From IMG/VR virus record IMGVR_UViG_3300025115_000005: a stretch of DNA of 64,000 nucleotides. The stretch is one strand, 5' to 3'. This DNA comes from an uncultured virus (IMG/VR IMGVR_UViG_3300025115_000005). Lineage: Duplodnaviria > Heunggongvirae > Uroviricota > Caudoviricetes. Numbering within the stretch: position 1 is the first letter of the stretch; each line of letters starts with the position of its first letter. The notes below the pieces were generated by a model. It searched no databases and was not told the DNA's origin. It was given only the letters and a program-made list of their open reading frames with translations. The translations under genes and the position numbers were made by a program. Below, one piece after another: positions 1-64,000 of this stretch.

Positions 1-153
1 AAAGAAAATCTTTATAAGTCATCAAGATTTGTTATAGGTGTTATGGTTGGGTATAAATTAAACAACACAAAAACTATTAACAAAGAAACAATAATTAAAT
101 ACTGTGAATGGAAAGAAAAAATATTTAACCTTAATAACGGAGGAATAAAATGA
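1..153 (+). CDS. Partial hypothetical protein (5' truncated by window edge)
   Basis: Frame 1 is open from base 1 to TGA at 151-153, overlapping the ATG of the next gene (ATGA coupling). Confidence 0.6.
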   Translation, partial: KENLYKSSRFVIGVMVGYKLNNTKTINKETIIKYCEWKEKIFNLNNGGIK

Positions 154-740
154 AAGACTTAAAAGTATTTATTGTTGTATGTCATGGCACAGATAAAGAT
201 GGCGATTCTTATGATGAGACTATTGATCGTGTGTTCGTTACGGAGGACCAAGCATGTGAACATCTGATGAAGATGAAGCGTGATTGGTTAGAAGAGAACA
301 AGTGCACTGCACCTGTGATGTTGACTGACAAGTTTAACGAGTTCAGTCTTTATATAAATCCAGACGATCCCCTTGAGTATGCAGGTCATGTTAAAGAAAT
401 TTCTTTAGTAGGCTTGGATAAGCTAAGTGATAAAGAAAGATTCAACTTTGCTAGTGTTTTATTTCAGGATCCTTTTGATGGTGCACGTTATGCTATTCGG
501 TTAGAGCTTGATGTTTTTATACCTGAACGTGAGGATGTTTTAACAGATAAGCAGATTGATCAGCTCGTTAGTATAGGTATTGAGTTATATAAACAATACG
601 ATTATGCTACACCTACAGGTGTTGGTTGTGCAATTGCTCAGTATCTTATGAGTAAATACTCTAAGGATAAGCCACTCAATTATGATGCTATTACTTATGA
701 GGATTTATCTTATGCTTATGAAGTATCAGATTGGAGATAA
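150..740 (+). CDS. Hypothetical phage protein
   Basis: 196-aa ORF, GGAGG RBS upstream, part of a tightly packed + strand operon. Confidence 0.8.
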   Translation: MKDLKVFIVVCHGTDKDGDSYDETIDRVFVTEDQACEHLMKMKRDWLEENKCTAPVMLTDKFNEFSLYINPDDPLEYAGHVKEISLVGLDKLSDKERFNFASVLFQDPFDGARYAIRLELDVFIPEREDVLTDKQIDQLVSIGIELYKQYDYATPTGVGCAIAQYLMSKYSKDKPLNYDAITYEDLSYAYEVSDWR

Positions 741-742
741 CT

Positions 743-1033
743 ATGCCAGAACGTAAAGTATATCTAAGTGGTGTTCGTATATCTGCCAGTGAAAAAGTTC
801 CTGGATATTTTTATTATGCTGTCCGTCATACGGATAGTGGTTCTCTTCCATGGAGAGGTTATACCTTAGAACCTAAGGTAATTGTTAACCATTATTGTGA
901 TGTAGTTACTAACTTTGAGGTGACAGAGATTACATTAGGTAATCCTAATGCTAAAGATTCTATGTCTATGAGTAGATTCTTCAACAAGTATCAACCTAAA
1001 GAGCTAGATAGATTGGAGGAAATGTATGGCTAA
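743..1033 (+). CDS. LPD28-like protein (large polyvalent protein-associated domain 28)
   Basis: Motif YYYAVRHTD...TLEPKVIVNHYCDVVT resembles the LPD28 pattern (Y-x-x-R-H-x-D...T-I-E-x-x-V-x-V-N-H/F). GGAG RBS precedes the ATG at 743. Confidence 0.6.
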   Translation: MPERKVYLSGVRISASEKVPGYFYYAVRHTDSGSLPWRGYTLEPKVIVNHYCDVVTNFEVTEITLGNPNAKDSMSMSRFFNKYQPKELDRLEEMYG

Positions 1034-1478
1034 AATATTTGTAGGTTACTCAGGTGTAGGTAAGACTACATATTGTCATTCGAAGAATCTTTCCATCGAC
1101 TTAGAGTCAAGTCATTTCTTTAAGTCAGATGGATGGGAGCTAGGTTATGTATCACTAGCCATTCATCTTCAACGTGCAGGTTACAATGTGTTTGTGTCAG
1201 CACATGATGTTGTTCGTAAAGCATTAAGAGATCTGAATGTGGACTACATTATTATTGCACCTTCTATTGAGCTTAAAGCTATGTGGATATCTAGATTGCA
1301 AGCAAGATATAAATTGTCTCAAGACAAGAAAGATCTTCGTGCTCTAGATTTCACAGAGAAAAACTTTGAATCATCTGTGTTAGGTTTGATGGAAGATGCA
1401 CGATCAATCATATGGTTAACACCTGATGTTCCATATCTTAATGCACATCCAGAGTTTAAGAAAGGAGGTGAATTATAA
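1026..1478 (+). CDS. Small P-loop NTPase / nucleotide kinase-like protein
   Basis: N-terminal Walker A GYSGVGKT followed by IDLESS, typical of small phage kinase-like proteins. Confidence 0.7.
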   Translation: MAKIFVGYSGVGKTTYCHSKNLSIDLESSHFFKSDGWELGYVSLAIHLQRAGYNVFVSAHDVVRKALRDLNVDYIIIAPSIELKAMWISRLQARYKLSQDKKDLRALDFTEKNFESSVLGLMEDARSIIWLTPDVPYLNAHPEFKKGGEL

Positions 1479-1900
1479 TGAAGTTTAAAAAGGTTGAACA
1501 TGAGACAGTTAATATTGTTTCTTTCTATGTAGTCATAGGTAATATGACTAAAGTGTTTGGTGTATGGGCAAACTATCAAGAAAGAGTTGAGGCTAAGCTT
1601 GATGAATTACATACGATATCTGAACTTGATAGTTTTTTAACAAGCTTAGGTATTACTTTATATCTTAGAGACTTAGAGATGTCAAAATGTATTGAGTGTG
1701 GTAAGCCTATCAATCCTATGACTGATTCACATTATCATGGTGATGTAGATTACTGTGAGGAATGTGGTGAAGCTGTGCTCACTAAGTTTGTCAATGGGGA
1801 TAACTTGTATATCCACGAAGACCAAGACACCGGAGCTGAAGTGTATCTTGATGATGCTTACTCAGATCTAGAGTTCTTTGAGTATATTAAAGGAGAATAA
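1478..1900 (+). CDS. Hypothetical Zn-ribbon protein
   Basis: CIEC...CEEC pairs; AGGAGG RBS. Confidence 0.7.
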   Translation: MKFKKVEHETVNIVSFYVVIGNMTKVFGVWANYQERVEAKLDELHTISELDSFLTSLGITLYLRDLEMSKCIECGKPINPMTDSHYHGDVDYCEECGEAVLTKFVNGDNLYIHEDQDTGAEVYLDDAYSDLEFFEYIKGE

Positions 1901-1901
1901 T

Positions 1902-2138
1902 ATGCCATCATTTAGATTATTTCCTAATGGATATGCACAGGATATTCCTAGTGCTATCATTTCTGTGGATGATAGTCAAGCTACGGAGGCAAGGTCAGTT
2001 ATTCTGACCGCCTCTGCTTACTATGATCATATGATGAAAGAGCCTGATGGAAAAGTTGAGTACATCAAGGCTCAGTTAGATAATGGCGGTATTCTTTATG
2101 TTGACCTGTTGGAACAGGGCGAACAGATTTATTTATAA
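1902..2138 (+). CDS. Hypothetical protein
   Basis: AAGGAG RBS precedes the ATG at 1902; fits the operon packing. Confidence 0.7.
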   Translation: MPSFRLFPNGYAQDIPSAIISVDDSQATEARSVILTASAYYDHMMKEPDGKVEYIKAQLDNGGILYVDLLEQGEQIYL

Positions 2139-2149
2139 GGAGGATGTAA

Positions 2150-4477
2150 ATGATTCCATTAGAGTTAAGATTAAAGTTGCGTTATGAATTGCTGGAAGTA
2201 TTTAAAATGAATGAGCAGTATGCTCTTCAGGTGCATTGCTTTTCTAATGTGGCATTAGATGAGTTTATTAATGCATGGTGGACTAATCATAAAACTTTAA
2301 TTGAAGTTATGTCTACTACACCTGAGTGGGATTGGGAGCATCTTGCTATTGTTAAGCATAAGAATCTAGCAGGTGAAGTTGATTTTGTTAAAGCGTTTCA
2401 TTTATTTAGAGGCATGGTATATCGTGCACATGATGCTGTTGCATTAGGAACAAAGACAGATGGTCCTAGAGTAACGCAATGTGGTGTTACCATTGCACCT
2501 TTAAGAAACTTAATGATTGAATTGTTTGAGGAGCTCATCTTAGATGGGCTTCCTCTTACTAAGTGCAAGGCTGGCAGTAAAAATAACAAACCTTTTATTT
2601 CTGCTGCTGCCTCTGGTGTTTATAAAGATTTCTTATCTAAAGAAGAGAATCGTCCTTCTTATAAGAAAGATGACGGTCAGTATGTAGATAGATTTGAGGA
2701 GGTCTTTGGGTTTAAGTTTGGTAGATATCCTGAGGCTATCTTTACTGAGCTACTAGCTTTGGCTGATCTGGATAAACCTAATCGTCGTAACGCATTAAAG
2801 TCTAATCTTGTTTCTTTATTAGATAACAAAGATAATTTATTCCTTTTTAAAACTTCCTTCCTACGCTACTTGGCAGTTGATAAGGTAAGTAATAAGACAG
2901 GTGAGGGTGTTGATAAGACTACAGTTATTAATAAGATGCTTGATTATTATTTTAAATTAACTAGTGTGTTAACAATTAACAATCGCATGTATTCTAAGGA
3001 GGGCTCTAGTAATCCTATAGCTCATAAAACTATAGATGAATTTATGTTTGGGACTGACACTTACAATGGTGTCATGTCTACTATATGGTTTCAGTTACCT
3101 AAGGATATTACTGTAAAGAACAGAGACTCTAGAGGTAGATTTGTTTTAGAGAATAAAGCTTCCTATACTCAAACATTAAATCTGATAACTCAGTCTGTTC
3201 ATGCTGCTTTTATTGATGAGACCTATGTGTTGTCTGTACATCCATGTGATATAATCAATGGTTCATTAGGATCTACATGGGGTTCATGTCATGCTTTCTC
3301 AAACGTTTACCCTTCTAATGGTATTGCGTATCATCGTTATGGTGAGGGTGGATATCATGGAGGTAACTTTGGATTTGCTGCAGGTAATGGATTGATTTAT
3401 TATATTCCTCAAAAGATATATAAAGACATTCCTCTATGGCAGACTCCCCGTATTCAGAGACAATGGATATGGGTTAACAGTGACCTTACTGCGATACGCC
3501 AGAACTATTTCTATCCTGGTAGACCTAACGATAAAGAGTCTGCACGTAGAGCACAAGAGCTTCGTGTTTATCTACAGAATTTATTCTCTGCTGTTAATGG
3601 TACAACAGGTACAGCTGATTGGCGTATAGGTAAGGATATTGACGACGTACCTTTTCAAGATGTTACTGAGGGTGGTCCTTCACTAGCTTATGGTGATCCT
3701 ATTATGAGCCGTGTTTATGTGGCTAAAGATAAGGTACCTAAGATTAAGAATATTATATATAGTAAGAACACATCTTACTTCAATCATCCAGGACAGCTAT
3801 GGCGAAGTCGTAACACTCATCGTGTTATTCAGGATAATCTTTATGAACGATACTGTAAGATTAGTGGTGAGCTTTTAGATCGTAACGCAGGTAACAATTC
3901 AATGTCTGAGAAATGTAGAGCAGAAAGAATACCTTGTTCTGTTACGGGAACATTACATCATCCTTCAGAGATGATTAAAGTTGGTAGTAACTATTACACA
4001 TACTTAGCTTTTAAAAAAGTTAAGGATAACTTTAAATACTGTGAAGATACTAAACAACTTGAAGAGGTTTATGTTGCTGTCACTAATTCATTAAAGCAAA
4101 CGCTTTACTATCATGATGCATCACATCAAGATATCGGACAATGTAAAGTATGTCATGCTTACTTTACTGAAGATGTTTTAATTGATGGCTATTGTCCTGA
4201 TCATTTACCTTCAGACAATATCTCTATTGAATCTATTGAGTCTAAGTTTCGAACTGGTACTATTGCTTTATCCTTTGAGGATGTAGAGCAAGCTCGTAAT
4301 ATCCTAGTAGCATTAGGTAAGGTGAGTGAGTTGAAGTGGAAGTCAGGTCGTGCTCTTCAAGATTTCATTCCGCCTACTAATGCTGTTGTTTTATTTGTTC
4401 ATAAGGATGCTGTTATTACAGTCAACAAGAATCGTTATGAAGGTATGACTTTAGATATATCAACAATCACACTTTAG
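2150..4477 (+). CDS. Large hypothetical phage protein with a conserved-looking SVHPxD...SxWxSCH core and a Cys/His-rich C-terminal region
   Basis: 775-aa ORF, AGGAGG RBS; motif YVLSVHPCDIINGSLGSTWGSCH; several C-terminal Cys motifs. Confidence 0.75.
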   Translation: MIPLELRLKLRYELLEVFKMNEQYALQVHCFSNVALDEFINAWWTNHKTLIEVMSTTPEWDWEHLAIVKHKNLAGEVDFVKAFHLFRGMVYRAHDAVALGTKTDGPRVTQCGVTIAPLRNLMIELFEELILDGLPLTKCKAGSKNNKPFISAAASGVYKDFLSKEENRPSYKKDDGQYVDRFEEVFGFKFGRYPEAIFTELLALADLDKPNRRNALKSNLVSLLDNKDNLFLFKTSFLRYLAVDKVSNKTGEGVDKTTVINKMLDYYFKLTSVLTINNRMYSKEGSSNPIAHKTIDEFMFGTDTYNGVMSTIWFQLPKDITVKNRDSRGRFVLENKASYTQTLNLITQSVHAAFIDETYVLSVHPCDIINGSLGSTWGSCHAFSNVYPSNGIAYHRYGEGGYHGGNFGFAAGNGLIYYIPQKIYKDIPLWQTPRIQRQWIWVNSDLTAIRQNYFYPGRPNDKESARRAQELRVYLQNLFSAVNGTTGTADWRIGKDIDDVPFQDVTEGGPSLAYGDPIMSRVYVAKDKVPKIKNIIYSKNTSYFNHPGQLWRSRNTHRVIQDNLYERYCKISGELLDRNAGNNSMSEKCRAERIPCSVTGTLHHPSEMIKVGSNYYTYLAFKKVKDNFKYCEDTKQLEEVYVAVTNSLKQTLYYHDASHQDIGQCKVCHAYFTEDVLIDGYCPDHLPSDNISIESIESKFRTGTIALSFEDVEQARNILVALGKVSELKWKSGRALQDFIPPTNAVVLFVHKDAVITVNKNRYEGMTLDISTITL

Positions 4478-4489
4478 GAGGTGTAATAA

Positions 4490-5521
4490 ATGGACATTAA
4501 ATTATTAGAGCAAATTACACGCTATGAAGTATTACCTTTAATGGAGTTTCTCGGAGGAGAACTCAGTAAGTATTATAAAACTGTAGAGATATCACGGGAT
4601 GCTAAACACGGTTTCTTGTTTGCACCTGGAACTATTCCTGTTGCAGTTGTTGCTCATTTGGATACAGTACATCGTGTTCCTGTTCAAAAAGTTAAAGTAA
4701 GTAAAGCACTCCACATGTCTTCATCCGAGGGTATTGGAGGTGATGACAGATGTGGTGTCTTTATTATTCTTTCTTTATTAATGAAAGGATTAAGACCTAC
4801 AGTAATCTTCACTACAGGGGAAGAGATTGGAGGCTTAGGTGCTCGTGCATTTACTTCAGTCTATGCTACCTTAGACAATGTTAATTGGATGATTGAGTTT
4901 GACAGAGCAGGTTATGATGAAGTAGTTAATTATAGTGATCAGAATCCTGATTTGATTGATGAGATAGTTAAGTTTGGTTTTCAAAAAGCACGTGGATCTT
5001 TCACAGATATAAGTATTCTTGCTCCTCACTTTAAACGTAGTGCTGTTAATGTGTCTAGTGCTTATTATAATCCTCATCAAACAAAAGAATACATTGATCT
5101 TTATCAGTTAGATACTATCATTAAGAAAGCTGAACGCATCCTTACTTCTAGTCTTGTTAAGAAAGAGTTTATTTATAAAGAAGCGAAGAGCTACTACTCA
5201 AGTTACAAAGAGTCTGAGCGTAGAGATAACTACTTTAAAGAAGGTTGGCTTCCTGGTAAGACTCTGTTTGATTCACCTCAACGTTCAGCTAAGAGAGATT
5301 ATGTAGATAATCTAGTTGGTCAGTGTGCTATGTGTGGTAAGAATGGCAAGGTTGTAGATACTTATGAGGGTTACATGTGTGCTTCTTGTGCTAAGGAATC
5401 TATTAAGCACGGAGGCATTCAATGTGACGTTTGCGGAACCATTCATGAAGTCAGTGCTTATGACAGAGACAAAGGCTACGTGGAATGTTTAGTTTGTGGT
5501 AACAAATTGTTTTTAAATTAG
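4490..5521 (+). CDS. M28/M20-family zinc metallopeptidase with C-terminal Zn ribbons
   Basis: Metal-ligand motifs AHLDTVH, GGDDRCG, TTGEEIGGLGA, IEFDR and YYNPH; four CxxC pairs at the C-terminus. Confidence 0.85.
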   Translation: MDIKLLEQITRYEVLPLMEFLGGELSKYYKTVEISRDAKHGFLFAPGTIPVAVVAHLDTVHRVPVQKVKVSKALHMSSSEGIGGDDRCGVFIILSLLMKGLRPTVIFTTGEEIGGLGARAFTSVYATLDNVNWMIEFDRAGYDEVVNYSDQNPDLIDEIVKFGFQKARGSFTDISILAPHFKRSAVNVSSAYYNPHQTKEYIDLYQLDTIIKKAERILTSSLVKKEFIYKEAKSYYSSYKESERRDNYFKEGWLPGKTLFDSPQRSAKRDYVDNLVGQCAMCGKNGKVVDTYEGYMCASCAKESIKHGGIQCDVCGTIHEVSAYDRDKGYVECLVCGNKLFLN

Positions 5522-5531
5522 GAGGTGGCTT

Positions 5532-6173
5532 ATGCCAGACATTAAAATTATTGCTGATAAGAAAAAGATTTTACCTAAGGACACTACAGTTGTAGCTGTT
5601 GCTGAATCTCTGCTCACTAAGACAGCAGAGGAGTTTGTTAATGCTGACATAGTTGATACTATCAATGATATCACTGTGTTACGGTCTGCTAAAGCGATTG
5701 TCCAGTCAGAGCTTGATGTACTTCAACCTCAGATTGAAGCAATTGAAACTCAGATAGATACCTTAGTTGCTCAGATAGACACTCTTATAGGTGAAAGACC
5801 TGTTAAGATTAAGTCTTATGAGACTAAGATTAAAGAGATTCTATCTGCTGTTGCTGTTGAAGATAAGGTTGGTGTTGATCCATCAGATCTTGCACCTAAT
5901 GCTTCACGATTCCTTATCGTAAACAGATCTTCTGTTGAGTATCTTCCTGGCCCACGTTTTGATATCGCTGAAGTGTTAAGAGTATTCCCTTATCTTAAAC
6001 AGTTTGCAACTTTAGCTATACCTAAAAAGATAAACGCAGATTTAGAGGGTGTTCTTAATCTTGCTGTTGAACAGACTTACATGGTTCGTTCTGTTACTCA
6101 GCAATCTTCTTTGACGGACACAGATATTGCTGTTCGTAAGTTTAATTGGGACGAGTCTATCGTTGTTGAATAA
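5532..6173 (+). CDS. Hypothetical protein with coiled-coil segment
   Basis: 213 aa, heptad-like QIEAIETQIDTLVAQIDTL; GGAGG RBS. Confidence 0.75.
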   Translation: MPDIKIIADKKKILPKDTTVVAVAESLLTKTAEEFVNADIVDTINDITVLRSAKAIVQSELDVLQPQIEAIETQIDTLVAQIDTLIGERPVKIKSYETKIKEILSAVAVEDKVGVDPSDLAPNASRFLIVNRSSVEYLPGPRFDIAEVLRVFPYLKQFATLAIPKKINADLEGVLNLAVEQTYMVRSVTQQSSLTDTDIAVRKFNWDESIVVE

Positions 6174-6185
6174 GGAGATGATATA

Positions 6186-6539
6186 ATGATATTACCAGAC
6201 GCTAAGTTTCATGTTGCTGCAGCTACAATCATTCGCCATTACAGTGCCGTACCTAATGGTCCTGTTCAGGTAGGTGATTGTAAGCCTGCTACAGTTGATA
6301 CAGTTGAGGATAACCGTACTGACTTTACATTGAAGGTGGTTTATAATAACACCTTACTTGGTTATGTGGCTTTTAGAATGACTGCGTTTGCTAAGGTTAA
6401 TACCTTTGACGTTCTTAGTAACGTTAAGATTCATTCAAGGAATTATGAGTCTATTTTAAGAGAGTTCCCTGCCCGTGATTTTGATTCGGGTGAGGCACTA
6501 GGTCAAGCAATTATTAGGGCTATCAATAGTCTAATATAG
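6186..6539 (+). CDS. Hypothetical protein
   Basis: 117-aa ORF with AAGGAG RBS. Confidence 0.75.
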   Translation: MILPDAKFHVAAATIIRHYSAVPNGPVQVGDCKPATVDTVEDNRTDFTLKVVYNNTLLGYVAFRMTAFAKVNTFDVLSNVKIHSRNYESILREFPARDFDSGEALGQAIIRAINSLI

Positions 6540-6547
6540 GAGGAACT

Positions 6548-7867
6548 ATGGCATATAATTGGGACTTAAATGAAAAGAAATTGATGGATGCTATTGACAT
6601 CGAGGGGCATATTGCTAAACATATTAATGTTAATCGTCACGAAGCAACATGTCCTTTTCATGATGATCATAATCCATCACTAAAGATTAGTTCTAAAAAA
6701 CAAGTGGCAAAATGTTTTGCTTGTGGATGGTCAGGTAATGTTGTTAAGTTTCATATGAATTACAATGGTATGAATAAGCAGAAGGCTATGGAACAACTTG
6801 CTGAAATGTATGGAGTATCTATCGAACCATTTACAGATAGCGGACCTACTATAGATTACTCATGGACAAAACATTATGATGAGGCATCTAAGTTCTTTAA
6901 CTTTTACCTTATGAATACAGAGCCTGCTGTTAATTATTTAAGTGAACGTGGCATTAGCGATAAGACTATTGAAGCTTATCGTTTAGGTATATGCCCGAAG
7001 AATAAATCCTTAGAGGCTATGCTTAGAGACAAGTATCCTGATGATAACATTCTTGATAGTGATTTGTTTTACCCTAAGTCAGGTGATCCTAAATATGGTA
7101 GTCGTATTGTCTTTCCTTTAATGAATCATTATGGTACAGCTGTGATTGGATGGGCTGGGCGTTATGTGTCTCCTGTTATTGAAGATAAAAAGCTTGTAGC
7201 TTTTACTAGCAACATACCTAATGATTCTATATCTAAATATCTTAATACAATGGATGATCATTCACATCAAGGTGGATACTTAAAAGATTATTACCTTTAT
7301 GGTTATCATATTGCTAAAGATTATACTACAGTGTATGTTGTTGAAGGATATATGGATGTTGTATCTATGTATCAAGCAGGCTATCAGAATACTGTAGCCG
7401 TTGGTGGTACAAGTTTAACTCCTAATCAATTCAACAAGATATCTAATAAAGGTATTGTCCTTTCTTTTGATGCTGATGATGCAGGTGTTAAGGCCGCTCT
7501 TCAGATTACAATTAAGTATTGGTATAAAGATTTTAGATATGGGGTTTATCCTATTGGTGCTAAGGATGCGAATGACGCTCTTCAAAAAGGTGATGGCACT
7601 ATCACTATGCGTATCTTAAACCTTGTTGATTACATTCAGTATGTCTGTGAAGAGCTCAAGATTTTTGATGGATTATCTACAGATGATAGAATCAAATGGT
7701 ATAAAGCTATTCTTATGACAGCTGAGGCTATCGATCCATCGTCAGATCAAGGATACATCCTTAAGGCTATGATTAAGAAGTATTTATTATGGTACATGGG
7801 GCTTCAAGAACCTATGCTTACAAGTTTTGTTACAGATGCATTAGCTAAACTAGGAGGTAAGCTATGA
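6548..7867 (+). CDS. dnaG: DnaG-type DNA primase (CHC2 zinc finger + TOPRIM)
   Basis: CPFHDDHNPS...CFAC zinc finger; RIVFP, KYLN, VVEGYMDV and FDADDAG motifs; KDAND. Confidence 0.93.
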   Translation: MAYNWDLNEKKLMDAIDIEGHIAKHINVNRHEATCPFHDDHNPSLKISSKKQVAKCFACGWSGNVVKFHMNYNGMNKQKAMEQLAEMYGVSIEPFTDSGPTIDYSWTKHYDEASKFFNFYLMNTEPAVNYLSERGISDKTIEAYRLGICPKNKSLEAMLRDKYPDDNILDSDLFYPKSGDPKYGSRIVFPLMNHYGTAVIGWAGRYVSPVIEDKKLVAFTSNIPNDSISKYLNTMDDHSHQGGYLKDYYLYGYHIAKDYTTVYVVEGYMDVVSMYQAGYQNTVAVGGTSLTPNQFNKISNKGIVLSFDADDAGVKAALQITIKYWYKDFRYGVYPIGAKDANDALQKGDGTITMRILNLVDYIQYVCEELKIFDGLSTDDRIKWYKAILMTAEAIDPSSDQGYILKAMIKKYLLWYMGLQEPMLTSFVTDALAKLGGKL

Positions 7868-8190
7868 ATCCTTGGGCTTTATTGTATATTATACCTATTT
7901 ATTTTGGATCAAAATTATTAGCTAGTCATCTTAAGTATCATGACCTTTATCATCTTAAGATTGATAATGACAAGCAGTTAGTTTTTTCTGGGCGGGGGTT
8001 ATTAACTCCCGTCCGGTTTCGTGTTATTCAAACGCTTACTAATGATAAGCCATTGAAGAAAGTGTTTGGAACATTTGATGAAGCAGTAATCTATTCTTTA
8101 GATTGTGCAGTTAGTTATTCATCGCCTATTAGAGACAGCCTTAATAAGATGCTTTATAATGGAAGAAAAACTTTAGGAGGAAAGAAATGA
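7864..8190 (+). CDS. Hypothetical protein with N-terminal hydrophobic segment
   Basis: 108 aa; GGAGG RBS; overlaps both neighbouring genes. Confidence 0.7.
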   Translation: MNPWALLYIIPIYFGSKLLASHLKYHDLYHLKIDNDKQLVFSGRGLLTPVRFRVIQTLTNDKPLKKVFGTFDEAVIYSLDCAVSYSSPIRDSLNKMLYNGRKTLGGKK

Positions 8191-8567
8191 AACGTGTAGA
8201 ATTGTATGATCATGCAATTAAATTCTATGGACCTGATGCTCAGGTTAAAATGTTGTTGGAAGAGATGGCTGAACTTCAGGTTGTCGTCCTTAAATCAATG
8301 CGTGATACTCAGGCTGACAGTCCTGAGAACAAAGCTAAAGTTCTTGATGAGCTTGTTGATGTATCTATCATGGTAGAGCAGATGAAAGTTCTTTATGGTA
8401 TAGAACCTAAGCAGTTTAACACTCACAAGAGATTCAAGAAACGCAGACTGGCTAAACGTATGGCGTTTACTGGACCTATGTCGTCGTTTGGATTGACTCC
8501 AGATGAGTTAACTAATCCCCATGATCTTAGAACAAACGGTGGACGTAAAGATGGAGGGACTATCTAA
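8187..8567 (+). CDS. MazG-like nucleotide pyrophosphohydrolase
   Basis: EEMAEL...DELVDV pattern (EExxE...ExxD) of all-alpha NTP pyrophosphatases. Confidence 0.75.
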   Translation: MKRVELYDHAIKFYGPDAQVKMLLEEMAELQVVVLKSMRDTQADSPENKAKVLDELVDVSIMVEQMKVLYGIEPKQFNTHKRFKKRRLAKRMAFTGPMSSFGLTPDELTNPHDLRTNGGRKDGGTI

Positions 8568-8740
8568 TGTTTGAATTGTTTTTAGCAGATTTGCTACCGG
8601 AAAAACGTAAGGAATTTTTAGAAGCTCACGGGTGTTGGGACGCTGATGTAGAAGATCCTTCTACATGGCCTAATAATTGGAATGTGTTTCCTATTATGGT
8701 GTTTGATCCAGATGATAGAGATGATGAGGAGGTAGAATAA
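8567..8740 (+). CDS. Small acidic hypothetical protein (57 aa, not in the ORF track)
   Basis: ATG at 8567 overlaps the upstream stop, GGAGG RBS, reads MFELFLADLLPEKRKEFLEAHGCWD... to TAA at 8738-8740, overlapping the next ATG. Confidence 0.65.
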   Translation: MFELFLADLLPEKRKEFLEAHGCWDADVEDPSTWPNNWNVFPIMVFDPDDRDDEEVE

Positions 8741-9198
8741 TGACAGGTTTAGTTACACACGGCATACGTAAGAAGTATGCTGAGTTAGTAGAGTCTGGCT
8801 ATATCCAACCTTACAAATTATCTAATGGCTTTTTACATACAGGTCATGCAGTTAAGTGTTGGTTCTGTGGTGGGACCGCTGTTAAACGCAGCGGTTCTAT
8901 CTTTAGTGATTCATCCATAGAAGAAGCTACGTGCGAAGAGTGTGGCAAGAGACTTTCTTTTCATGAGTACGGTAACTATGAGTATAATTTCTTGGAAGTT
9001 TATCCTTCTAAGTGGGTGAAGTTGGAGACAGGTTCAGTCATTAATACGATAGCTGCTCCTAAGAATACTTATTATGTTATACGTGAAGGTTATCTTTTTA
9101 ATTATCCTAAACATCAGCAAAGTCATATGACATTACAGTATGTTAAGGTAGGTAAAATTCTTAAGGAAGCAGAGACACTGAAGGAGTTGAAACTATGA
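8740..9198 (+). CDS. Hypothetical Zn-ribbon protein
   Basis: CWFC...CEEC; GGAGG RBS. Confidence 0.75.
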   Translation: MTGLVTHGIRKKYAELVESGYIQPYKLSNGFLHTGHAVKCWFCGGTAVKRSGSIFSDSSIEEATCEECGKRLSFHEYGNYEYNFLEVYPSKWVKLETGSVINTIAAPKNTYYVIREGYLFNYPKHQQSHMTLQYVKVGKILKEAETLKELKL

Positions 9199-9647
9199 AG
9201 TGTAAGTTTTGTGGTCACGATGCACCCTCTAATATGCAGGGGTATTGTCAAGTATGCTATAGATATTTTATAATAGAAGGGAAGGATGTTCATCCTATTC
9301 CTCCCTATGGTGAGATAGCTTACGCAGATAATGGCGACTGCATCTGTCCTTTGTGTGGCAAGGCGTTTCGTAAATTAGGTAGACATTTTAATCTTGCTCA
9401 TGGTTTAACATCGAAGCAAGCTCACGAGAAAGTTGGTTGGGATCATAACGCTAAGGCTAGTAATGAAACTTATAGAGAGCTTATGAGGGCTAGACTTCAA
9501 CCAAAGTGTGTTACTGAGAATTTAATTAAGGCTGGTCAAGAGACCAGATATGTGCCTAACCATCCTGGTAGACCTAGGGATAAGGTTAGTGCTATGACAT
9601 TAAAGAGACTGAAGCAACAGTCCTTTATTAAGGAGACATTGAAATGA
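9195..9647 (+). CDS. Zinc-finger protein (C4 plus C2H2/MucR-like)
   Basis: CKFC..CQVC and CPLCGKAFRKLGRHFNLAH. Confidence 0.7.
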   Translation: MKCKFCGHDAPSNMQGYCQVCYRYFIIEGKDVHPIPPYGEIAYADNGDCICPLCGKAFRKLGRHFNLAHGLTSKQAHEKVGWDHNAKASNETYRELMRARLQPKCVTENLIKAGQETRYVPNHPGRPRDKVSAMTLKRLKQQSFIKETLK

Positions 9648-9719
9648 ACGAAAAAACAATAAAATTGCTGTTACAAGAACGCAAGTTCCGGTGTGGCTTG
9701 TTAGGGTTAAGGAGTTATT

Positions 9720-10076
9720 ATGAGCGTAGTTACACTAAATAAAAAAGCATTGCTTGATGCTATGCCTACGCTTAAAGATGATATAGGTTTTCAGACAGCC
9801 TTACTTCTTAAGGTATGTGATCAGTTACCTACTAACTACCTTAATGTAGTTCTTACTAAGCTCTTCTATACACGTGTATGGGATAAGCCCTACTATGTGA
9901 TGAAGAAAGGTAATGAACTTGAGACTTATTTTCAGACAGAACAAGATGTTGTTAAATGGTTTATGGATGGAGATAACTATCCTAAGGTTATATCTGAGAT
10001 GTTAGTTAAAAGATTTATTAACGGTACATCTAAGATAGAAGATTATACTATAGAAAAAAAGGGTGAGTCATTATGA
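9720..10076 (+). CDS. Hypothetical protein
   Basis: 118 aa, AAGGAG RBS; last gene of the + strand arm. Confidence 0.7.
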   Translation: MSVVTLNKKALLDAMPTLKDDIGFQTALLLKVCDQLPTNYLNVVLTKLFYTRVWDKPYYVMKKGNELETYFQTEQDVVKWFMDGDNYPKVISEMLVKRFINGTSKIEDYTIEKKGESL

Positions 10077-10090
10077 CTTGCCCTCTTATT
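10053..10090. terminator. Intrinsic terminator between convergent transcription units
   Basis: Hairpin AGGGTGAGTCAT-T-ATGACTTGCCCT, with an A-tract on the left (U-tract for the minus strand) and a T-rich right flank. Confidence 0.8.
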
Positions 10091-11615
10091 CTTTTCCAAT
10101 CAAAGTGTAAGCTCTCAGGTACTGGGATGCAACCGACGCTGCATTTTTTAAAGCAGAGTCTACGCTTGTATAACTGTCTACTATCCCAAGCTCTACTAGA
10201 TTACCGAATTCATTTGCTTTTACATCGACGCCGAATTCCACGTTAGTAGGATGTTTCTTATCCTCTTTACGGATTACGCTGATGTGTTGTTTCAACCCAG
10301 CGTTTTCTAGTATAGTAATGAGCGGTGCTTCGAGTGCTCTTCTAATATTTTTATTTCTGTATGACTGTGCTAAGATAAACAGTGGTTTACCTGAGCCAGC
10401 TACAAGGCCATCTCGAATAGCACATTTCACGGCACCGATTGCATCATCTAGCTTTAGTCTGATTGTTTGATACTCAGTTACAGTAGCAGCAACCAGCTTA
10501 ATCTTAGTAACACCTTTCTCAAGAGCACCAAGTCTTCTCATCAATGCGTTATAGCGAACGACGCCGATGGTATACTGGTCTTTCTTGAGTTCTTTTTTAT
10601 AAGCTTTGATTCTATCCGAAGCATCTCCTGATGTTCCTGTAATAATGGTTTGGTCTTTAGAGATAACAATCTTCTTAGCGTAACCACAATCACCGTACTT
10701 GTATTCAAGAGAGTTGAGTGCAGCATCCTGAATCTTTCCTCCCGTCTTAGCAGCTAAGTCCAGGAACAATTCATCTTCGAACTCTTCGTTGAGGAACACA
10801 AATTGAAACTGGAATTTATTTTCTACTAGGATTTGAAGGAGGTACTGCAGTGACTCCGGATTAAACTTAGGGGTGATGATGAAGACGAAGGGTAAACCCA
10901 TACCTTCTGATGGGATGGACTCAAAGAATTTTTGAATGTTCATCTGAGATAAGAACCCTGCAGATAACATGACGATGGTTGCGTCTTCGAAGACAGTCTT
11001 TCCATTGCCATCATTGGTGAAGCTTCTCATTACCTCAGAGAAGTAACCGGATTCAAGAACCATACCGTCTACGTGTTCAACTAAAGTCTTGGTCCCTTCA
11101 CGATCATGTTCGATGATCACATTCATGTCATCACCTGCAGCTTTGTGAGCTTCATATACAATGTCTCCGATGACGGGGATCTTTGTAGAGATGGTAGCAA
11201 GGGACTTAAGAAGTTCCTCTGTTGGTTCGATCTTGAAATTCTGTAGTTCTTTGCGTGTATCCTCTATTAAATTCTGCACATAATCTGCAGCTTGTTGGGG
11301 ATGTATTCCTTGTTTGATAGTACTGAGCCCAAACTTGTAGAGTTCATTGACCATGAGGATGGTAAGTGTAGTGCCATCATAAGCCTCCCGTTCAGTGGTG
11401 GCTGCAGCTTCGATGACGGATACTGCGATGGAACGTTTGATCCCCTTCATATTAAAACATTCTCTGGCTACCGTGACACCATCATCTGTTAAGGTCGGAC
11501 GGTCCATATCTTTATGGATCATGGCCAGTCGTCCCTTAGCTCCCATCGTTGGTGTAACCAGATCAGAGACTTCCTGGAAAGTTTCCTTAATCAGTTTGAT
11601 ATCTTCACGGATCAT
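10086..11615 (-). CDS. groEL: Phage-encoded group I chaperonin (GroEL/Cpn60-like)
   Basis: TMGAKGR (cf. TLGPKGR), TDDGVTVA (cf. TNDGVTIA), DGTTLT, GMVLESGYFS, LDDAIGAVKCA, GIVDS...ALKNAASVA; lacks the GGM tail. Confidence 0.92.
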   Translation of the reverse strand: MIREDIKLIKETFQEVSDLVTPTMGAKGRLAMIHKDMDRPTLTDDGVTVARECFNMKGIKRSIAVSVIEAAATTEREAYDGTTLTILMVNELYKFGLSTIKQGIHPQQAADYVQNLIEDTRKELQNFKIEPTEELLKSLATISTKIPVIGDIVYEAHKAAGDDMNVIIEHDREGTKTLVEHVDGMVLESGYFSEVMRSFTNDGNGKTVFEDATIVMLSAGFLSQMNIQKFFESIPSEGMGLPFVFIITPKFNPESLQYLLQILVENKFQFQFVFLNEEFEDELFLDLAAKTGGKIQDAALNSLEYKYGDCGYAKKIVISKDQTIITGTSGDASDRIKAYKKELKKDQYTIGVVRYNALMRRLGALEKGVTKIKLVAATVTEYQTIRLKLDDAIGAVKCAIRDGLVAGSGKPLFILAQSYRNKNIRRALEAPLITILENAGLKQHISVIRKEDKKHPTNVEFGVDVKANEFGNLVELGIVDSYTSVDSALKNAASVASQYLRAYTLIGKE

Positions 11616-11616
11616 A

Positions 11617-11895
11617 TTAGTTCACCTGCTCAGGCTTAGGTACTTCTTCTTCCTTAGCATCAGTCACTGGTTCATCTGGTTTAGGATCTTGTGGTTTGCG
11701 AATCCAGATATTCTCCCAAGCTAATGGTGTTCCACAATTACTGCAGAACTTAGCCCCGATTCTTTCTGGACCGGTGTGACATTCAGGACATTCAAGTCTG
11801 AGTAAAGGTGCTGGTCCAGTGAAATCTGCGATGGTTAACACTTGCTTGCCTGGCTTAGCAGGCTTCTTAAAATCTTGTGGTAATTTTTTTTCCAT
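11617..11895 (-). CDS. Zn-ribbon protein
   Basis: CPEC...KFCSNCGTPL; GAGGAG RBS. Confidence 0.75.
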   Translation of the reverse strand: MEKKLPQDFKKPAKPGKQVLTIADFTGPAPLLRLECPECHTGPERIGAKFCSNCGTPLAWENIWIRKPQDPKPDEPVTDAKEEEVPKPEQVN

Positions 11896-11896
11896 A

Positions 11897-12055
11897 TCAA
11901 TTCTCCTCTTTCTTTATTTCGATTATTAAATAACCTAAATATTCTAATTCATCAATTAAATCATCAAAAACTTTATTATCAATATCTTCAAATTCTTGCG
12001 GGTGTTCTTCTTTTGTTATTGTATTGACAATAATGAAACTCCCATTTACTCTCAT
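11897..12055 (-). CDS. Small hypothetical protein (52 aa, not in the ORF track)
   Basis: AAGGAG RBS, reads MRVNGSFIIVNTITKEEHPQEFED... to TGA. Confidence 0.55.
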   Translation of the reverse strand: MRVNGSFIIVNTITKEEHPQEFEDIDNKVFDDLIDELEYLGYLIIEIKKEEN

Positions 12056-12217
12056 TTTACTCTCCTTTTTTACAAATGGTTTTAACTAAAAGATTGTATC
12101 TTATGGATCTTGCTTGTTTTATCATTTGTTCTATTTTTCTTTCTCCTTATATATTTTAGCCAGCCCTATTAACATACAGTAATAGGTGCTGATAGTGCCC
12201 GTTGATAATTAACTCTT

Positions 12218-12520
12218 TCATTCGAAGAGTACCAGGTCTTTTGCATTAACCAGATGCATGACCTCCCCTTCGACGAGTGTTAGTACAGCTGCATATAGAG
12301 GGTAGTGGACGGTGGTCCCCTTGAAACATAGGATAGGATCAATGCTAACGAAGGGATATTGTTCCTTAAGTGCTGGATCTTCTGCTAAGACAATACCTTT
12401 AACTAACATTCTCTTATCCTTTACCTTCTCCATGGTGATGTTGTTAGATGTTTTAATCTTTTCTTCGATGAGACGGATCAATAAGTGTCCATTCAGTGGA
12501 CAAAGTAACATGGTAATCAA
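12218..12520 (-). CDS. groES: Co-chaperonin GroES/Cpn10-like protein
   Basis: About 100 aa; N-terminal PLNGHLLIR (cf. PLxDRVLV), mobile-loop-like KTSNNI, KGIVLA, C-terminal VEGEVMHLVNAKDLV (cf. DGEEYLILRESDIL); lies upstream of groEL. Confidence 0.75.
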   Translation of the reverse strand: MITMLLCPLNGHLLIRLIEEKIKTSNNITMEKVKDKRMLVKGIVLAEDPALKEQYPFVSIDPILCFKGTTVHYPLYAAVLTLVEGEVMHLVNAKDLVLFE

Positions 12521-12533
12521 CTCCTTTATCCTA

Positions 12534-12542
12534 ATTATAGCA
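12534..12542 (-). promoter_or_regulatory. Extended -10 promoter (TGcTATAAT) for the groES-groEL unit
   Basis: Minus strand TGCTATAAT immediately upstream of the AAGGAG RBS of groES and directly after a terminator. Confidence 0.65.
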
Positions 12543-12543
12543 C

Positions 12544-12568
12544 AAAAAAAGGGTAGTGATTACCCTTT
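12544..12568 (-). terminator. Intrinsic terminator
   Basis: AAAGGGTA-ATCAC-TACCCTTT followed by a T-run on the minus strand, downstream of the 770-aa gene. Confidence 0.8.
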
Positions 12569-12590
12569 CTGTGTCACATCGTGGACAAAT

Positions 12591-14903
12591 TTAGTTCCCT
12601 TGTTTAACCCAAGTGGATCCGTTCCATTCTAAGTCAACCCATTTTTGTCCAACTGTAGGATTTGAAGGAGGTTTTCCGTAGCTGTATCCTGATTGGGCTG
12701 CGGAAGTAATTACATTACTTGCCACTTGATCAGAGTTATCTCCTTTAAACATTTTGTAGAAGGTTGAGGTATAGAATCCTCCTTTAGTTAATTCTTTATA
12801 GTTTGAGTTGTTAATGACAATTTGAGATTTAGTGTTAGCTGCAATGTTATCTCCTGTAACCTTATAGAATTCTTTATTAATGTAAACGTAGTAAGAAGGA
12901 TCTCCTTTACCATAGTTCATATTAATGATGGAGTATTCTGGTAAGGCACCTGTTCTTGCCATGGTAAGAATTTCATTAACATAAGTCTCTTGACCGGAAC
13001 CAGCCTTATTATTATCTTTAAAGGATCCAAAGTCAGATGACTTAGTTCCAGTAGATAAAGAAATTTTTTGTCCATGGCCTAATGCATCTATAATGGTTGA
13101 TAGAAAAGCGGTGGACTCATTTACATATGTCTGACTTGAACCGGTTCCACCATCAGTGCTAAATCCATGTCTGTATACGGTATAGTTAGGTACAGAGTTT
13201 AATGTACTACCTATAATATTTACGTTACTAGTGTTTGCTGGTAGTGTTGCATCATAAAGATTGCCGTTGTAGTACCATAAATATTTAGCGTCCCCCTTAC
13301 CATAGTTGACATTGATATAAGTATCATCTGGAATTAAACCCATACTGATAGCTGTTTGGATTCCATTATTCAAAGCTGTTTGATCAGCTCCTTGTTTAAA
13401 GGAGGCACTTAAATTATCCATGGTTTCTTTAAAGTTAAGTGCATCTTTATTAGTGAAGGCTGTAGAGTTAACCAAATTTGGATTATTATAGACAGCTTCC
13501 ACCTGTTCCTTGCTCCATTGATTAGTGAGGAATTCTAACCAGGCTCCGTTCTTATCTTTAAGATAAATTATGGATTCAGTTTCTTGCATATATCCTAATG
13601 GTGCATCAGTTATAGGTTCTCCAGTCGATTCGTCGATTAACTGACCATCCACAATTTTAAATCCTGTACCTGTACCTATAATAGGTGGTTTATAAGCAGC
13701 ACCCATTGGATCTATATAGTCAGGAAGAATTCCTTCGGTGTCTAGTGCAGCGTACTTATTAATAAATTCAAGTACTTTATCTACACCCCCATCTTCAATG
13801 TGAGCTGCTAACCATTCATCGTATGACATGTCCTTAGCTTCAGCCCAAGCAATTTGCTGGTTAGCTAAAGAGTCTAACACTTCTTCATAGTATGCTGGAT
13901 TATTTTTAAAGTAATCATAAACTTTGGCCATGTCCTCAGAGTTTGAGCTGTTAGGATTAATACCTACTAGAGTCATGACACCTTTACCGGGTTCTCCTCC
14001 TGACCATACTTCTACTGGAATCTTATAGTCATCAAGGATTTCACGACGAGCTTCTTCTGTAGCGGTGATGCGTTCCCATTGGTATTGTTCCAGCTGTGCT
14101 TCGTTCATTTCATATTGTTGTTCGTTACGAGTAAGGTTTGCAATACGGATTAAACCCTGGACGCCTTCAGTATCTAAACCTTCAGCTCTATACCACGCCT
14201 CGATCTGATCTACAATATGGCGTGCTCTATTGTCTGCTGGGTTTGCTAACACTGCAGCTTGAGCAGCTTGGTATTGAGTGATCATCTCACGATTCTCCGG
14301 AGATATATATTCACCAACGAGTTGAGCTCTCTGAATCTCTAGGTTCTGAGCATCCATATAGTACTGATGAGCCAGCTGATTCATGTTGAGTTCATAATTT
14401 AAACGAGCAATAGAAAGTTGAGACTCGTATCCCATCTTCTGTAGCTCTAGTTGGCCATACATATCAGCTTGAATCTGAGCTTTTAAGAATTCCATCTGCA
14501 TGTTAGAGTCTAATGCATATCCTCCGGTCCAACCCATGCGTTCTTGTGCCTGGTTAGCTGAGTATTTACCTAGCATCGCTTGAGTTTGTCCAAGGTTAGC
14601 ATTCTTCTCAATGTTTTGACGAGAGGCTAAAGCGTTCTGCTCTGCAGTAGCGATGTCAATTTGTTGCATAATAGATGCACCTTCAACAGCTTTCTTATCC
14701 CAAGAAAAACTATCTGTTGCTGGTGTAAGATCACCCACTGGTGGCTGAGCTGCTGCTCCTCCGGCTACAACAACTCCTCCAGCATCATTAGCTGGTGGTG
14801 GGGTAGGATTAGGGTATCTCACTTCAGGGAAGATTCCATTTTCAATAACACTAGTAGATGTTGGATCATCAGTTAGTGCTTGTATTTCTTTAGTGGCTGC
14901 CAT
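12591..14903 (-). CDS. Probable internal virion / ejection protein
   Basis: Q/A/M-rich helical N-terminal half typical of podovirus internal proteins, and an N/S/T/G-rich C-terminal half with a duplicated NYGKGD module. Function is inferred. Confidence 0.5.
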   Translation of the reverse strand: MAATKEIQALTDDPTSTSVIENGIFPEVRYPNPTPPPANDAGGVVVAGGAAAQPPVGDLTPATDSFSWDKKAVEGASIMQQIDIATAEQNALASRQNIEKNANLGQTQAMLGKYSANQAQERMGWTGGYALDSNMQMEFLKAQIQADMYGQLELQKMGYESQLSIARLNYELNMNQLAHQYYMDAQNLEIQRAQLVGEYISPENREMITQYQAAQAAVLANPADNRARHIVDQIEAWYRAEGLDTEGVQGLIRIANLTRNEQQYEMNEAQLEQYQWERITATEEARREILDDYKIPVEVWSGGEPGKGVMTLVGINPNSSNSEDMAKVYDYFKNNPAYYEEVLDSLANQQIAWAEAKDMSYDEWLAAHIEDGGVDKVLEFINKYAALDTEGILPDYIDPMGAAYKPPIIGTGTGFKIVDGQLIDESTGEPITDAPLGYMQETESIIYLKDKNGAWLEFLTNQWSKEQVEAVYNNPNLVNSTAFTNKDALNFKETMDNLSASFKQGADQTALNNGIQTAISMGLIPDDTYINVNYGKGDAKYLWYYNGNLYDATLPANTSNVNIIGSTLNSVPNYTVYRHGFSTDGGTGSSQTYVNESTAFLSTIIDALGHGQKISLSTGTKSSDFGSFKDNNKAGSGQETYVNEILTMARTGALPEYSIINMNYGKGDPSYYVYINKEFYKVTGDNIAANTKSQIVINNSNYKELTKGGFYTSTFYKMFKGDNSDQVASNVITSAAQSGYSYGKPPSNPTVGQKWVDLEWNGSTWVKQGN

Positions 14904-14904
14904 C

Positions 14905-15447
14905 TTACATTCCTCCTCCCATCATAGCTTGAATCATAGCTGGATCCACAGCCTCTTCTTCTTCTGGTTCTTCAGGAGTTTCTTCAACTGGTGGACGTTT
15001 AGGTTTCTTAACCATAGGGTTATCTTCTTCCATCCCCATCTCAGCTGCTTGATCAGGTAGCACCTTAGCGTTTCTGGGATCAGTTAAACGTTTAATAACC
15101 TTCCGGTTACGGGGGTTCTGTTCGTTTAGAATTTTTTCTTTTTCCTCTTCGATGTTAGGACGATCAAACTCTCCGGTCTCTGGGTTAAACCCTTTGGCCA
15201 TAGCAGACTTAACAGTCATACGTCCACGAGGAGTCATGATAGTGTATTCACCTGGGTGTTTTTTAACATCATCAACTAGGGTTTCTTTATACTTACCCTT
15301 AGGTTCGATGACTTTGCCAACGTTGATCTTGATCACGTCAGCTGTGTTTGTAAATTCTGGTTCTTTTTTACCTACTAACTTACCTTCTGAAAATTCTCCT
15401 CCAGCAAGTAGGGTAGCTAATTCTTTTTGATCTAATTCCACAGGCAT
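14905..15447 (-). CDS. Hypothetical protein (charged, low-complexity C-terminus)
   Basis: 180 aa; AGGAGG RBS. Confidence 0.75.
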   Translation of the reverse strand: MPVELDQKELATLLAGGEFSEGKLVGKKEPEFTNTADVIKINVGKVIEPKGKYKETLVDDVKKHPGEYTIMTPRGRMTVKSAMAKGFNPETGEFDRPNIEEEKEKILNEQNPRNRKVIKRLTDPRNAKVLPDQAAEMGMEEDNPMVKKPKRPPVEETPEEPEEEEAVDPAMIQAMMGGGM

Positions 15448-15449
15448 GA

Positions 15450-15680
15450 TTAGGCCTCCTTTAAGATATTTAGATCTTTGTCTAAGTATCCTTCTTTAAT
15501 CGCTCGCTGTGCTTTCACACGGTGCTGATAATACTCAGGTCTGTAGTCACCACGTTGGATGATACGTTGGATGTACCTAGTATTCTCTAGCATTTTTTCT
15601 TTAGGAGTAAGCTTACGACGTGGATAATCTCGTCTGCCTTTTCTTACGTTTATGCCCAGGATTCTATTTAGTATATTCAT
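15450..15680 (-). CDS. Small basic hypothetical protein
   Basis: AAGGAG RBS precedes the ATG at 15680 (MNILNRILG...); the longer start at 15701 overlaps the -10 box. Confidence 0.7.
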   Translation of the reverse strand: MNILNRILGINVRKGRRDYPRRKLTPKEKMLENTRYIQRIIQRGDYRPEYYQHRVKAQRAIKEGYLDKDLNILKEA

Positions 15681-15699
15681 AGCACCACTCCTTGGCATC

Positions 15700-15740
15700 A
15701 TTATACCATGTAGACAAAAAATATGTCAATGTGATATAAT
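15700..15740. promoter_or_regulatory. Overlapping divergent sigma70/sigmaA promoters
   Basis: Minus strand: TTGACA (15724-15729), 18 bp, TGgTATAAT (15700-15705). Plus strand: TAGACA (15711-15716), 18 bp, TGaTATAAT (15735-15740). Confidence 0.75.
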
Positions 15741-15760
15741 GATATGAGAGGGGTGAGCCC

Positions 15761-16387
15761 ATGAGTGATAGAGTATTTCAACCCATGATCCTGCAAACGA
15801 AGCAAGAAATTGAGAAAGCAATTAAATCAGGTAAGATAAAGAACACTAAGTATCATCTACTAGATAAAGAACAGAAGATGTTTGTGGAGTTGATCTGCTT
15901 TGCAGACTATACTCCTGAGCAAGCAATGCGTGTAATGAAACCCCGAGTAGGGAATGCACGTGTCGCTGCGAATCGAATGCTTGCTGTTCCCGAAGTTACA
16001 GAGACGATCAATGATCTGACAGTAACGAAGGATAAAGCATTTGAAGCAGAACTTTCTAGCTCAAGTCAGATGGCCTTAGCTAAAGCCAAGTATATCATGA
16101 CCACTACACAGGATGAAGCTATAGCATTAGCAGCAGCAAAAGTTATATTAGATCTATCGAAGAATACGAAGAAGAAGAATGAGAAAGCAGATGTCGAAGT
16201 TAATAACATTACATACAAGATTGAAGTGGCCACCCTTCACGACAAACCTGTAACGGACTTCGAACCGAAAGATAAAGTTGTTATCGATGTGGAGCCAGAA
16301 GCTACGCTGGATGCGGATATCAATCCTGATACCGGGATGCCTTATGTACTCCACTATGAGGGAGTTAATCTATATAAAAAAGAATAA
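15761..16387 (+). CDS. terS: Terminase small subunit (probable)
   Basis: LDKEQKMFVELI...EQAMR...ARVAANRMLAVPEV resembles the TerS HTH N-terminus (LTxKQxxF...A...A.RLL..P.V); helical middle region ending IALAAAKVILD. Confidence 0.65.
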   Translation: MSDRVFQPMILQTKQEIEKAIKSGKIKNTKYHLLDKEQKMFVELICFADYTPEQAMRVMKPRVGNARVAANRMLAVPEVTETINDLTVTKDKAFEAELSSSSQMALAKAKYIMTTTQDEAIALAAAKVILDLSKNTKKKNEKADVEVNNITYKIEVATLHDKPVTDFEPKDKVVIDVEPEATLDADINPDTGMPYVLHYEGVNLYKKE

Positions 16388-16393
16388 AATGTG

Positions 16394-16422
16394 TTGACAT
16401 TTTGTCCGTTATATAGTATAAT
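16394..16422 (+). promoter_or_regulatory. Consensus sigma70/sigmaA promoter
   Basis: TTGACA (16394-16399), 17 bp, TATAAT (16417-16422): a perfect consensus. Confidence 0.9.
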
Positions 16423-16428
16423 ATAAGT

Positions 16429-16506
16429 AGATGAGGAGACCTTTTGTCTCCGAGTTGTAGGCCCAGAACCAACGTACACATCCCCCCCAGTGCGTTGGTT
16501 TTTTAT
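16429..16506 (+). ncRNA. Putative ~75-nt small RNA (two hairpins, C-rich loop)
   Basis: Bounded by the perfect promoter and an intrinsic terminator (AACCAACGTAC...GTGCGTTGGTT-TTTT); 5' hairpin GGAGAC-CTTTT-GTCTCC; no substantial ORF. Confidence 0.65.
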
Positions 16507-16514
16507 TTATACCT

Positions 16515-16553
16515 ATAAAGAAAAAGAACCGGAGTGACAAGTTCCGATTCTCT
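16515..16553 (-). terminator. Intrinsic terminator for the minus-strand replication operon / structured RNA
   Basis: Minus strand AGAATCGGAA-CTTGTCA-CTCCGGTTCT followed by TTTTCTTT. Confidence 0.75.
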
Positions 16554-16786
16554 TTCCGAAAGGAAGGTGTGCATGGGCCAAGAGCTCAATCCCTTGATAG
16601 GAGGCCTTCAGCTTACGGCGGCAGCCTCTCCATTGTAGTTGATAGGGGGGATAAGTGGCAGTACCCCTTTACCGTAATTATGTGAGGTGCTTGGGGACAC
16701 CTCTACCCATGCTAGGTTATGGAAACTGGCCTAATCTTTAGGAGATCCGGAATGCCAGCCGGTTCTGAGCTTTGGCCAGAAGCTCA
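16554..16786 (-). ncRNA. Putative highly structured RNA (multi-hairpin, family unassigned)
   Basis: GC-rich non-coding stretch in an AT-rich genome with at least six hairpins and an 8-bp long-range helix GCAUGGGU/GCCCAUGC; G-U pairs in that helix and one hairpin favour the minus strand. Confidence 0.55.
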
Positions 16787-18727
16787 TACAATGTCTGCTC
16801 GTAGTGCGATACGTTCCTTTTCGTTGATAACGATCTTGAAATTGTTCATAAAGTCTTCTTCAAACTTAGTAACTCTGACATGCTTGAAGGAGTTCTTATC
16901 GCACCACTCTTGGTACTCATAGTATAGGTTACGTAGTTCCTTACCTACAATCTTATTAACATCGTTCTTATAAGAGTCATAGAACCATGATAGGATGGAG
17001 CTATTATCTGTCTTATATTTTTGAACCATATCTTTGACTGCTTGAGGAATCGTAAACTCTTTAGTAACTTCTAATACTCTGTTAATTGCAATCACTGCTT
17101 TGTATGCGATGTAATCAAGGGCTTTTTGACTGAGCAGTTCACGTTTGAACGATGCCCCATCAACACGGCTTACCTTTGACAAGTCTGCAGTGAATGGTAT
17201 GATAGGAAATCTACGGTAGAATCCGTCGCTTGTATCCGGAGTTCTTGGTAACACGTTTGCTGAGAAGAACATTGTGGCAAACAATGACTTATCATAGGCA
17301 TCTTTGTATTTACGTTCTACCATGATTTCTTCGCCGGCAATAATTGATTTAACCATGTCGGAATCCGAGATAGGTGTGCTACTTATATCCCCTGCCAACG
17401 ATGCTAACTTACCATCCAAAGCACTTGCTCTGAAGTTGTTCGCTAGATCTTTAAACGATATACTTGTGGTATTTTGTTTACCTAAGATGTTACGAATAAC
17501 TTCAAGGTATGTCGACTTACCATTACGCCCTGTCCCTACCATGATGAATGCACTCTGGAGTTCACTCGTCTTAAGCATGGAGTAGCCAATGGCTTCGTAT
17601 AGTAGTTCTTCTATATCGGCATCCCCTTGTGTAGCTGTATGGAAGAATTCATCTGCTGTTTTTTGGTACGCATGAGGGTTGTAGTTAACATTAAGTTTGA
17701 TAGTTTCCATATGGGTTTCATCCATAGGGTTAAACTCCATTGTTAACACATCAAGTATACCATTTTTAAATACGATTGAGTATGGATCCTGGTCAAATTC
17801 TACAGGTTCCATGACTAAGAAATTATCAATGTATTTTAAAGCTTCGGTCTTTTGATAATCTTTTAGTATAGGTACAAGTCTGGTCATATATCCTAGTAAG
17901 TATTCTGGTCTGTGTTCATATATCTTTTCTTGTTCATTGTAGTGGTACAGTAAATTTGTTTTCTTATCTCTTTTTATATTACACTTATTGATCATGTATT
18001 CTCCGAGCACGTTATGAAGGAATGTATTACCATCAAAGAATATTTTGTTATTGATGTAGGCTGCATTCTTTAATACTGCTTGTAGTTCATCGTCTGTTAA
18101 TGGACTTTGCATAAAATATTTATTTATAATCTTCGCTACTTCTTCACGGGTTACAACATTGAATTGATTTATCTTTTTAATTAAAGGTTCGAAGGATGTG
18201 TAAGGCGGAACTAATGCATCCGTTGTGTCAGGTCTAGATTGTTTATGGATGGGCTCTAACCAATCAGGTAGGAAGCCTATCTTTTCGCCTGCATAAACAA
18301 GAGTGTAAGATTCTAAGAACTTTGATGTGCAATGCTTTGTCTTGAAAGGTAGAGTTATAATTGTTTTAGTTCTTGAACTACTTAAAGTATCAGCTAAGAC
18401 ACCACATGCTAGGGTGTTATTAACCGTGGCTTTATCAAAGAAACTTTGTGCCAGGATCTGTAACCCATTAGGTGTTTCAATTACAATTACATTCTCTTTT
18501 CTTTCTTCAATAACCTCGAGTACTCTATACTCTTTGATTTCGATAACGATATAGTTTGGTGGAATAATTAAACCCAACTCGAATAGTGGATCTGACTGTG
18601 CGATAGGTAGTAGATCTGTAATCGTACGGCCAACAAGTCTGCTGCCTACAACCTTTCCATTACGGAGAGGTGTATACCATGGCTCGTTATAGCTATTGAT
18701 TGCTGAATGGAATTGTCGTAGATCCAT
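16784..18727 (-). CDS. P4/D5-family primase-helicase (SF3 helicase, divergent N-terminal primase-like region)
   Basis: D5_N-like FKNGILD; Walker A GTGRNGKST; ERKYKD; FSANVLP...DGFYRR. Confidence 0.88.
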   Translation of the reverse strand: MDLRQFHSAINSYNEPWYTPLRNGKVVGSRLVGRTITDLLPIAQSDPLFELGLIIPPNYIVIEIKEYRVLEVIEERKENVIVIETPNGLQILAQSFFDKATVNNTLACGVLADTLSSSRTKTIITLPFKTKHCTSKFLESYTLVYAGEKIGFLPDWLEPIHKQSRPDTTDALVPPYTSFEPLIKKINQFNVVTREEVAKIINKYFMQSPLTDDELQAVLKNAAYINNKIFFDGNTFLHNVLGEYMINKCNIKRDKKTNLLYHYNEQEKIYEHRPEYLLGYMTRLVPILKDYQKTEALKYIDNFLVMEPVEFDQDPYSIVFKNGILDVLTMEFNPMDETHMETIKLNVNYNPHAYQKTADEFFHTATQGDADIEELLYEAIGYSMLKTSELQSAFIMVGTGRNGKSTYLEVIRNILGKQNTTSISFKDLANNFRASALDGKLASLAGDISSTPISDSDMVKSIIAGEEIMVERKYKDAYDKSLFATMFFSANVLPRTPDTSDGFYRRFPIIPFTADLSKVSRVDGASFKRELLSQKALDYIAYKAVIAINRVLEVTKEFTIPQAVKDMVQKYKTDNSSILSWFYDSYKNDVNKIVGKELRNLYYEYQEWCDKNSFKHVRVTKFEEDFMNNFKIVINEKERIALRADIV

Positions 18728-19022
18728 AGAAGATAATTTTTAATTGATCAAGGTCTCGTATGACATCTGCAATACCGCCAGCTTCTCTAATCTTTTCGAG
18801 TTTAAATAATTGTAATTCTGTAGGTTGATAGGTCCCTTGCTTTAATTCAAAAGCATAGAACCTTCCATTATATACACCAACGATATCAGGTTCCCCCTCA
18901 AGTTGGAAGGCAGACGCATGGATTTTAATCCAGTGTCCACCTACCACTTTGCGAAGGAAGTAAAGCACATCTTTTTGAAACTTAGATTCTAGCTTAGGAG
19001 TATTATTCCCATGGCCAGCCAT
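18693..19022 (-). CDS. VRR-NUC domain nuclease / Holliday junction resolvase-like
   Basis: ESKFQ...GEPDIVG...FYAFELK...TELQ...IREAGG pattern. Confidence 0.85.
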   Translation of the reverse strand: MAGHGNNTPKLESKFQKDVLYFLRKVVGGHWIKIHASAFQLEGEPDIVGVYNGRFYAFELKQGTYQPTELQLFKLEKIREAGGIADVIRDLDQLKIIFYGSTTIPFSNQ

Positions 19023-19644
19023 TTTCTGGTTTGTCCTTTCCTGGAATTTCTTCTTCAGTAATAGACATTGATTCGCCTATACCTTCAGATTGTTTCGCAG
19101 GTACTACATCTTCAGGCTTAGATGGAGCGGCGTCTGACACGGTTGAACCTACTGGTTCTGGATCTTTCTTTTGTGTGAAAGGTAATGTTTGTTCTTCAGC
19201 TTTTTGCTTTGCTTCAATCTCATCTTGAATAGTTTCTAGCTCTTCTTCAGTGATGTCTGATTCTTCTAAGTAATCAATTTGCTGAGCAACTTTATCAACG
19301 CCGGTAGTCTTGTCTTTGTAATCCCGTTTAGATAAATTAGCTGAGACCGCTTGGTTTAATAGTAAGCGTTCAATATCGATTGACTCTGGTTCATCCTTAG
19401 TATAAGGAACACCCGCAGCTTTACGTAGGTTTTGATATCTCCAGGCTAGTTTACTAGTTGGATCATAGTCTACATAGTCTTTAAGAATCTGACCTTTATA
19501 CTTACCAGTCATTATTTGAAATGATACAATAATACTTCCTGAGTTCTTTGGGTTCAACTCAAGTTTAATGATTTTCATCACAACATTCTCATCTATTAAG
19601 ATATCAAATGTAGGTTGAATTCCTTGTCTAATTTGTAGTGGCAT
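19003..19644 (-). CDS. DUF669-like single-stranded DNA-binding protein
   Basis: OB-fold-like N-terminus (SFQIMTGKYKGQILKD), acidic tail ending PWE, downstream of a Sak4-like ATPase. Confidence 0.65.
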   Translation of the reverse strand: MPLQIRQGIQPTFDILIDENVVMKIIKLELNPKNSGSIIVSFQIMTGKYKGQILKDYVDYDPTSKLAWRYQNLRKAAGVPYTKDEPESIDIERLLLNQAVSANLSKRDYKDKTTGVDKVAQQIDYLEESDITEEELETIQDEIEAKQKAEEQTLPFTQKKDPEPVGSTVSDAAPSKPEDVVPAKQSEGIGESMSITEEEIPGKDKPENGWPWE

Positions 19645-19646
19645 GT

Positions 19647-19946
19647 TTATTCCTCTCTTTCGTTCTCTTCATACTCTACATGGACATCAAATGCGTATAA
19701 TGTTTTACGCTGTCCTTTAAGTGCTTTAGTAATATAACTGCGATCAGGCTTTGCAACTCCTTCACGCTTTAGAATTTTGGTAGCATCAGCAACTGTGAGT
19801 ACCTTGTACGACCTACCCTCTAGTGTCAGGTAGACCACAGGCTTATGCTCAACAATGCGTAAGAGTCTTTCAACTTCCTCTTTTCTAATTCCTAGAGGGA
19901 GTTCCTCAAACGCCCGTCTAAACTTTTGGGCTTTCTGGTCGTACAT
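19647..19946 (-). CDS. Small DNA-binding protein (NUMOD1-like HTH)
   Basis: TVADATKIL...RSYITKALKGQRKTLY resembles NUMOD1/IENR1 motifs. Confidence 0.45.
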   Translation of the reverse strand: MYDQKAQKFRRAFEELPLGIRKEEVERLLRIVEHKPVVYLTLEGRSYKVLTVADATKILKREGVAKPDRSYITKALKGQRKTLYAFDVHVEYEENEREE

Positions 19947-20739
19947 TAATTCGGTCTAATACATTAACTTTGAACTGAGGGTAAGTTAAGTTTTTAACTT
20001 TAGTAGGAATAGCAAGACTTACAGGCTTACGACATTTAGTATCAAGGAATGGATGACGGTCAATGTAAGTATAGAATTCAGATACTTCTTTAACCGCTTT
20101 AGTTTCCTTGTCAACAAGGTTAGTAAACTCTACCTTAGTATACCAAACGAATGACATCTTAGCAGCAAGTGATCTTGCAGCGTTGGTCATTAGTGCAGCG
20201 ATAGTCTTGTTAAAGTCTGGATTGTTCTCATCGGTGAGGGGTTTCTCGTGTGCAATTGCAACAACGATAGCGTTAGTTGCATTGTGGATTGACTTCAACA
20301 TATTGTAGAAGAAGTCTTGATCTTCACGAGCCCAGCCCCAAAGTTGTAATGTCATTCTTGATTTGCCGTCACTAGTCTTTAGATATTCTTTAATAAGAAA
20401 CTCTAAACCGGTGACTGAATCGATGACAATAGTGGAATACTTTAACCAAATCTTTTGTTTGTTTGTTGGGTTAATGATAAACCCATTCATAAGATCAGAG
20501 ATTACATTATCAAATTGTTCAAACGTTTCAATCTTAACAATAAAAATAAATTCTCTGTCTTTGTAGTCGATAGAACCGGTGCCATCTTCCTTAACGTCGA
20601 TCCATAACATCGGTCTTTCAGCTGTCTTAGGGAATGTAGATGCAAGCACGGTCTTCCCTGAACCTGGTGCTCCGTAGATAAGGTATGTCTGGTCAGTCTT
20701 GACATCCTCAATCTTAATCATGTTTAATAATGGATTCAT
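19918..20739 (-). CDS. Sak4-like / AAA_24 ATPase (single-strand annealing recombinase)
   Basis: LIYGAPGSGKT Walker A, TIVIDSVT Walker B, IAHEK motif. Confidence 0.85.
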   Translation of the reverse strand: MNPLLNMIKIEDVKTDQTYLIYGAPGSGKTVLASTFPKTAERPMLWIDVKEDGTGSIDYKDREFIFIVKIETFEQFDNVISDLMNGFIINPTNKQKIWLKYSTIVIDSVTGLEFLIKEYLKTSDGKSRMTLQLWGWAREDQDFFYNMLKSIHNATNAIVVAIAHEKPLTDENNPDFNKTIAALMTNAARSLAAKMSFVWYTKVEFTNLVDKETKAVKEVSEFYTYIDRHPFLDTKCRKPVSLAIPTKVKNLTYPQFKVNVLDRINVRPESPKV

Positions 20740-20747
20740 ATTTCCTC

Positions 20748-21185
20748 CTATACCATATAAATCTTAAGTAGTGTCTTCAATGCTGCGTTCTCTTTTTCAA
20801 GGACAGTAATCTTTTCTTCTAAGCTAAGCTTGTTCTTTGACCAGATAACTTGTTGAATTTTAAAAGCTTCATTAGTGATAACTTCTTCACTTGCTTTGTT
20901 TGATTCGTAAACTTCGCCTATAGATTGAGCGACAACTGCCTTCTCTTTAACACCATGTTCTTTAACATATGTGTCATATGCTCTGCGTGTTTCACAGTTA
21001 TTCATAAGGAACTCAATGGTGTTATAATCTGCAAGAACCGTCTTCGTTGGCTTATGTTCTCCCTTACGATACATAAGTGCACGATAGAAGCCTGCAGATG
21101 ACATGCCAAAGTCCTCTAAGAACTGTGAAACTTTAACGCCTAATACATCGAGTCTTTGATGTACGTCAGTCTGTATTCGTTTCAT
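20748..21185 (-). CDS. Hypothetical protein, possible N-terminal HTH regulator with C-terminal coiled coil
   Basis: VSQFLEDFGMSSAGFYRAL is HTH-like; LEEKITVLEKENAALKTLL is zipper-like; first gene after a promoter. Confidence 0.55.
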   Translation of the reverse strand: MKRIQTDVHQRLDVLGVKVSQFLEDFGMSSAGFYRALMYRKGEHKPTKTVLADYNTIEFLMNNCETRRAYDTYVKEHGVKEKAVVAQSIGEVYESNKASEEVITNEAFKIQQVIWSKNKLSLEEKITVLEKENAALKTLLKIYMV

Positions 21186-21217
21186 ATTTGAATGGACTCC
21201 TTTCCTATTCTATCTAT

Positions 21218-21246
21218 AGTATACTACATACAGAACAGGATGTCAA
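21218..21246 (-). promoter_or_regulatory. sigma70/sigmaA promoter
   Basis: Minus strand TTGACA (21241-21246), 17 bp, TATACT (21218-21223). Confidence 0.8.
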
Positions 21247-21252
21247 TACTTT

Positions 21253-21379
21253 TTGTCCATATTATGGAATGAAATGAAAAATTTCCCCACGGAATAACTT
21301 TGTAATATGTCCACACTGTGGTCTTAACACAAACCTTAATTGTACAAATAGTTTTTAGTGTTGTCCACTATGTAGACAA
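21253..21379. promoter_or_regulatory. Cluster of TTGTC-N9-GACAA-like operator / DnaA-box-like sites
   Basis: TTGTCCATATTATGGAAT (21253), TGTCCACACTGTGGTCT (21308) and TTGTCCACTATGTAGACAA (21361) in a non-coding gap. Confidence 0.5.
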
Positions 21380-21381
21380 TG

Positions 21382-22329
21382 TCAACTTCTTCGCTTAATA
21401 GAGCCAATTATAATTTCACGGTCTCTTTCGTCTGGAAAAAATTTATCCAGGGCACATAATTTTTTGAAAGGACAGTGATTACATTGCCATCCTGGATTAC
21501 GATAAACATTTCCTTGTCTAATTGAGGACAATACTCCATTCATATCTATCAGATTTGCATTGATAATATTTCTGTCGACTACTTGATGGGCTACTCTTTT
21601 AAATAAAGGGTGTCCTCTAGATTCAAGCCAGTCTAGGGTTCTAAGATATAAAGGATCTTCTTGTAAATCCATTTCACATAGCTTATTATAATACGACTCG
21701 TGAGTTACCAAGCCTAATCGTTTGCGATCTGCTGATGGCATACCATTCTTATTCATAGGTACATCATCTAAGAATGCAAACCGAACTTCATCCAACTCTA
21801 CTACGTCTACTTTAATCCCAAACTTTTGTTCAATGAATGGTATGTATAGTAGGAGTTGTTGATTTGATATTGCATCATCTAGTGTGCTACTCAAGTTGCT
21901 TGATGTTGTCTTTGTATCTCGTAGATAAATTAAGCTGCTATCTTTCTTCTCTAATAGTTTATCTAATCTCATTAAAAAATAGTCACCTTTATCTAGCTTC
22001 ATTTCAATTTCTTTTTCTACGGCAATCACTCGTTCATTAATCTCTTCGTAATAATAATATTCTTCGTATAGTTCAATCATATATCTCATCAGTTCTGCAG
22101 GTTTAGTAATCTTACCTGTTGAACAGAGGAATTCATATTGTCTGAGCAGCGGAGTACGATCTGCTTTTGTAAAGATGGTCTCAATTAAAGAATGAAATAT
22201 CTTACCAAGTAACAAAGGCTCACTGTCCTCTGGTTCAATGAGCTGTTTGTATTCATAGTCTTCTTTTTTTGGGCAGATCTGATGGGTTTTGAATCGGCTA
22301 TAGCTATATCGTTTCGGATCCTTTTGACT
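21382..22329 (-). CDS. PD-(D/E)XK Cas4/RecB-like exonuclease
   Basis: YSYSRFKTHQICPKK, GKIFHSLIE, RLD...RDTKT, QLLLY and C-terminal CNHCPFKKLC (Fe-S-type Cys). Start uncertain (22329 or 22350). Confidence 0.85.
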   Translation of the reverse strand, partial: SQKDPKRYSYSRFKTHQICPKKEDYEYKQLIEPEDSEPLLLGKIFHSLIETIFTKADRTPLLRQYEFLCSTGKITKPAELMRYMIELYEEYYYYEEINERVIAVEKEIEMKLDKGDYFLMRLDKLLEKKDSSLIYLRDTKTTSSNLSSTLDDAISNQQLLLYIPFIEQKFGIKVDVVELDEVRFAFLDDVPMNKNGMPSADRKRLGLVTHESYYNKLCEMDLQEDPLYLRTLDWLESRGHPLFKRVAHQVVDRNIINANLIDMNGVLSSIRQGNVYRNPGWQCNHCPFKKLCALDKFFPDERDREIIIGSIKRRS

Positions 22330-22522
22330 CATCTTTAATCTCCTTTGCATCTTCGTGTATTTTTAGTATATCACGTATCTCTTTGAGTTGTTCATTAGAT
22401 AATACAGTTGTCCATCCGTCGACAGTTTTTTTCTTGATGCTAATCTTATCCCAGTCTGCGTTAAGGTTGGCTTGCTTAAACATATTTTCTAATAAAAATA
22501 CAAATCCTTCGTCGAGTCTCAT
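22304..22522 (-). CDS. Hypothetical protein
   Basis: 72 aa; AAGGAG RBS; overlaps the polA stop. Confidence 0.65.
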   Translation of the reverse strand: MRLDEGFVFLLENMFKQANLNADWDKISIKKKTVDGWTTVLSNEQLKEIRDILKIHEDAKEIKDESKGSETI

Positions 22523-24255
22523 AAATTATTCTCCTTTACATATTGTTCATAAGGTATACCCATACCCCATGGGCCTATTTCAATATCTACCTTGAGCTCA
22601 ACATCTAACTCAAAGTCTTTAATTAAAAATTCTTTTACAAGCTTAGGATGTTCCATGATAGCCTGTGCTTGTTTAACTAAGTGAAGGGAATCTTTTCTGA
22701 CCTCAGCAATGATGGAGTCATGGACTGTGGCACAGATTCTGAACTTATCGTTTGGTAATGTTTCAACCACTTCGATGATGCCACAGAGAACGATATCATT
22801 AGCCGGGCTTTGAACAGTAGCGTTTGTGCCACTACGTAGATATTCTCCACGTTCTCTCTTTGAATAATACTTAGAAGTTAACCTATAGTATCTATTCATG
22901 ATAGTCTTAAGCTCAAACTTGCTATAGAGTTCGTCTTCTGTTCTTCTATAATAAGCAGGCAGCTCGTTAAAGAGTTTAAAGAAGTCATCACGAATCATAC
23001 GTGCTTGAGCTAGTGTTAGATCTACACCATAGTTGATCTTAGCATAGCTTACGAATGTGTCAGCACTCATGCCATAAAGGTATCCGAAGTTGGCAGCCTT
23101 AGCTGATGTTCTATCTTCTTTAGTGATCTCAGATTTTTCTTTACCTGTAATAATCATAGCCATCTTTGTGTGAAGATCTTCACCACGTTTATAAGCTTCT
23201 TTCATTTCTTTAACATTAGCTACCATAGCTGCGACACGTAACTCAAGTTGACTATAGTCTAGTTGAACCATCACCCACTCAGGATCAGTGCTTCTGAAGA
23301 CTGACTTGATTGTTTTGTTACGTGGAATCTGTTGAAGATTAGGTTCACTGCAGCTGGTGCGTCCACTAACTGTGTTAACTAGATTGAATGTCCCGTAGAG
23401 TCTACCGTTGATATGTCTTTCTTCCCAATCTTTAAGGAAGGCATAAGCTTTATAAGCTTTACGATATTCAAGTAGTAGATCTACTACCTTGTGTTGTCCT
23501 TTAAGAAAGACTAGCGATTCTTTATCAGCAGATGGGTTTCCTTTGTTACTTTTCTTCAGCATAGGTAGCTCTAAGTCACTATAAAGAAGCTCTGCTAGTT
23601 GCTTCGAAGACCTGTAGTTAATGTTAGCATGCTTTTTAAGTTCCTCTTCTAATCTATACTGTTCTTTTTCGTACACTTTTTTCGCTTCTGCCAGCATTTT
23701 AAGATCAATAGGTATTCCATTAAGCTCTATGTATTTAAAAGCGTTCAGTGCCTTTAAAATTAATTTATAGGTACCAAAATGTTTTGGATCCAAATGAGTT
23801 CTAAAGAATTCAATTAGGTCATGGGACATATCTAAATCTTTCTCTAGGTACGGGATGAGCTCGTGCTCATAGAATAAAGATTTTTTATTATCTAAGTCTA
23901 TGTCCCAGTCTTCTACACCTAGTAGTCTGACAGCCATCTTCTTTAGGTTTAACCATTTCTTTTTCTTGTTCTCCTTGAGTTCATTAGCTGTACTATAAAG
24001 ATAGCCGAGCACTAATGAATCGTGATGAATAGGTAGATCTACACCGATAGATCTTAATATTCTTACTGTATCAAACTTACCCCCGTGATAGCCAAACTTT
24101 TCTCCCAAGCTTAAAAGGGAGTTAAGATATACTACACACTCATCCTTTTGCTCAGGGAATCTAAAGATCTTCTTAGTCTTTTTATTTCCTACCCCGATAT
24201 AGTTGATGCGTGTATGTAGATCTAACCCCTCAGTTTCTATATCAACTATGTACAT
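22519..24255 (-). CDS. polA: DNA polymerase family A with 3'-5' exonuclease domain
   Basis: DIETEG (ExoI), TVSGRTSCSEPNLQQIPR, DYSQLELR (motif A), RTSAKAANFGYLYG (motif B), TVHDS (motif C). Confidence 0.95.
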   Translation of the reverse strand: MYIVDIETEGLDLHTRINYIGVGNKKTKKIFRFPEQKDECVVYLNSLLSLGEKFGYHGGKFDTVRILRSIGVDLPIHHDSLVLGYLYSTANELKENKKKKWLNLKKMAVRLLGVEDWDIDLDNKKSLFYEHELIPYLEKDLDMSHDLIEFFRTHLDPKHFGTYKLILKALNAFKYIELNGIPIDLKMLAEAKKVYEKEQYRLEEELKKHANINYRSSKQLAELLYSDLELPMLKKSNKGNPSADKESLVFLKGQHKVVDLLLEYRKAYKAYAFLKDWEERHINGRLYGTFNLVNTVSGRTSCSEPNLQQIPRNKTIKSVFRSTDPEWVMVQLDYSQLELRVAAMVANVKEMKEAYKRGEDLHTKMAMIITGKEKSEITKEDRTSAKAANFGYLYGMSADTFVSYAKINYGVDLTLAQARMIRDDFFKLFNELPAYYRRTEDELYSKFELKTIMNRYYRLTSKYYSKRERGEYLRSGTNATVQSPANDIVLCGIIEVVETLPNDKFRICATVHDSIIAEVRKDSLHLVKQAQAIMEHPKLVKEFLIKDFELDVELKVDIEIGPWGMGIPYEQYVKENNL

Positions 24256-24472
24256 GCAAGTCCATATGCTCTTGCTTCATCATTTCAATGACGTCCCATG
24301 CGGGAAGCTCAAGAGCTTTTGAGATTTCAGTAATGGTTGCTATCTGCGGATTTGCGTCGGTGTTATTTAATACAGCATAAAGATTTGTTCTGGAGACATT
24401 TACTTTAGTAGTCTCAAAGAAGTTGTTAACACTGCCATACTTATTCAGAATGTGGAATTTCAATCGGTTCAT
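24242..24472 (-). CDS. XRE-family HTH transcriptional regulator
   Basis: VSRTNLYAVLNN...NPQIATITEISKAL, a Cro/C1-type HTH. Confidence 0.75.
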   Translation of the reverse strand: MNRLKFHILNKYGSVNNFFETTKVNVSRTNLYAVLNNTDANPQIATITEISKALELPAWDVIEMMKQEHMDLHVHS

Positions 24473-26000
24473 TTTCTAATACTCCTTTAAATTTTTTGAA
24501 TGTTGCTGTTGTAAATGATTTCTTTTGTTTAAGAACACGGTAGATCTTAGTGTCTACAGTTCCTGCATTGATTGCAAAATAGTAATTGCACGGCTGAGTC
24601 TGACCATATCTTCTGGTTCTTGATTTGCATTGATGAAGTACAATGTAGGAGAGTGGAATTCCATAGAAGAACGTTTCATGAACCATCCATAGATCGAGCC
24701 CGGCGTTTCCAGAAGTTGACTGTATGATAAGGTAGTTGTAATATCCTGCTTTGAATTCTTCAATTGCTGGTCCACTATCCTTAGCTTTAGTTTTGCCTGT
24801 AACGATGGTGTATGTATGATCGCTGGGCATAACAGATAGGACTTTCGTGATGTCGGCGTCGAATTCTGTGAAGACGATTCCTCGATCATGGTCTTTAAAG
24901 AACTTTGATAACGCTTCTGTCTTGCCTGTTTCAAGTAGGATCGTGTTGCCTTGATCTGTAATGATGTGCCCGTTAGAGATCTGACGAAGTTTGTTAAGCA
25001 GCTTGCCTGCAGAGTCAGCGACGATTGTCTGACCGTCTTCAAGTACGACAACTTTCTTTTTAAATAGTATGTCATAAAGCGGATCTCTTTTTTTGATTTT
25101 AATTTCATGATCTACCTCCGGTGGTAGGTCTAAGACATCATCTGTCTCAGCTGCTATGATAATATCTCCTATTAAATAGGTTAATTCTAGTGGTCTTAGC
25201 TCTGCGATGGGGCTATAGTATTGATCTACTTCAAAGTATCTCTTCAAGAAGTTTGTTTTACCTGGAAGAAATCTCCAGTCCAGTACAGCTAATTGAGATA
25301 GTATTTCGAATCTGTTCTTATCTAAAGGTGTCCCAGTAAATAAGTAGATCTCTTTAAATTCTATACTAAGTCTACGTAATGTTTCATTAGTTAAACTTGT
25401 GAAGTCTTTAGCTTTGTGTGATTCATCCAGGATCAGTAAGTCTAAATCATTTAACCCTATTAAGTGATGCAATGATTCGTAGTTGATCACAAGAGTGCTA
25501 TACTCATTTTGTAATACTTTAATTTGATCACTAACCTCATAGTCCGTATACTTTTTAATTTGACTCATGTATTGAGTAAGGACACGAAGAGGTGTGACAA
25601 TAACAACTCTCTTAGGTTTCGTTGATAGCATGTAAGAGATTGTGATAATTGTTTTACCGGTTCCTGTTCCAAAGTATATGCCTGCTCTATCATGCTCAAG
25701 CATGTGTTGTACTGCTTTAACTTGGAAGTCTTCTAATTCTATCCCTATAGGTTGAACAATTTCATGAGTAACAGGACGCTTGTGTGAAAGATCTATAGTT
25801 CCTAGATACTTGATGTCTTCCATGTCATACTCGAACTCAGATATTCTTGGCCATACATCCCGTCTGAAGAGTGCCTTAGTGTAAATATTAGGGTGGAAGA
25901 AGTATTTAGTTTCGCTATACTCTGTCAGCCATTTTAGTGTATCAGTGAATTCATTTTTTTCTACAATCATGAACCCATTCTGTAAATAAATTCTACTCAT
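24441..26000 (-). CDS. SNF2-like / SF2 helicase
   Basis: GTGTGKT, INYESL, ILDESH, FTGTP, KLRQISNG, AGLDL, SRTRRYGQ. Confidence 0.9.
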   Translation of the reverse strand: MSRIYLQNGFMIVEKNEFTDTLKWLTEYSETKYFFHPNIYTKALFRRDVWPRISEFEYDMEDIKYLGTIDLSHKRPVTHEIVQPIGIELEDFQVKAVQHMLEHDRAGIYFGTGTGKTIITISYMLSTKPKRVVIVTPLRVLTQYMSQIKKYTDYEVSDQIKVLQNEYSTLVINYESLHHLIGLNDLDLLILDESHKAKDFTSLTNETLRRLSIEFKEIYLFTGTPLDKNRFEILSQLAVLDWRFLPGKTNFLKRYFEVDQYYSPIAELRPLELTYLIGDIIIAAETDDVLDLPPEVDHEIKIKKRDPLYDILFKKKVVVLEDGQTIVADSAGKLLNKLRQISNGHIITDQGNTILLETGKTEALSKFFKDHDRGIVFTEFDADITKVLSVMPSDHTYTIVTGKTKAKDSGPAIEEFKAGYYNYLIIQSTSGNAGLDLWMVHETFFYGIPLSYIVLHQCKSRTRRYGQTQPCNYYFAINAGTVDTKIYRVLKQKKSFTTATFKKFKGVLENEPIEIPHSE

Positions 26001-26109
26001 GAGGCTTCATATAGACTTTATGATCAGTGTTGTCAGGCCATGGGATTTCTTTATGTGTTCCATCCTCAAATTCTACTTCAAAATAATATTCTAACTTATG
26101 TGTAGCCAT
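25993..26109 (-). CDS. Small hypothetical protein (38 aa, not in the ORF track)
   Basis: GAGGTG RBS; MATHKLEYYFEVEFEDGTHKEIPWPDNTDHKVYMKPHE*; overlaps the helicase start. Confidence 0.55.
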   Translation of the reverse strand: MATHKLEYYFEVEFEDGTHKEIPWPDNTDHKVYMKPHE

Positions 26110-26133
26110 AGTATCACCTCGTATCCTATTTAT

Positions 26134-26162
26134 AGTATACATTCTAATGTATAAAAAAGCAA
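26134..26162 (-). promoter_or_regulatory. Promoter for the replication operon
   Basis: Minus strand TTGCTT, 17 bp, TATACT; the -35 lies within the upstream terminator stem/U-tract. Confidence 0.6.
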
Positions 26163-26178
26163 CCGGTTAGGGCTGCTT
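26153..26178 (-). terminator. Intrinsic terminator ending the structural operon
   Basis: AAGCAGCC-CTAACC-GGTTGCTT followed by TTTT on the minus strand. Confidence 0.8.
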
Positions 26179-26196
26179 GATTGTATTTGTCCACAG

Positions 26197-27057
26197 TTAG
26201 ACTGACTCTTTAGGAATGATATCCATTACACCTAGATTATCTATTTGTTTAATGATAGGTACCCCGTATGAATCAGTGCCTACTTTAACATAGATACCAG
26301 ATGCTTTATAGATCTTATCATTATGAACCAGATAGAGTGTTGGATTCTTCTCGGCTAATTGTTTAATGTCTGCACTTGTATACATTGTGTATCCAGTAAA
26401 GACATAAAGCTTAGTGAGTAGCACATACTTCCCTGGATCAAGATTATTAAATGTGATTACTTCTTTAGGTCCACTAATCATTCGTGTATCTGTGCGTTTA
26501 GTTTGACCTAAAGCATCCAGGAGGTTAGTTACTACATGAAAGTCATCGTTATAATAGTTGAAGTCTTGATCAGAATACCAAGCAAAGGCATGCTTAACTG
26601 TTAACGTTCCAGCTTTATACTTATCTTCAGTTACTACAGTAGGTGTATTGATAGGTTGAGATACAAGTTTAATGTCTGAGCTTTCCCAGATCAAAGTCTT
26701 TACATCCGTTACATTATAGATTCTGATACGTACAATTTTAGCCAAGGCACGGCTATCTAATAAGTATCCACCAAACAAGTTAACCCTTAAGTTAAAACTT
26801 ATGGATTTATTAACACTGATATGGTAAACCTCATCTTGTAATACACCGTCAGGAACAACATCTATCCAGTAGAACTGGCTGTCCATGTATTCTCTTCCTT
26901 GATAGACATAAGCAACTTGAAAAGATTCAGGAGGATCCTGATCTAAGTTATTCTCGATGGTGCACTTGATGTAGGCAAGATAATTTTTGTAGACAGTGCC
27001 GTGAATCTTAAACACTGCATCAATTTCTTGACCATATTGGTTCTTTAGATTAGTCAT
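26197..27057 (-). CDS. Hypothetical beta-rich (probably structural) protein
   Basis: 286 aa; Ig/FN3-like TFNNLDPGKYVL segment. Confidence 0.65.
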   Translation of the reverse strand: MTNLKNQYGQEIDAVFKIHGTVYKNYLAYIKCTIENNLDQDPPESFQVAYVYQGREYMDSQFYWIDVVPDGVLQDEVYHISVNKSISFNLRVNLFGGYLLDSRALAKIVRIRIYNVTDVKTLIWESSDIKLVSQPINTPTVVTEDKYKAGTLTVKHAFAWYSDQDFNYYNDDFHVVTNLLDALGQTKRTDTRMISGPKEVITFNNLDPGKYVLLTKLYVFTGYTMYTSADIKQLAEKNPTLYLVHNDKIYKASGIYVKVGTDSYGVPIIKQIDNLGVMDIIPKESV

Positions 27058-27712
27058 CTGATGGTACCTGAACGTAGAATGTGCCGTCTTCCTTTCCTGT
27101 TAGTGCTGTGATAGGATCTGTTGTGCCATATAAAAGCTTACCTTCTAAGACAAGTGTAGCTTTTTGTTCTGCAATCTCTTCTGCTTGCGATTGAGTCACA
27201 AGTTCTTCAGATGAACCCAAGATGTTATCTGGATCTGTATATATTTTAGGGTTGTTTCTAAAGTAAGATTGATTGCTTACATAAAGTTGGAACACTCTAG
27301 CGTTGTCTTCAATCGTTGCATTAACTAGGATAGCTCTACCAATGAGAGGTTGTAATCTAAAGATACATAACTTGTTAGGAACTATAGCTTGAGCCTGAAT
27401 AGGTTTAGTTGTTCCATCGGAAGCTTCATAGTAGATATTATAAATGATTGCTGAATTTGTTCCGTGAATAATTCTTAGCTCATTCATCTGGCTTATAACA
27501 TTCTTGCTTGATTTAACAGGAACATAATAAAGAAGTGTAGTTGGCTTCTCTCTTGTAGAAGGAACAAACACATTAAAAATTCTATCTGGATCAGATATGA
27601 TTTGTGTATATACATATGGAATGTATTTATAAAACTCAGCGATTGAATCATTGATAGGTAGCAAGGCTTGTTCCATTTGCAATACCTTAATTTCTAATTC
27701 TTCAAGCGTCAC
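27050..27712 (-). CDS. Hypothetical structural protein
   Basis: 220 aa; C-terminal YGTTDP...GKEDGTFYVQ junction motif common in tail proteins. Confidence 0.6.
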   Translation of the reverse strand: MTLEELEIKVLQMEQALLPINDSIAEFYKYIPYVYTQIISDPDRIFNVFVPSTREKPTTLLYYVPVKSSKNVISQMNELRIIHGTNSAIIYNIYYEASDGTTKPIQAQAIVPNKLCIFRLQPLIGRAILVNATIEDNARVFQLYVSNQSYFRNNPKIYTDPDNILGSSEELVTQSQAEEIAEQKATLVLEGKLLYGTTDPITALTGKEDGTFYVQVPSDD

Positions 27713-28628
27713 TGTCGTCGCCTCCTTGAGGGTTTAAACCCTGTGATTTTAGTTCACGTTTAACATAGTTACGATACTCTTTAACCATGCCATCTTGGAA
27801 CATAATGTCGGTTAGTGTTACCGTTTGATTCCATTCTTCTTTAAACCTGATAGCAATAAATATATTCCATGCCATGGACATAATTTTAATTCCGGTGTTA
27901 GCCCAGAAGGTTACACCGAATTCGAACTGAAGTATCATTGAGGATACAAACATGAAGATACCTGTAATTAAAACAATTATAGGAATACGTGATCTGAATA
28001 ATTTCCATCCTTTACCTTTGGTTACGAACTCATTAACTTGTCTTACTTTGTTAGAGTTCTTAGGAAACGATCCACTAACTACTACATTAATATCAATTTC
28101 ATCATAAGTAACTTTGATATGTTTGATATTTGCTCTTAGCCATTTCTCGTTAGATCTGTCTTCAAGATACTTACGTTTCATGCAATATGGGTTCGTAAGT
28201 TTTTTATCTTGATCTTCTTCTCTTGTGCTATCGTATAATATTAAGTCTTCTTCTTTAGCTTTAAATTCTAAGTTATGAAGCTGCACTCTCAGGACTTCTT
28301 GATATTGATTGATCTTACGTATAGGGTTGATGTAGTTTTTAAACTTGGTCCATACGGTAGGTCTGTACTCTAATTTAATAAACTTTTTAATATCTTCTTC
28401 AGCTGCTTTATACTCTTCATTAGTTCTCTTGTATTCATCAATGCCTAAGAAGATAACAGCAAATGTAATCATCACAAGAGAGATAACTGCAAAGAGATTC
28501 TCCATGAACCATGCCATAGTTCGATCTCTAAGTGAAGGAGATACATTAAATACTGCGGAGGATATAATCATGATTGCTATACCAGATAGCATCAGTAATC
28601 CCCACATAATCTTTTTAACTAAGTTCAT
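27702..28628 (-). CDS. Membrane protein (2+2 TM helices around a soluble loop)
   Basis: Hydrophobic stretches at the N-terminus and near the C-terminus. Confidence 0.75.
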   Translation of the reverse strand: MNLVKKIMWGLLMLSGIAIMIISSAVFNVSPSLRDRTMAWFMENLFAVISLVMITFAVIFLGIDEYKRTNEEYKAAEEDIKKFIKLEYRPTVWTKFKNYINPIRKINQYQEVLRVQLHNLEFKAKEEDLILYDSTREEDQDKKLTNPYCMKRKYLEDRSNEKWLRANIKHIKVTYDEIDINVVVSGSFPKNSNKVRQVNEFVTKGKGWKLFRSRIPIIVLITGIFMFVSSMILQFEFGVTFWANTGIKIMSMAWNIFIAIRFKEEWNQTVTLTDIMFQDGMVKEYRNYVKRELKSQGLNPQGGDDSDA

Positions 28629-29092
28629 ACTTGAATAACCCCGGCTTTCTTCATCGCACTGATGACTGCGTCTTCACGCTCTTCCTTAAGGAGGATGTAA
28701 TCGTAGTGCATTAGGATAGGGTAGATACCACCCCATGCTACTGATTCACATATAGCTATAACCATAGTTACATAACTAAAGGCTGCAAAGTATAAGTGGA
28801 CACCATAGACTAATCCAAATAGAACCCATGCTCCTATAATAGCGGGTGCTACAGTAAAGAATACTTTCCAGAATCCGTATCTCAGTGCCTTTATTCTTGC
28901 CTTCACAAATTTTCTGAATACAAATAGTAGCACAATAGAGATTGTGATTACTAATCCAGATACTTTCCATACTGTATCTCTTTCAAAGTCCCACAGTTTA
29001 GGATACTTAAATGAAAAGATAACGATAGGCAAGACAATTGCGATAACGATAAAGGCAATCGTGTATAACGACTGCTTTAATTTTGTGCTCAT
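28625..29092 (-). CDS. Membrane protein (about 4 TM helices)
   Basis: Four hydrophobic segments; possible holin or lysis factor (inference). Confidence 0.7.
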   Translation of the reverse strand: MSTKLKQSLYTIAFIVIAIVLPIVIFSFKYPKLWDFERDTVWKVSGLVITISIVLLFVFRKFVKARIKALRYGFWKVFFTVAPAIIGAWVLFGLVYGVHLYFAAFSYVTMVIAICESVAWGGIYPILMHYDYILLKEEREDAVISAMKKAGVIQV

Positions 29093-29562
29093 GTTAGCTC
29101 GTCAACTTGTGGGATATCAGTCTGAAGGGTTAATCCGGTAATAAGGTTATCTGCTTTTTCCTGTGCTTTAAGAAGCAGCTCTGCAGCTTGTTTAGCTATA
29201 GCATCTTTACCCAGGTTGAGTGCGATGTCAATAGCTTTAGCTGCTTCTGACTTAACGTCTGTGATCATAGTCTTAGCAAGTCTTGCAATTTCCATCTTAA
29301 CTGGTGCAGTTAATCCTTTAGATTCTACAAAGGCAAGGGTGAACATCTGCCCTAGCTTTTCAATTGTATCTGTTAAACGCAGAACAAGTCCACTGAGTTC
29401 AGATATCTGGCCATCTTTAGCAGCGATGATAGCTGCTTTAGATCTTAGCTTAGCGATGATAATTGAAAGTAATGCAGTACCTAATGCTGGAAGTGACGCA
29501 AGGATCCAGGATCCTGCTTGTGTTCCTGCAAATTCTTGAAATGAATATAGAACTGTAAACAT
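29089..29562 (-). CDS. Membrane-anchored coiled-coil protein
   Basis: N-terminal TM (WILASLPALGTALLSIIIA) followed by Ala-rich helices. Confidence 0.7.
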   Translation of the reverse strand: MFTVLYSFQEFAGTQAGSWILASLPALGTALLSIIIAKLRSKAAIIAAKDGQISELSGLVLRLTDTIEKLGQMFTLAFVESKGLTAPVKMEIARLAKTMITDVKSEAAKAIDIALNLGKDAIAKQAAELLLKAQEKADNLITGLTLQTDIPQVDELT

Positions 29563-29573
29563 ATTTTATCCTC

Positions 29574-30311
29574 CTATATAACGTCTCGGTTTTCTTCCTG
29601 GAGAATTTTAGCTTCCAGTTCACCGAGGCTTTTCGCTATCTTAGTGAGTGCTTCTTGAATTTTTTTATCGTTCTCAGCACTTTGTCTAACTACAGTTAAT
29701 AGATCTTTCATGACATCTGCTACGGACTTATCTCCAGCATACGGGATATCCTTAGCAGATAAAGAAAGCTTCTGATCGTTTGCCTTTACTCCATTAACTT
29801 CTTTAATGACATCATAGAAGGGAAACATAAATGCTGCGTTACCTTCATCATCGATTGTCATTAAGACCATACCTTTCTTAACATACTCTTTGTTGTATGG
29901 AGGAAGGTTAGGTTTAACAAATCCTTTGGCATATGAATCTAATCTAAATCTAAGTTCAGTTATATCTAAACCTATTAACTTCATAATGTCCTGCTCACGA
30001 TTGGTTCTTTGAATAGATCTAAGATCAACAGCGATGTTCAATTTTGGTCCATGTACCCATTCATTTGCATTAAAGACTGCAATATGAATATCAACTCTTT
30101 GTTCACTAAAACTATTAGGAAATTTAAAAGTGACTTCACGAACATTGGGTTGTGTTTGATTCAGTGGCAGGCTTACTTTAAAGCTCTCAGTTTCTACAAT
30201 GGCTAGTAACTGAATAGTTTCTGGTAGATCTGTTTCTACTGTAAGCATTCCATTAAATGTCTTGTGTCCCTGAGGAAGTAGTCTAAGATCTTCAATTAGT
30301 TTGTAGCTCAT
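29574..30311 (-). CDS. Hypothetical structural protein
   Basis: Contains IKEVNGVK...LSLSAKDIPY, a tail-fibre-type repeat, and a C-terminal coiled coil. Confidence 0.65.
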   Translation of the reverse strand: MSYKLIEDLRLLPQGHKTFNGMLTVETDLPETIQLLAIVETESFKVSLPLNQTQPNVREVTFKFPNSFSEQRVDIHIAVFNANEWVHGPKLNIAVDLRSIQRTNREQDIMKLIGLDITELRFRLDSYAKGFVKPNLPPYNKEYVKKGMVLMTIDDEGNAAFMFPFYDVIKEVNGVKANDQKLSLSAKDIPYAGDKSVADVMKDLLTVVRQSAENDKKIQEALTKIAKSLGELEAKILQEENRDVI

Positions 30312-30469
30312 AGTATCAGCTCCTCAGGTTGATTGTTTGGTTTAATAAATGCATTGTATTCTTCTTCTGTGATGACAATAAAGTCAGGATGTAAAATAGC
30401 ATTGTCATCTTTGATAGCTCTTACTGATTTAGTAGAACCATCTAAATATATTTCTTTAACATAGATCAT
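30308..30469 (-). CDS. Small protein with ITEEEY motif, possible fibre assembly chaperone (53 aa, not in the ORF track)
   Basis: AGGCGGTG RBS-like site; MIYVKEIYLDG...VITEEEYNAF; its stop overlaps the next ATG. Confidence 0.55.
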   Translation of the reverse strand: MIYVKEIYLDGSTKSVRAIKDDNAILHPDFIVITEEEYNAFIKPNNQPEELIL

Positions 30470-30472
30470 ATG

Positions 30473-31783
30473 TTACACCGCCTTCTTTACTCTATAGATA
30501 ACAACTAAACTTTGTGGTTTAGTTCCTGAGTATCCTGTTTCATCATAAACAATCGTGACTTGTTCAGCTGACATTGTGATACTAACTGTAACAAATTGAT
30601 AGTTACCACTACCACCATTAGTGATGTTAAATGTTTTGTTACCATAAATCCATTTAGATGTAGTCTTTGCATTGACATAGTCGTAGAAGTCTAGTTGAAC
30701 TGCAAAGCCATCTACACTGACAGTGGAGTCAGATGATAGCGGAGCTCCTGTTGTTGAGCCTAAGCCTTCACCGGCGGGACCTTGAGATCCGGTAGGTCCA
30801 ATATTTCCTGTATCCCCTTTGTCTCCTTTGTCTCCTTTAGCTCCTGGATTACCTTGGATACCTTGGATACCTTGAATACCTTGGATACCTTGGATACCTT
30901 GGCCGCCCGTGTCGCCCGTGTCACCCTTGTCACCCTTGTCACCCTTGTCACCCTTGTCACCCTTAGGTCCTAAGACGTTACCTGTATCTACCCAATTGTA
31001 TACATTAGGATTTGTTGATATAAGCGAAGCAACAAAGAAATGTTGATGGGCTGGGTTTGATTCATTGATTAAAATATAGGCATGGCTTAATATTAAAGCT
31101 GTAGCTGTAGGTAATTCTGATTCATCAGTGATACTACCTTTAAGAATGAATGGTGTGCCAGGATCACCTTTGTCTCCTTTTTCGCCAGGGAGTCCTTGTT
31201 GCCCCGGAGCACCTGTATGACCTGTATCACCTTTTAAACCTGGAATACCTTGAGGCCCTTCAGGTCCTTGAGGTCCACGTATGTTTGTACCTTGAGGTAG
31301 CGTCAGTCCATGGTCAAAGACTTGAGTACCTGTCTTATCTACAACTATCCAGCTGATTTCGAAATCTTCAATAACAGGTATCAATGTATATCCTGGTTCA
31401 CCATCAGCACCTGGATCTCCGTCAGATCCTTGTGCACCTGGTGTGCCTTGTGCTAAGACGTTAGTGTTAACACCGTCAATATACCAGTACCCATCAATGA
31501 TTGAGAATGTTTGTATAACCTCAACAATTTCTTGTGGAGGAATTGAGCCAGTAAAATTTTGCAAGATGTCTAAAATGTTAGGCGTTTCTCTAATGATCTC
31601 TTCATAGCTGGAGACGAACTGTTCAATCACTGCATTGTGTGAGGCCTCAGCGGTTTCAATCTGCCCTTTATAATTTTTCATCTCTGTGTAGAGTGTGATA
31701 AAAGCATTCACACTTTTGATGATTGTATTAAGTTCTGCAGTTGTAATCTCTTGACCTTGTCTGAAATAGGGAATCTTATTCAC
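30473..31783 (-). CDS. Collagen-like (Gly-X-Y) fibre protein
   Basis: Three GXY blocks (GPQGPEG..., GDKGDK..., QGIQGI...), DGYWYIDGVNT motif. Confidence 0.88.
   Translation of the reverse strand: MNKIPYFRQGQEITTAELNTIIKSVNAFITLYTEMKNYKGQIETAEASHNAVIEQFVSSYEEIIRETPNILDILQNFTGSIPPQEIVEVIQTFSIIDGYWYIDGVNTNVLAQGTPGAQGSDGDPGADGEPGYTLIPVIEDFEISWIVVDKTGTQVFDHGLTLPQGTNIRGPQGPEGPQGIPGLKGDTGHTGAPGQQGLPGEKGDKGDPGTPFILKGSITDESELPTATALILSHAYILINESNPAHQHFFVASLISTNPNVYNWVDTGNVLGPKGDKGDKGDKGDKGDTGDTGGQGIQGIQGIQGIQGIQGNPGAKGDKGDKGDTGNIGPTGSQGPAGEGLGSTTGAPLSSDSTVSVDGFAVQLDFYDYVNAKTTSKWIYGNKTFNITNGGSGNYQFVTVSITMSAEQVTIVYDETGYSGTKPQSLVVIYRVKKAV
30850..30964. repeat. Two 9-bp tandem repeat arrays encoding collagen triplets
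   Basis: (TACCTTGGA) about 5-6 copies at 30850-30900 and (GTCACCCTT) x5 at 30920-30964. Confidence 0.9.
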
Positions 31784-32081
31784 TTAAGTCATCTCCTTTT
31801 GACTTTATTATATCATTACGTTTCTTATTAATAAATAGTTTCTTTTGAATCCATAAAGCAATTGCAAATGTAATAGGCTTTTCTATGGTGAATGGAAGCC
31901 ATAAGATGACAGCCCATGTTGATCCTGCCACTGTCATCCAGTTCCATCCTAAGATAGGCCCTAAAGCTATAAATATATAACACCACCCGTTAGTGATTAT
32001 CCATGCTATACCAAATGAGATAAACATTTTTGGTGTGAGGTAAGGCTTTATCTTATTATAAAGCGACGAATACCGAGACAT
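31776..32081 (-). CDS. Small membrane protein
   Basis: Trp-rich hydrophobic helices (FGIAWIITNGWCYIF...WAVILWLPFTIEK); start uncertain. Confidence 0.65.
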   Translation of the reverse strand: MSRYSSLYNKIKPYLTPKMFISFGIAWIITNGWCYIFIALGPILGWNWMTVAGSTWAVILWLPFTIEKPITFAIALWIQKKLFINKKRNDIIKSKGDDLSE

Positions 32082-32412
32082 AATCTGATGGGCCTTTCCC
32101 TGAAGCTTGTGCGAATGCATAAATAGTACCATCACCTGCAAATCCACCTAAGTCCTGTGTAATTAATGATGATGTTATTCCACTGTTAAGAACTGTTTCA
32201 AATAAATCAGGTGCTGAGTCATTAAACTCTGACGTTATTGTTGCTTGAGCAGGATCGTTATTAGTGACTTTCCATTCGCAGTAGTAATTTCCTGAGCTGT
32301 TGTATATTCTACCATCGAGTATACTTGGTGCTATTGTGTCAGGGTATAACTTTAATGATGACGTACCATTAAATTTAATTGAAGATGTTCCATTGAAAGA
32401 TATTCTACTCAA
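32056..32412 (-). CDS. Hypothetical beta-rich protein
   Basis: 118 aa; duplicated FNGTSS at the N-terminus; GGAGG RBS with TTG start. Confidence 0.6.
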   Translation of the reverse strand: MSRISFNGTSSIKFNGTSSLKLYPDTIAPSILDGRIYNSSGNYYCEWKVTNNDPAQATITSEFNDSAPDLFETVLNSGITSSLITQDLGGFAGDGTIYAFAQASGKGPSDYVSVFVAL

Positions 32413-32638
32413 GTGGAACCACCTCCCACGAATCTATGGTAATGATGTGTGTAGTATCTCCAGGTGTATGTCCAATAAGCTCACTATTAAAATTGTCTCT
32501 GATGATAGTATAAGTTCTATCTCGAGAAACAAGCCATATCTTAGTCCCTTTACGTCCATCATTAAGATGCTCTGTGGTCTTAAGTTTCATTGTGTCTGTT
32601 ACATTTGCTAGTATAAAATTTAATAACTCTTGTTTCAT
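32405..32638 (-). CDS. Hypothetical protein
   Basis: 77 aa, AGGAGG RBS. Confidence 0.65.
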   Translation of the reverse strand: MKQELLNFILANVTDTMKLKTTEHLNDGRKGTKIWLVSRDRTYTIIRDNFNSELIGHTPGDTTHIITIDSWEVVPLE

Positions 32639-32747
32639 ATAGTCCTCCTATATATCAATGTATGCAGATATTACATTGGATATTGTGTTACATTACTAGC
32701 TGCTTGTGCTTGTGCAAGTAATGCTCCTGTCATTATACTCATTAACA

Positions 32748-35700
32748 TTATGCTTGCACCGCCCATACTGCGATCACTTCAGCTTCAGTTGTACTAAAGG
32801 ATGTAAGTGTTAAGATACCACGTTTACTTGCTGCAATGTTTGCTGGCTTAGTTCCCATGAACACCCACCCTGAAGGGAATGTTAATGTTCTTAAGGTTGC
32901 ACCATTAATAATTCTGATGGTAATTGTTCTGCCTGCTGCATAGTTTGATGCAGTGAATGTAATGTTACCTGTCAAAGCAGCCATGGTTCTATAGTTAGCA
33001 CCAGCAAAGTCAATGTTAATTGTGCCAGTTGTCCCTAACGTAGTAGGTGTAAACTGAACTTGCCCTGTGAATGTCTTATTACCAGCGACTGTCTGAGTTG
33101 TTGAATCAGTTCTAACCTGTGCTGCATTCTCTACGTTACCTAACCCAACATCAGTTGCTGTTGGCTTGTTACCAGCATGATAAATAAGGTTTGTACCAAT
33201 GTAACCTTGACCTGATGTGTTTACTTTAAATCTCACAGTCTCAGAACCTGCTGCACCTGAAGATATGATGAATTCTGTTGCGTTGTTATTAAGCAACCAT
33301 TGCTGTGCTGCACTACCAAGATTCAATGTGTTGCCTACGGTTGCAAGACTTGTAGATCCAGCCCATGTTGACAACGCCGTGTTTTCAACATTTGATAAAC
33401 CAACCGCAGCTTTATTAAGTGTCTGCCATGTTTTATCACCACGCCAATACTGTGCTGATGTGCCTGCACTGATCGCTGCTTCTTTACCATTCCATGTAGA
33501 CTTCTCAGTATCTGTGACAAAACGATAAGATGCGTTCTGTGAAATGTTTGCTGGATTAGTTGCATCTGTGTTAGGTACATTACCTAACCCAACATCAGTT
33601 GCTGACGGCTTGTTTCCTGCATGGTAGATAAGGTTTGTCCCTATATATCCATTGCCTGATGTGTCTACTTTAAATCTTTGTGTTCCATCACCTGTACCAG
33701 AGGCAATAATGAACTCTGTTGAAGTATTTCTAATGATCCATTGTTGTGTACTGTTACCTAAGTTTAAGCTTGTAGCAGCTTGATTCAAGTTAATTGAACC
33801 AGTCCATGTAGAGACGGCTATATTCTCTACATTACCTAAACCAAGTGAAGTTCTACCTGTGGCTGCGACAAGGTTAGTAGATCCACCGTCCCATTGTAAG
33901 CGACCACTATAAGCATTATCCCAGTTAGCAATCTTAGCTGCTGTTACAGCTGCGGCATCATGTGATGTAGATAATGCACCAACATCTGCTGCAGTTAATG
34001 TGATGTTTGCTGATAAAGCTTTAGAGTTAACAGTCCTTGTTTGTGGAACTTTCGTACCAATTTCAATCATGACTGTAGTTGAGAAGTTAGGATCATCTCC
34101 GAGTGCTGCAGCTAATTCATCTAGTGTATTAAGCAGATCGGGTGAGCTTGCAATAAGATTACCTATAGCAGTCATTACGAATGCTGTGGTTGCTAACTGT
34201 GTATCACTTGTTCCTGCTGCTACAGTTACTCCAATAGGTGCTGCTCTAAAGGTGACAACGTTTGAATTATGTGGGTAATGGAATACAACTTCTTTAGCAC
34301 CTGCATTCATTCGATAGAATGCAATATAATCTGCAATTTCTCCTGTTGCAAATACTGGCGTGCCATCACCGTTATAGAAGATACCACCACCAAAAGTTGT
34401 CGATTGTCCTACATATAAGTAACCAGTTCCTTGAGAGTTACCGTAGGCTTCGAAGCCTGCATTGTATCCATCTGCTGATAAGGCTCTGACAAATGTATGT
34501 GCTGCTCGTGCTGTTCCACCTACAGTTAGATCTCCTGCAATGTAACCAGTTCGTGTTGCATAAAAGTCACCGGAGTTATTCACCTTAAACTGTACAGTTC
34601 CAGTTCCAGTTCCTGATGCAATACTATATTCAGTTGCTGAGTTAGTGATGATCCATTGTTGAGTAGCATTACCTAAGTTAACAATAGATGCTAGCTGATT
34701 TATGTTTGTGGATCCTATGTAAGATGACACCGGTGTTCTAGCATCAGTTAGTCTTGCGTCATTATCAAAAATTGTTTGACGTAAATTTACAGAAAGGTTT
34801 ACCTCTTTTGTCCCTGTAGGTTTTACTCCATTACTTATTGACGTGACTTTATTTACTTGCTTACCACTAAGTGCTGATATGCAATATACGTCAAAACCTT
34901 GCCAGTAAGCTTGACGAGCAAACCAAAATGTTAGATTACCTCCAACGTTTAAAGCATATATAGTAGGTATTAACCTTCCGCTAGATGTTCCTCCGTGATT
35001 GATAATAGTATTATTATAGATGTATCCTTGTATGTTTACATTAAAAGGTATTAGTTCACCATAAGAGTTACCTCTTATAATTAACAAGAAAGGATCTCCT
35101 TCAGATACACCGTAGTTGATTGAAGTTGTAATGATTGTACCATCTGCAAAATCTCTAGCAGAATGAAAAAACATTCTACTATCTATTTCAGTTTCTGTGT
35201 AATATCTATCATCATGTAGATGATTTCCTGCAGCATAATTTGTAGCACCTGTACCTATATTGGCGAATTGAGCATTCCATTCTTGATACCAGGAAGTCCA
35301 AGCTCCATTATTGATTCTATATCTATAATATTTTTTACCATCTGTTTGTTGTAATGTTTGTCTAATCCAATTAGTACTCAAATTATAATTTATATTGTCG
35401 TTTACTTCTACATGGAGCCAACCCCAAGTTGATGCATTAGCGGTTCCTGTTGAAGAAGAATCAAAATAATAGAATCCAGGTGTATATGTTGTGTCTAATG
35501 CAGATGCATAACTTCTATAGACACTTAATAATGATGAAGGATTATTCACTGAGTAAACTCTACTTGTTCCTTCATAAAGTTGAACGGCTTCAAAAGATCC
35601 ATCTGCCTTTAAAGAAGCCATTAATGCATAACTTGATGTATCTTGAGCTCCTGCTGCTGTTAGGTTATATCTGTAAAATCTAAGCGGTGATCCCTCGCCT

Positions 35701-37772
35701 GTGCCTCTGGCAGAAATTTGCCAACCGGTTTCAACCGTATTAACAACTTTGTATAAATCTATTTCCGAAGGATTATTTGTTTTAGTTAATGCTTTTATTG
35801 TTGCTCTTGAAGTATCTCTCCAACCTGTAGGCGTTATCAAGATGGTTCCTGCGGCGGTTTCAAATTTTGCATTACCGGCAACGTCAAATAAATAACTTGG
35901 GTTTGTTAATCCAATACCTACTTTTCCATCTGCTGCTATTCTCATCTTTTCAGTATTATTGGTTTCAAAACTCATATATCCATTTTCTCTATTAATAAAT
36001 AAAGAATTTAAGCTGGATTGGGCTATATTCAAACCGTCCGTTAAATTTGATCCGGTTGCGTTATTTGTGATTTGTAGATAAGTTGTTGCTACATCACTAC
36101 TATGGACGGTTAATTTTGCTGCAGGGCTTGCTGTTCCTATACCAACTAATCCGCTTGAGTTGATATGCATGTATGTAGAATTTCCGGCTTGATTTCTAAA
36201 ATTATGAATTGCTGCATCTACAGCTGCATAGTTTGTTCCGGCCACAAAGTTATCTGTGTGGAGAATTTTAGCCCATGTTTTCCATACGCTATTTTCTTGT
36301 GTACGAAGATACAAGTCTTTAGTTCTCCAGTCACCAGCTAATTGAACTGACCACGAATTACTGAATGACATAGTAAAAAGAGCGTGGTCTGTGCCTGCTG
36401 GCTTACTAGTAGCTCCGGCTGCTAGATAGTCTATACGTGTACCCACGTCGTCAGCACTGTCTGCGTTTGATAAAGATCTATTTGATAAGTAAGTTCCCTT
36501 AGCCCACGAGGGAACATCTGATGCAGGCATACTTGCAGGAAAATCTGTAATGTCTGCAACAAGATGTGTATGTACTGCAGGTGCACCGTTAATTTTAACT
36601 GCATAAACTACTGAACCTTGAGCCGGTGTTGGTAAAGTTGCTACTGCTGCTTGATTTTCAGTATATACGAAATATGGAGCAAATGAAGTTGTTGGTGCAA
36701 ATGAAGTTGTTGCAAATGAACGACCATATCTATTTAAAACATATAACTGAAAGAATTGATTTGCTGATTTTAATTTTATATATAGTCTTAAGATTTTTTG
36801 TGATGTTGTTCTTGAATGGACATAGATTGCTAAATCTTCTGATCCAAAAGTTGTATTACCTTCAATGTCTATACTGTATGTTGGGACTAAAGAATTCCAC
36901 TCAGTAGTATTTGCGTGATAGCCTAAATTAATTTTAATCCTTGCTGTAAAATCTTCTAATGATGATACTGATTTTAATCCATCGTATGATAACTCTTGAA
37001 ACTTAATATCATATTGACCTGAACGACCTCTTAAATAAGAAGCATTGTAATCAAGTACGAAATAACCCATATATACCCATTGATTAGTTTTATCTGTTGT
37101 ATTCGATACTGAGCCACCACCCAACATTCCATAGTTCGAGTAAGCTGTTGATGATGCATATGTTACTGCTCCAGTATTCATTACAAATCCAACCTGAGTT
37201 GTTACTTGTGCAGAACGCACATTTCCAGCTGTTGGATTTGCTGTTAAAGCTCCAGTTGCAAATACCCAGCCAGAATCTATCATAGGTGTTGCTTCAAATG
37301 TTACAGTAATTGTTTTATATTTATATATATCTAAGTATGCATTAGTTGCGTCAAATGAAACTCTTACATATAAGAATACATAACCGTTTTCAGCATTAGT
37401 CCATGCATTAAATGAGTGTGAAGTTTGAGCCCATATAGCTGTTTGTTGAGAACCAGTATTGTCTGAACGATAAGCCATATCTATAAAAACCATTGCTTCT
37501 GACACTGTTCCTAGTGCAGTATATCCTTTTACTTTAAATTGTAATTGTTTCTTAGGACTAGTTAAAGGAAGAGTAGCTAATCTATACCATGCTTCTGTAG
37601 TAGGAGTTGTTGTGGTATAGGTTGTATCTTTAGGTTTTCTTTCTCCTATTGCAGCATAAACTGAAAGGAGCTCAGATGCGAGCCCTTCCACTTCGTCTAT
37701 ATGAGTTGCGGGATATAGTAGATCAAAACCGGTGGCGGTCTTAATCTTTAACTTGACATACTTAGTAGCCAT
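32748..37772 (-). CDS. Long mosaic tail fibre / receptor-binding protein
   Basis: 1674 aa; HTHLVADITD, HLHDDRYYTETEID, LDELAAALGDDPNF, GIGTASP, DVGLGNVEN repeats and knob-like modules. Confidence 0.88.
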   Translation of the reverse strand: MATKYVKLKIKTATGFDLLYPATHIDEVEGLASELLSVYAAIGERKPKDTTYTTTTPTTEAWYRLATLPLTSPKKQLQFKVKGYTALGTVSEAMVFIDMAYRSDNTGSQQTAIWAQTSHSFNAWTNAENGYVFLYVRVSFDATNAYLDIYKYKTITVTFEATPMIDSGWVFATGALTANPTAGNVRSAQVTTQVGFVMNTGAVTYASSTAYSNYGMLGGGSVSNTTDKTNQWVYMGYFVLDYNASYLRGRSGQYDIKFQELSYDGLKSVSSLEDFTARIKINLGYHANTTEWNSLVPTYSIDIEGNTTFGSEDLAIYVHSRTTSQKILRLYIKLKSANQFFQLYVLNRYGRSFATTSFAPTTSFAPYFVYTENQAAVATLPTPAQGSVVYAVKINGAPAVHTHLVADITDFPASMPASDVPSWAKGTYLSNRSLSNADSADDVGTRIDYLAAGATSKPAGTDHALFTMSFSNSWSVQLAGDWRTKDLYLRTQENSVWKTWAKILHTDNFVAGTNYAAVDAAIHNFRNQAGNSTYMHINSSGLVGIGTASPAAKLTVHSSDVATTYLQITNNATGSNLTDGLNIAQSSLNSLFINRENGYMSFETNNTEKMRIAADGKVGIGLTNPSYLFDVAGNAKFETAAGTILITPTGWRDTSRATIKALTKTNNPSEIDLYKVVNTVETGWQISARGTGEGSPLRFYRYNLTAAGAQDTSSYALMASLKADGSFEAVQLYEGTSRVYSVNNPSSLLSVYRSYASALDTTYTPGFYYFDSSSTGTANASTWGWLHVEVNDNINYNLSTNWIRQTLQQTDGKKYYRYRINNGAWTSWYQEWNAQFANIGTGATNYAAGNHLHDDRYYTETEIDSRMFFHSARDFADGTIITTSINYGVSEGDPFLLIIRGNSYGELIPFNVNIQGYIYNNTIINHGGTSSGRLIPTIYALNVGGNLTFWFARQAYWQGFDVYCISALSGKQVNKVTSISNGVKPTGTKEVNLSVNLRQTIFDNDARLTDARTPVSSYIGSTNINQLASIVNLGNATQQWIITNSATEYSIASGTGTGTVQFKVNNSGDFYATRTGYIAGDLTVGGTARAAHTFVRALSADGYNAGFEAYGNSQGTGYLYVGQSTTFGGGIFYNGDGTPVFATGEIADYIAFYRMNAGAKEVVFHYPHNSNVVTFRAAPIGVTVAAGTSDTQLATTAFVMTAIGNLIASSPDLLNTLDELAAALGDDPNFSTTVMIEIGTKVPQTRTVNSKALSANITLTAADVGALSTSHDAAAVTAAKIANWDNAYSGRLQWDGGSTNLVAATGRTSLGLGNVENIAVSTWTGSINLNQAATSLNLGNSTQQWIIRNTSTEFIIASGTGDGTQRFKVDTSGNGYIGTNLIYHAGNKPSATDVGLGNVPNTDATNPANISQNASYRFVTDTEKSTWNGKEAAISAGTSAQYWRGDKTWQTLNKAAVGLSNVENTALSTWAGSTSLATVGNTLNLGSAAQQWLLNNNATEFIISSGAAGSETVRFKVNTSGQGYIGTNLIYHAGNKPTATDVGLGNVENAAQVRTDSTTQTVAGNKTFTGQVQFTPTTLGTTGTINIDFAGANYRTMAALTGNITFTASNYAAGRTITIRIINGATLRTLTFPSGWVFMGTKPANIAASKRGILTLTSFSTTEAEVIAVWAVQA

Positions 37773-37788
37773 CGGTTCACCTCCCTAC

Positions 37789-38952
37789 TTATTCTTCAAA
37801 GAAAATATCGTTTTCGTCTGCAGGGTAAAGAGGCAAGCTTGTATTGTTAGCTGTAGCATTTAGTGCATATCTTAAATGATTAAGCGATGGCCACCAATAT
37901 AATCGAGCTTGAGTAAATCCTCCTGCAGGATAGTTAGACAATGCTCCACGATATGTCCAGGTATTGTTTGGTGAGCCTGCTGCTGTCATTTCATATATTC
38001 TAGTGTTGTCAGCAACAACTACATATTCTCCAACATTTCCTGAGATAGGCGATGCAACATCCCCTGAAGTATGGTTTAATCCTGTGGGGATGACACGTTC
38101 AACTTTTGTTGTAGCTCCTGCACCAAAGTCATAGATATCAACAAGCTCAATATTTTTAAGAACTCCTCTTAGGATTGCTTCAGTTACAACTTTGGTATTA
38201 CCTCCGCCTGTGTCTAGATCAGATCGTTTTGTTTTTCCTGCAGCACTAGCTAATTGTACAATACCTGTTTTAGATGTGGATGCAGCATCATGTTGATTAC
38301 TTACCAAAGCAAAGCTATAAGATACTGGCGATGCTTCATATCCAACGAGGATAATCCAGTCACCATTTTCTAGATAAGGGTTAGTAGTTTCTCCATCATC
38401 AGCACCAAGTAAAGTTGTATAAGGTTCAACACCACTAGTAGAAATTCTACCTGGTGTATTAACAATAAGGTAGTTACCTATGTCAAGATCCGGTGTAGCT
38501 TCTGTAGTAAGATAATTAAATATAGTTAACAGAGGAATGGCAGTTTCACCAGTAAGATTCACTGCAGATATAAACTTCATGTGCCCTTTAGTCCAGGATG
38601 GCCAGTATTGTGCTGGAATTTTTCCGTTAACTAGAGGGACTTTTTTATCTAACATTTGTTGAAGACTGTCTTCTTCAGCAGACTCTGGGCCGAAGTCTGC
38701 AATGATATGTGCATGTTCTTCAGGAGAAGCTCCTATAAATGCGGGATCATTCCCGTAAGTAATGTTACCGCTTGAGTCAATCTTAAAATACTTTGGAGTT
38801 GTTGAAGGTAAAGCTAATCCTAAAAAATTCTCTGCTTGAGCTGAGATATCTACTCCTTCAGAAGATCTGATTTGTTCTTTCTTTGTTTCTGGATATAGTA
38901 TATCTAACCCAGCAGATGTACGTCTACGTATTTTAATATTCTTTGAGGCCAT
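37789..38952 (-). CDS. Tail fibre/spike protein (paralog of 38964-39788)
   Basis: LYPET N-terminal module, GDW, GIVQLAS, KVVTEAILRGVLKNI. Confidence 0.7.
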   Translation of the reverse strand: MASKNIKIRRRTSAGLDILYPETKKEQIRSSEGVDISAQAENFLGLALPSTTPKYFKIDSSGNITYGNDPAFIGASPEEHAHIIADFGPESAEEDSLQQMLDKKVPLVNGKIPAQYWPSWTKGHMKFISAVNLTGETAIPLLTIFNYLTTEATPDLDIGNYLIVNTPGRISTSGVEPYTTLLGADDGETTNPYLENGDWIILVGYEASPVSYSFALVSNQHDAASTSKTGIVQLASAAGKTKRSDLDTGGGNTKVVTEAILRGVLKNIELVDIYDFGAGATTKVERVIPTGLNHTSGDVASPISGNVGEYVVVADNTRIYEMTAAGSPNNTWTYRGALSNYPAGGFTQARLYWWPSLNHLRYALNATANNTSLPLYPADENDIFFEE

Positions 38953-38963
38953 GATATACCTCC

Positions 38964-39788
38964 TTAGTATTCAAATAACAAGTCACCATTAAGTGCAGTA
39001 GAAGCTGCTGCTTCTGTGTCTGCATAATAAATGTCTTTCATGACTTGACGTAAGATTTTTTCATCTACAACTTTTTCAGCATTAACGCTTGAATCTAATG
39101 CTGCTCTTGTAGTTCCTGCATTATTGCTTAAACGAACGATACCAAAGTTAGCAGTGTCAGCTTTAGCATAAGTATTATTAACTACAGTGAACTTAAATGT
39201 TGAAGCTTCATAAAGCTTAAATACTAACCAGTCACCAACTTCAAGAGTGATAGGCGATGTTGAATCTCCCTCATCTCCTGGAGCATCCACTGATACACCA
39301 GCACCTAATGTAATCGTACAGCCTGATGCATGTGTAATAATAAAGTATACACCACGCTCAGTTGCTGCTGAGACTGAAGTGATTCCTTTGGAAATTAACC
39401 AAGTAGAATCAATTGTTAATGTAGTTGTTGAAATACTTTCTTTAAACTTTAAGCCACCTGTTGCATAAGAAGGAACTTGTGAAGATAAGATAACACCTCC
39501 ATTAAGGTCAGCTTTAGCGGCTAATACTGCAGCTAAATCTGTAATGTCTCCTGTGTCATGAGCATGTCCTGCAGCTGCTGCTCCTAAATCAGATAACATC
39601 TGAGCAGATGTTCGGTAGTTAATTGAACCATCTGTACCTACTTGAATAAAGCTTGTTACACCTGGGTTTGCTTTCTTAAGTAAGTTTTTACCTACAGTAG
39701 TTGCGTCAGTGATTTGATCTACAATTGTTTCTGGAAATAATTGTTGCCATACACCAGCAACTTTTAACTTCATTTTAATATTAGGCAT
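38964..39788 (-). CDS. Tail fibre/spike protein
   Basis: LFPET module, HAHDTGDITDL, GDW, GIVRLS, KVVDEKILRQVMKDI. Confidence 0.7.
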   Translation of the reverse strand: MPNIKMKLKVAGVWQQLFPETIVDQITDATTVGKNLLKKANPGVTSFIQVGTDGSINYRTSAQMLSDLGAAAAGHAHDTGDITDLAAVLAAKADLNGGVILSSQVPSYATGGLKFKESISTTTLTIDSTWLISKGITSVSAATERGVYFIITHASGCTITLGAGVSVDAPGDEGDSTSPITLEVGDWLVFKLYEASTFKFTVVNNTYAKADTANFGIVRLSNNAGTTRAALDSSVNAEKVVDEKILRQVMKDIYYADTEAAASTALNGDLLFEY

Positions 39789-39791
39789 AGG

Positions 39792-40199
39792 TTATTCCTC
39801 CTTAACATAAACAGATTTAATTCTGTTAACTAGTTTTTTAGTAGTCTGAAGCATGAATTCATTGATCTCCATGACATCGTTTAATGTTTCAGTAATATCT
39901 ACATTACCTTGGTTAGAAAACTCTAACTCCGTAGCAATCGCTACTTGTTGCTGACTAAGTTGGGCAATCTTTAGGTTGCTTACATCTGCAACTTCTTGTG
40001 CTTTATGAACAACTTTTTGTTCAGCAGCTGATAGTTGTTGAGATAAATCTGCAATGTGCTGATCTTTTTCACGAGTACCTTTTAGGAATAACCCATGCTC
40101 TCTCTTAATTTTTTCATAGTCTGATTGACTGGCAAGTGTAATATCTCGTTGCTTTATCAGTTCAATAAGTTCTTCTTTTTTTAATTTACTATAATCCAT
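39792..40199 (-). CDS. Coiled-coil hypothetical protein
   Basis: MDYSKLKKEELIELIK N-terminus; heptad-rich. Confidence 0.7.
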   Translation of the reverse strand: MDYSKLKKEELIELIKQRDITLASQSDYEKIKREHGLFLKGTREKDQHIADLSQQLSAAEQKVVHKAQEVADVSNLKIAQLSQQQVAIATELEFSNQGNVDITETLNDVMEINEFMLQTTKKLVNRIKSVYVKEE

Positions 40200-40521
40200 T
40201 GTTATTCTCCTTTTCTAATTCATACCATATAGATATGTCTGAGTTTGTAGGTTCTTCTTCTGATACTTGAATCACACTAAAGATTCCTAGTTGAATATTA
40301 TTAATGATCTGCATCATACCAGTCATTTCATCTTTAGTAAAGAACTGATCATTAACAAAAGGTGTTTTAGTGTAGGTACTACCTATACCTATTTTAAATT
40401 TAATGCTACCATCAGGAAATACAGAGGAGATAATTTCTCCAGGCATGATTACTGGGTTGATATGTTTCCATCTATCCTCAAGGTCTACACGATTAAGAAC
40501 TCTTAGGATTTTTTCAGCCAT
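40189..40521 (-). CDS. Small tail protein with a hyaluronidase / major-tropism-determinant N-terminal-like domain
   Basis: WKHINPVIMPGEI...KFKIGIG...TPF resembles the W..NPVL..GE...KIGDG...LPY fibre N-terminal module. Confidence 0.6.
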   Translation of the reverse strand: MAEKILRVLNRVDLEDRWKHINPVIMPGEIISSVFPDGSIKFKIGIGSTYTKTPFVNDQFFTKDEMTGMMQIINNIQLGIFSVIQVSEEEPTNSDISIWYELEKENNNGL

Positions 40522-40531
40522 GACTTATCAC

Positions 40532-42952
40532 CTACTTATAATCTTCATCAGCACCTCCAGCGTTAATAATTGTGATTTGATCTTCTTCAACTTTATTAAC
40601 TTGGGGCATGAACGATTCTTTTGTAATCAGAATAGGTTCTCCTACCCTGATAATTTTTCTATACTGATCTGCTTGTGTGCTATCAGGTGTGTTGACTGCA
40701 GCATAATTATAAGTTAATGAACCCATAGCGAAGTCTGATTTACTATTGATATAGATTAAAGTATCAATGAGTAATGCAGGGAACTTATGCTTTGGATTAA
40801 TAACTTTGGATTCAATCACAGAGCTACCTAGTCTAGCTTTAGTAATGTTCTGTCCTTCGAAGAATGCTTTATCGTCAAGGACTTGTGCACTAAGCAGTAG
40901 ATATCCCGCTTCATTGTAGCATCTGATGGTAAAGTTTAATGCTTCTTTAAATCCTCTTTGATAATAGATGATCATGCTTGTAAGATACTTTGTGAACTTA
41001 GGATAGTTTAAGTCAACTGCCTTAAGTCTAATGAATGATTCAAACTCATTCCCTAAGTCATCATAGACTTGTTCATTGTATTGAACTAAAAGGTTTTGAT
41101 ATAAGTGTGTGCTTACGCCAGCAATTTGAAGAATAAATCCTGTATTAAAGTATCTGGATTTATCCATTAACCATGGAAAGAATACTTGATTTCCTTCGTA
41201 GTATCCATTCTTAAAGTACATCTTCATACGTATGCCTGGTCTAACAATGATTTCTTCATCATCAACGAAGTCTCTAATTTCATCCCAGATTAGTGCATAG
41301 TAATCTTGAGTAATCTCGGATACACAATTAGTATCTTCCCATGGGATGTTAACATCTTGTGTCTTGTTCTTTAACTTAGTATTAACTGTTTGAATTGAAA
41401 TGATTTCATTATTTAATTCAGATCCTTCAATCATGTATACACTATCTTGATACTTAAATAGTATCACGTTCTCTGCAACTTGTACAGTATCTCCGTTATC
41501 TGTAGTAATACTATGATGAACTACCTTTCGATAATAAGGTGAATAAGAACCTGATCCATCATTATAGTCTTCGCCATCCCCCAATACGATGGAGATATTT
41601 CCGCCTGAGTATTGACTAAATGAAAAGCATACTAAGATACCTTTGAATTGAATAACTTTAAGAAGCTCCTCGTTTTTATTTGTTTTAAAATTTAATCCCC
41701 CACGATATGTAATATATCCGGGATTATCAATAACAGTCTTGAACCAATCTCCACTATTGTATGCATCACTATAAAGTAAAAACTTATTACCATCACTAAT
41801 AATTTTTGTGCATGAATGTATAGTTCTCCATGTTGCTTTCTGATCTGTATTAATCATTAAAGGTGTAGTAGATCCTGCAGATCCGAACCATGCTCCGGTA
41901 ATCTTATCGATTGCCCAGTCAATGTAAGATTCTGTATCAGATATCTCAACTGTTTCTGGTTCAGCTTTAAAAGCTTCGGCGAATGTGCATCGCACTTGTT
42001 TACCTTCAAGCTCTGCTGTTGTCATGGTAATAGACTGTCTACCTCTTGAGATAAAGTTAACTCCATCGTGCCCAGCTCCAAAGATAATAGGATTGTCTGG
42101 CCAACCCACAGGTTTAACAACACCGCTTTCTACAGTTTCCCATTTAAAGTGGTAGTCATTAGCGGATTTACCTGCAGCATAAGTCATGACAGCTTCGAGC
42201 AAGAACTCTCCTGTGTCTTGACCTAACTCATTAAGTATCTGAGTTACTTTAATAAAATGTATTTGAGTTTTAACAGCATCAGTTTCTGTAGTATTAACAT
42301 GATATTCAGGATATGCAGCTAATAGATTCATACCTATGTTTTGATATTCAATTCCATTAGGTGCATAGGGTTGAACGATACTTGCTTTAAGTTTACCTGC
42401 TTCGAGATAAACTTCAATGAATCGAGTACCTGTTGTAAAGTATATTTTGTCTTTATAAGACACAGCTTCGATCTTTCTTTGGTTCTGAAAGATAAGATAG
42501 TCAATGTCTCCATCTTGATAGATATAACCTGTATGATCGATCTGATCAATTAAACTATCATACGTAGGTAAGCCTAGGTATCTTACGATATCTTGAAATG
42601 GTTCATCATAAACAATCTTAAGTTCTCTTAAGGTTATTTTTGATTTAGGATAGTAAAGACTATAATATAGTTTACCGTCGGCTGCTATAAAAATATAAGG
42701 CTTACCTAATGTAAAAAGGAAGACACCTTGAACTTTTTGAATGTCTTCTCCATATATCATCTCTAATAATTTTGTAGCACCTAGACGCTTTTTGGGCGTA
42801 CGGTTAAAGTAATCTACATTAACTGCGTTACGTAATTCGTTAGGGAGTAAGCCTTCATTCGACGGGTTTGTATTGATACCACCATCGAACTGATTGTAAG
42901 TTACAGGCTCGTTATAAATATATAGCGGATATGTTTTTACTTGAGCAGGCAT
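40532..42952 (-). CDS. Probable tail nozzle / tail tubular protein B
   Basis: 806 aa, beta-rich; N-terminal FDGGINT...ELRNAVNV...KRLG typical of podovirus nozzle/stabilisation proteins; follows the adaptor gene. Confidence 0.65.
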   Translation of the reverse strand: MPAQVKTYPLYIYNEPVTYNQFDGGINTNPSNEGLLPNELRNAVNVDYFNRTPKKRLGATKLLEMIYGEDIQKVQGVFLFTLGKPYIFIAADGKLYYSLYYPKSKITLRELKIVYDEPFQDIVRYLGLPTYDSLIDQIDHTGYIYQDGDIDYLIFQNQRKIEAVSYKDKIYFTTGTRFIEVYLEAGKLKASIVQPYAPNGIEYQNIGMNLLAAYPEYHVNTTETDAVKTQIHFIKVTQILNELGQDTGEFLLEAVMTYAAGKSANDYHFKWETVESGVVKPVGWPDNPIIFGAGHDGVNFISRGRQSITMTTAELEGKQVRCTFAEAFKAEPETVEISDTESYIDWAIDKITGAWFGSAGSTTPLMINTDQKATWRTIHSCTKIISDGNKFLLYSDAYNSGDWFKTVIDNPGYITYRGGLNFKTNKNEELLKVIQFKGILVCFSFSQYSGGNISIVLGDGEDYNDGSGSYSPYYRKVVHHSITTDNGDTVQVAENVILFKYQDSVYMIEGSELNNEIISIQTVNTKLKNKTQDVNIPWEDTNCVSEITQDYYALIWDEIRDFVDDEEIIVRPGIRMKMYFKNGYYEGNQVFFPWLMDKSRYFNTGFILQIAGVSTHLYQNLLVQYNEQVYDDLGNEFESFIRLKAVDLNYPKFTKYLTSMIIYYQRGFKEALNFTIRCYNEAGYLLLSAQVLDDKAFFEGQNITKARLGSSVIESKVINPKHKFPALLIDTLIYINSKSDFAMGSLTYNYAAVNTPDSTQADQYRKIIRVGEPILITKESFMPQVNKVEEDQITIINAGGADEDYK

Positions 42953-43644
42953 TATTCCACCACCACCTGATCGTCTTCATCATCAAAATTATCTTCCTCT
43001 GATAGTTCGTGGAGGATATCTTCGACGTAATATTTATATTGATTGAGGTGGAACTGCATACGTTCTGTATCTTTAAGCTCACGAGCATAAAAGAAGTAAC
43101 ATGCGTATAGCACGAGAGCATCCTCAAATTCTTTTCTGATGTTAATGTTGACTGCACTTAAATCTCCTGTGGCAGCTAGTTCACTAGCAATCAATGTAGG
43201 TGTAACAAGTCGTTTGTAAATACCTAAGACAATTTTGCTAGGAGTTCTGTCTCCAAGCCATTCAATTAAAAGATTAGATCCTTTGGTGTAATAGATAGCT
43301 CGTTTACCTAGAGCCCATAGATTACTGACAAAGATCCCCTCTTTAACAATTGACTCTAATAACTTATTTCCTATAGGAATTCTTGAAGCGATGGCCGCAT
43401 CTGTTTCAAAATAAATTCTACAGTAGTTTATTTTACGAATAGAATCAGGGAGTTTAATAGCAATAAAATTCTGATTGATGACTGTAATATCACTGTCTTC
43501 AAAAGAAAGTTCTTCAAACTCTCTATATCCTCTACTAGTTAAGTCAGCAAAACAATTAGCTATTGCTGCATTGATTGCTTCTGCTGTAAGTACTTCAAGC
43601 CCTGTAGTTTCTGTAACACGTGTATATAGTTCTGATAGTTTCAT
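42952..43644 (-). CDS. Probable head-tail adaptor / tail tubular protein A
   Basis: MKLSELYTRV...AINAAI...FEDALVLYACY pattern; position between capsid and nozzle genes. Confidence 0.6.
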   Translation of the reverse strand: MKLSELYTRVTETTGLEVLTAEAINAAIANCFADLTSRGYREFEELSFEDSDITVINQNFIAIKLPDSIRKINYCRIYFETDAAIASRIPIGNKLLESIVKEGIFVSNLWALGKRAIYYTKGSNLLIEWLGDRTPSKIVLGIYKRLVTPTLIASELAATGDLSAVNINIRKEFEDALVLYACYFFYARELKDTERMQFHLNQYKYYVEDILHELSEEDNFDDEDDQVVVE

Positions 43645-44012
43645 AAGCGTCTCCCTAGTCCACGTTCAACCGCACGTAGTTTGGATGATACGTTATATTT
43701 TTGAACGAGTTCTTCATGCTGATCCCACATATGCTCTTGTTCTCTTCGTTGTTCCCTGAAAAGTTCTTCATTTGCAGGTAGGTTCGTAGCACGAATATCT
43801 TTAATTAAATAACCGTTAAGGTACTCATCAGGTATCATTCCATTAGAGGATTGCAGATTACCCTCATATGAATACTCAGAATGAATCTCGTAGTTACCTG
43901 TAAGCGTATTGAAAACAACCACCATATCACCGTGGGTTTCTTCTTGTATACGATTATGAATATTAAATAAGTTAACTGGCTTTAGCCATGGTTGATGTCG
44001 TAATGTTTTCAT
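43641..44012 (-). CDS. Hypothetical protein
   Basis: 123-aa ORF downstream of the capsid gene. Confidence 0.7.
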   Translation of the reverse strand: MKTLRHQPWLKPVNLFNIHNRIQEETHGDMVVVFNTLTGNYEIHSEYSYEGNLQSSNGMIPDEYLNGYLIKDIRATNLPANEELFREQRREQEHMWDQHEELVQKYNVSSKLRAVERGLGRRL

Positions 44013-44026
44013 AGTTGTTAATTGAG

Positions 44027-44060
44027 ATAAACCCCCATAAGGATGTGGCTTACGGGGGTG
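44027..44060 (-). terminator. Hairpin after the major capsid gene (probable leaky terminator or mRNA stabiliser)
   Basis: ACCCCCGTAAG-CCACATC-CTTATGGGGGT with only a short U-tail. Confidence 0.65.
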
Positions 44061-44077
44061 TTAGTCTCTTAGATTAC

Positions 44078-45496
44078 TTAAGGTGTTACATCTTCTGCAA
44101 CATTAACAAATGCTGCATGAGATTTCCAAGTTTCGATGTACATGTCAGCGTACTTAGTCATGATTGCCTCATAGATTTCAGTACCGTCACGTCTTTCAAG
44201 AATACCTTCACGACCTGAAGTTAACCAGCCAAATTCTTTGCGGAGTAACTCACCGACTGCACCAGTGTCTAACATGTAGACAGTGTTGTCGTGAGCATAC
44301 TTGTCTTTGTACAATTGATAATTGTCAAATTGAATAACAGGTTTACCAAGGTTGAACCCCTTAGTTGGATCCTGGTTGATTTCATATGACTTGAATTGTA
44401 GCAAGGATTTTTCAACAGCAGAGATGACTCTGTGTGGAGCACAGACTAAACCGATCTTACGATCTTCTGGCATCGTAAGCTCAAGGTGGTCAGCCATGTC
44501 ACGAAGAATTTCTTCAGTAAGGATTTCATTGCTGAGGTCTTTCTTAGGGTTCTTAAGTTGAACATAGATTGAACGATCAACACCGAAAATCTTAGTGCTA
44601 TTGTCAATAAGGATGTCATGAAGACCATGGTATTCTTGAGCAACTGTACCAGTAGTTCCTGGCATAATTTGTGCAGCAAAGACTTCAACGCCAGCTTCAA
44701 TGACATTAATGACTGCATCGTTGTAGCCAGTCAGTTGAACGATGAAAGTTTTGCTGTTTAATGTTGAAGTGTCTTCTTGCCAAATTCTACCTGTAGCATA
44801 AGGAATTTGAGCACCAGTTGTAACGGCTTCAATTTGATGAGTAGCATCTTTGCTCTTAAGCATGATGCCCATACCTGGTAACAATAAGTATTGGTTACTC
44901 ATTGTAATCTTCCATAAGCCAGTAAGTTCTTTCGAACCAACTTGAACAGCTGGATGAGTTACACCAGGAGCAGTATCACCATCTGAACCAGTGGTGTTGA
45001 ATTTTGTCGCAGTCTTAATAACAGCAACTAAACCTGTATGTGAACCATAAGTCCAACGAGATTGAGTATGCTTTAAGCCTACGTTCATACGATCAAGGGT
45101 ATCCTTTAATGTATCGTATAATGATCCATCAGTAGTACCTTTCATAATGGTTTCATCAGTGATGGAGAATACACCAATCATCTTGGTTGTATCAAACTCA
45201 GCATCAACCTTGTCGCCACCCTTAATGAAATCACCAAGACCGATTTGGTACATGTCGGATGCAATGCCTAATCCGCCAAGACCACGAACGTTGTCGGTAA
45301 TACCAAGAGCGAAACTCTTGTATTTCTTTTTACCAGTGATGGTATCTTTTGCTAATCTGTTGATCAATGCTTCACGTTGATTGAATTCATTGATTAACCC
45401 TGGAGTGTATTCAAGCTTAAGGAAGTCTTGAATCGCTGATTTGGCGTCTACGGACGCTTCTTGTAAGCCTGCATATCCTGTTAATTCTGTAGCCAT
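44078..45496 (-). CDS. Major capsid protein
   Basis: 472 aa, follows portal and scaffold, AGGAGG RBS, downstream hairpin; LKLEY..., GLHDIL..IFGVDRS and C-terminal SHA patterns typical of HK97-fold capsids. Confidence 0.78.
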   Translation of the reverse strand: MATELTGYAGLQEASVDAKSAIQDFLKLEYTPGLINEFNQREALINRLAKDTITGKKKYKSFALGITDNVRGLGGLGIASDMYQIGLGDFIKGGDKVDAEFDTTKMIGVFSITDETIMKGTTDGSLYDTLKDTLDRMNVGLKHTQSRWTYGSHTGLVAVIKTATKFNTTGSDGDTAPGVTHPAVQVGSKELTGLWKITMSNQYLLLPGMGIMLKSKDATHQIEAVTTGAQIPYATGRIWQEDTSTLNSKTFIVQLTGYNDAVINVIEAGVEVFAAQIMPGTTGTVAQEYHGLHDILIDNSTKIFGVDRSIYVQLKNPKKDLSNEILTEEILRDMADHLELTMPEDRKIGLVCAPHRVISAVEKSLLQFKSYEINQDPTKGFNLGKPVIQFDNYQLYKDKYAHDNTVYMLDTGAVGELLRKEFGWLTSGREGILERRDGTEIYEAIMTKYADMYIETWKSHAAFVNVAEDVTP

Positions 45497-45522
45497 GATT
45501 GTGGCCTCCTTATTTTAGAGTT

Positions 45523-46194
45523 TTATTTTAGACCACCGAGTCTACTCTTGAATGACTTCAGAGCTTCCTGAGTATTAGCTGGCTGAATGCCTGAGGCACC
45601 AGGTACTACAGGATTGACTACTCCTCTATCGTTAGGAGTTTGTGTTGGATTAGGATTTAACACAGGAGGTTTACCCATTTGTTGTAACCGTTCACTAGGA
45701 AGTGGACCTGGAGGTACTTGACCTGGAGGTATGATTTGTGCTCCTTGTTGAACTGGAGTAACTGGGTTAACTTGTGCAAGAATCTGATGAACAGCATGTT
45801 CTTTATTTGCCATAGCTTTACCATAGCATAGATAGAATGCTTCTCGAACATAAGCCTCGGTAGTATTCTCAGGCTTCATCGTCTTATCTAAGAATAGATC
45901 TAAGTCCTCTCTAATTGCACCAACAACTCCTACTGGAAATTGTGGTGTTAGTTTAGCTAAGGTACCAGCAATCGTATCCTCACGCATTTTTTTCTGCAGA
46001 TACGCTTTTGTCGCTGGATCAAGAGGTTCCTTATCCGGCGTGCTAGCTTTACGATCTTGCTCTAACTTAGTGATGTAGCTATTCTGATCACTTACGTTCT
46101 TTACCAACTTGGCTTTCTCAGCCTTTTCTGCCTCCAGCTCCGCTTTAATGCGTGCGTTTTCTTCTTGTAATGCTTGAAATTCTTTTTCGTCCAT
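45523..46194 (-). CDS. Capsid scaffolding protein
   Basis: Coiled-coil N-terminus and Pro/Gln-rich tail; lies between portal and capsid genes. Confidence 0.65.
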   Translation of the reverse strand: MDEKEFQALQEENARIKAELEAEKAEKAKLVKNVSDQNSYITKLEQDRKASTPDKEPLDPATKAYLQKKMREDTIAGTLAKLTPQFPVGVVGAIREDLDLFLDKTMKPENTTEAYVREAFYLCYGKAMANKEHAVHQILAQVNPVTPVQQGAQIIPPGQVPPGPLPSERLQQMGKPPVLNPNPTQTPNDRGVVNPVVPGASGIQPANTQEALKSFKSRLGGLK

Positions 46195-46222
46195 GGTTTA
46201 TTTTTCCTTTCTGCTGTACGTA

Positions 46223-48151
46223 TTAGGCCTTGGCTCTAGGTTCTCCCTGAGCTGTACTCTTCATAAACGCCTTGGCACCATCATAAACATTTTGGCCTTG
46301 ATTCTTTTGTACAAATTTTTGGTGATGTTGAATGTGTTCATTGATACTTTGAAGTATAAGATCATACTTCTTAGCATCTTTATCTTTGAGCACTAGTAAT
46401 TCAGGAGACAGTCTGAATAGGTCATGCTCATAGATATGCTGCTCATGATTATGAAACTGTTCAACATTTGGTTTCTTAGAATCTAAGATCATAAAATGTT
46501 CTGTTTCAATAAGCTCATGGTTCGCACGTTCTTTAGGATCAAGTGTATCCTTCAGATAGTTTGCTTTGATAGCATTCAACAACTCTTTCTTACTGATATA
46601 AGATAAGTTCATCTGGGCATTGTAGAGCCCTAACTGATTTGCTTGCTGAAGTTTCTTGTCGTATATCTGGTCACTTTGCATCAGGAACTCCCTGTTTACA
46701 ATTGTGAGTTGTTCTACGTCAACCTCTTCTAAGTTGTATTTTACCACGTAGGCGTCTTTCTTAGCAAGACCAAGTTTCTCTTTTATAAATTTCTGGCGAA
46801 ATTTCTCTAGATATAAAATTTTTTTAAAGATCTGGATGTAAGCGTTTGATATATTATCAATTGCATTAACCAGTTTATTTTGATCTGATTCTGCTACCTT
46901 ATCAACAACACCATCAGTTCTCATATTAGACTTACCTGTACCATACACAGTAAGTGGTGATAGACCAGCTGTGATTAGCATGTCTTCATCGAGCATACGC
47001 AAGTAACTAATGAATTCATTTGTTAACTGAGTTTTCTGAACTGCTTGAGGTGGACGTGCGTTACGCTTAAGTCCAATTAGTTTACCAGGTTTAGTAGAGA
47101 AGGTTGACTTATTTAATAAGGATCCCTCCCAGTAATAGAGTTGACCAATAGCAATATGGTTAACATATTCAAGGTAACGATTCTTTACTGCATTCAATGT
47201 ATCCTGGATAGGAATCAACTGAGGATAAACTGACATACCAAAGATATGTCCTGGAACTGTTTGTAAGTTAACAATATCAAATGGGATATTACGTTTACCG
47301 TTAAACCCATTTTCGTATGGAAGTTTTTGATCATAAAGAATTTTATCATTAACCATGATGATGTGTCTTCCTTCAGGATATTCAATGTCTGCTCTCTTAT
47401 AGTATTCATATACGAATGCATATTTCATATCCGATGGATTGTTTACTCCACGTTGTCCTGGAAGTTCTGTTCCCATGACATCTGTTATTTCCTCAGACTT
47501 AGCATCATAGCCCCAACGCTTTTTAATATAATCAAGAGAGTATGGCTTACGGTGAGCAAGTTCTTGGACCTCATCAATACTGTCAACAAATAAATTATCA
47601 ACAGCTATTTCGTGTAAAGGTATAGGTTGAATAAAAGGTCTACCTTCTTTAAGAAGGAATTCTTTTTTCTCTCCGTTAACATCTACTTCTATTGTTGCAA
47701 CATCTTCACCTTCAGACCAATCGACTCCAGTCTTAACCCATACAGCTGCATAGGTATCTCCTCGAGTGATGATCTTACAGTGCTTAGCTTTAAAGTCAAT
47801 GTCTTGCATGAATTCTGTTATGAACGAATTACCTTTGTTCGCATCGATGACACTCTTATGGGATGATGTGCTTGGCTTAAATCCAGGGATAGGCATATTA
47901 TCTGTTAAGATTGCATAGCGTGTTAAGTAGATAGGATTCATGCGGTTAAATATTTTTCTTTCTGTATATACTTTAGCATCTTCATACTGTTTAGCTTTGA
48001 TGATTAGGTTCTCACCTATCTTGATGTTTTGGTTTCCTCTAATATATTCAGTATTAAAATTCCCGCTCACTACGAACGGCCGAATTTTAGTATTTGATTG
48101 ATCAACAAAGTGTCTAATGTATGAAGGCATGTTACGATAATCTTTTCCCAT
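46223..48151 (-). CDS. Portal protein
   Basis: 642 aa downstream of terL; NRMNP, LIPIQDTLN and HNHEQHIYEH patterns seen in podovirus-type portals. Confidence 0.75.
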   Translation of the reverse strand: MGKDYRNMPSYIRHFVDQSNTKIRPFVVSGNFNTEYIRGNQNIKIGENLIIKAKQYEDAKVYTERKIFNRMNPIYLTRYAILTDNMPIPGFKPSTSSHKSVIDANKGNSFITEFMQDIDFKAKHCKIITRGDTYAAVWVKTGVDWSEGEDVATIEVDVNGEKKEFLLKEGRPFIQPIPLHEIAVDNLFVDSIDEVQELAHRKPYSLDYIKKRWGYDAKSEEITDVMGTELPGQRGVNNPSDMKYAFVYEYYKRADIEYPEGRHIIMVNDKILYDQKLPYENGFNGKRNIPFDIVNLQTVPGHIFGMSVYPQLIPIQDTLNAVKNRYLEYVNHIAIGQLYYWEGSLLNKSTFSTKPGKLIGLKRNARPPQAVQKTQLTNEFISYLRMLDEDMLITAGLSPLTVYGTGKSNMRTDGVVDKVAESDQNKLVNAIDNISNAYIQIFKKILYLEKFRQKFIKEKLGLAKKDAYVVKYNLEEVDVEQLTIVNREFLMQSDQIYDKKLQQANQLGLYNAQMNLSYISKKELLNAIKANYLKDTLDPKERANHELIETEHFMILDSKKPNVEQFHNHEQHIYEHDLFRLSPELLVLKDKDAKKYDLILQSINEHIQHHQKFVQKNQGQNVYDGAKAFMKSTAQGEPRAKA

Positions 48152-48165
48152 CTACATACCTCCTA

Positions 48166-48450
48166 TTATTCTTCTTGATAACCGTGAGGATTAAATACAG
48201 TAGTGTTTTCGTCTTTTGATTCATCGAGTATAGATTCTTTAACGGGTTGATCTAAGCTTCGAATAAATGTTTCTACTTCTTCCTGGGTTATTTTAACACT
48301 GAGCATTGCTTCTGAAGTTATCGTAAGCATACGCTTATTAACTTCGTTATGAGCAAGCATTTGTTGATAGAGCAAGAATGTGAGTGCAGCTAATGCAAGT
48401 ATCAAAGCAAGTCCTAACATAACAAATAAAATGAATAGGTATAAATCCAT
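48166..48450 (-). CDS. Small membrane-anchored protein
   Basis: N-terminal TM (LFILFVMLGLALILALAALTFLL). Confidence 0.7.
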   Translation of the reverse strand: MDLYLFILFVMLGLALILALAALTFLLYQQMLAHNEVNKRMLTITSEAMLSVKITQEEVETFIRSLDQPVKESILDESKDENTTVFNPHGYQEE

Positions 48451-48453
48451 ATC

Positions 48454-48792
48454 TTATTCCTCCGAAGGTTTGACTTCTACTGCAACGACTGGCTCTACTA
48501 CTGTAGGTGTTTCAAAACCCACATCTTCTGTCTTAATAGTTTTCTTAGATTTCTTTTCTTCATAAGGTTTAACTACAAGACCAAGTAAATCTCTTACTTC
48601 GTTAGGGTTCTCTAATAAGACTTGTCTTAACATGTTTCTGTTAAGTCTTAACTCTGAGTTAGGAACTCCTTCAACACGAATAGATATGTTAGCAATTGAA
48701 TGCTTTTCTGTTCTATTCCACTTGCCTACTGGACAAGAGAATGTCATAAAATTTTTAGTTGAATCTTTTAATGCATACTTCATAGCTCTCAC
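48454..48792 (-). CDS. Hypothetical protein
   Basis: About 110 aa; AAGGAG RBS favours the start at 48783. Confidence 0.7.
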   Translation of the reverse strand: MRAMKYALKDSTKNFMTFSCPVGKWNRTEKHSIANISIRVEGVPNSELRLNRNMLRQVLLENPNEVRDLLGLVVKPYEEKKSKKTIKTEDVGFETPTVVEPVVAVEVKPSEE

Positions 48793-48809
48793 TCCTTTCT
48801 TTCATTTTA

Positions 48810-50417
48810 TTACAAGTCAAAGATATTATCAAGTGCGATAGAGTAATTATCTTCCGCATCTGCTTCAAGCTCTTCTAGTTCTTTTTCTACAAGTCTAATC
48901 AATTTAGGTCTATTATCTTTAACAATAATGGTGTCAGAACCTATAGGTGCAAGTTCATCTGAGTAATAGATCAGGAATAAACCATAGTCATCTAGTGCAT
49001 GATCACGACATCCTTCGGCTATCTTTAGTGGATAAAATTCGTCGTGCACAGCTTCATCAAATTCTTCTATTAGGTTGGGGCATAGCTCAGAGATTCTAAA
49101 TTTATGAACATTATCTTCACCTACAATAGTTGTGGATGAATGGATTTTATCGTTACGCATCTCTACGTTTCCTTTACCAGATAAAACTGATACAGGGTTT
49201 AAACCCCAGTGTTCAAACACATCTGATTTAGTTTCGCCTATTACTTTGCCACCTTCATCACGATAGCGATCTCCTGATCTAAACATATCATGCGGTAGAC
49301 AAGTAGCACTGATGTACATGCCTTCACTGCGGTTTGCTAGAACTTTAACAAAATCTTCAAAGATTAATTCTTGACCATACTGTTCTTGGAAAGTGAGTAC
49401 TCGTTTGTCCTGAGTTACTATATGCCAGTGTGCTGAGTGGTATGATGGTTTGTATCCCCAGTCCACCGATATAAAGATTTCGTAATCCATGTTAGATTCT
49501 TCTATTTCTTTAAGAGCTTGTCTTGTTTGTAAAGCAGCAAGTCTTTGTTTTTCTTTAAGATCAAACATCTTACCAGCTACAACATCCCAGTTACCCCAGA
49601 TGTCCATCTCCTGCATATGCTCAGGTTGCATAAGTAGCATAGCTACATAGGACTTAGCAATATAAGGATTATCTTTATAAGATGCTGGAATGAATCTAAC
49701 ATTAACAGGAATCTTTTGTTCTGCTCTACCATCTTCTCCAGGTAACACCATGTTATACTTGTGGTCTTTCGTAGTAAGTGGAGTATTATGAATAGGATCG
49801 TAAGATGTAACGGTAGGATCAATGAACATTTTCTTAACCCACTTATGTCCCTTGCCTCCAGGGTTAGCACCAAAGACTACTTTAGTAGGAATCTGATATT
49901 GCTTACCTGTATACTTATTAGTGAGCAAAGGTGAACGCACAATCGTGAGTAAGTATTCAATTGTCTTCTGATCATGCTTAGTAATTTCATCGACAGCTAA
50001 GTATTGAAATTCAAATCCTTGGAATGCTTTAGCTTCTTGATAGTTTGCTACACGTTGAAATGTAATATAAGATCCATTAGGAAATACAATAGATCTTCCT
50101 GGGTAGAATGAACTTGAGTTTTCTTTATAGTCGTATAGCTTGTGCCCTTGCATTTCCTGAGGGAATAGCGAAGGCAACTTATCTAAGAATGATTGACGAA
50201 CTGAGCCTAAGCTTTCACGAATGATAATAGCTTTAGCTCCTGGATAAGTTTGGCAAAACATGAAGGCATCACCGAGGATGCCCCCTGATTTACCTGCACC
50301 ACGTGCACCACCGAACAAGGTAATTGATATCCCGTCGGTGGCAAGAGGTGCGTTGTGTAATAAGACTTGCTTAGCATGTGGTTTATAATTAGGAATGATA
50401 ACTATTTGCTGAGGCAT
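48810..50417 (-). CDS. terL: Terminase large subunit
   Basis: PHAKQ, GGARGAGKS Walker A, AVDE Walker B, ANPGG, SVDWG nuclease motif, DHALD. Confidence 0.92.
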   Translation of the reverse strand: MPQQIVIIPNYKPHAKQVLLHNAPLATDGISITLFGGARGAGKSGGILGDAFMFCQTYPGAKAIIIRESLGSVRQSFLDKLPSLFPQEMQGHKLYDYKENSSSFYPGRSIVFPNGSYITFQRVANYQEAKAFQGFEFQYLAVDEITKHDQKTIEYLLTIVRSPLLTNKYTGKQYQIPTKVVFGANPGGKGHKWVKKMFIDPTVTSYDPIHNTPLTTKDHKYNMVLPGEDGRAEQKIPVNVRFIPASYKDNPYIAKSYVAMLLMQPEHMQEMDIWGNWDVVAGKMFDLKEKQRLAALQTRQALKEIEESNMDYEIFISVDWGYKPSYHSAHWHIVTQDKRVLTFQEQYGQELIFEDFVKVLANRSEGMYISATCLPHDMFRSGDRYRDEGGKVIGETKSDVFEHWGLNPVSVLSGKGNVEMRNDKIHSSTTIVGEDNVHKFRISELCPNLIEEFDEAVHDEFYPLKIAEGCRDHALDDYGLFLIYYSDELAPIGSDTIIVKDNRPKLIRLVEKELEELEADAEDNYSIALDNIFDL

Positions 50418-53400
50418 TATTCATTCCTCCAATCGTGTTGATGATCATAGATAGTTCTATTCTTAGGTGCTTGAGTTCTTACTTTATTAGTTCCAAGATT
50501 CTGTCGTTTAATATAAGGACGTCTTGCTCCTAGTTTAGAACTGATGCCAGATGCTTTACTTCCTGTTGCTGATGTTAGTGGAGGCACGAATGTCTTTCTA
50601 CCTAGGTATAGTTGTTTCATCTTGTCATCGTTATAACGAGTGTTGCCTCTATTATATACTCTAGGATTATGGAAGTACATTCTCTCATCATAGTTTCTAT
50701 TGTAGTGTCTTGGTAAATAATCCTTAACATAACTGTTCTTATAGTTTGTGGCTGCAGTGTCTGTAAGTAATTCTTTTAACACACTATAGTTTTCAGCTTC
50801 ATGAATAATAGCATCGTCTAATACTGCTTTCTCTTTATCACTTAGGTTTTCATAAAACTCTGTAGGATCTTTAATTAAGCTTAGTCTATGTGAGATAGAA
50901 TTAGATCTTAGTGAATAAAGAATCTCATTTTTGCCTGCCCCATTTTGAATAGCTTCGTTGATTAGTCCATAGATAACAGAAGGTTTTTGTTCTAAGTTCA
51001 TTGCTTTACGAATTTCTTTAGCCAGTTCATAGGATTGTTCTGAATCAAAGTTGTCACTTCCAAAGTATTCTGTTCCAGCAAGTTCTCTTTCGTACTTGAT
51101 ATAACCGTTGACTGATGATAGTGCTTTGTAGTAATTCTTAAGTTCTGCTTTGTAACCTTTGCTATTGCCTATCTCTGCAGATAGTGCTGCTTGTAAGGAT
51201 TTACCTAAGCGTTCAAGGAACACAGGATCTTCTGTATCTAGTTTAGTATATCTCCAGCTGTCTACCATTGCTGTAGCTCCAGCAATACCAATAACAAAGC
51301 CCATGCTCTTACGTGCTAAGTTATCTTCCCATGAGTAATTTGTTTTAACTGGAGTTCCTCCATACCAATCGGTGTTAGTTGCTACCTCATAAGGAACTTT
51401 GAATACTGGATTAACTTTACCTCCAATAAGTTCCATGAATAATCCTTGTAACTTTTTACCTAAAGTTTTGTTTGAAGAAGCCTTGAATGGTTCGATAAAC
51501 ATTTGTTCTAGATTTTGTAGTGGATTTGCGGATTGCTGGTAGGATATATAAGGTCTACCTAATAACGCAGTCTGAACTGGTTTGAACATAACTTGATCTT
51601 GCTTCCATTCTTCTTCGGTGTCTTCGTCTACGCCATACATGTCAGCAACCAGAGATGCAACCAAGTTAGTTACTAGTGTGGCTCCAATTAAACCTACTGC
51701 ATTACGAGCTAATGTTTTAAGACCATCGCTGTCTACTTCACCTAACCAAATATCTTTAAGAATACGTCCGGTTGTACGTGTAGTATCCATACCCCAACGA
51801 GCTAATGCTAGTGGGAATGTCATAAACATTGCCCATCCTTGTGTATACTTAGCAACGAAAGGGAATCCTCCTGGTGCACCTAGAGTATTTTCTACTACTT
51901 TCATTGCTTTCATTTCATTACTCTTCAATCCATCGATTGCTTCTTTCTTGTAGTAGGAGCTACCATATATTGGTTTGTTTTGTTCAAATGAATCAAGTAC
52001 TGCTAGGTACCCAGCGTAACGCCCAGCTAGTGTTTGAACTTGGAATGCTTTGTCTGTCATATTAAAGTAAGGATCTAAGAACTTAGGAGTCTTAACTTTA
52101 AAGTCCATAGAAGCTACGTCTAATCCTTTAGCTGTTCTATCTGTTGGGCTTAAACCAACAACATCTAAGAAGTTGTAAAGTTTAGCATACTGCATATTCC
52201 CGTTAACATCTTTTATATCGAAGATCTTACCATTAGATTGAAGTAAGGCAGAGAATTCTCTCATAGCCTGAGGAGCGTATAAGGCTACCTTAGGTGTAAT
52301 GGTTGACATCATTGCTAAGTCAAATGCTGAGAAGTTAATCATTCTATTAATAAGCTGTGGTACAGATGACATAATAAGTTTAGTAGTTTGAGAAGAAATT
52401 TCTTTCAGTAACTTCATTACTTTTCCAGGAACTTTAGCAGTAAAGAAATGCTTGTCTAGATGATCTGCAGTTGTTGTATCAAGCATATAAAGTTTTCCTG
52501 TAACAGCAGCCATTGCTAAACGTTCTTCAAAGGTATTACCTCCTGTAAGAAGTTCAACGTTACGGTTAATAAAACTTGTATCGATGTTTGCTATAGGTCT
52601 ATAGAATCCCATGCTTGCGTCTGTAGGAAATTTCTGACCATATTCATTAACTAAAGTAGCATTGTTTGTCTTAGCTAAGTACATAGCTCTTGATGCAATA
52701 GAGTTCACGGCATCCTTGTTTTCTAGTATAGCTTCGTATTTAAGGTCTTCAATTGATTCTTCTATTGCAATGAGTTCTCTAAGCAGATCTTTATCTGATA
52801 CATTTTCACTTGAATCGTATCGATCATATAAATCCTTAAGTGATTCAAATTTAGTTCCTTCAGGATCAAGTGACATTAGGTCTGTCTTTAAACCATTAAG
52901 CTGTAAGTACATAGAGTTTAAGTCTACGTTTCTATTCATTGTGCTGAATCCTTTAACTCTCTGATTAAATGCTATAGCAAGCTGACTGTATTTCCATTTC
53001 TTTTTAGGATCAGGCGTTGCAGTTTTAATTGCATCATCTAAAAGTTTTCTAGTTTCTTCCATGACTACCGTGTTGTTTAAAGCTCCAATGTCTTTTAAGT
53101 TATCAGACATGTGCTTAGCTGCACCTACCTTAGCAATGTTATCTGCAATAATATCTATAGAGTTATAGAAGTCATACTTTTTATTGCCAAGATATTCAGC
53201 TACTTTAAAGTTACCTTCTTCTTTATGGAATCCGAAGATTGTTTTAAGAGTGTGTATATAATCACCCTTCTTTAAATTATTATTACGAGAAACAATAGGG
53301 CTTAAGATGTGGAATAGAGAAGGAGATACTTGACCTGTTTCTTTTGCAATACGTTCTCCAACTTCTCCGATACGAGTGACAAGTTGATTCATAGCCATAG

Positions 53401-56400
53401 CTTCACGCTTATGAGTTAAACTGTATTCATCGATTGCAGCTCTCAATTGTTCTTGTGTTGTGAATCCCCATTTAGATTTCATATCCATCATTACAAGTTC
53501 TAAGTCTGCAGGACTATTCTTCGTTTTGATAAGTAGTGAATCATAAGATTTCATTTCAGCATAACGATTAAGTGCTACCTTATCTGCTGCACCCTTAACG
53601 AAGTAGTCTAGAATGGCTAAGCCTGCAGTTATTTCTGCATGAAGTGCTCTAGCATTTCTAGGTATAGATTGAACTACATGAGATAATCTTCCAGAGTCTT
53701 CGTCAAACTCAGCAAGACCTGAGGATGTCATAATGTTTTTCTTTGTATGAATTAAATGTCCATCTACTGGATCAATATCCATACGATATACTTTAGTTTG
53801 TTGTGACTTCTGAGCTTCGCCTAAGACTAAATCTTGCTTAGCAGAAGTGATTACTTCATCAAAGAATCCAACCATATCTGCATCTGTAATTTGATTTGGA
53901 TCTGTTGCGTCTAGACGTTGCATCAACGTTTGCTCTAAGGATTTGATTGATGGATCAATATCATTTGATACTTGTTTAAATTCTCTACCTAGCATAGTAG
54001 AACCGGATGCCATTAAATGTTGATAAGCATCACCTAAAGAACCTTCAACAGGTTTACCGTATACCGGTCTAATAGTGGTTCCTTCCTCTGTGCTCATAAA
54101 CTGCATAGGATTCTTATGAGTTACATAAGTTTTGGCTAGGTTAGGATTTAAGTCAGGAAGAATATCATAAGCATTATTAAATTGTTTTGTAGCTATGTCA
54201 ACACGATTAAGAGCTTGGATTGCTTTGTTTCTTGCAAAGTTATCTCTTTCCCCTGTTCGATAGACTTTATTATATTCTCTAACAAAGTCACTTTCTTTTC
54301 CAGAGTCATAGCCTTTTCTTCTGAAGGTTATTTCATTTGAATAAGCTCCACTACGAGTATCTACATAAGTAGGAACACCTGGGCTAGTATTAATGTTACC
54401 TGCTTTAATACCTTTACCATAAGCATCTTGAATAGGTTTTCCGTCAATGATGTCATCTAAATTTTCTGGGTTAAATCCTGAACGTTGACTTCCTGAAACA
54501 CTGATACCTTCGTTTAATAAACCTCTTGATTGAAGGGATACAATGTCTCTTTTTGAAATACGTTGTCCAGAATCTTCAAGTAAATAATTCCAGAAGTCTA
54601 CCATACTTAAGTATCCTTGTGTAAAAGAATCTCTTCCTTCAGATGTATCAAGCATAACATCACTGGTAATCTTACCAGGGGTTTGCTTTAATCCTGCTAA
54701 TTTTTCAAGCTTGCCTAAACCGCTTGACTTAGATAAGATACTTTCACTAACAGACTCTTTTGCAAATTCTTTTACTAAAGAAGAGTAGTTTTCTACGCCT
54801 GTTACAATGTTTTCATAAAACTTAGAGAAAAGTTCTTGGCTAAATAGTTTACGCTCCATTTTATTTAAGCTTCTATGGAAGGATGCTTTAGCTTCTGGTG
54901 TAGAGAAGAATCTATTAATCAGAGCAACACTTAGGTTTAAATTTCTATCGTCAGCATAAGTTCCTTTAAGTTGGTTTTGTTGTTTAACTGTGCGTAAATA
55001 TTTTGCATCTGCTTCATTAGTTGGTTTAATCTTACTTAAAATAATATTAACAAGTAAGTTTTGGTAAATGCTTATTGCATTATTACCTAAGAAGCTAGGT
55101 TCTTTAATCTGTTGTCTCATTGCATTGATGCGGTTAATAAAGCTTGGATCAAAGATAAGCTCACCATCTACATCTTTAATGACTGTATCACTAAAGACTA
55201 ATCCAGATAGAGGACTTCTCATTGAGTGTGCAAAGACTAAGGAGTCTACACCTTTGTCTTTAATATAGTCTGGATACTTAGCATTGTTTTCCACAACTGC
55301 TAAGTTAGTTCTAAAAGCTTGAACCTTTCTTCCGTCTATTTCTAATTTGACAGGAACTAAGTCTTGTTTTACACCCTTCATCACAGTTTCGTAAGCTTCA
55401 GGAGATACATACATTGCGATGTCTTTTGTATCCACTTCTTTTCCTTGTAACGTTACAGATTTAATTTTATTATCTACACGTGTAAGTGTAGACTTAAAGA
55501 TATCCTCGTTACCAATGGATGCGACTTTATATTGATGATCTAAAGCAATAGGTTGTACAAAGTAAGCTCTTCCTCTAATAGCTTTTTTAAAATGCTTCAT
55601 CTTGCTGTAGTCTTTGTTTGGATTATACTTTTCGCTATAAGCGATATAGTTTGGATGAGATTCTGCATACTCTCTACGGATTAATCCAGATCCTGCTTCG
55701 ACATTCATTTCAGGATCTATAACAACGTAAACATTTCTGCGGGTTAATAAACCCCTCTTAGCTGAGTTTGTTAAGGCATCTTGAATAGTATGGAAACTCT
55801 TAGTAGGCGTATTCTCTTCGATGTCATCTGCAAAATGTTGGAACATCGCACGGATGATTTCATCAAAGTCTTTACCGCTGTTGAAATCTATGAATGCATC
55901 ATTCAAGCTATTGCCAACAAGATCTTCATAAGTGTCCATCATGTTTTGGTTAATCTTGATGTAGTCTTCTTCAGACTCTCTTGTCTTCATAGCTTGCTTT
56001 AGAACTTGCTCATACTCTTGACTGTGTCTAATTTTAGCTTCTTCAAGTACGAGAGCGGCTCTGATTTGTTCCACGTCTAAAGAACTATCAGGTTTTCTAT
56101 TCTTAAATAGTAACCCAAAAGTTTTTTCGCTTAATGAATTTTTAAGAATTTTAATTACTTCATTACGATAAGTTATGTCTGTAGCAAGCTTGCGATTGAT
56201 ACCACCTATCATGTAGCTAGGAATAATAAATTGTTTATACTCTAGTTGTGTTGTATCAAAAGGTCTTGTCTCTAAATCAGTAAATTCTGATGCAAGTTTC
56301 TTTTGAATCCAGCCTGATACGGTATCACGAATACCAGCAACTGAAGAGAATATCTTTTGTTGGCTGAACTGTTTAAGTTGAGTCATACGATTGTTACTAA

Positions 56401-59400
56401 TAAGATCTTTATTCTTATTAAGTATCCATCTGTTATTAACTAAGAACGCTCTATCGTTTTGATCAATCATACTTAAGTCAGCTTTAGATATCCAGGAACC
56501 TTCAATAAAGTCATCAATGTCATCTGATGTCATACCTGCTGCGTCCATACGTTTACGTAATTCATCATCACTATCAATAGCAGTCTTAATAAATGTAGTT
56601 CTATCTTTCTTAAGCTTATCGTAACTTTCTGTGCTGTAGGATAATTTGTTTAAGTCTTCAATGACAAAGTCTTTAAGCATAAAGGAGATGTATTCATTAA
56701 GCTCAAATTTTTCTTTTAGCCCATCAAAGAATGAACCAGCTTTCTCAGCTATGCTATTGAAAATAGACTGGGGCTTGTTTAAGTAGTCTAGAATATTTTT
56801 TCCATGAAGGCGTGTGTTAAAGAATTTTTGTGTATCTGCATTAGGTTTGATGATTGTAATCTTATCACCGTCGAAGTCACCTGAGTGTCTAGCTATATCA
56901 ATAGGGTTCATTCTGATTTGCATAGATGTAGTGTTCTCATAATCTACAATAACATTGTATCCATGGAATGGATCTATCTTATCTGCGGGGAAACGCATAA
57001 TAGTTAAGTAAAGATTTTCTTTTTCACCAAGCTTAAGTGCTTGTCTAAATTGTGACTCAGTGTCTCCTCCATGAAGTTGGCGGAACGCATAGTCGCTTAA
57101 AACAATAGTTCCTTGAGGAATCTCGTTATAATAAGTATACCCTCCTTCAACATTTTTAATTCTAAAAGCACGACTACCATCTGGCATCGTATAATCTTTT
57201 TGCATCGCTGTAACTAATCCCCAGTACCGAGGCATCGTCATTTGATGTAAAGGGGTTCCGTCTTTAATATATTGTTTGATATTAGAAATCAATCTTGATT
57301 CAAAACGATGGGTGCTAAGCATAGCTCTAAGGTTTCTTTCGCTAGCGGTTTCGTTAATGTTCTTGTTTGAGAATGTACTAAGTTGTTCCATTACCCATTG
57401 CTTATAACCTGGTTGTACTTCTTCTATTGATTCTAATAAACCTTTGTTAATAACATCTAAGCTTCTAAAAGATCTGTCAGCTATATCATAAAGTTCTTCT
57501 GTTAAGAAAGAAGCTTTAAGTGCATCAGACATCTTGTATGCGTCAACAACTGATCTAACATCTACTGTAGGCTTTTGATAATTACGATAGTCTTCAATAC
57601 TTAGATTATTAAATAGCCCAGATGACTTCATGATGTTTAAGAAAGCCTCTTGGTCTTTAGCCGCAGCATATAAGAATCTATTCATGCTGTCTGTACTCAT
57701 ACTAATAGACTCTCTTGACATAGCAGCTTTGTCATTTACTAAGTTCTCTGTCCAACGAATCTTTGTTCCATAAACTTCTCTAGTCATTCTCATAATTTCA
57801 TATAGCATGTTAGAAAAATCTTTAATGTTACTTTCGTTTTGTCCGAAGTCTTTAGTTAATCTATAAGTTGATTCACCTTGGTAGCGTTCAAATAAATAAG
57901 TAAGCATCTTATTAATTTCTACATTACCACCTTCAGATACTGCTTTAAGGAACAGTTGTTCTTTTTCTAAAGTTTCTTTAGTGTATGAGAAAAACTCTCT
58001 ACTTGAATAGTAGCGTTCCATTTGAAGTTGATATTCACTCAATGCATCTTGAACTGCTTTAAGTTGTTTACCATCAAGCTGTTTTTTAGATGCTGCTGAT
58101 TTAGTAAAGTCATTTGACTCGAGTCCTTTAACTCCAACATAAGGTGCAATCTTTTCTAACTCTTTCAGGAATTCTTCATCTGTTGCAAACTTATGTCCAA
58201 GGTCAGCATAGATTTGTTTGAACTTATTAAGCAGTGATGTATTATATAAGTTCATGTTTAAGAAGTTATCTGAGTTTAACATCTCTTCAGATAGTATACG
58301 TAAGACATGAGCATCTTGCGAAGCGTCATGGCCACGAGTACCTAATTCTTCTCTTAAGGCTTTAACTCTTTCTGCTATACGTGGATGGTTGGATAAGACA
58401 TCCATATTGTATTTCAAACTATCAATAGCGTTTCTATCAGTGAATCCAAGGAATGTATAGTCTCTCATTAGTTCAAGGGTATCTATAAAGTTTCCTTTGA
58501 TCTTTAAATATACAGGATGAGTTTCTCCTAATAAAGCTTTGATCCATTCAAGATCTGCTTGTTTACCATTATGTGCCATAAAAACAACGTCATCATCAAG
58601 CTCATTAATAAACTTAACAAACTGTGCTAACGCATCAGACTTGCGAATAGCGGTTGCTTGCTGAGATCTAACTTCTGCGTCGATGTTCTTTTCTTTTAGG
58701 AACTTACGCCAGCTGGAATATTCGGCAGCATTAAATACATCCTGTTCTGCTCTAGCGTGGACGTTGAATGAGCGTGTAGATTTGTCAGCACCTTCATATA
58801 CAGCACCTATTTGTAAGAGTTCGTTTGTTACATTATCATCTCTAAGGGCTACTTCAAGGTCAAGGAATACTTTCTTTCTTGCACCAAGCTCAGCTAGTTT
58901 GATGGTTTCTTTTTCTGTAGCAACTGTATCTGTATAAGCTTGTCGTCTTTGTTCAATCATGTCAAATAAATTATACGCAGGAGTTTCTGTTTGTTTAGCA
59001 ATGAACTGAATAGCACGCATGTCATTTGATTCTGATAACCATAAGTTCATAACTTTACTTAAGCGATCAAGTTCATCTAGGTTTATACGATGTGCTTTAG
59101 ATTCTCCGGAGATAATTCCATCTACATAGTTAACATCAGAAGGATCCATATCTTTACGAATGGAATCAATAACTTGGTCTAAGGCATACTTAAACTCAAT
59201 AGCGTCACTAAACTCCTCAGGAATAATACCGGTAGCTAGGACTGAGCTTACTCTTTTGACATATTGATTTTGTTCTACGTCATATAAATCTGATTCAATA
59301 CTACGTTTTAAGTAGCTTAGCATAGACTCTTCATTAAGTGTACGTGCGGATCCTGATACGTCGCTGTCTAACCCACCATAGAATAATTTATTAACGAAGG

Positions 59401-62400
59401 TATCATCAACCCCAGCACGTTCTTTAATATATCCACGGATGTTTTCAAGTAAGGCTCTCTTAGTTACACGTCTAGATAGTTCCATGTTAATTAAGTCTTC
59501 GGCTTGAGTATAGTACTTGTCAAAATATTGTGCGTACTGTCTACCTTTAGTCATAACGTTTGTTGCCATAGCTTCAAAGAGTTTAGATCCTAAGTTCTTT
59601 TCATCAAAGCTTGCATAATCTTTAAACTTAATTGTAGATAGTTTAGCTGAGGCTTCTTTTTTATTAGCCGCTATTTGTTCTGATCTGTCCATGACAAAGA
59701 CAGTGTATTCTTTTGTAGGATCCAGATCTCTCATAACTCTGTAGAAGTCATTAAGTGATTCAGAAGATCCTTCTTGATATGCACTTGCATAATATTTATT
59801 TAGTTTAGATACTTCTCTCATTTCACCTGTTAAAGGATCTTTAACTCCAGGTGCTTCAACGATTAAGTATTTAATATACTCATGTTGATTATCAATACCT
59901 GAGGTAAATGTATAAATCTCCATAGCTAAATCCATAACTGCATCATCAGTTAAGAACGCATCATAAGGAGTAAGTATCTTCTCTTTCCGAATTGTATTTG
60001 CAATCTCAGTAATTTTATTAACCATTGCTCCTGTAGCAATAGCGTCTTTTAAATTTGTGATAAGCATGCGACCTGGATCAGATACCTTATCTTTAACTAG
60101 ATCAGATTGATACTGCATGATGCCTTCATTTAATTTATTATAAGTATCTAGCCCAGCTGCACGAGCAGAAGATGTTTTAATGAATCGATGCTTAAGATTA
60201 TTCTTTTGCTCTGATACAAGTTTGTTGTATTCAGCATTAACTGTATTTCTTAGGGCAAGTCCTGGTGTTGTATTAATATCATTGTCAAAGCCTTGTGTAT
60301 TACCTGGTTGATTCTTAGATAATACTTCAGTAGCATCTTGTTTAACTCTTGTTCTAGATCTAGCAAGCGGATACATCTTAGCTAATTCTTTAAATTTCTT
60401 ACTAACCCATTGACGTTGACGTGCATCGGTAAAGAACTTAAGCACTTTTTCATCAGCGTCAAGTAAGTATAGATCTTCAATAGCTCCCATACCTAAGTAA
60501 TAGTCACCATCAGAATCTTTAATTGTATGTGATGCAAGAATATTTTGAATACTATTCTTAGCACTAAGCATTGCACTAGCTGTGGTATCAATTAAGATAC
60601 CTTCCATACGTGATTGAATGTAGTCTACTTCTTCAGAGGTTAAAGGCTCGATTGCTTTAAAGTTATAGTCTGGATTAAGATCAAACAGATCTTGACCATT
60701 CATATAAAAGTTATCGTAAGCATCAAGTCCTGTATAACCACGGTCAGCGGTATACTTTAATGTAGCTTGCGAACGATCATAAGTAAATGTCTTCACAAAG
60801 TCTGTGATACGTTTAGCTCTTTCATTTGAGGATAACTTAGATGTTTCACCTTCTTTAAAAAGATCAGCGACGAACTGAATAGCTCTACTATCTTGCATAA
60901 GCTGGAATACTTTTTTAAGATTTACATTATCTAATCCTGTATTAAATTTACCAAGCTCTTCGCTCATCTTAGCACTGATCTGTAGGGTAGCTTTAAGTTT
61001 ATTCTTAAGCATGATGGCTTGAGCATTGTTTCTATACTCAGGCTTATCTAGTTCAGTAAGCATATCTTTAACAGACATAGCCTTAAGAGTTAAGTCTTTG
61101 TTAACCAGGTCTTTAGTGAAAGTTAAAGTCTTATCCTTAGATTTAGCAATCTCTAGTAAGTCTTGACGACCATCAAAGCTTTGAGGTGTAAATAAGACTT
61201 CACCTGGAGTCATCATCATATTATCTGTAGCATCGAATGTCTCAGCTACTTTGTTTAAGATCTCAACTCTAGTAGATTCTAATTCTAAATTACTTGGGAT
61301 AATGTCTGTAAGTTTAATAGTTCCTGTGTAAGCTTTACTGTTACCTAATGTTTTGTTATCTTTGTTATAACCTGTTGCAATATAAACACCTTGTTTCTTT
61401 GACTCAGCTTGGATAGTCCAGCCAAAAGCTTCAAGCATTTTAATACGAGCAGGATCAGCTTTGAACCACATAGGTTTCATTTGAGCTATAGACTTATTCA
61501 TACCGAACATACGGTTAAATCCTTCAGCCAACCATTCAAGCATCATGAAGTTATGAAGGTCTGGATCTTGCTTACCTTTAAAGTTTAATCCACTAGTAAC
61601 AGCTTCGGAATATTTACCAAAGGCTTCGGAGTTACCCCCAATCTTACCTTGTTTCTTAAGAGCTATCATGAGCATGTGGTTAACAATACCGCTAGCGTAT
61701 TTTAAATCATTTGGATCATCAAAGCTTAAATACGTACCCATTAGGTTACGTGGATTAATGATAGTGTCTTGATCAATCATGACAAAGTTGTTGAAGGCCA
61801 TGTAAAGTTGTTTACCTACATCAAGGTTACGCTTGAATCCTGGCATCATTTCTAAGACAAGAGGTTCTGGAATGAAAGGCTTAGTTAATCTGAGTCCTGT
61901 TGTTCCTCCTGTGTACTTAGTTACACCGGGGATATTTGAATCTCCTGACTGTTTAAACTCTAATGTGCTATAGCCTAAATTTTCAAGTAGACCAGCAAGT
62001 AGTTGATCTTGAGTCTTTAAATCATACTCAAGCACAGCGTTGTCTTTGTTTAAAGTAATAAGTTTATTTAGATATTGAAGCTGACGTCTAAGCTCATAGT
62101 TTGTAATGCCAAGCTCACGTGCTGCTTCTTGAATATCTTTTTCAGTAGTGCCTCTAGCTTTTTGTTCTTTAAGGATATCAATCTTTGTTTGAAGTTCTGC
62201 TTGAGCTCTACTCATAAGTGCAGAAAGATTAACTTTAACTATGTTTGAAGGTTCTACTTCGTAAGCATCGTCAAAGTAATATTGAACATACTGCTTAGCA
62301 AACTTCTTCATCTCAGCTGCACTAACAGAAGTTAAGTTATGAGCACGAGCGTATTCATAGAAGTTAGTAAATGTTTTTGGATTTGCTTTGTATTGAGCAA

Positions 62401-64000
62401 GCATCTTATTTACAGCTGCCATCATGTCTGGAGATTTACTAAAAGCTTTCTTCATTGCTTTCTCTAAAGTCATACCACGTTGTTCTGTGATAGCTTCAGT
62501 AAGTTTAGCTTCTCTACCATAACCTTCTGCAATTAACGCACGCATCGTAAACTCTACTAATTCTTTAGGAGTAGTAATGTCAAAAGACGCACGGTTTAAT
62601 TTGCGGTAGTAAGTATCCATGACAAGATCATAAAGATTCATAGGTGCTTTACCTAATGCATCCATGACGACTGAGTTGTCAATGTTTCCTTCCATGTTAT
62701 TACGCACTTGGTCAAAGATACTTCTGTACTCAGCTGCGTCGCTGTTACCCATGAGTTCTTTAAGTGCTTTCATAGAAGCGGATTTAGATTTAGATGTTGT
62801 AACTAAAGTTCTAAGATTATTAAAGAAGTCATCAAACGTCGTTTGCTTAAACGTTCTGACATAAATCTTTTTACCTTTAGACTCTTTTAACTTATATAGA
62901 CCAATACCAGGTGCTGATAAGTATTTCTTAACATCATTTGTTTTTAAATTCTGACCAAGGCTTTGACGCAGCACGTCAATGAACTGATCAATGTATGTAG
63001 GTTCTTTCTTAGTAATATACGAACGAACACGTTGGATGTCTGCTTCGGGAATCAATCCTTTTAATCCAACTAAGATATCATCAAGTGACACTGCACTCGA
63101 TTGCTTTCTAGTAATATGGCCAGCGGCCTCAAGCTCGTTAAGAAGAGTATCAAACTCCTCAGCTCCTAAGCTCCGTCTGAGATGAACGAGTGCTATCTCA
63201 GCGGGATCTTCGAAAGTCGTATTCTCTTCGATCAGCTTCACGAGGTCGATGGTGTTGTCCTTACCAAACTTCTTAACTAGCCAGTTAACAGTGGACTCAA
63301 TTCTTTGCTCTCTGTCCCTCAAGGAGGCTGTCGACAATTGTTTCGTGCTTTCTAATAAACTTAAGAGGTCCGTAAAAGATTTACCTTTCTCCAACTTCTC
63401 TTGAATCTGTGAGTAGAATTTCTCGTTGATGTCACCATTCTTTTTCAAGTCTTCTAACTTACCATAGTTCTTCAAGTCGTTAAGTAAGCTCATCAATCTT
63501 GTAAACACAAGTTTATCTTTTACTCCTGATTTAGATGCTGCATTTGAGACTGCATCAATCTCTTGCAAGATCTCTAAGGATCTACCATACTTGACGAACT
63601 CATATCCTACGAATATTGATTCTTTAGATTTAATATATGCACTGAGCTCTGGAATCGAAGCCATGATATATCCTGCCGCTTCATCACTAATAGCTTTAAC
63701 ATCTTTATCAACAAGTCTTGCTAAGGTGAAGGCTAACTCACCTGTTCCCATCTTGTGTGAAGGGTGACCAATATTAGTCAAGACTTTTAATGCATTATAT
63801 AATGTCACACCGTTTCTTGTCTTAGCATCCGTCAAAACCATGAAGGCTGTCAAGAACTTATTTGCGACGATCATACCTTCACCTGATTGTACTGCTCTAT
63901 TCTCTAGGTCAGTCACGATCAAGTAAGTTGCTTCTAGTTTCGAATTATCATCTGATAGCTTAATAATGTAAGGATTATCTGGAGACTCTTGAAGTTTAGC
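50417..64000 (-). CDS. Giant (>4,500 aa, 5' truncated) virion polyprotein with two-barrel RNA polymerase signature, DEDDh exonuclease and LPD38-like C-terminus
   Basis: The frame stays open from 63922 to the window edge (26 more codons). MRFP...MNP...HSGDFDGD at about 56864-56998; FLDLE/AHNGKQAD/FIDTL/HDASQD at about 58310-58870; NPVFKVPYEVATNTDWYGGTP at about 51350-51412. Confidence 0.85.
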   Translation of the reverse strand, partial: AKLQESPDNPYIIKLSDDNSKLEATYLIVTDLENRAVQSGEGMIVANKFLTAFMVLTDAKTRNGVTLYNALKVLTNIGHPSHKMGTGELAFTLARLVDKDVKAISDEAAGYIMASIPELSAYIKSKESIFVGYEFVKYGRSLEILQEIDAVSNAASKSGVKDKLVFTRLMSLLNDLKNYGKLEDLKKNGDINEKFYSQIQEKLEKGKSFTDLLSLLESTKQLSTASLRDREQRIESTVNWLVKKFGKDNTIDLVKLIEENTTFEDPAEIALVHLRRSLGAEEFDTLLNELEAAGHITRKQSSAVSLDDILVGLKGLIPEADIQRVRSYITKKEPTYIDQFIDVLRQSLGQNLKTNDVKKYLSAPGIGLYKLKESKGKKIYVRTFKQTTFDDFFNNLRTLVTTSKSKSASMKALKELMGNSDAAEYRSIFDQVRNNMEGNIDNSVVMDALGKAPMNLYDLVMDTYYRKLNRASFDITTPKELVEFTMRALIAEGYGREAKLTEAITEQRGMTLEKAMKKAFSKSPDMMAAVNKMLAQYKANPKTFTNFYEYARAHNLTSVSAAEMKKFAKQYVQYYFDDAYEVEPSNIVKVNLSALMSRAQAELQTKIDILKEQKARGTTEKDIQEAARELGITNYELRRQLQYLNKLITLNKDNAVLEYDLKTQDQLLAGLLENLGYSTLEFKQSGDSNIPGVTKYTGGTTGLRLTKPFIPEPLVLEMMPGFKRNLDVGKQLYMAFNNFVMIDQDTIINPRNLMGTYLSFDDPNDLKYASGIVNHMLMIALKKQGKIGGNSEAFGKYSEAVTSGLNFKGKQDPDLHNFMMLEWLAEGFNRMFGMNKSIAQMKPMWFKADPARIKMLEAFGWTIQAESKKQGVYIATGYNKDNKTLGNSKAYTGTIKLTDIIPSNLELESTRVEILNKVAETFDATDNMMMTPGEVLFTPQSFDGRQDLLEIAKSKDKTLTFTKDLVNKDLTLKAMSVKDMLTELDKPEYRNNAQAIMLKNKLKATLQISAKMSEELGKFNTGLDNVNLKKVFQLMQDSRAIQFVADLFKEGETSKLSSNERAKRITDFVKTFTYDRSQATLKYTADRGYTGLDAYDNFYMNGQDLFDLNPDYNFKAIEPLTSEEVDYIQSRMEGILIDTTASAMLSAKNSIQNILASHTIKDSDGDYYLGMGAIEDLYLLDADEKVLKFFTDARQRQWVSKKFKELAKMYPLARSRTRVKQDATEVLSKNQPGNTQGFDNDINTTPGLALRNTVNAEYNKLVSEQKNNLKHRFIKTSSARAAGLDTYNKLNEGIMQYQSDLVKDKVSDPGRMLITNLKDAIATGAMVNKITEIANTIRKEKILTPYDAFLTDDAVMDLAMEIYTFTSGIDNQHEYIKYLIVEAPGVKDPLTGEMREVSKLNKYYASAYQEGSSESLNDFYRVMRDLDPTKEYTVFVMDRSEQIAANKKEASAKLSTIKFKDYASFDEKNLGSKLFEAMATNVMTKGRQYAQYFDKYYTQAEDLINMELSRRVTKRALLENIRGYIKERAGVDDTFVNKLFYGGLDSDVSGSARTLNEESMLSYLKRSIESDLYDVEQNQYVKRVSSVLATGIIPEEFSDAIEFKYALDQVIDSIRKDMDPSDVNYVDGIISGESKAHRINLDELDRLSKVMNLWLSESNDMRAIQFIAKQTETPAYNLFDMIEQRRQAYTDTVATEKETIKLAELGARKKVFLDLEVALRDDNVTNELLQIGAVYEGADKSTRSFNVHARAEQDVFNAAEYSSWRKFLKEKNIDAEVRSQQATAIRKSDALAQFVKFINELDDDVVFMAHNGKQADLEWIKALLGETHPVYLKIKGNFIDTLELMRDYTFLGFTDRNAIDSLKYNMDVLSNHPRIAERVKALREELGTRGHDASQDAHVLRILSEEMLNSDNFLNMNLYNTSLLNKFKQIYADLGHKFATDEEFLKELEKIAPYVGVKGLESNDFTKSAASKKQLDGKQLKAVQDALSEYQLQMERYYSSREFFSYTKETLEKEQLFLKAVSEGGNVEINKMLTYLFERYQGESTYRLTKDFGQNESNIKDFSNMLYEIMRMTREVYGTKIRWTENLVNDKAAMSRESISMSTDSMNRFLYAAAKDQEAFLNIMKSSGLFNNLSIEDYRNYQKPTVDVRSVVDAYKMSDALKASFLTEELYDIADRSFRSLDVINKGLLESIEEVQPGYKQWVMEQLSTFSNKNINETASERNLRAMLSTHRFESRLISNIKQYIKDGTPLHQMTMPRYWGLVTAMQKDYTMPDGSRAFRIKNVEGGYTYYNEIPQGTIVLSDYAFRQLHGGDTESQFRQALKLGEKENLYLTIMRFPADKIDPFHGYNVIVDYENTTSMQIRMNPIDIARHSGDFDGDKITIIKPNADTQKFFNTRLHGKNILDYLNKPQSIFNSIAEKAGSFFDGLKEKFELNEYISFMLKDFVIEDLNKLSYSTESYDKLKKDRTTFIKTAIDSDDELRKRMDAAGMTSDDIDDFIEGSWISKADLSMIDQNDRAFLVNNRWILNKNKDLISNNRMTQLKQFSQQKIFSSVAGIRDTVSGWIQKKLASEFTDLETRPFDTTQLEYKQFIIPSYMIGGINRKLATDITYRNEVIKILKNSLSEKTFGLLFKNRKPDSSLDVEQIRAALVLEEAKIRHSQEYEQVLKQAMKTRESEEDYIKINQNMMDTYEDLVGNSLNDAFIDFNSGKDFDEIIRAMFQHFADDIEENTPTKSFHTIQDALTNSAKRGLLTRRNVYVVIDPEMNVEAGSGLIRREYAESHPNYIAYSEKYNPNKDYSKMKHFKKAIRGRAYFVQPIALDHQYKVASIGNEDIFKSTLTRVDNKIKSVTLQGKEVDTKDIAMYVSPEAYETVMKGVKQDLVPVKLEIDGRKVQAFRTNLAVVENNAKYPDYIKDKGVDSLVFAHSMRSPLSGLVFSDTVIKDVDGELIFDPSFINRINAMRQQIKEPSFLGNNAISIYQNLLVNIILSKIKPTNEADAKYLRTVKQQNQLKGTYADDRNLNLSVALINRFFSTPEAKASFHRSLNKMERKLFSQELFSKFYENIVTGVENYSSLVKEFAKESVSESILSKSSGLGKLEKLAGLKQTPGKITSDVMLDTSEGRDSFTQGYLSMVDFWNYLLEDSGQRISKRDIVSLQSRGLLNEGISVSGSQRSGFNPENLDDIIDGKPIQDAYGKGIKAGNINTSPGVPTYVDTRSGAYSNEITFRRKGYDSGKESDFVREYNKVYRTGERDNFARNKAIQALNRVDIATKQFNNAYDILPDLNPNLAKTYVTHKNPMQFMSTEEGTTIRPVYGKPVEGSLGDAYQHLMASGSTMLGREFKQVSNDIDPSIKSLEQTLMQRLDATDPNQITDADMVGFFDEVITSAKQDLVLGEAQKSQQTKVYRMDIDPVDGHLIHTKKNIMTSSGLAEFDEDSGRLSHVVQSIPRNARALHAEITAGLAILDYFVKGAADKVALNRYAEMKSYDSLLIKTKNSPADLELVMMDMKSKWGFTTQEQLRAAIDEYSLTHKREAMAMNQLVTRIGEVGERIAKETGQVSPSLFHILSPIVSRNNNLKKGDYIHTLKTIFGFHKEEGNFKVAEYLGNKKYDFYNSIDIIADNIAKVGAAKHMSDNLKDIGALNNTVVMEETRKLLDDAIKTATPDPKKKWKYSQLAIAFNQRVKGFSTMNRNVDLNSMYLQLNGLKTDLMSLDPEGTKFESLKDLYDRYDSSENVSDKDLLRELIAIEESIEDLKYEAILENKDAVNSIASRAMYLAKTNNATLVNEYGQKFPTDASMGFYRPIANIDTSFINRNVELLTGGNTFEERLAMAAVTGKLYMLDTTTADHLDKHFFTAKVPGKVMKLLKEISSQTTKLIMSSVPQLINRMINFSAFDLAMMSTITPKVALYAPQAMREFSALLQSNGKIFDIKDVNGNMQYAKLYNFLDVVGLSPTDRTAKGLDVASMDFKVKTPKFLDPYFNMTDKAFQVQTLAGRYAGYLAVLDSFEQNKPIYGSSYYKKEAIDGLKSNEMKAMKVVENTLGAPGGFPFVAKYTQGWAMFMTFPLALARWGMDTTRTTGRILKDIWLGEVDSDGLKTLARNAVGLIGATLVTNLVASLVADMYGVDEDTEEEWKQDQVMFKPVQTALLGRPYISYQQSANPLQNLEQMFIEPFKASSNKTLGKKLQGLFMELIGGKVNPVFKVPYEVATNTDWYGGTPVKTNYSWEDNLARKSMGFVIGIAGATAMVDSWRYTKLDTEDPVFLERLGKSLQAALSAEIGNSKGYKAELKNYYKALSSVNGYIKYERELAGTEYFGSDNFDSEQSYELAKEIRKAMNLEQKPSVIYGLINEAIQNGAGKNEILYSLRSNSISHRLSLIKDPTEFYENLSDKEKAVLDDAIIHEAENYSVLKELLTDTAATNYKNSYVKDYLPRHYNRNYDERMYFHNPRVYNRGNTRYNDDKMKQLYLGRKTFVPPLTSATGSKASGISSKLGARRPYIKRQNLGTNKVRTQAPKNRTIYDHQHDWRNE

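What the first reader, a model, noticed from the sequence alone, without database searches (positions are those of the whole stretch)
16554..16786. Unassigned, densely structured ~230-270-nt RNA with potential kissing loops, next to terS
Seen on the minus strand after the primase stop: hairpins UGAGCUU-CUGGCCA-AAGCUCA, CCGG-CUGGCAUU-CCGG, UAGG-CCAGUUUCCAUAA-CCUA, GAGGUG-UCCCCAAG-CACCUC, GGGGUA-CUGCCACU-UAUCCC and GAGGC...GCCUC. The last three are enclosed by the helix GCAUGGGU/GCCCAUGC, and a terminator follows. Several loops share CUG(G/C)C(A). Some loops are mutually complementary (UGGCA with UGCCA; CUGGCC with GGCCAG), allowing kissing loops or pseudoknots. The GC-rich composition contrasts with the genome. 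Inferred possibilities: a new ncRNA or ribozyme, a packaging-RNA-like element (phi29 pRNA uses kissing loops, and terS is adjacent), a protein-sponge or anticodon-loop decoy, or ssDNA hairpins recognised by the vRNAP or primase.
Basis: partly seen in the sequence, partly recalled or inferred. Interest (0 to 1): 0.72.

Follow-up and report, generated by a model that had tools for sequence, protein, structure and literature searches.

The report
Orphan structured RNA after phage primase
A GC-rich, folded stretch just after a phage primase gene is most likely a real, conserved RNA module that matches no catalogued RNA family and also occurs in an apparently unrelated phage, but what it does is still unknown.

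Summary
The hairpins, the enclosing helix and the hairpin plus U-tract are all present on the minus strand at 16517-16786.

Folding energy alone does not stand out from the rest of the genome. Three other signals do:
- The 151-nt core is the most GC-rich window of the 37 %-GC sequence.
- In about 93 %-identical relatives, the 142 nt spanned by the enclosing helix P1 (16571-16712) carry 2 substitutions. The flanking coding DNA shows 6-12 %.
- A second, divergent copy lies next to a tRNA gene in a 63-kb metagenome contig (L088) that shares nothing else detectable with the window.

The two copies share an invariant 13-nt junction and an invariant hairpin loop. These two blocks are complementary to each other, which suggests a pseudoknot. 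The hairpin's outer stem shows a compensatory change.

Five phages with 43-51 % identical primases lack the element. It matches no Rfam family, and no tRNA or tmRNA was found.

These are terS adjacency, phi29 pRNA-like kissing loops, an anticodon decoy and ssDNA hairpins. The 5' hairpins that carry the "kissing" loops are the least conserved part.

Verdict: a credible candidate for a new phage RNA family, resting on only two lineages. The mechanism is inferred, not shown.

The parts
16766..16786 (-). H1 hairpin UGAGCUU-CUGGCCA-AAGCUCA. It contains the primase stop codon UGA (16786-16784).
   Evidence: In relatives, 16771 A>G (RNA sense) turns a U-A pair into U-G, so the pair is kept.
16747..16762 (-). 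H2 hairpin CCGG-CUGGCAUU-CCGG.
   Evidence: The loop position 16757 varies in run X2.
16713..16733 (-). H3 hairpin UAGG-CCAGUUUCCAUAA-CCUA. It is weak (4 bp).
   Evidence: The loop position 16717 and the linker positions 16735/16736 vary.
16705..16712 (-). P1 5' strand GCAUGGGU. It closes the conserved domain.
   Evidence: present in both the minimum-free-energy fold and the centroid. The CM alignment to L088 keeps 6 of 8 pairs, 2 of them with changes on both sides.
16684..16703 (-). H4 hairpin GAGGUG-UCCCCAAG-CACCUC.
   Evidence: The loop position 16695 varies in relatives. The match to L088 is poor.
16668..16680 (-). Junction block UAAUUACGGUAAA. It is identical in the second phage. UUACGGU (16677-16671) is the proposed 5' half of a pseudoknot.
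   Evidence: 13 of 13 identical in L088 at 1466-1478. It is complementary to the H6 loop with 6 Watson-Crick pairs plus 1 G-U, -9.1 kcal/mol; 0.56 % of 20,000 shuffles of this junction block do as well.
16648..16667 (-). H5 hairpin GGGGUA-CUGCCACU-UAUCCC, with one G-U pair. It is an insertion specific to this lineage.
   Evidence: It is absent from L088.
16601..16628 (-). H6 hairpin. It has a 6-bp outer stem and a 16-nt interior (GCCGCCGUAAGCUGAA, 16622-16607) that is invariant between the two phages.
   Evidence: 29 nt at 93 % identity with L088. The outer stem changes from G-C to A-U, a change on both sides. No substitutions are listed in relatives.
16579..16596 (-). H7 hairpin CAAGGG-AUUGAG-CUCUUG, stacked directly against P1.
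   Evidence: The loop position 16585 differs in all four runs laid.
16571..16578 (-). P1 3' strand GCCCAUGC.
16558..16569 (-). Single-stranded CACCUUCCUUUC between P1 and the terminator. It looks like an anti-Shine-Dalgarno sequence; that resemblance is recalled, not tested.
   Evidence: Related motifs ACCUCCUUUC occur in the spacers of relatives L003, L004 and L007.
16517..16556 (-). Terminator-like hairpin (core AAUCGGA-9 nt-UCCGGUU) with U-tract CUUUUUCUUU. It is the likely 3' end of the RNA.
   Evidence: The scan tool flags the same hairpin only on the + strand, probably because the minus-strand reading has a 9-nt loop (the scan accepts 3-8).

Best explanation
The stretch encodes a structured RNA module that has been kept by selection and belongs to no catalogued family.

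**Transcription (inferred, not shown).** It is transcribed on the minus strand as the 3' end of the primase transcript. It starts at the stop codon and ends at a hairpin plus U-tract near 16517.

**Functional unit.** The working part is not the whole 230-270 nt. It is the roughly 140-nt domain closed by helix P1 (16571-16712), which holds H4, a 16-nt junction, H5, H6 and H7.

**Core.** The core consists of the invariant junction UAAUUACGGUAAA and the invariant H6 loop GCCGCCGUAAGCUGAA. I propose these pair with each other (UUACGGU with GCCGUAA) to form a pseudoknot.

**Proposed mode of action (inferred).** The module acts as an RNA by presenting this rigid, sequence-invariant core to a specific partner. 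That partner could be a protein, a small ligand or another RNA. It behaves as an accessory part exchanged between unrelated phages.

**5' hairpins.** H1-H3 are a looser, fast-evolving leader.

**Shown versus inferred.** Shown: the anatomy, the GC island, the low substitution rate, absence from cousin phages, and a homologue elsewhere. Inferred: transcription, the pseudoknot, and partner binding.
For: 1. **GC island.** The 151-nt domain has 54.3 % GC in a 37.1 % window. None of 6,385 windows is as GC-rich.
2. **Low substitution rate.** In the roughly 93 %-identical contigs of runs X2 and X6:
   - 16513-16786 carries 8 listed substitutions in 274 nt.
   - The P1 domain carries 2 in 142 nt.
   - ORF208 carries 12 in 200 nt, and the primase 3' end 8 in 64 nt.
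   - A soil contig (X8) keeps 16577-16676 with 4 differences while its flank no longer aligns.
3. **Substitutions respect the fold.** Seven of the 8 fall in loops or linkers of the model. The eighth keeps its pair as U-G. About 44 % of positions are paired. By my own arithmetic, 1 or fewer hits in stems has p of about 0.07.
4. **A second copy.**
   - L088 shares 13 of 13 nt of the junction and 27 of 29 nt of H6, in the same order and orientation.
   - Model R1, built from the window alone, finds it at 32.1 bits, E = 5.6e-7.
   - Nothing else in the 3 kb of L088 matches the window.
5. **Pair changes.** One G-C to A-U change on both sides occurs in the H6 outer stem. There are 5 such pairs in the fitted alignment; 21 of 500 shuffles reach that number, and slid controls give 0-2.
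6. **Candidate pseudoknot.** The two invariant blocks are mutually complementary, -9.1 kcal/mol. 0.56 % of shuffles do as well.
7. **Strand.**
   - G-U pairs occur in P1, H5, H6 and H7.
   - Minus-strand z is -2.4 to -2.5, against +0.7 for the plus strand.
   - In both phages the element runs in the same direction as its neighbouring genes and lies upstream of a terminator-like hairpin.
8. **Not coding.** Stop codons break all six frames. The spacer between the two conserved blocks differs by 20 nt between the phages.
Against: - Only two divergent lineages are known, so covariation is thin. The alignment behind the pair counts was fitted to the model.
- The equivalent of P1 in L088 is ambiguous. 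Three alternatives lie within about 1.2 kcal/mol of each other, and none is in the minimum-free-energy fold. H4 aligns poorly, and H5 and H7 are not shared.
- Folding energy is not exceptional for this genome: 7.6 % of sampled windows reach z <= -2.5.
- The unconstrained fold of the full stretch prefers other long-range pairings by 13 kcal/mol.
- The pseudoknot partners never vary, so the pairing cannot be tested by covariation.
- No RNA data exist: no listed holder of the sequence is on record as RNA.
- The substitution table shows 40 of 89 rows. Differences seen only in low-depth runs could be hidden.
- Low divergence could also come from a recent recombinational sweep.
- Five related phages lack the element, so it is dispensable for this type of phage.
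Confidence: 0.45

Rival explanations
1. It is a cis-acting regulatory RNA. It could be a riboswitch-type aptamer or a processive antitermination element, comparable to HK022 put RNA (recalled, not tested). It would sit just upstream of an intrinsic terminator and decide whether transcription from the replication genes reads through. In the window, read-through would reach the next minus-strand genes (15701 down to 10086). In L088 it would reach tRNA-Glu and the ORFs beyond.
For: - In both phages the conserved domain lies upstream of a hairpin plus U-tract. The distance is about 15 nt in the window and roughly 40-80 nt in L088, depending on which P1 is right.
- Co-directional genes lie beyond the terminator in both: minus-strand ORFs at 15450-15701, 14905-15447 and 12591-14903, and tRNA-Glu plus ORFs in L088.
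- A junction closed by P1 with invariant junction nucleotides is the usual aptamer layout (established knowledge).
Against: - By eye, I found no convincing alternative pairing between the P1 3' strand and the terminator stem in the sequence.
- In the window a + strand gene (15761-16387), a consensus + strand promoter and two + strand terminators lie between the element and the next minus-strand genes. Read-through would therefore collide with opposing transcription.
- The element follows a gene rather than preceding one.
- Relatives with the same gene order manage without it.
Confidence: 0.2
2. It is a captured fragment of a larger ornate RNA. L088 carries the shared core inside about 1.2 kb of non-coding, highly structured sequence. 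The window's copy would be a sub-domain picked up by illegitimate recombination and carried as a passenger. Alternatively, it could work as a minimal version of that large RNA.
For: - L088 480-1680 has no ORF of 100 aa or more under code 11, and under code 4 only one 107-aa frame that needs TGA read as Trp. It has no Rfam match except the flanking tRNA.
- Only about 140 nt of L088 aligns to the window.
- The element is an insertion specific to this lineage: 397 nt between primase and the next ORF, against 84-281 nt in five relatives. It is absent from their whole records, 0 of 5.
Against: - A passenger fragment should drift. Instead, the P1 domain changes 4-8 times more slowly than the flanking coding DNA.
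- The window's copy has its own closing helix and extra hairpins (H5, H7), and the isolated domain folds into one well-defined structure.
Confidence: 0.12
3. It is a DNA-level element. It could be a replication origin or protein-binding site with CTGGC-type repeats next to the primase-helicase gene. It could also be a set of ssDNA hairpins used by a virion RNA polymerase or the primase, or a packaging site.
For: - It lies next to the D5-type primase-helicase gene.
- CUG(G/C)C recurs in four hairpins.
- The conservation data cannot by themselves tell DNA constraint from RNA constraint.
Against: - Several helices depend on G-U pairs, which become A-C mismatches on the other strand. Only the minus strand folds better than its shuffles.
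- One natural variant changes a pair to U-G.
- The CUG(G/C)C loops are the variable or unshared parts.
- Relatives with the same primase lack the element.
- In the 3 kb of L088 seen, it is flanked by a tRNA gene and ORFs of unknown function, not by a primase.
- The giant ORF has no family match, so a virion RNA polymerase is not established.
Confidence: 0.08
4. It is a phi29 pRNA-like packaging RNA that forms a ring through intermolecular kissing loops.
For: - Loop complementarities exist in the sequence: UGGCA with UGCCA, and CUGGCC with GGCCAG.
- Large phage-associated RNAs are reported to form homo-oligomers (PMC12286853; I saw only the search listing with the start of the abstract).
Against: - No Rfam family, which would include any pRNA model in the library, matches.
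- terL is 32 kb away, and the neighbouring ORF is not recognisably terS.
- The loop change at 16757 breaks the UGGCA/UGCCA match with no compensating change.
- H5 has no counterpart in the L088 alignment. H1-H3 lie outside the modelled domain, and only weak, unassessed local similarity lies upstream of it.
- Close relatives package DNA without the element.
Confidence: 0.03
5. It has no function. On this view it is a chance GC-rich spacer, and the short matches to L088 are coincidental.
For: - Folding z-scores lie within the genome's background.
- The 20-mer also hit 4 unrelated high-GC loci by chance.
- The gapped patterns gave only chance hits in bacterial genomes and other viral contigs.
Against: - L088 adds an exact 13-mer at the right place and in the right order, and it matches the model at E = 5.6e-7.
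- The GC extreme and the 4-8-fold lower substitution rate are not expected of a neutral spacer.
Confidence: 0.05

Closest known systems
GOLLD / ROOL-type large ornate RNAs of phages and prophages
   Same: - They are orphan, highly structured, phage-associated RNAs of unknown function.
- They are often found beside tRNA genes (recalled). The L088 copy sits just upstream of tRNA-Glu, inside about 1.2 kb of non-coding sequence.
- They are reported to form RNA-only homo-oligomers (PMC12286853; listing and start of abstract only).
   Different: - No Rfam model, GOLLD and ROOL included if they are in the library, matches the window or L088 even at E <= 10.
- The window's element is 140-270 nt, not 500-800 nt.
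- Oligomerisation has not been tested.
GC-rich intergenic structured ncRNA candidates in AT-rich genomes (GC/length intergenic screens)
   Same: It is an extreme GC island in an AT-rich genome, lies in a long non-coding spacer, and has a well-defined fold. The papers PMC8632094 and PMC11109978 describe such screens; I saw only the listing and abstracts.
   Different: Those screens were run on bacterial genomes. This element is in an uncultivated phage and sits at the 3' end of a transcription unit.
phi29 pRNA
   Same: It is a phage-encoded structured RNA of comparable size with complementary loops (recalled).
   Different: - No family match.
- The genome is at least 64 kb, with terL, portal, DNA polymerase and two primases. 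It is therefore not phi29-like.
- The complementary loops are not conserved.
Riboswitch aptamers and cis-acting antiterminator RNAs (HK022 put, EAR; recalled)
   Same: It is a multi-helix junction closed by P1, with invariant junction nucleotides, a likely pseudoknot, and an intrinsic terminator just downstream.
   Different: It follows a gene instead of leading one. No expression platform was found, and no known class matches.
Bacterial RNase P RNA (specificity-domain motifs)
   Same: The short strings ACGGUAAA and, in L088, CACAGAAAC recalled conserved RNase P regions. That was the lead.
   Different: The lead was tested and rejected.
- RF00011 finds nothing in the near-identical record G001, even at E <= 10.
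- cmscan of all families finds no RNase P model.
- Three real Clostridia RNase P RNAs show no similarity beyond shuffles, z <= 1.9.

Membership tests
Any Rfam 15 family (4,227 models) | A covariance-model score at or above the family's gathering threshold. | tested here: not met
   There are 0 matches in the whole window. At E <= 10 over 16350-16900 there are only three hits: atoC (20.5 bits against a threshold of 50, + strand, outside the element), SorY (18.9 against 111, on the terminator) and ncr1241.
tRNA / tmRNA | A cloverleaf or tRNA-like domain detectable by ARAGORN. | tested here: not met
   ARAGORN finds 0 genes in the window.
phi29-type pRNA | A match to the pRNA family model. | tested here: not met
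   No Rfam hit.
phi29-type pRNA | Conserved intermolecular loop-loop complementarity. | tested here: not met
   The complementary loops exist. However, 16757 U>C breaks UGGCA/UGCCA without compensation, and H5 is missing from L088.
phi29-type pRNA | A small phi29-like genome with the RNA placed beside the packaging genes. | tested here: not met
   The window alone is 64 kb. terL is at 48810-50417. The neighbouring ORF has no terS match.
RNase P RNA | A match to the bacterial RNase P covariance models, including conserved regions CR-I to CR-V. | tested here: not met
   RF00011 gives no match in G001 at E <= 10, while control genomes do match. There is no RNase P hit in the cmscans. There is no similarity to three real RNase P RNAs.
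GOLLD / ROOL ornate RNAs | A match to the family covariance model. | tested here: not met
   No hit in the window or in L088.
CRISPR-repeat mimic (RNA anti-CRISPR) | The hairpin sequence equals a CRISPR repeat that occurs in arrays elsewhere. | tested here: not met
   The invariant 20-mer occurs once per locus in 5 of 5 metagenome loci, never in tandem. Bacterial genomes were scanned only with a different, gapped pattern.
Riboswitch (generic) | A conserved aptamer together with an alternative-pairing expression platform upstream of the regulated gene. | tested here: inconclusive
   An aptamer-like junction and a downstream terminator are present. No antiterminator pairing was found by eye, and in the window the element lies at the 3' end of a gene.
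Intrinsic terminator (the 3' end of the element) | A GC-containing hairpin followed directly by a U-tract. | tested here: inconclusive
   A 7-bp core stem with a 9-nt loop followed by CUUUUUCUUU is seen on the minus strand. The scan tool calls the same hairpin only on the + strand.
Structured RNA with evolutionary support (general criterion) | Compensatory changes in helices across divergent homologues. | tested here: inconclusive
   There are 5 pairs with changes on both sides in a 2-sequence alignment fitted to the model. 21 of 500 shuffles reach this. One clean case lies in the H6 outer stem. Two lineages are too few.

The most novel reading that the evidence does not exclude
This is the first sighting of a new class of phage-borne functional RNA. 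It would be a compact pseudoknotted core, formed by the junction UUACGGU pairing with the loop GCCGUAA, kept letter for letter in otherwise unrelated phages. It occurs either alone, as here at the end of the primase transcript, or embedded in a roughly 1.2-kb ornate RNA beside tRNA genes (L088). Invariance of that kind is typical of ligand-binding or catalytic RNA cores. The module could therefore be a new aptamer, a new ribozyme, or a high-affinity decoy for a host factor that phages trade among themselves.
Probability: 0.3. Interest if true: 0.75.

Novelty: new variant of a known kind. Interest (0 to 1): 0.52.

Why it matters
Few orphan structured RNAs of phages are known, and some have proved unusual, for example large RNA-only assemblies. 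A small module with an invariant, probably pseudoknotted core that moves between unrelated phages would be a tractable new case. At about 140 nt it can be transcribed in vitro, probed, screened for ligands or self-cleavage, and solved. It also shows that the 3' ends of phage replication operons can carry accessory RNA cargo. Gene-centred annotation misses this entirely.

Tried and rejected
**Known-family searches**
- Rfam at gathering score and at relaxed thresholds on the window and on L088 found nothing relevant.
- The RNase P lead was rejected.

**DNA similarity searches**
- blastn of the element against 50,697 phage records and 72,556 plasmids: no match.
- blastn of the L088 RNA region against phages: only its tRNA-Glu part matched.

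**Searches through the primase protein**
- The single primase and P0004 as queries against viral contigs gave only the window's own record or nothing useful.
- The close-clade alignment A2 against metagenome contigs gave nothing.
- The 57-59 % identical primase clade (P0002-P0004) could therefore not be examined at the DNA level.

**Exact-pattern scans**

| Pattern | Collection | Result |
|---|---|---|
| 21-mer | viral contigs | own record only |
| 18-mer | viral contigs | own record only |
| gapped | viral contigs | 0 |
| gapped | viral contigs | 2 chance hits that R1 does not match |
| gapped | bacterial genomes | 5 hits |

- The 5 bacterial-genome hits look like coding sequence by my reading. 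R1 does not match them, so I treat them as chance. That pattern's gap (10-40 nt) was too short to catch window-like copies, whose gap is 49 nt.

**Searches around L088**
- An L088 neighbour protein against viral contigs: nothing.
- The L088 record is not held for whole-record searches.

**Covariance model R1**
- No match in 151 sampled genomes of the phylum that genome G003 belongs to. This is a sample, not proof of absence.

**Structure and repeats**
- The MAFFT/RNAalifold alignment of the two copies misaligned the invariant blocks and was discarded.
- The 21-nt direct repeat flanking the element would suggest a target-site duplication. However, an 11-of-13 match within 230 nt is expected about 0.3 times by chance (my arithmetic), so I dropped it.
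- No second copy exists in the window.

**Expression**
- No RNA holder is listed. The one run labelled RNA-Seq is judged probably DNA and covers only 16494-16642 and 16256-16403.

**Other**
- Earlier-findings look-ups returned nothing relevant.
- Full-text search for the invariant strings found one unrelated mite mitochondrial paper.
Full report
**Context**

The window is part of an uncultivated tailed phage.
- PHROG matches identify terL (48810-50417), portal, major head protein, tail fibre, DNA polymerase, helicase, a GroEL-like chaperonin and two different primases.
- A 4,501-aa ORF (50417-63922) has no Pfam or PHROG match.
- The gene ending at the finding (16784-18727, minus strand) is a D5_N/DUF5906 primase-helicase: phrog_864, E = 2.9e-103. 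Its best matches in cultured phages are only 24-31 % identical.
- The convergent 208-aa ORF (15761-16387, +) has no Pfam match even at E <= 5 and only two PHROG matches of unknown function at E 0.04-0.08. The claim "next to terS" is not supported.
- A near-identical 37-kb viral record (G001) carries the same element, 100 % identical over 501 nt.

**Observation**

All the hairpins and the enclosing helix are present on the minus strand. A script confirmed that all 50 pairs of the model are standard pairs. The primase UGA lies inside H1. A hairpin with a U-tract follows at 16556-16517.

Thermodynamic support is modest.
- z = -3.28 for 291 nt including the terminator.
- z = -1.5 for the 227-nt core.
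- z = -2.5 for the 151-nt P1 domain. Its minimum-free-energy fold, its centroid and the model all coincide.
- The plus strand gives z = +0.7.
- Against the genome's own background this is not exceptional: 7.6 % of 238 sampled windows reach z <= -2.5.
- The composition is exceptional: 54.3 % GC against 37.1 %, and none of 6,385 windows is as GC-rich.

**Relatives**

Primase homologues are plentiful, but DNA was obtainable only for phages with 40-51 % identical primases (L003-L008).
- In the five of these whose DNA reaches past the primase gene (L003-L007), the spacer between the primase stop and the convergent ORF is 84-281 nt, against 397 nt here. Those spacers hold only terminator-type hairpins.
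- The covariance model R1 finds nothing in the whole records of those five (0 of 5). The same model scores 198 bits on the window and 32 bits on L088.
- The element is therefore an insertion specific to this lineage.

**Closer relatives, from public runs**

Eleven runs from 8 studies hold parts of the stretch. Four were laid.
- Contigs of X2 (bioreactor) and X6 (freshwater) span the region at 90-95 % likeness.

| Region | Listed substitutions for X2 |
|---|---|
| 16200-16399 (ORF208) | 12 in 200 nt |
| 16400-16512 | 12 in 113 nt, plus many indels |
| 16513-16786 (terminator + element) | 8 in 274 nt |
| 16571-16712 (P1 domain, within the row above) | 2 in 142 nt |
| 16787-16850 (primase 3' end) | 8 in 64 nt |

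- No substitution is listed between 16586 and 16694.
- A soil contig (X8) keeps 16577-16676 with 4 differences, while its flank no longer aligns at 80 %.
- Seven of the 8 substitutions lie in loops or linkers of the model: 16757, 16735, 16736, 16717, 16695, 16585 and 16569. The eighth (16771) converts U-A to U-G in H1.
- Two of them (16735/16736) and 16757 break helices of the unconstrained minimum-free-energy fold. 16585 breaks that fold's long-range helix.
- Five of the 8 fall in the 74 nt of H1-H3. The 5' hairpins, which carry most of the "kissing" loops, are the least constrained part.
- Caveats: the table shows 40 of 89 rows, contigs hide rare variants, and X2 and X6 are related to each other.

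**A second lineage**

An exact 20-mer from the H6 loop hit 5 metagenome loci. Four are high-GC chance matches of 20-24 nt. The fifth, L088, is different.
- L088 comes from a 63-kb contig; the locus has 37 % GC.
- It extends to 29 nt at 93 % identity and also holds the 13-nt junction UAAUUACGGUAAA exactly, in the same order and orientation.
- R1, built only from the window, aligns L088 1434-1572 end to end at 32.1 bits, E = 5.6e-7.
- Nothing else in the 3 kb of L088 resembles the window, at either DNA or protein level.
- The flanking L088 ORFs have only weak PHROG matches of unknown function.
- In L088 the element sits at the end of about 1.2 kb without a convincing ORF under code 11 or code 4. 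It is followed by a terminator at 1652-1669 and by tRNA-Glu(CUC).
- No Rfam family other than tRNA matches L088.

**What is shared and what is not**

- *Shared:* the junction block, and H6 with its entire 16-nt interior. The H6 outer stem changes from G-C to A-U.
- *Not shared:* H5 (window only) and a local hairpin in L088. H4 aligns poorly.
- *Ambiguous:* the long-range helix in L088. Three alternatives lie within about 1.2 kcal/mol of each other.
- *Pair counts:* on the model-fitted two-sequence alignment, 5 pairs change on both sides. 21 of 500 shuffles reach this, and slid controls give 0-2. This is suggestive only.

**Candidate pseudoknot**

The two invariant blocks are complementary. UUACGGU (16677-16671) pairs with GCCGUAA in the H6 loop: 6 Watson-Crick pairs plus one G-U, -9.1 kcal/mol. 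Only 0.56 % of 20,000 shuffles of the junction block do as well. It is also the best 7-mer partner for that loop anywhere in the domain. Because neither block varies, covariation cannot test the pairing. Even so, it offers a simple reason why exactly these two blocks are frozen.

**Interpretation**

The most economical reading is a functional RNA module of about 140 nt. It is transcribed with the primase mRNA and ends at the terminator. Its invariant, probably pseudoknotted core is recognised by some partner. It is accessory and exchanged horizontally, since cousin phages lack it and an apparently unrelated phage has it.

The main rival is a cis-regulatory role at the downstream terminator. 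This fits the position upstream of a terminator with co-directional genes beyond it in both phages. However, no expression platform was found, and in the window an opposing gene and a consensus promoter lie in the way.

I rate the following lower, for the reasons given under rival explanations:
- a passenger fragment of a larger RNA
- a DNA-level site
- a pRNA-like ring
- chance

The CRISPR-repeat-mimic idea fails because the 20-mer never occurs in arrays. The RNase P lead, which came from recalled motif resemblance, fails the model searches and a direct comparison with three real RNase P RNAs.

**Novelty**

No match was found in any of the following:
- Rfam 15
- 50,697 phage records
- 72,556 plasmids
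- IMG/VR pattern scans, which returned only the window's own record
- 151 sampled bacterial genomes
- the full-text library searched for the invariant strings

A topical literature search returned general screens for structured ncRNAs and the cryo-EM study of GOLLD/ROOL/OLE. I saw only listings and the starts of abstracts, and nothing there describes this element.

The evidence rests on two lineages, so I call it a credible candidate for a new RNA family, not an established one.

Noticed in passing
window 16394-16512 (+ strand): A perfect sigma-70 consensus promoter, TTGACA-17-TATAAT (12 of 12), lies at 16394-16422. It is followed by an 85-nt stretch (16428-16512) that folds into two hairpins. 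The second has a C-rich loop (CAUCCCCCCCAG) and a U7 tail; z = -4.97. This looks like a separate small RNA gene facing the element. It has a weak sub-threshold atoC RNA hit, 20.5 bits against a threshold of 50. In relatives X2 and X6 the two promoter hexamers are unchanged, while the RNA body carries many substitutions and indels.
   Followed up: partly
window 16558-16569 (-); L003, L004 and L007 spacers just after the primase stop: An anti-Shine-Dalgarno-like string sits between two hairpins in the spacers of several relatives. It reads CACCUUCCUUUC here and ACCUCCUUUC in L003, L004 and L007. In the relatives it is preceded by TATAAT directly after the primase stop. On the opposite strand it reads as a strong ribosome-binding site. 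In the window it is followed by a 21-codon ORF (16573-16638, MGQELNPLIGGLQLTAAASPL). By my reading of the sequences, similar ORFs of about 20 codons follow in L004 and L007 but not in L003. Its meaning is unknown.
   Followed up: partly
L088 480-1680: This is about 1.2 kb without a convincing ORF under code 11 or 4 and with no Rfam match. It contains T-arm-like segments (GGUUCAAGUCC near 541-555 and GGGUUCGACUCCC near 782-797) that ARAGORN does not call as tRNAs. It may be one large ornate RNA or a decayed tRNA cluster.
   Followed up: partly
window 50417-63922 (-): A 4,501-aa ORF directly upstream of terL has no Pfam or PHROG match at all. Its size recalls N4-type virion RNA polymerases, but that is not shown.
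   Followed up: no
window 10086-11615 (-) and 6548-7867 (+): The phage encodes a GroEL-like chaperonin (phrog_5725, E = 1e-68). It also encodes a second primase of a different PHROG family (phrog_6444), besides the D5-type primase-helicase.
   Followed up: no
window 16766-16786 and 16568-16588: A 21-nt imperfect direct repeat (76 % identity, 198 nt apart) brackets most of the element. It could be a trace of the insertion event. By my arithmetic a match of this quality is expected about 0.3 times by chance in 230 nt.
   Followed up: partly
window 15761-16387 (+): A lone + strand ORF of 208 aa is embedded between two long arrays of minus-strand genes. It has no significant family match.
   Followed up: partly
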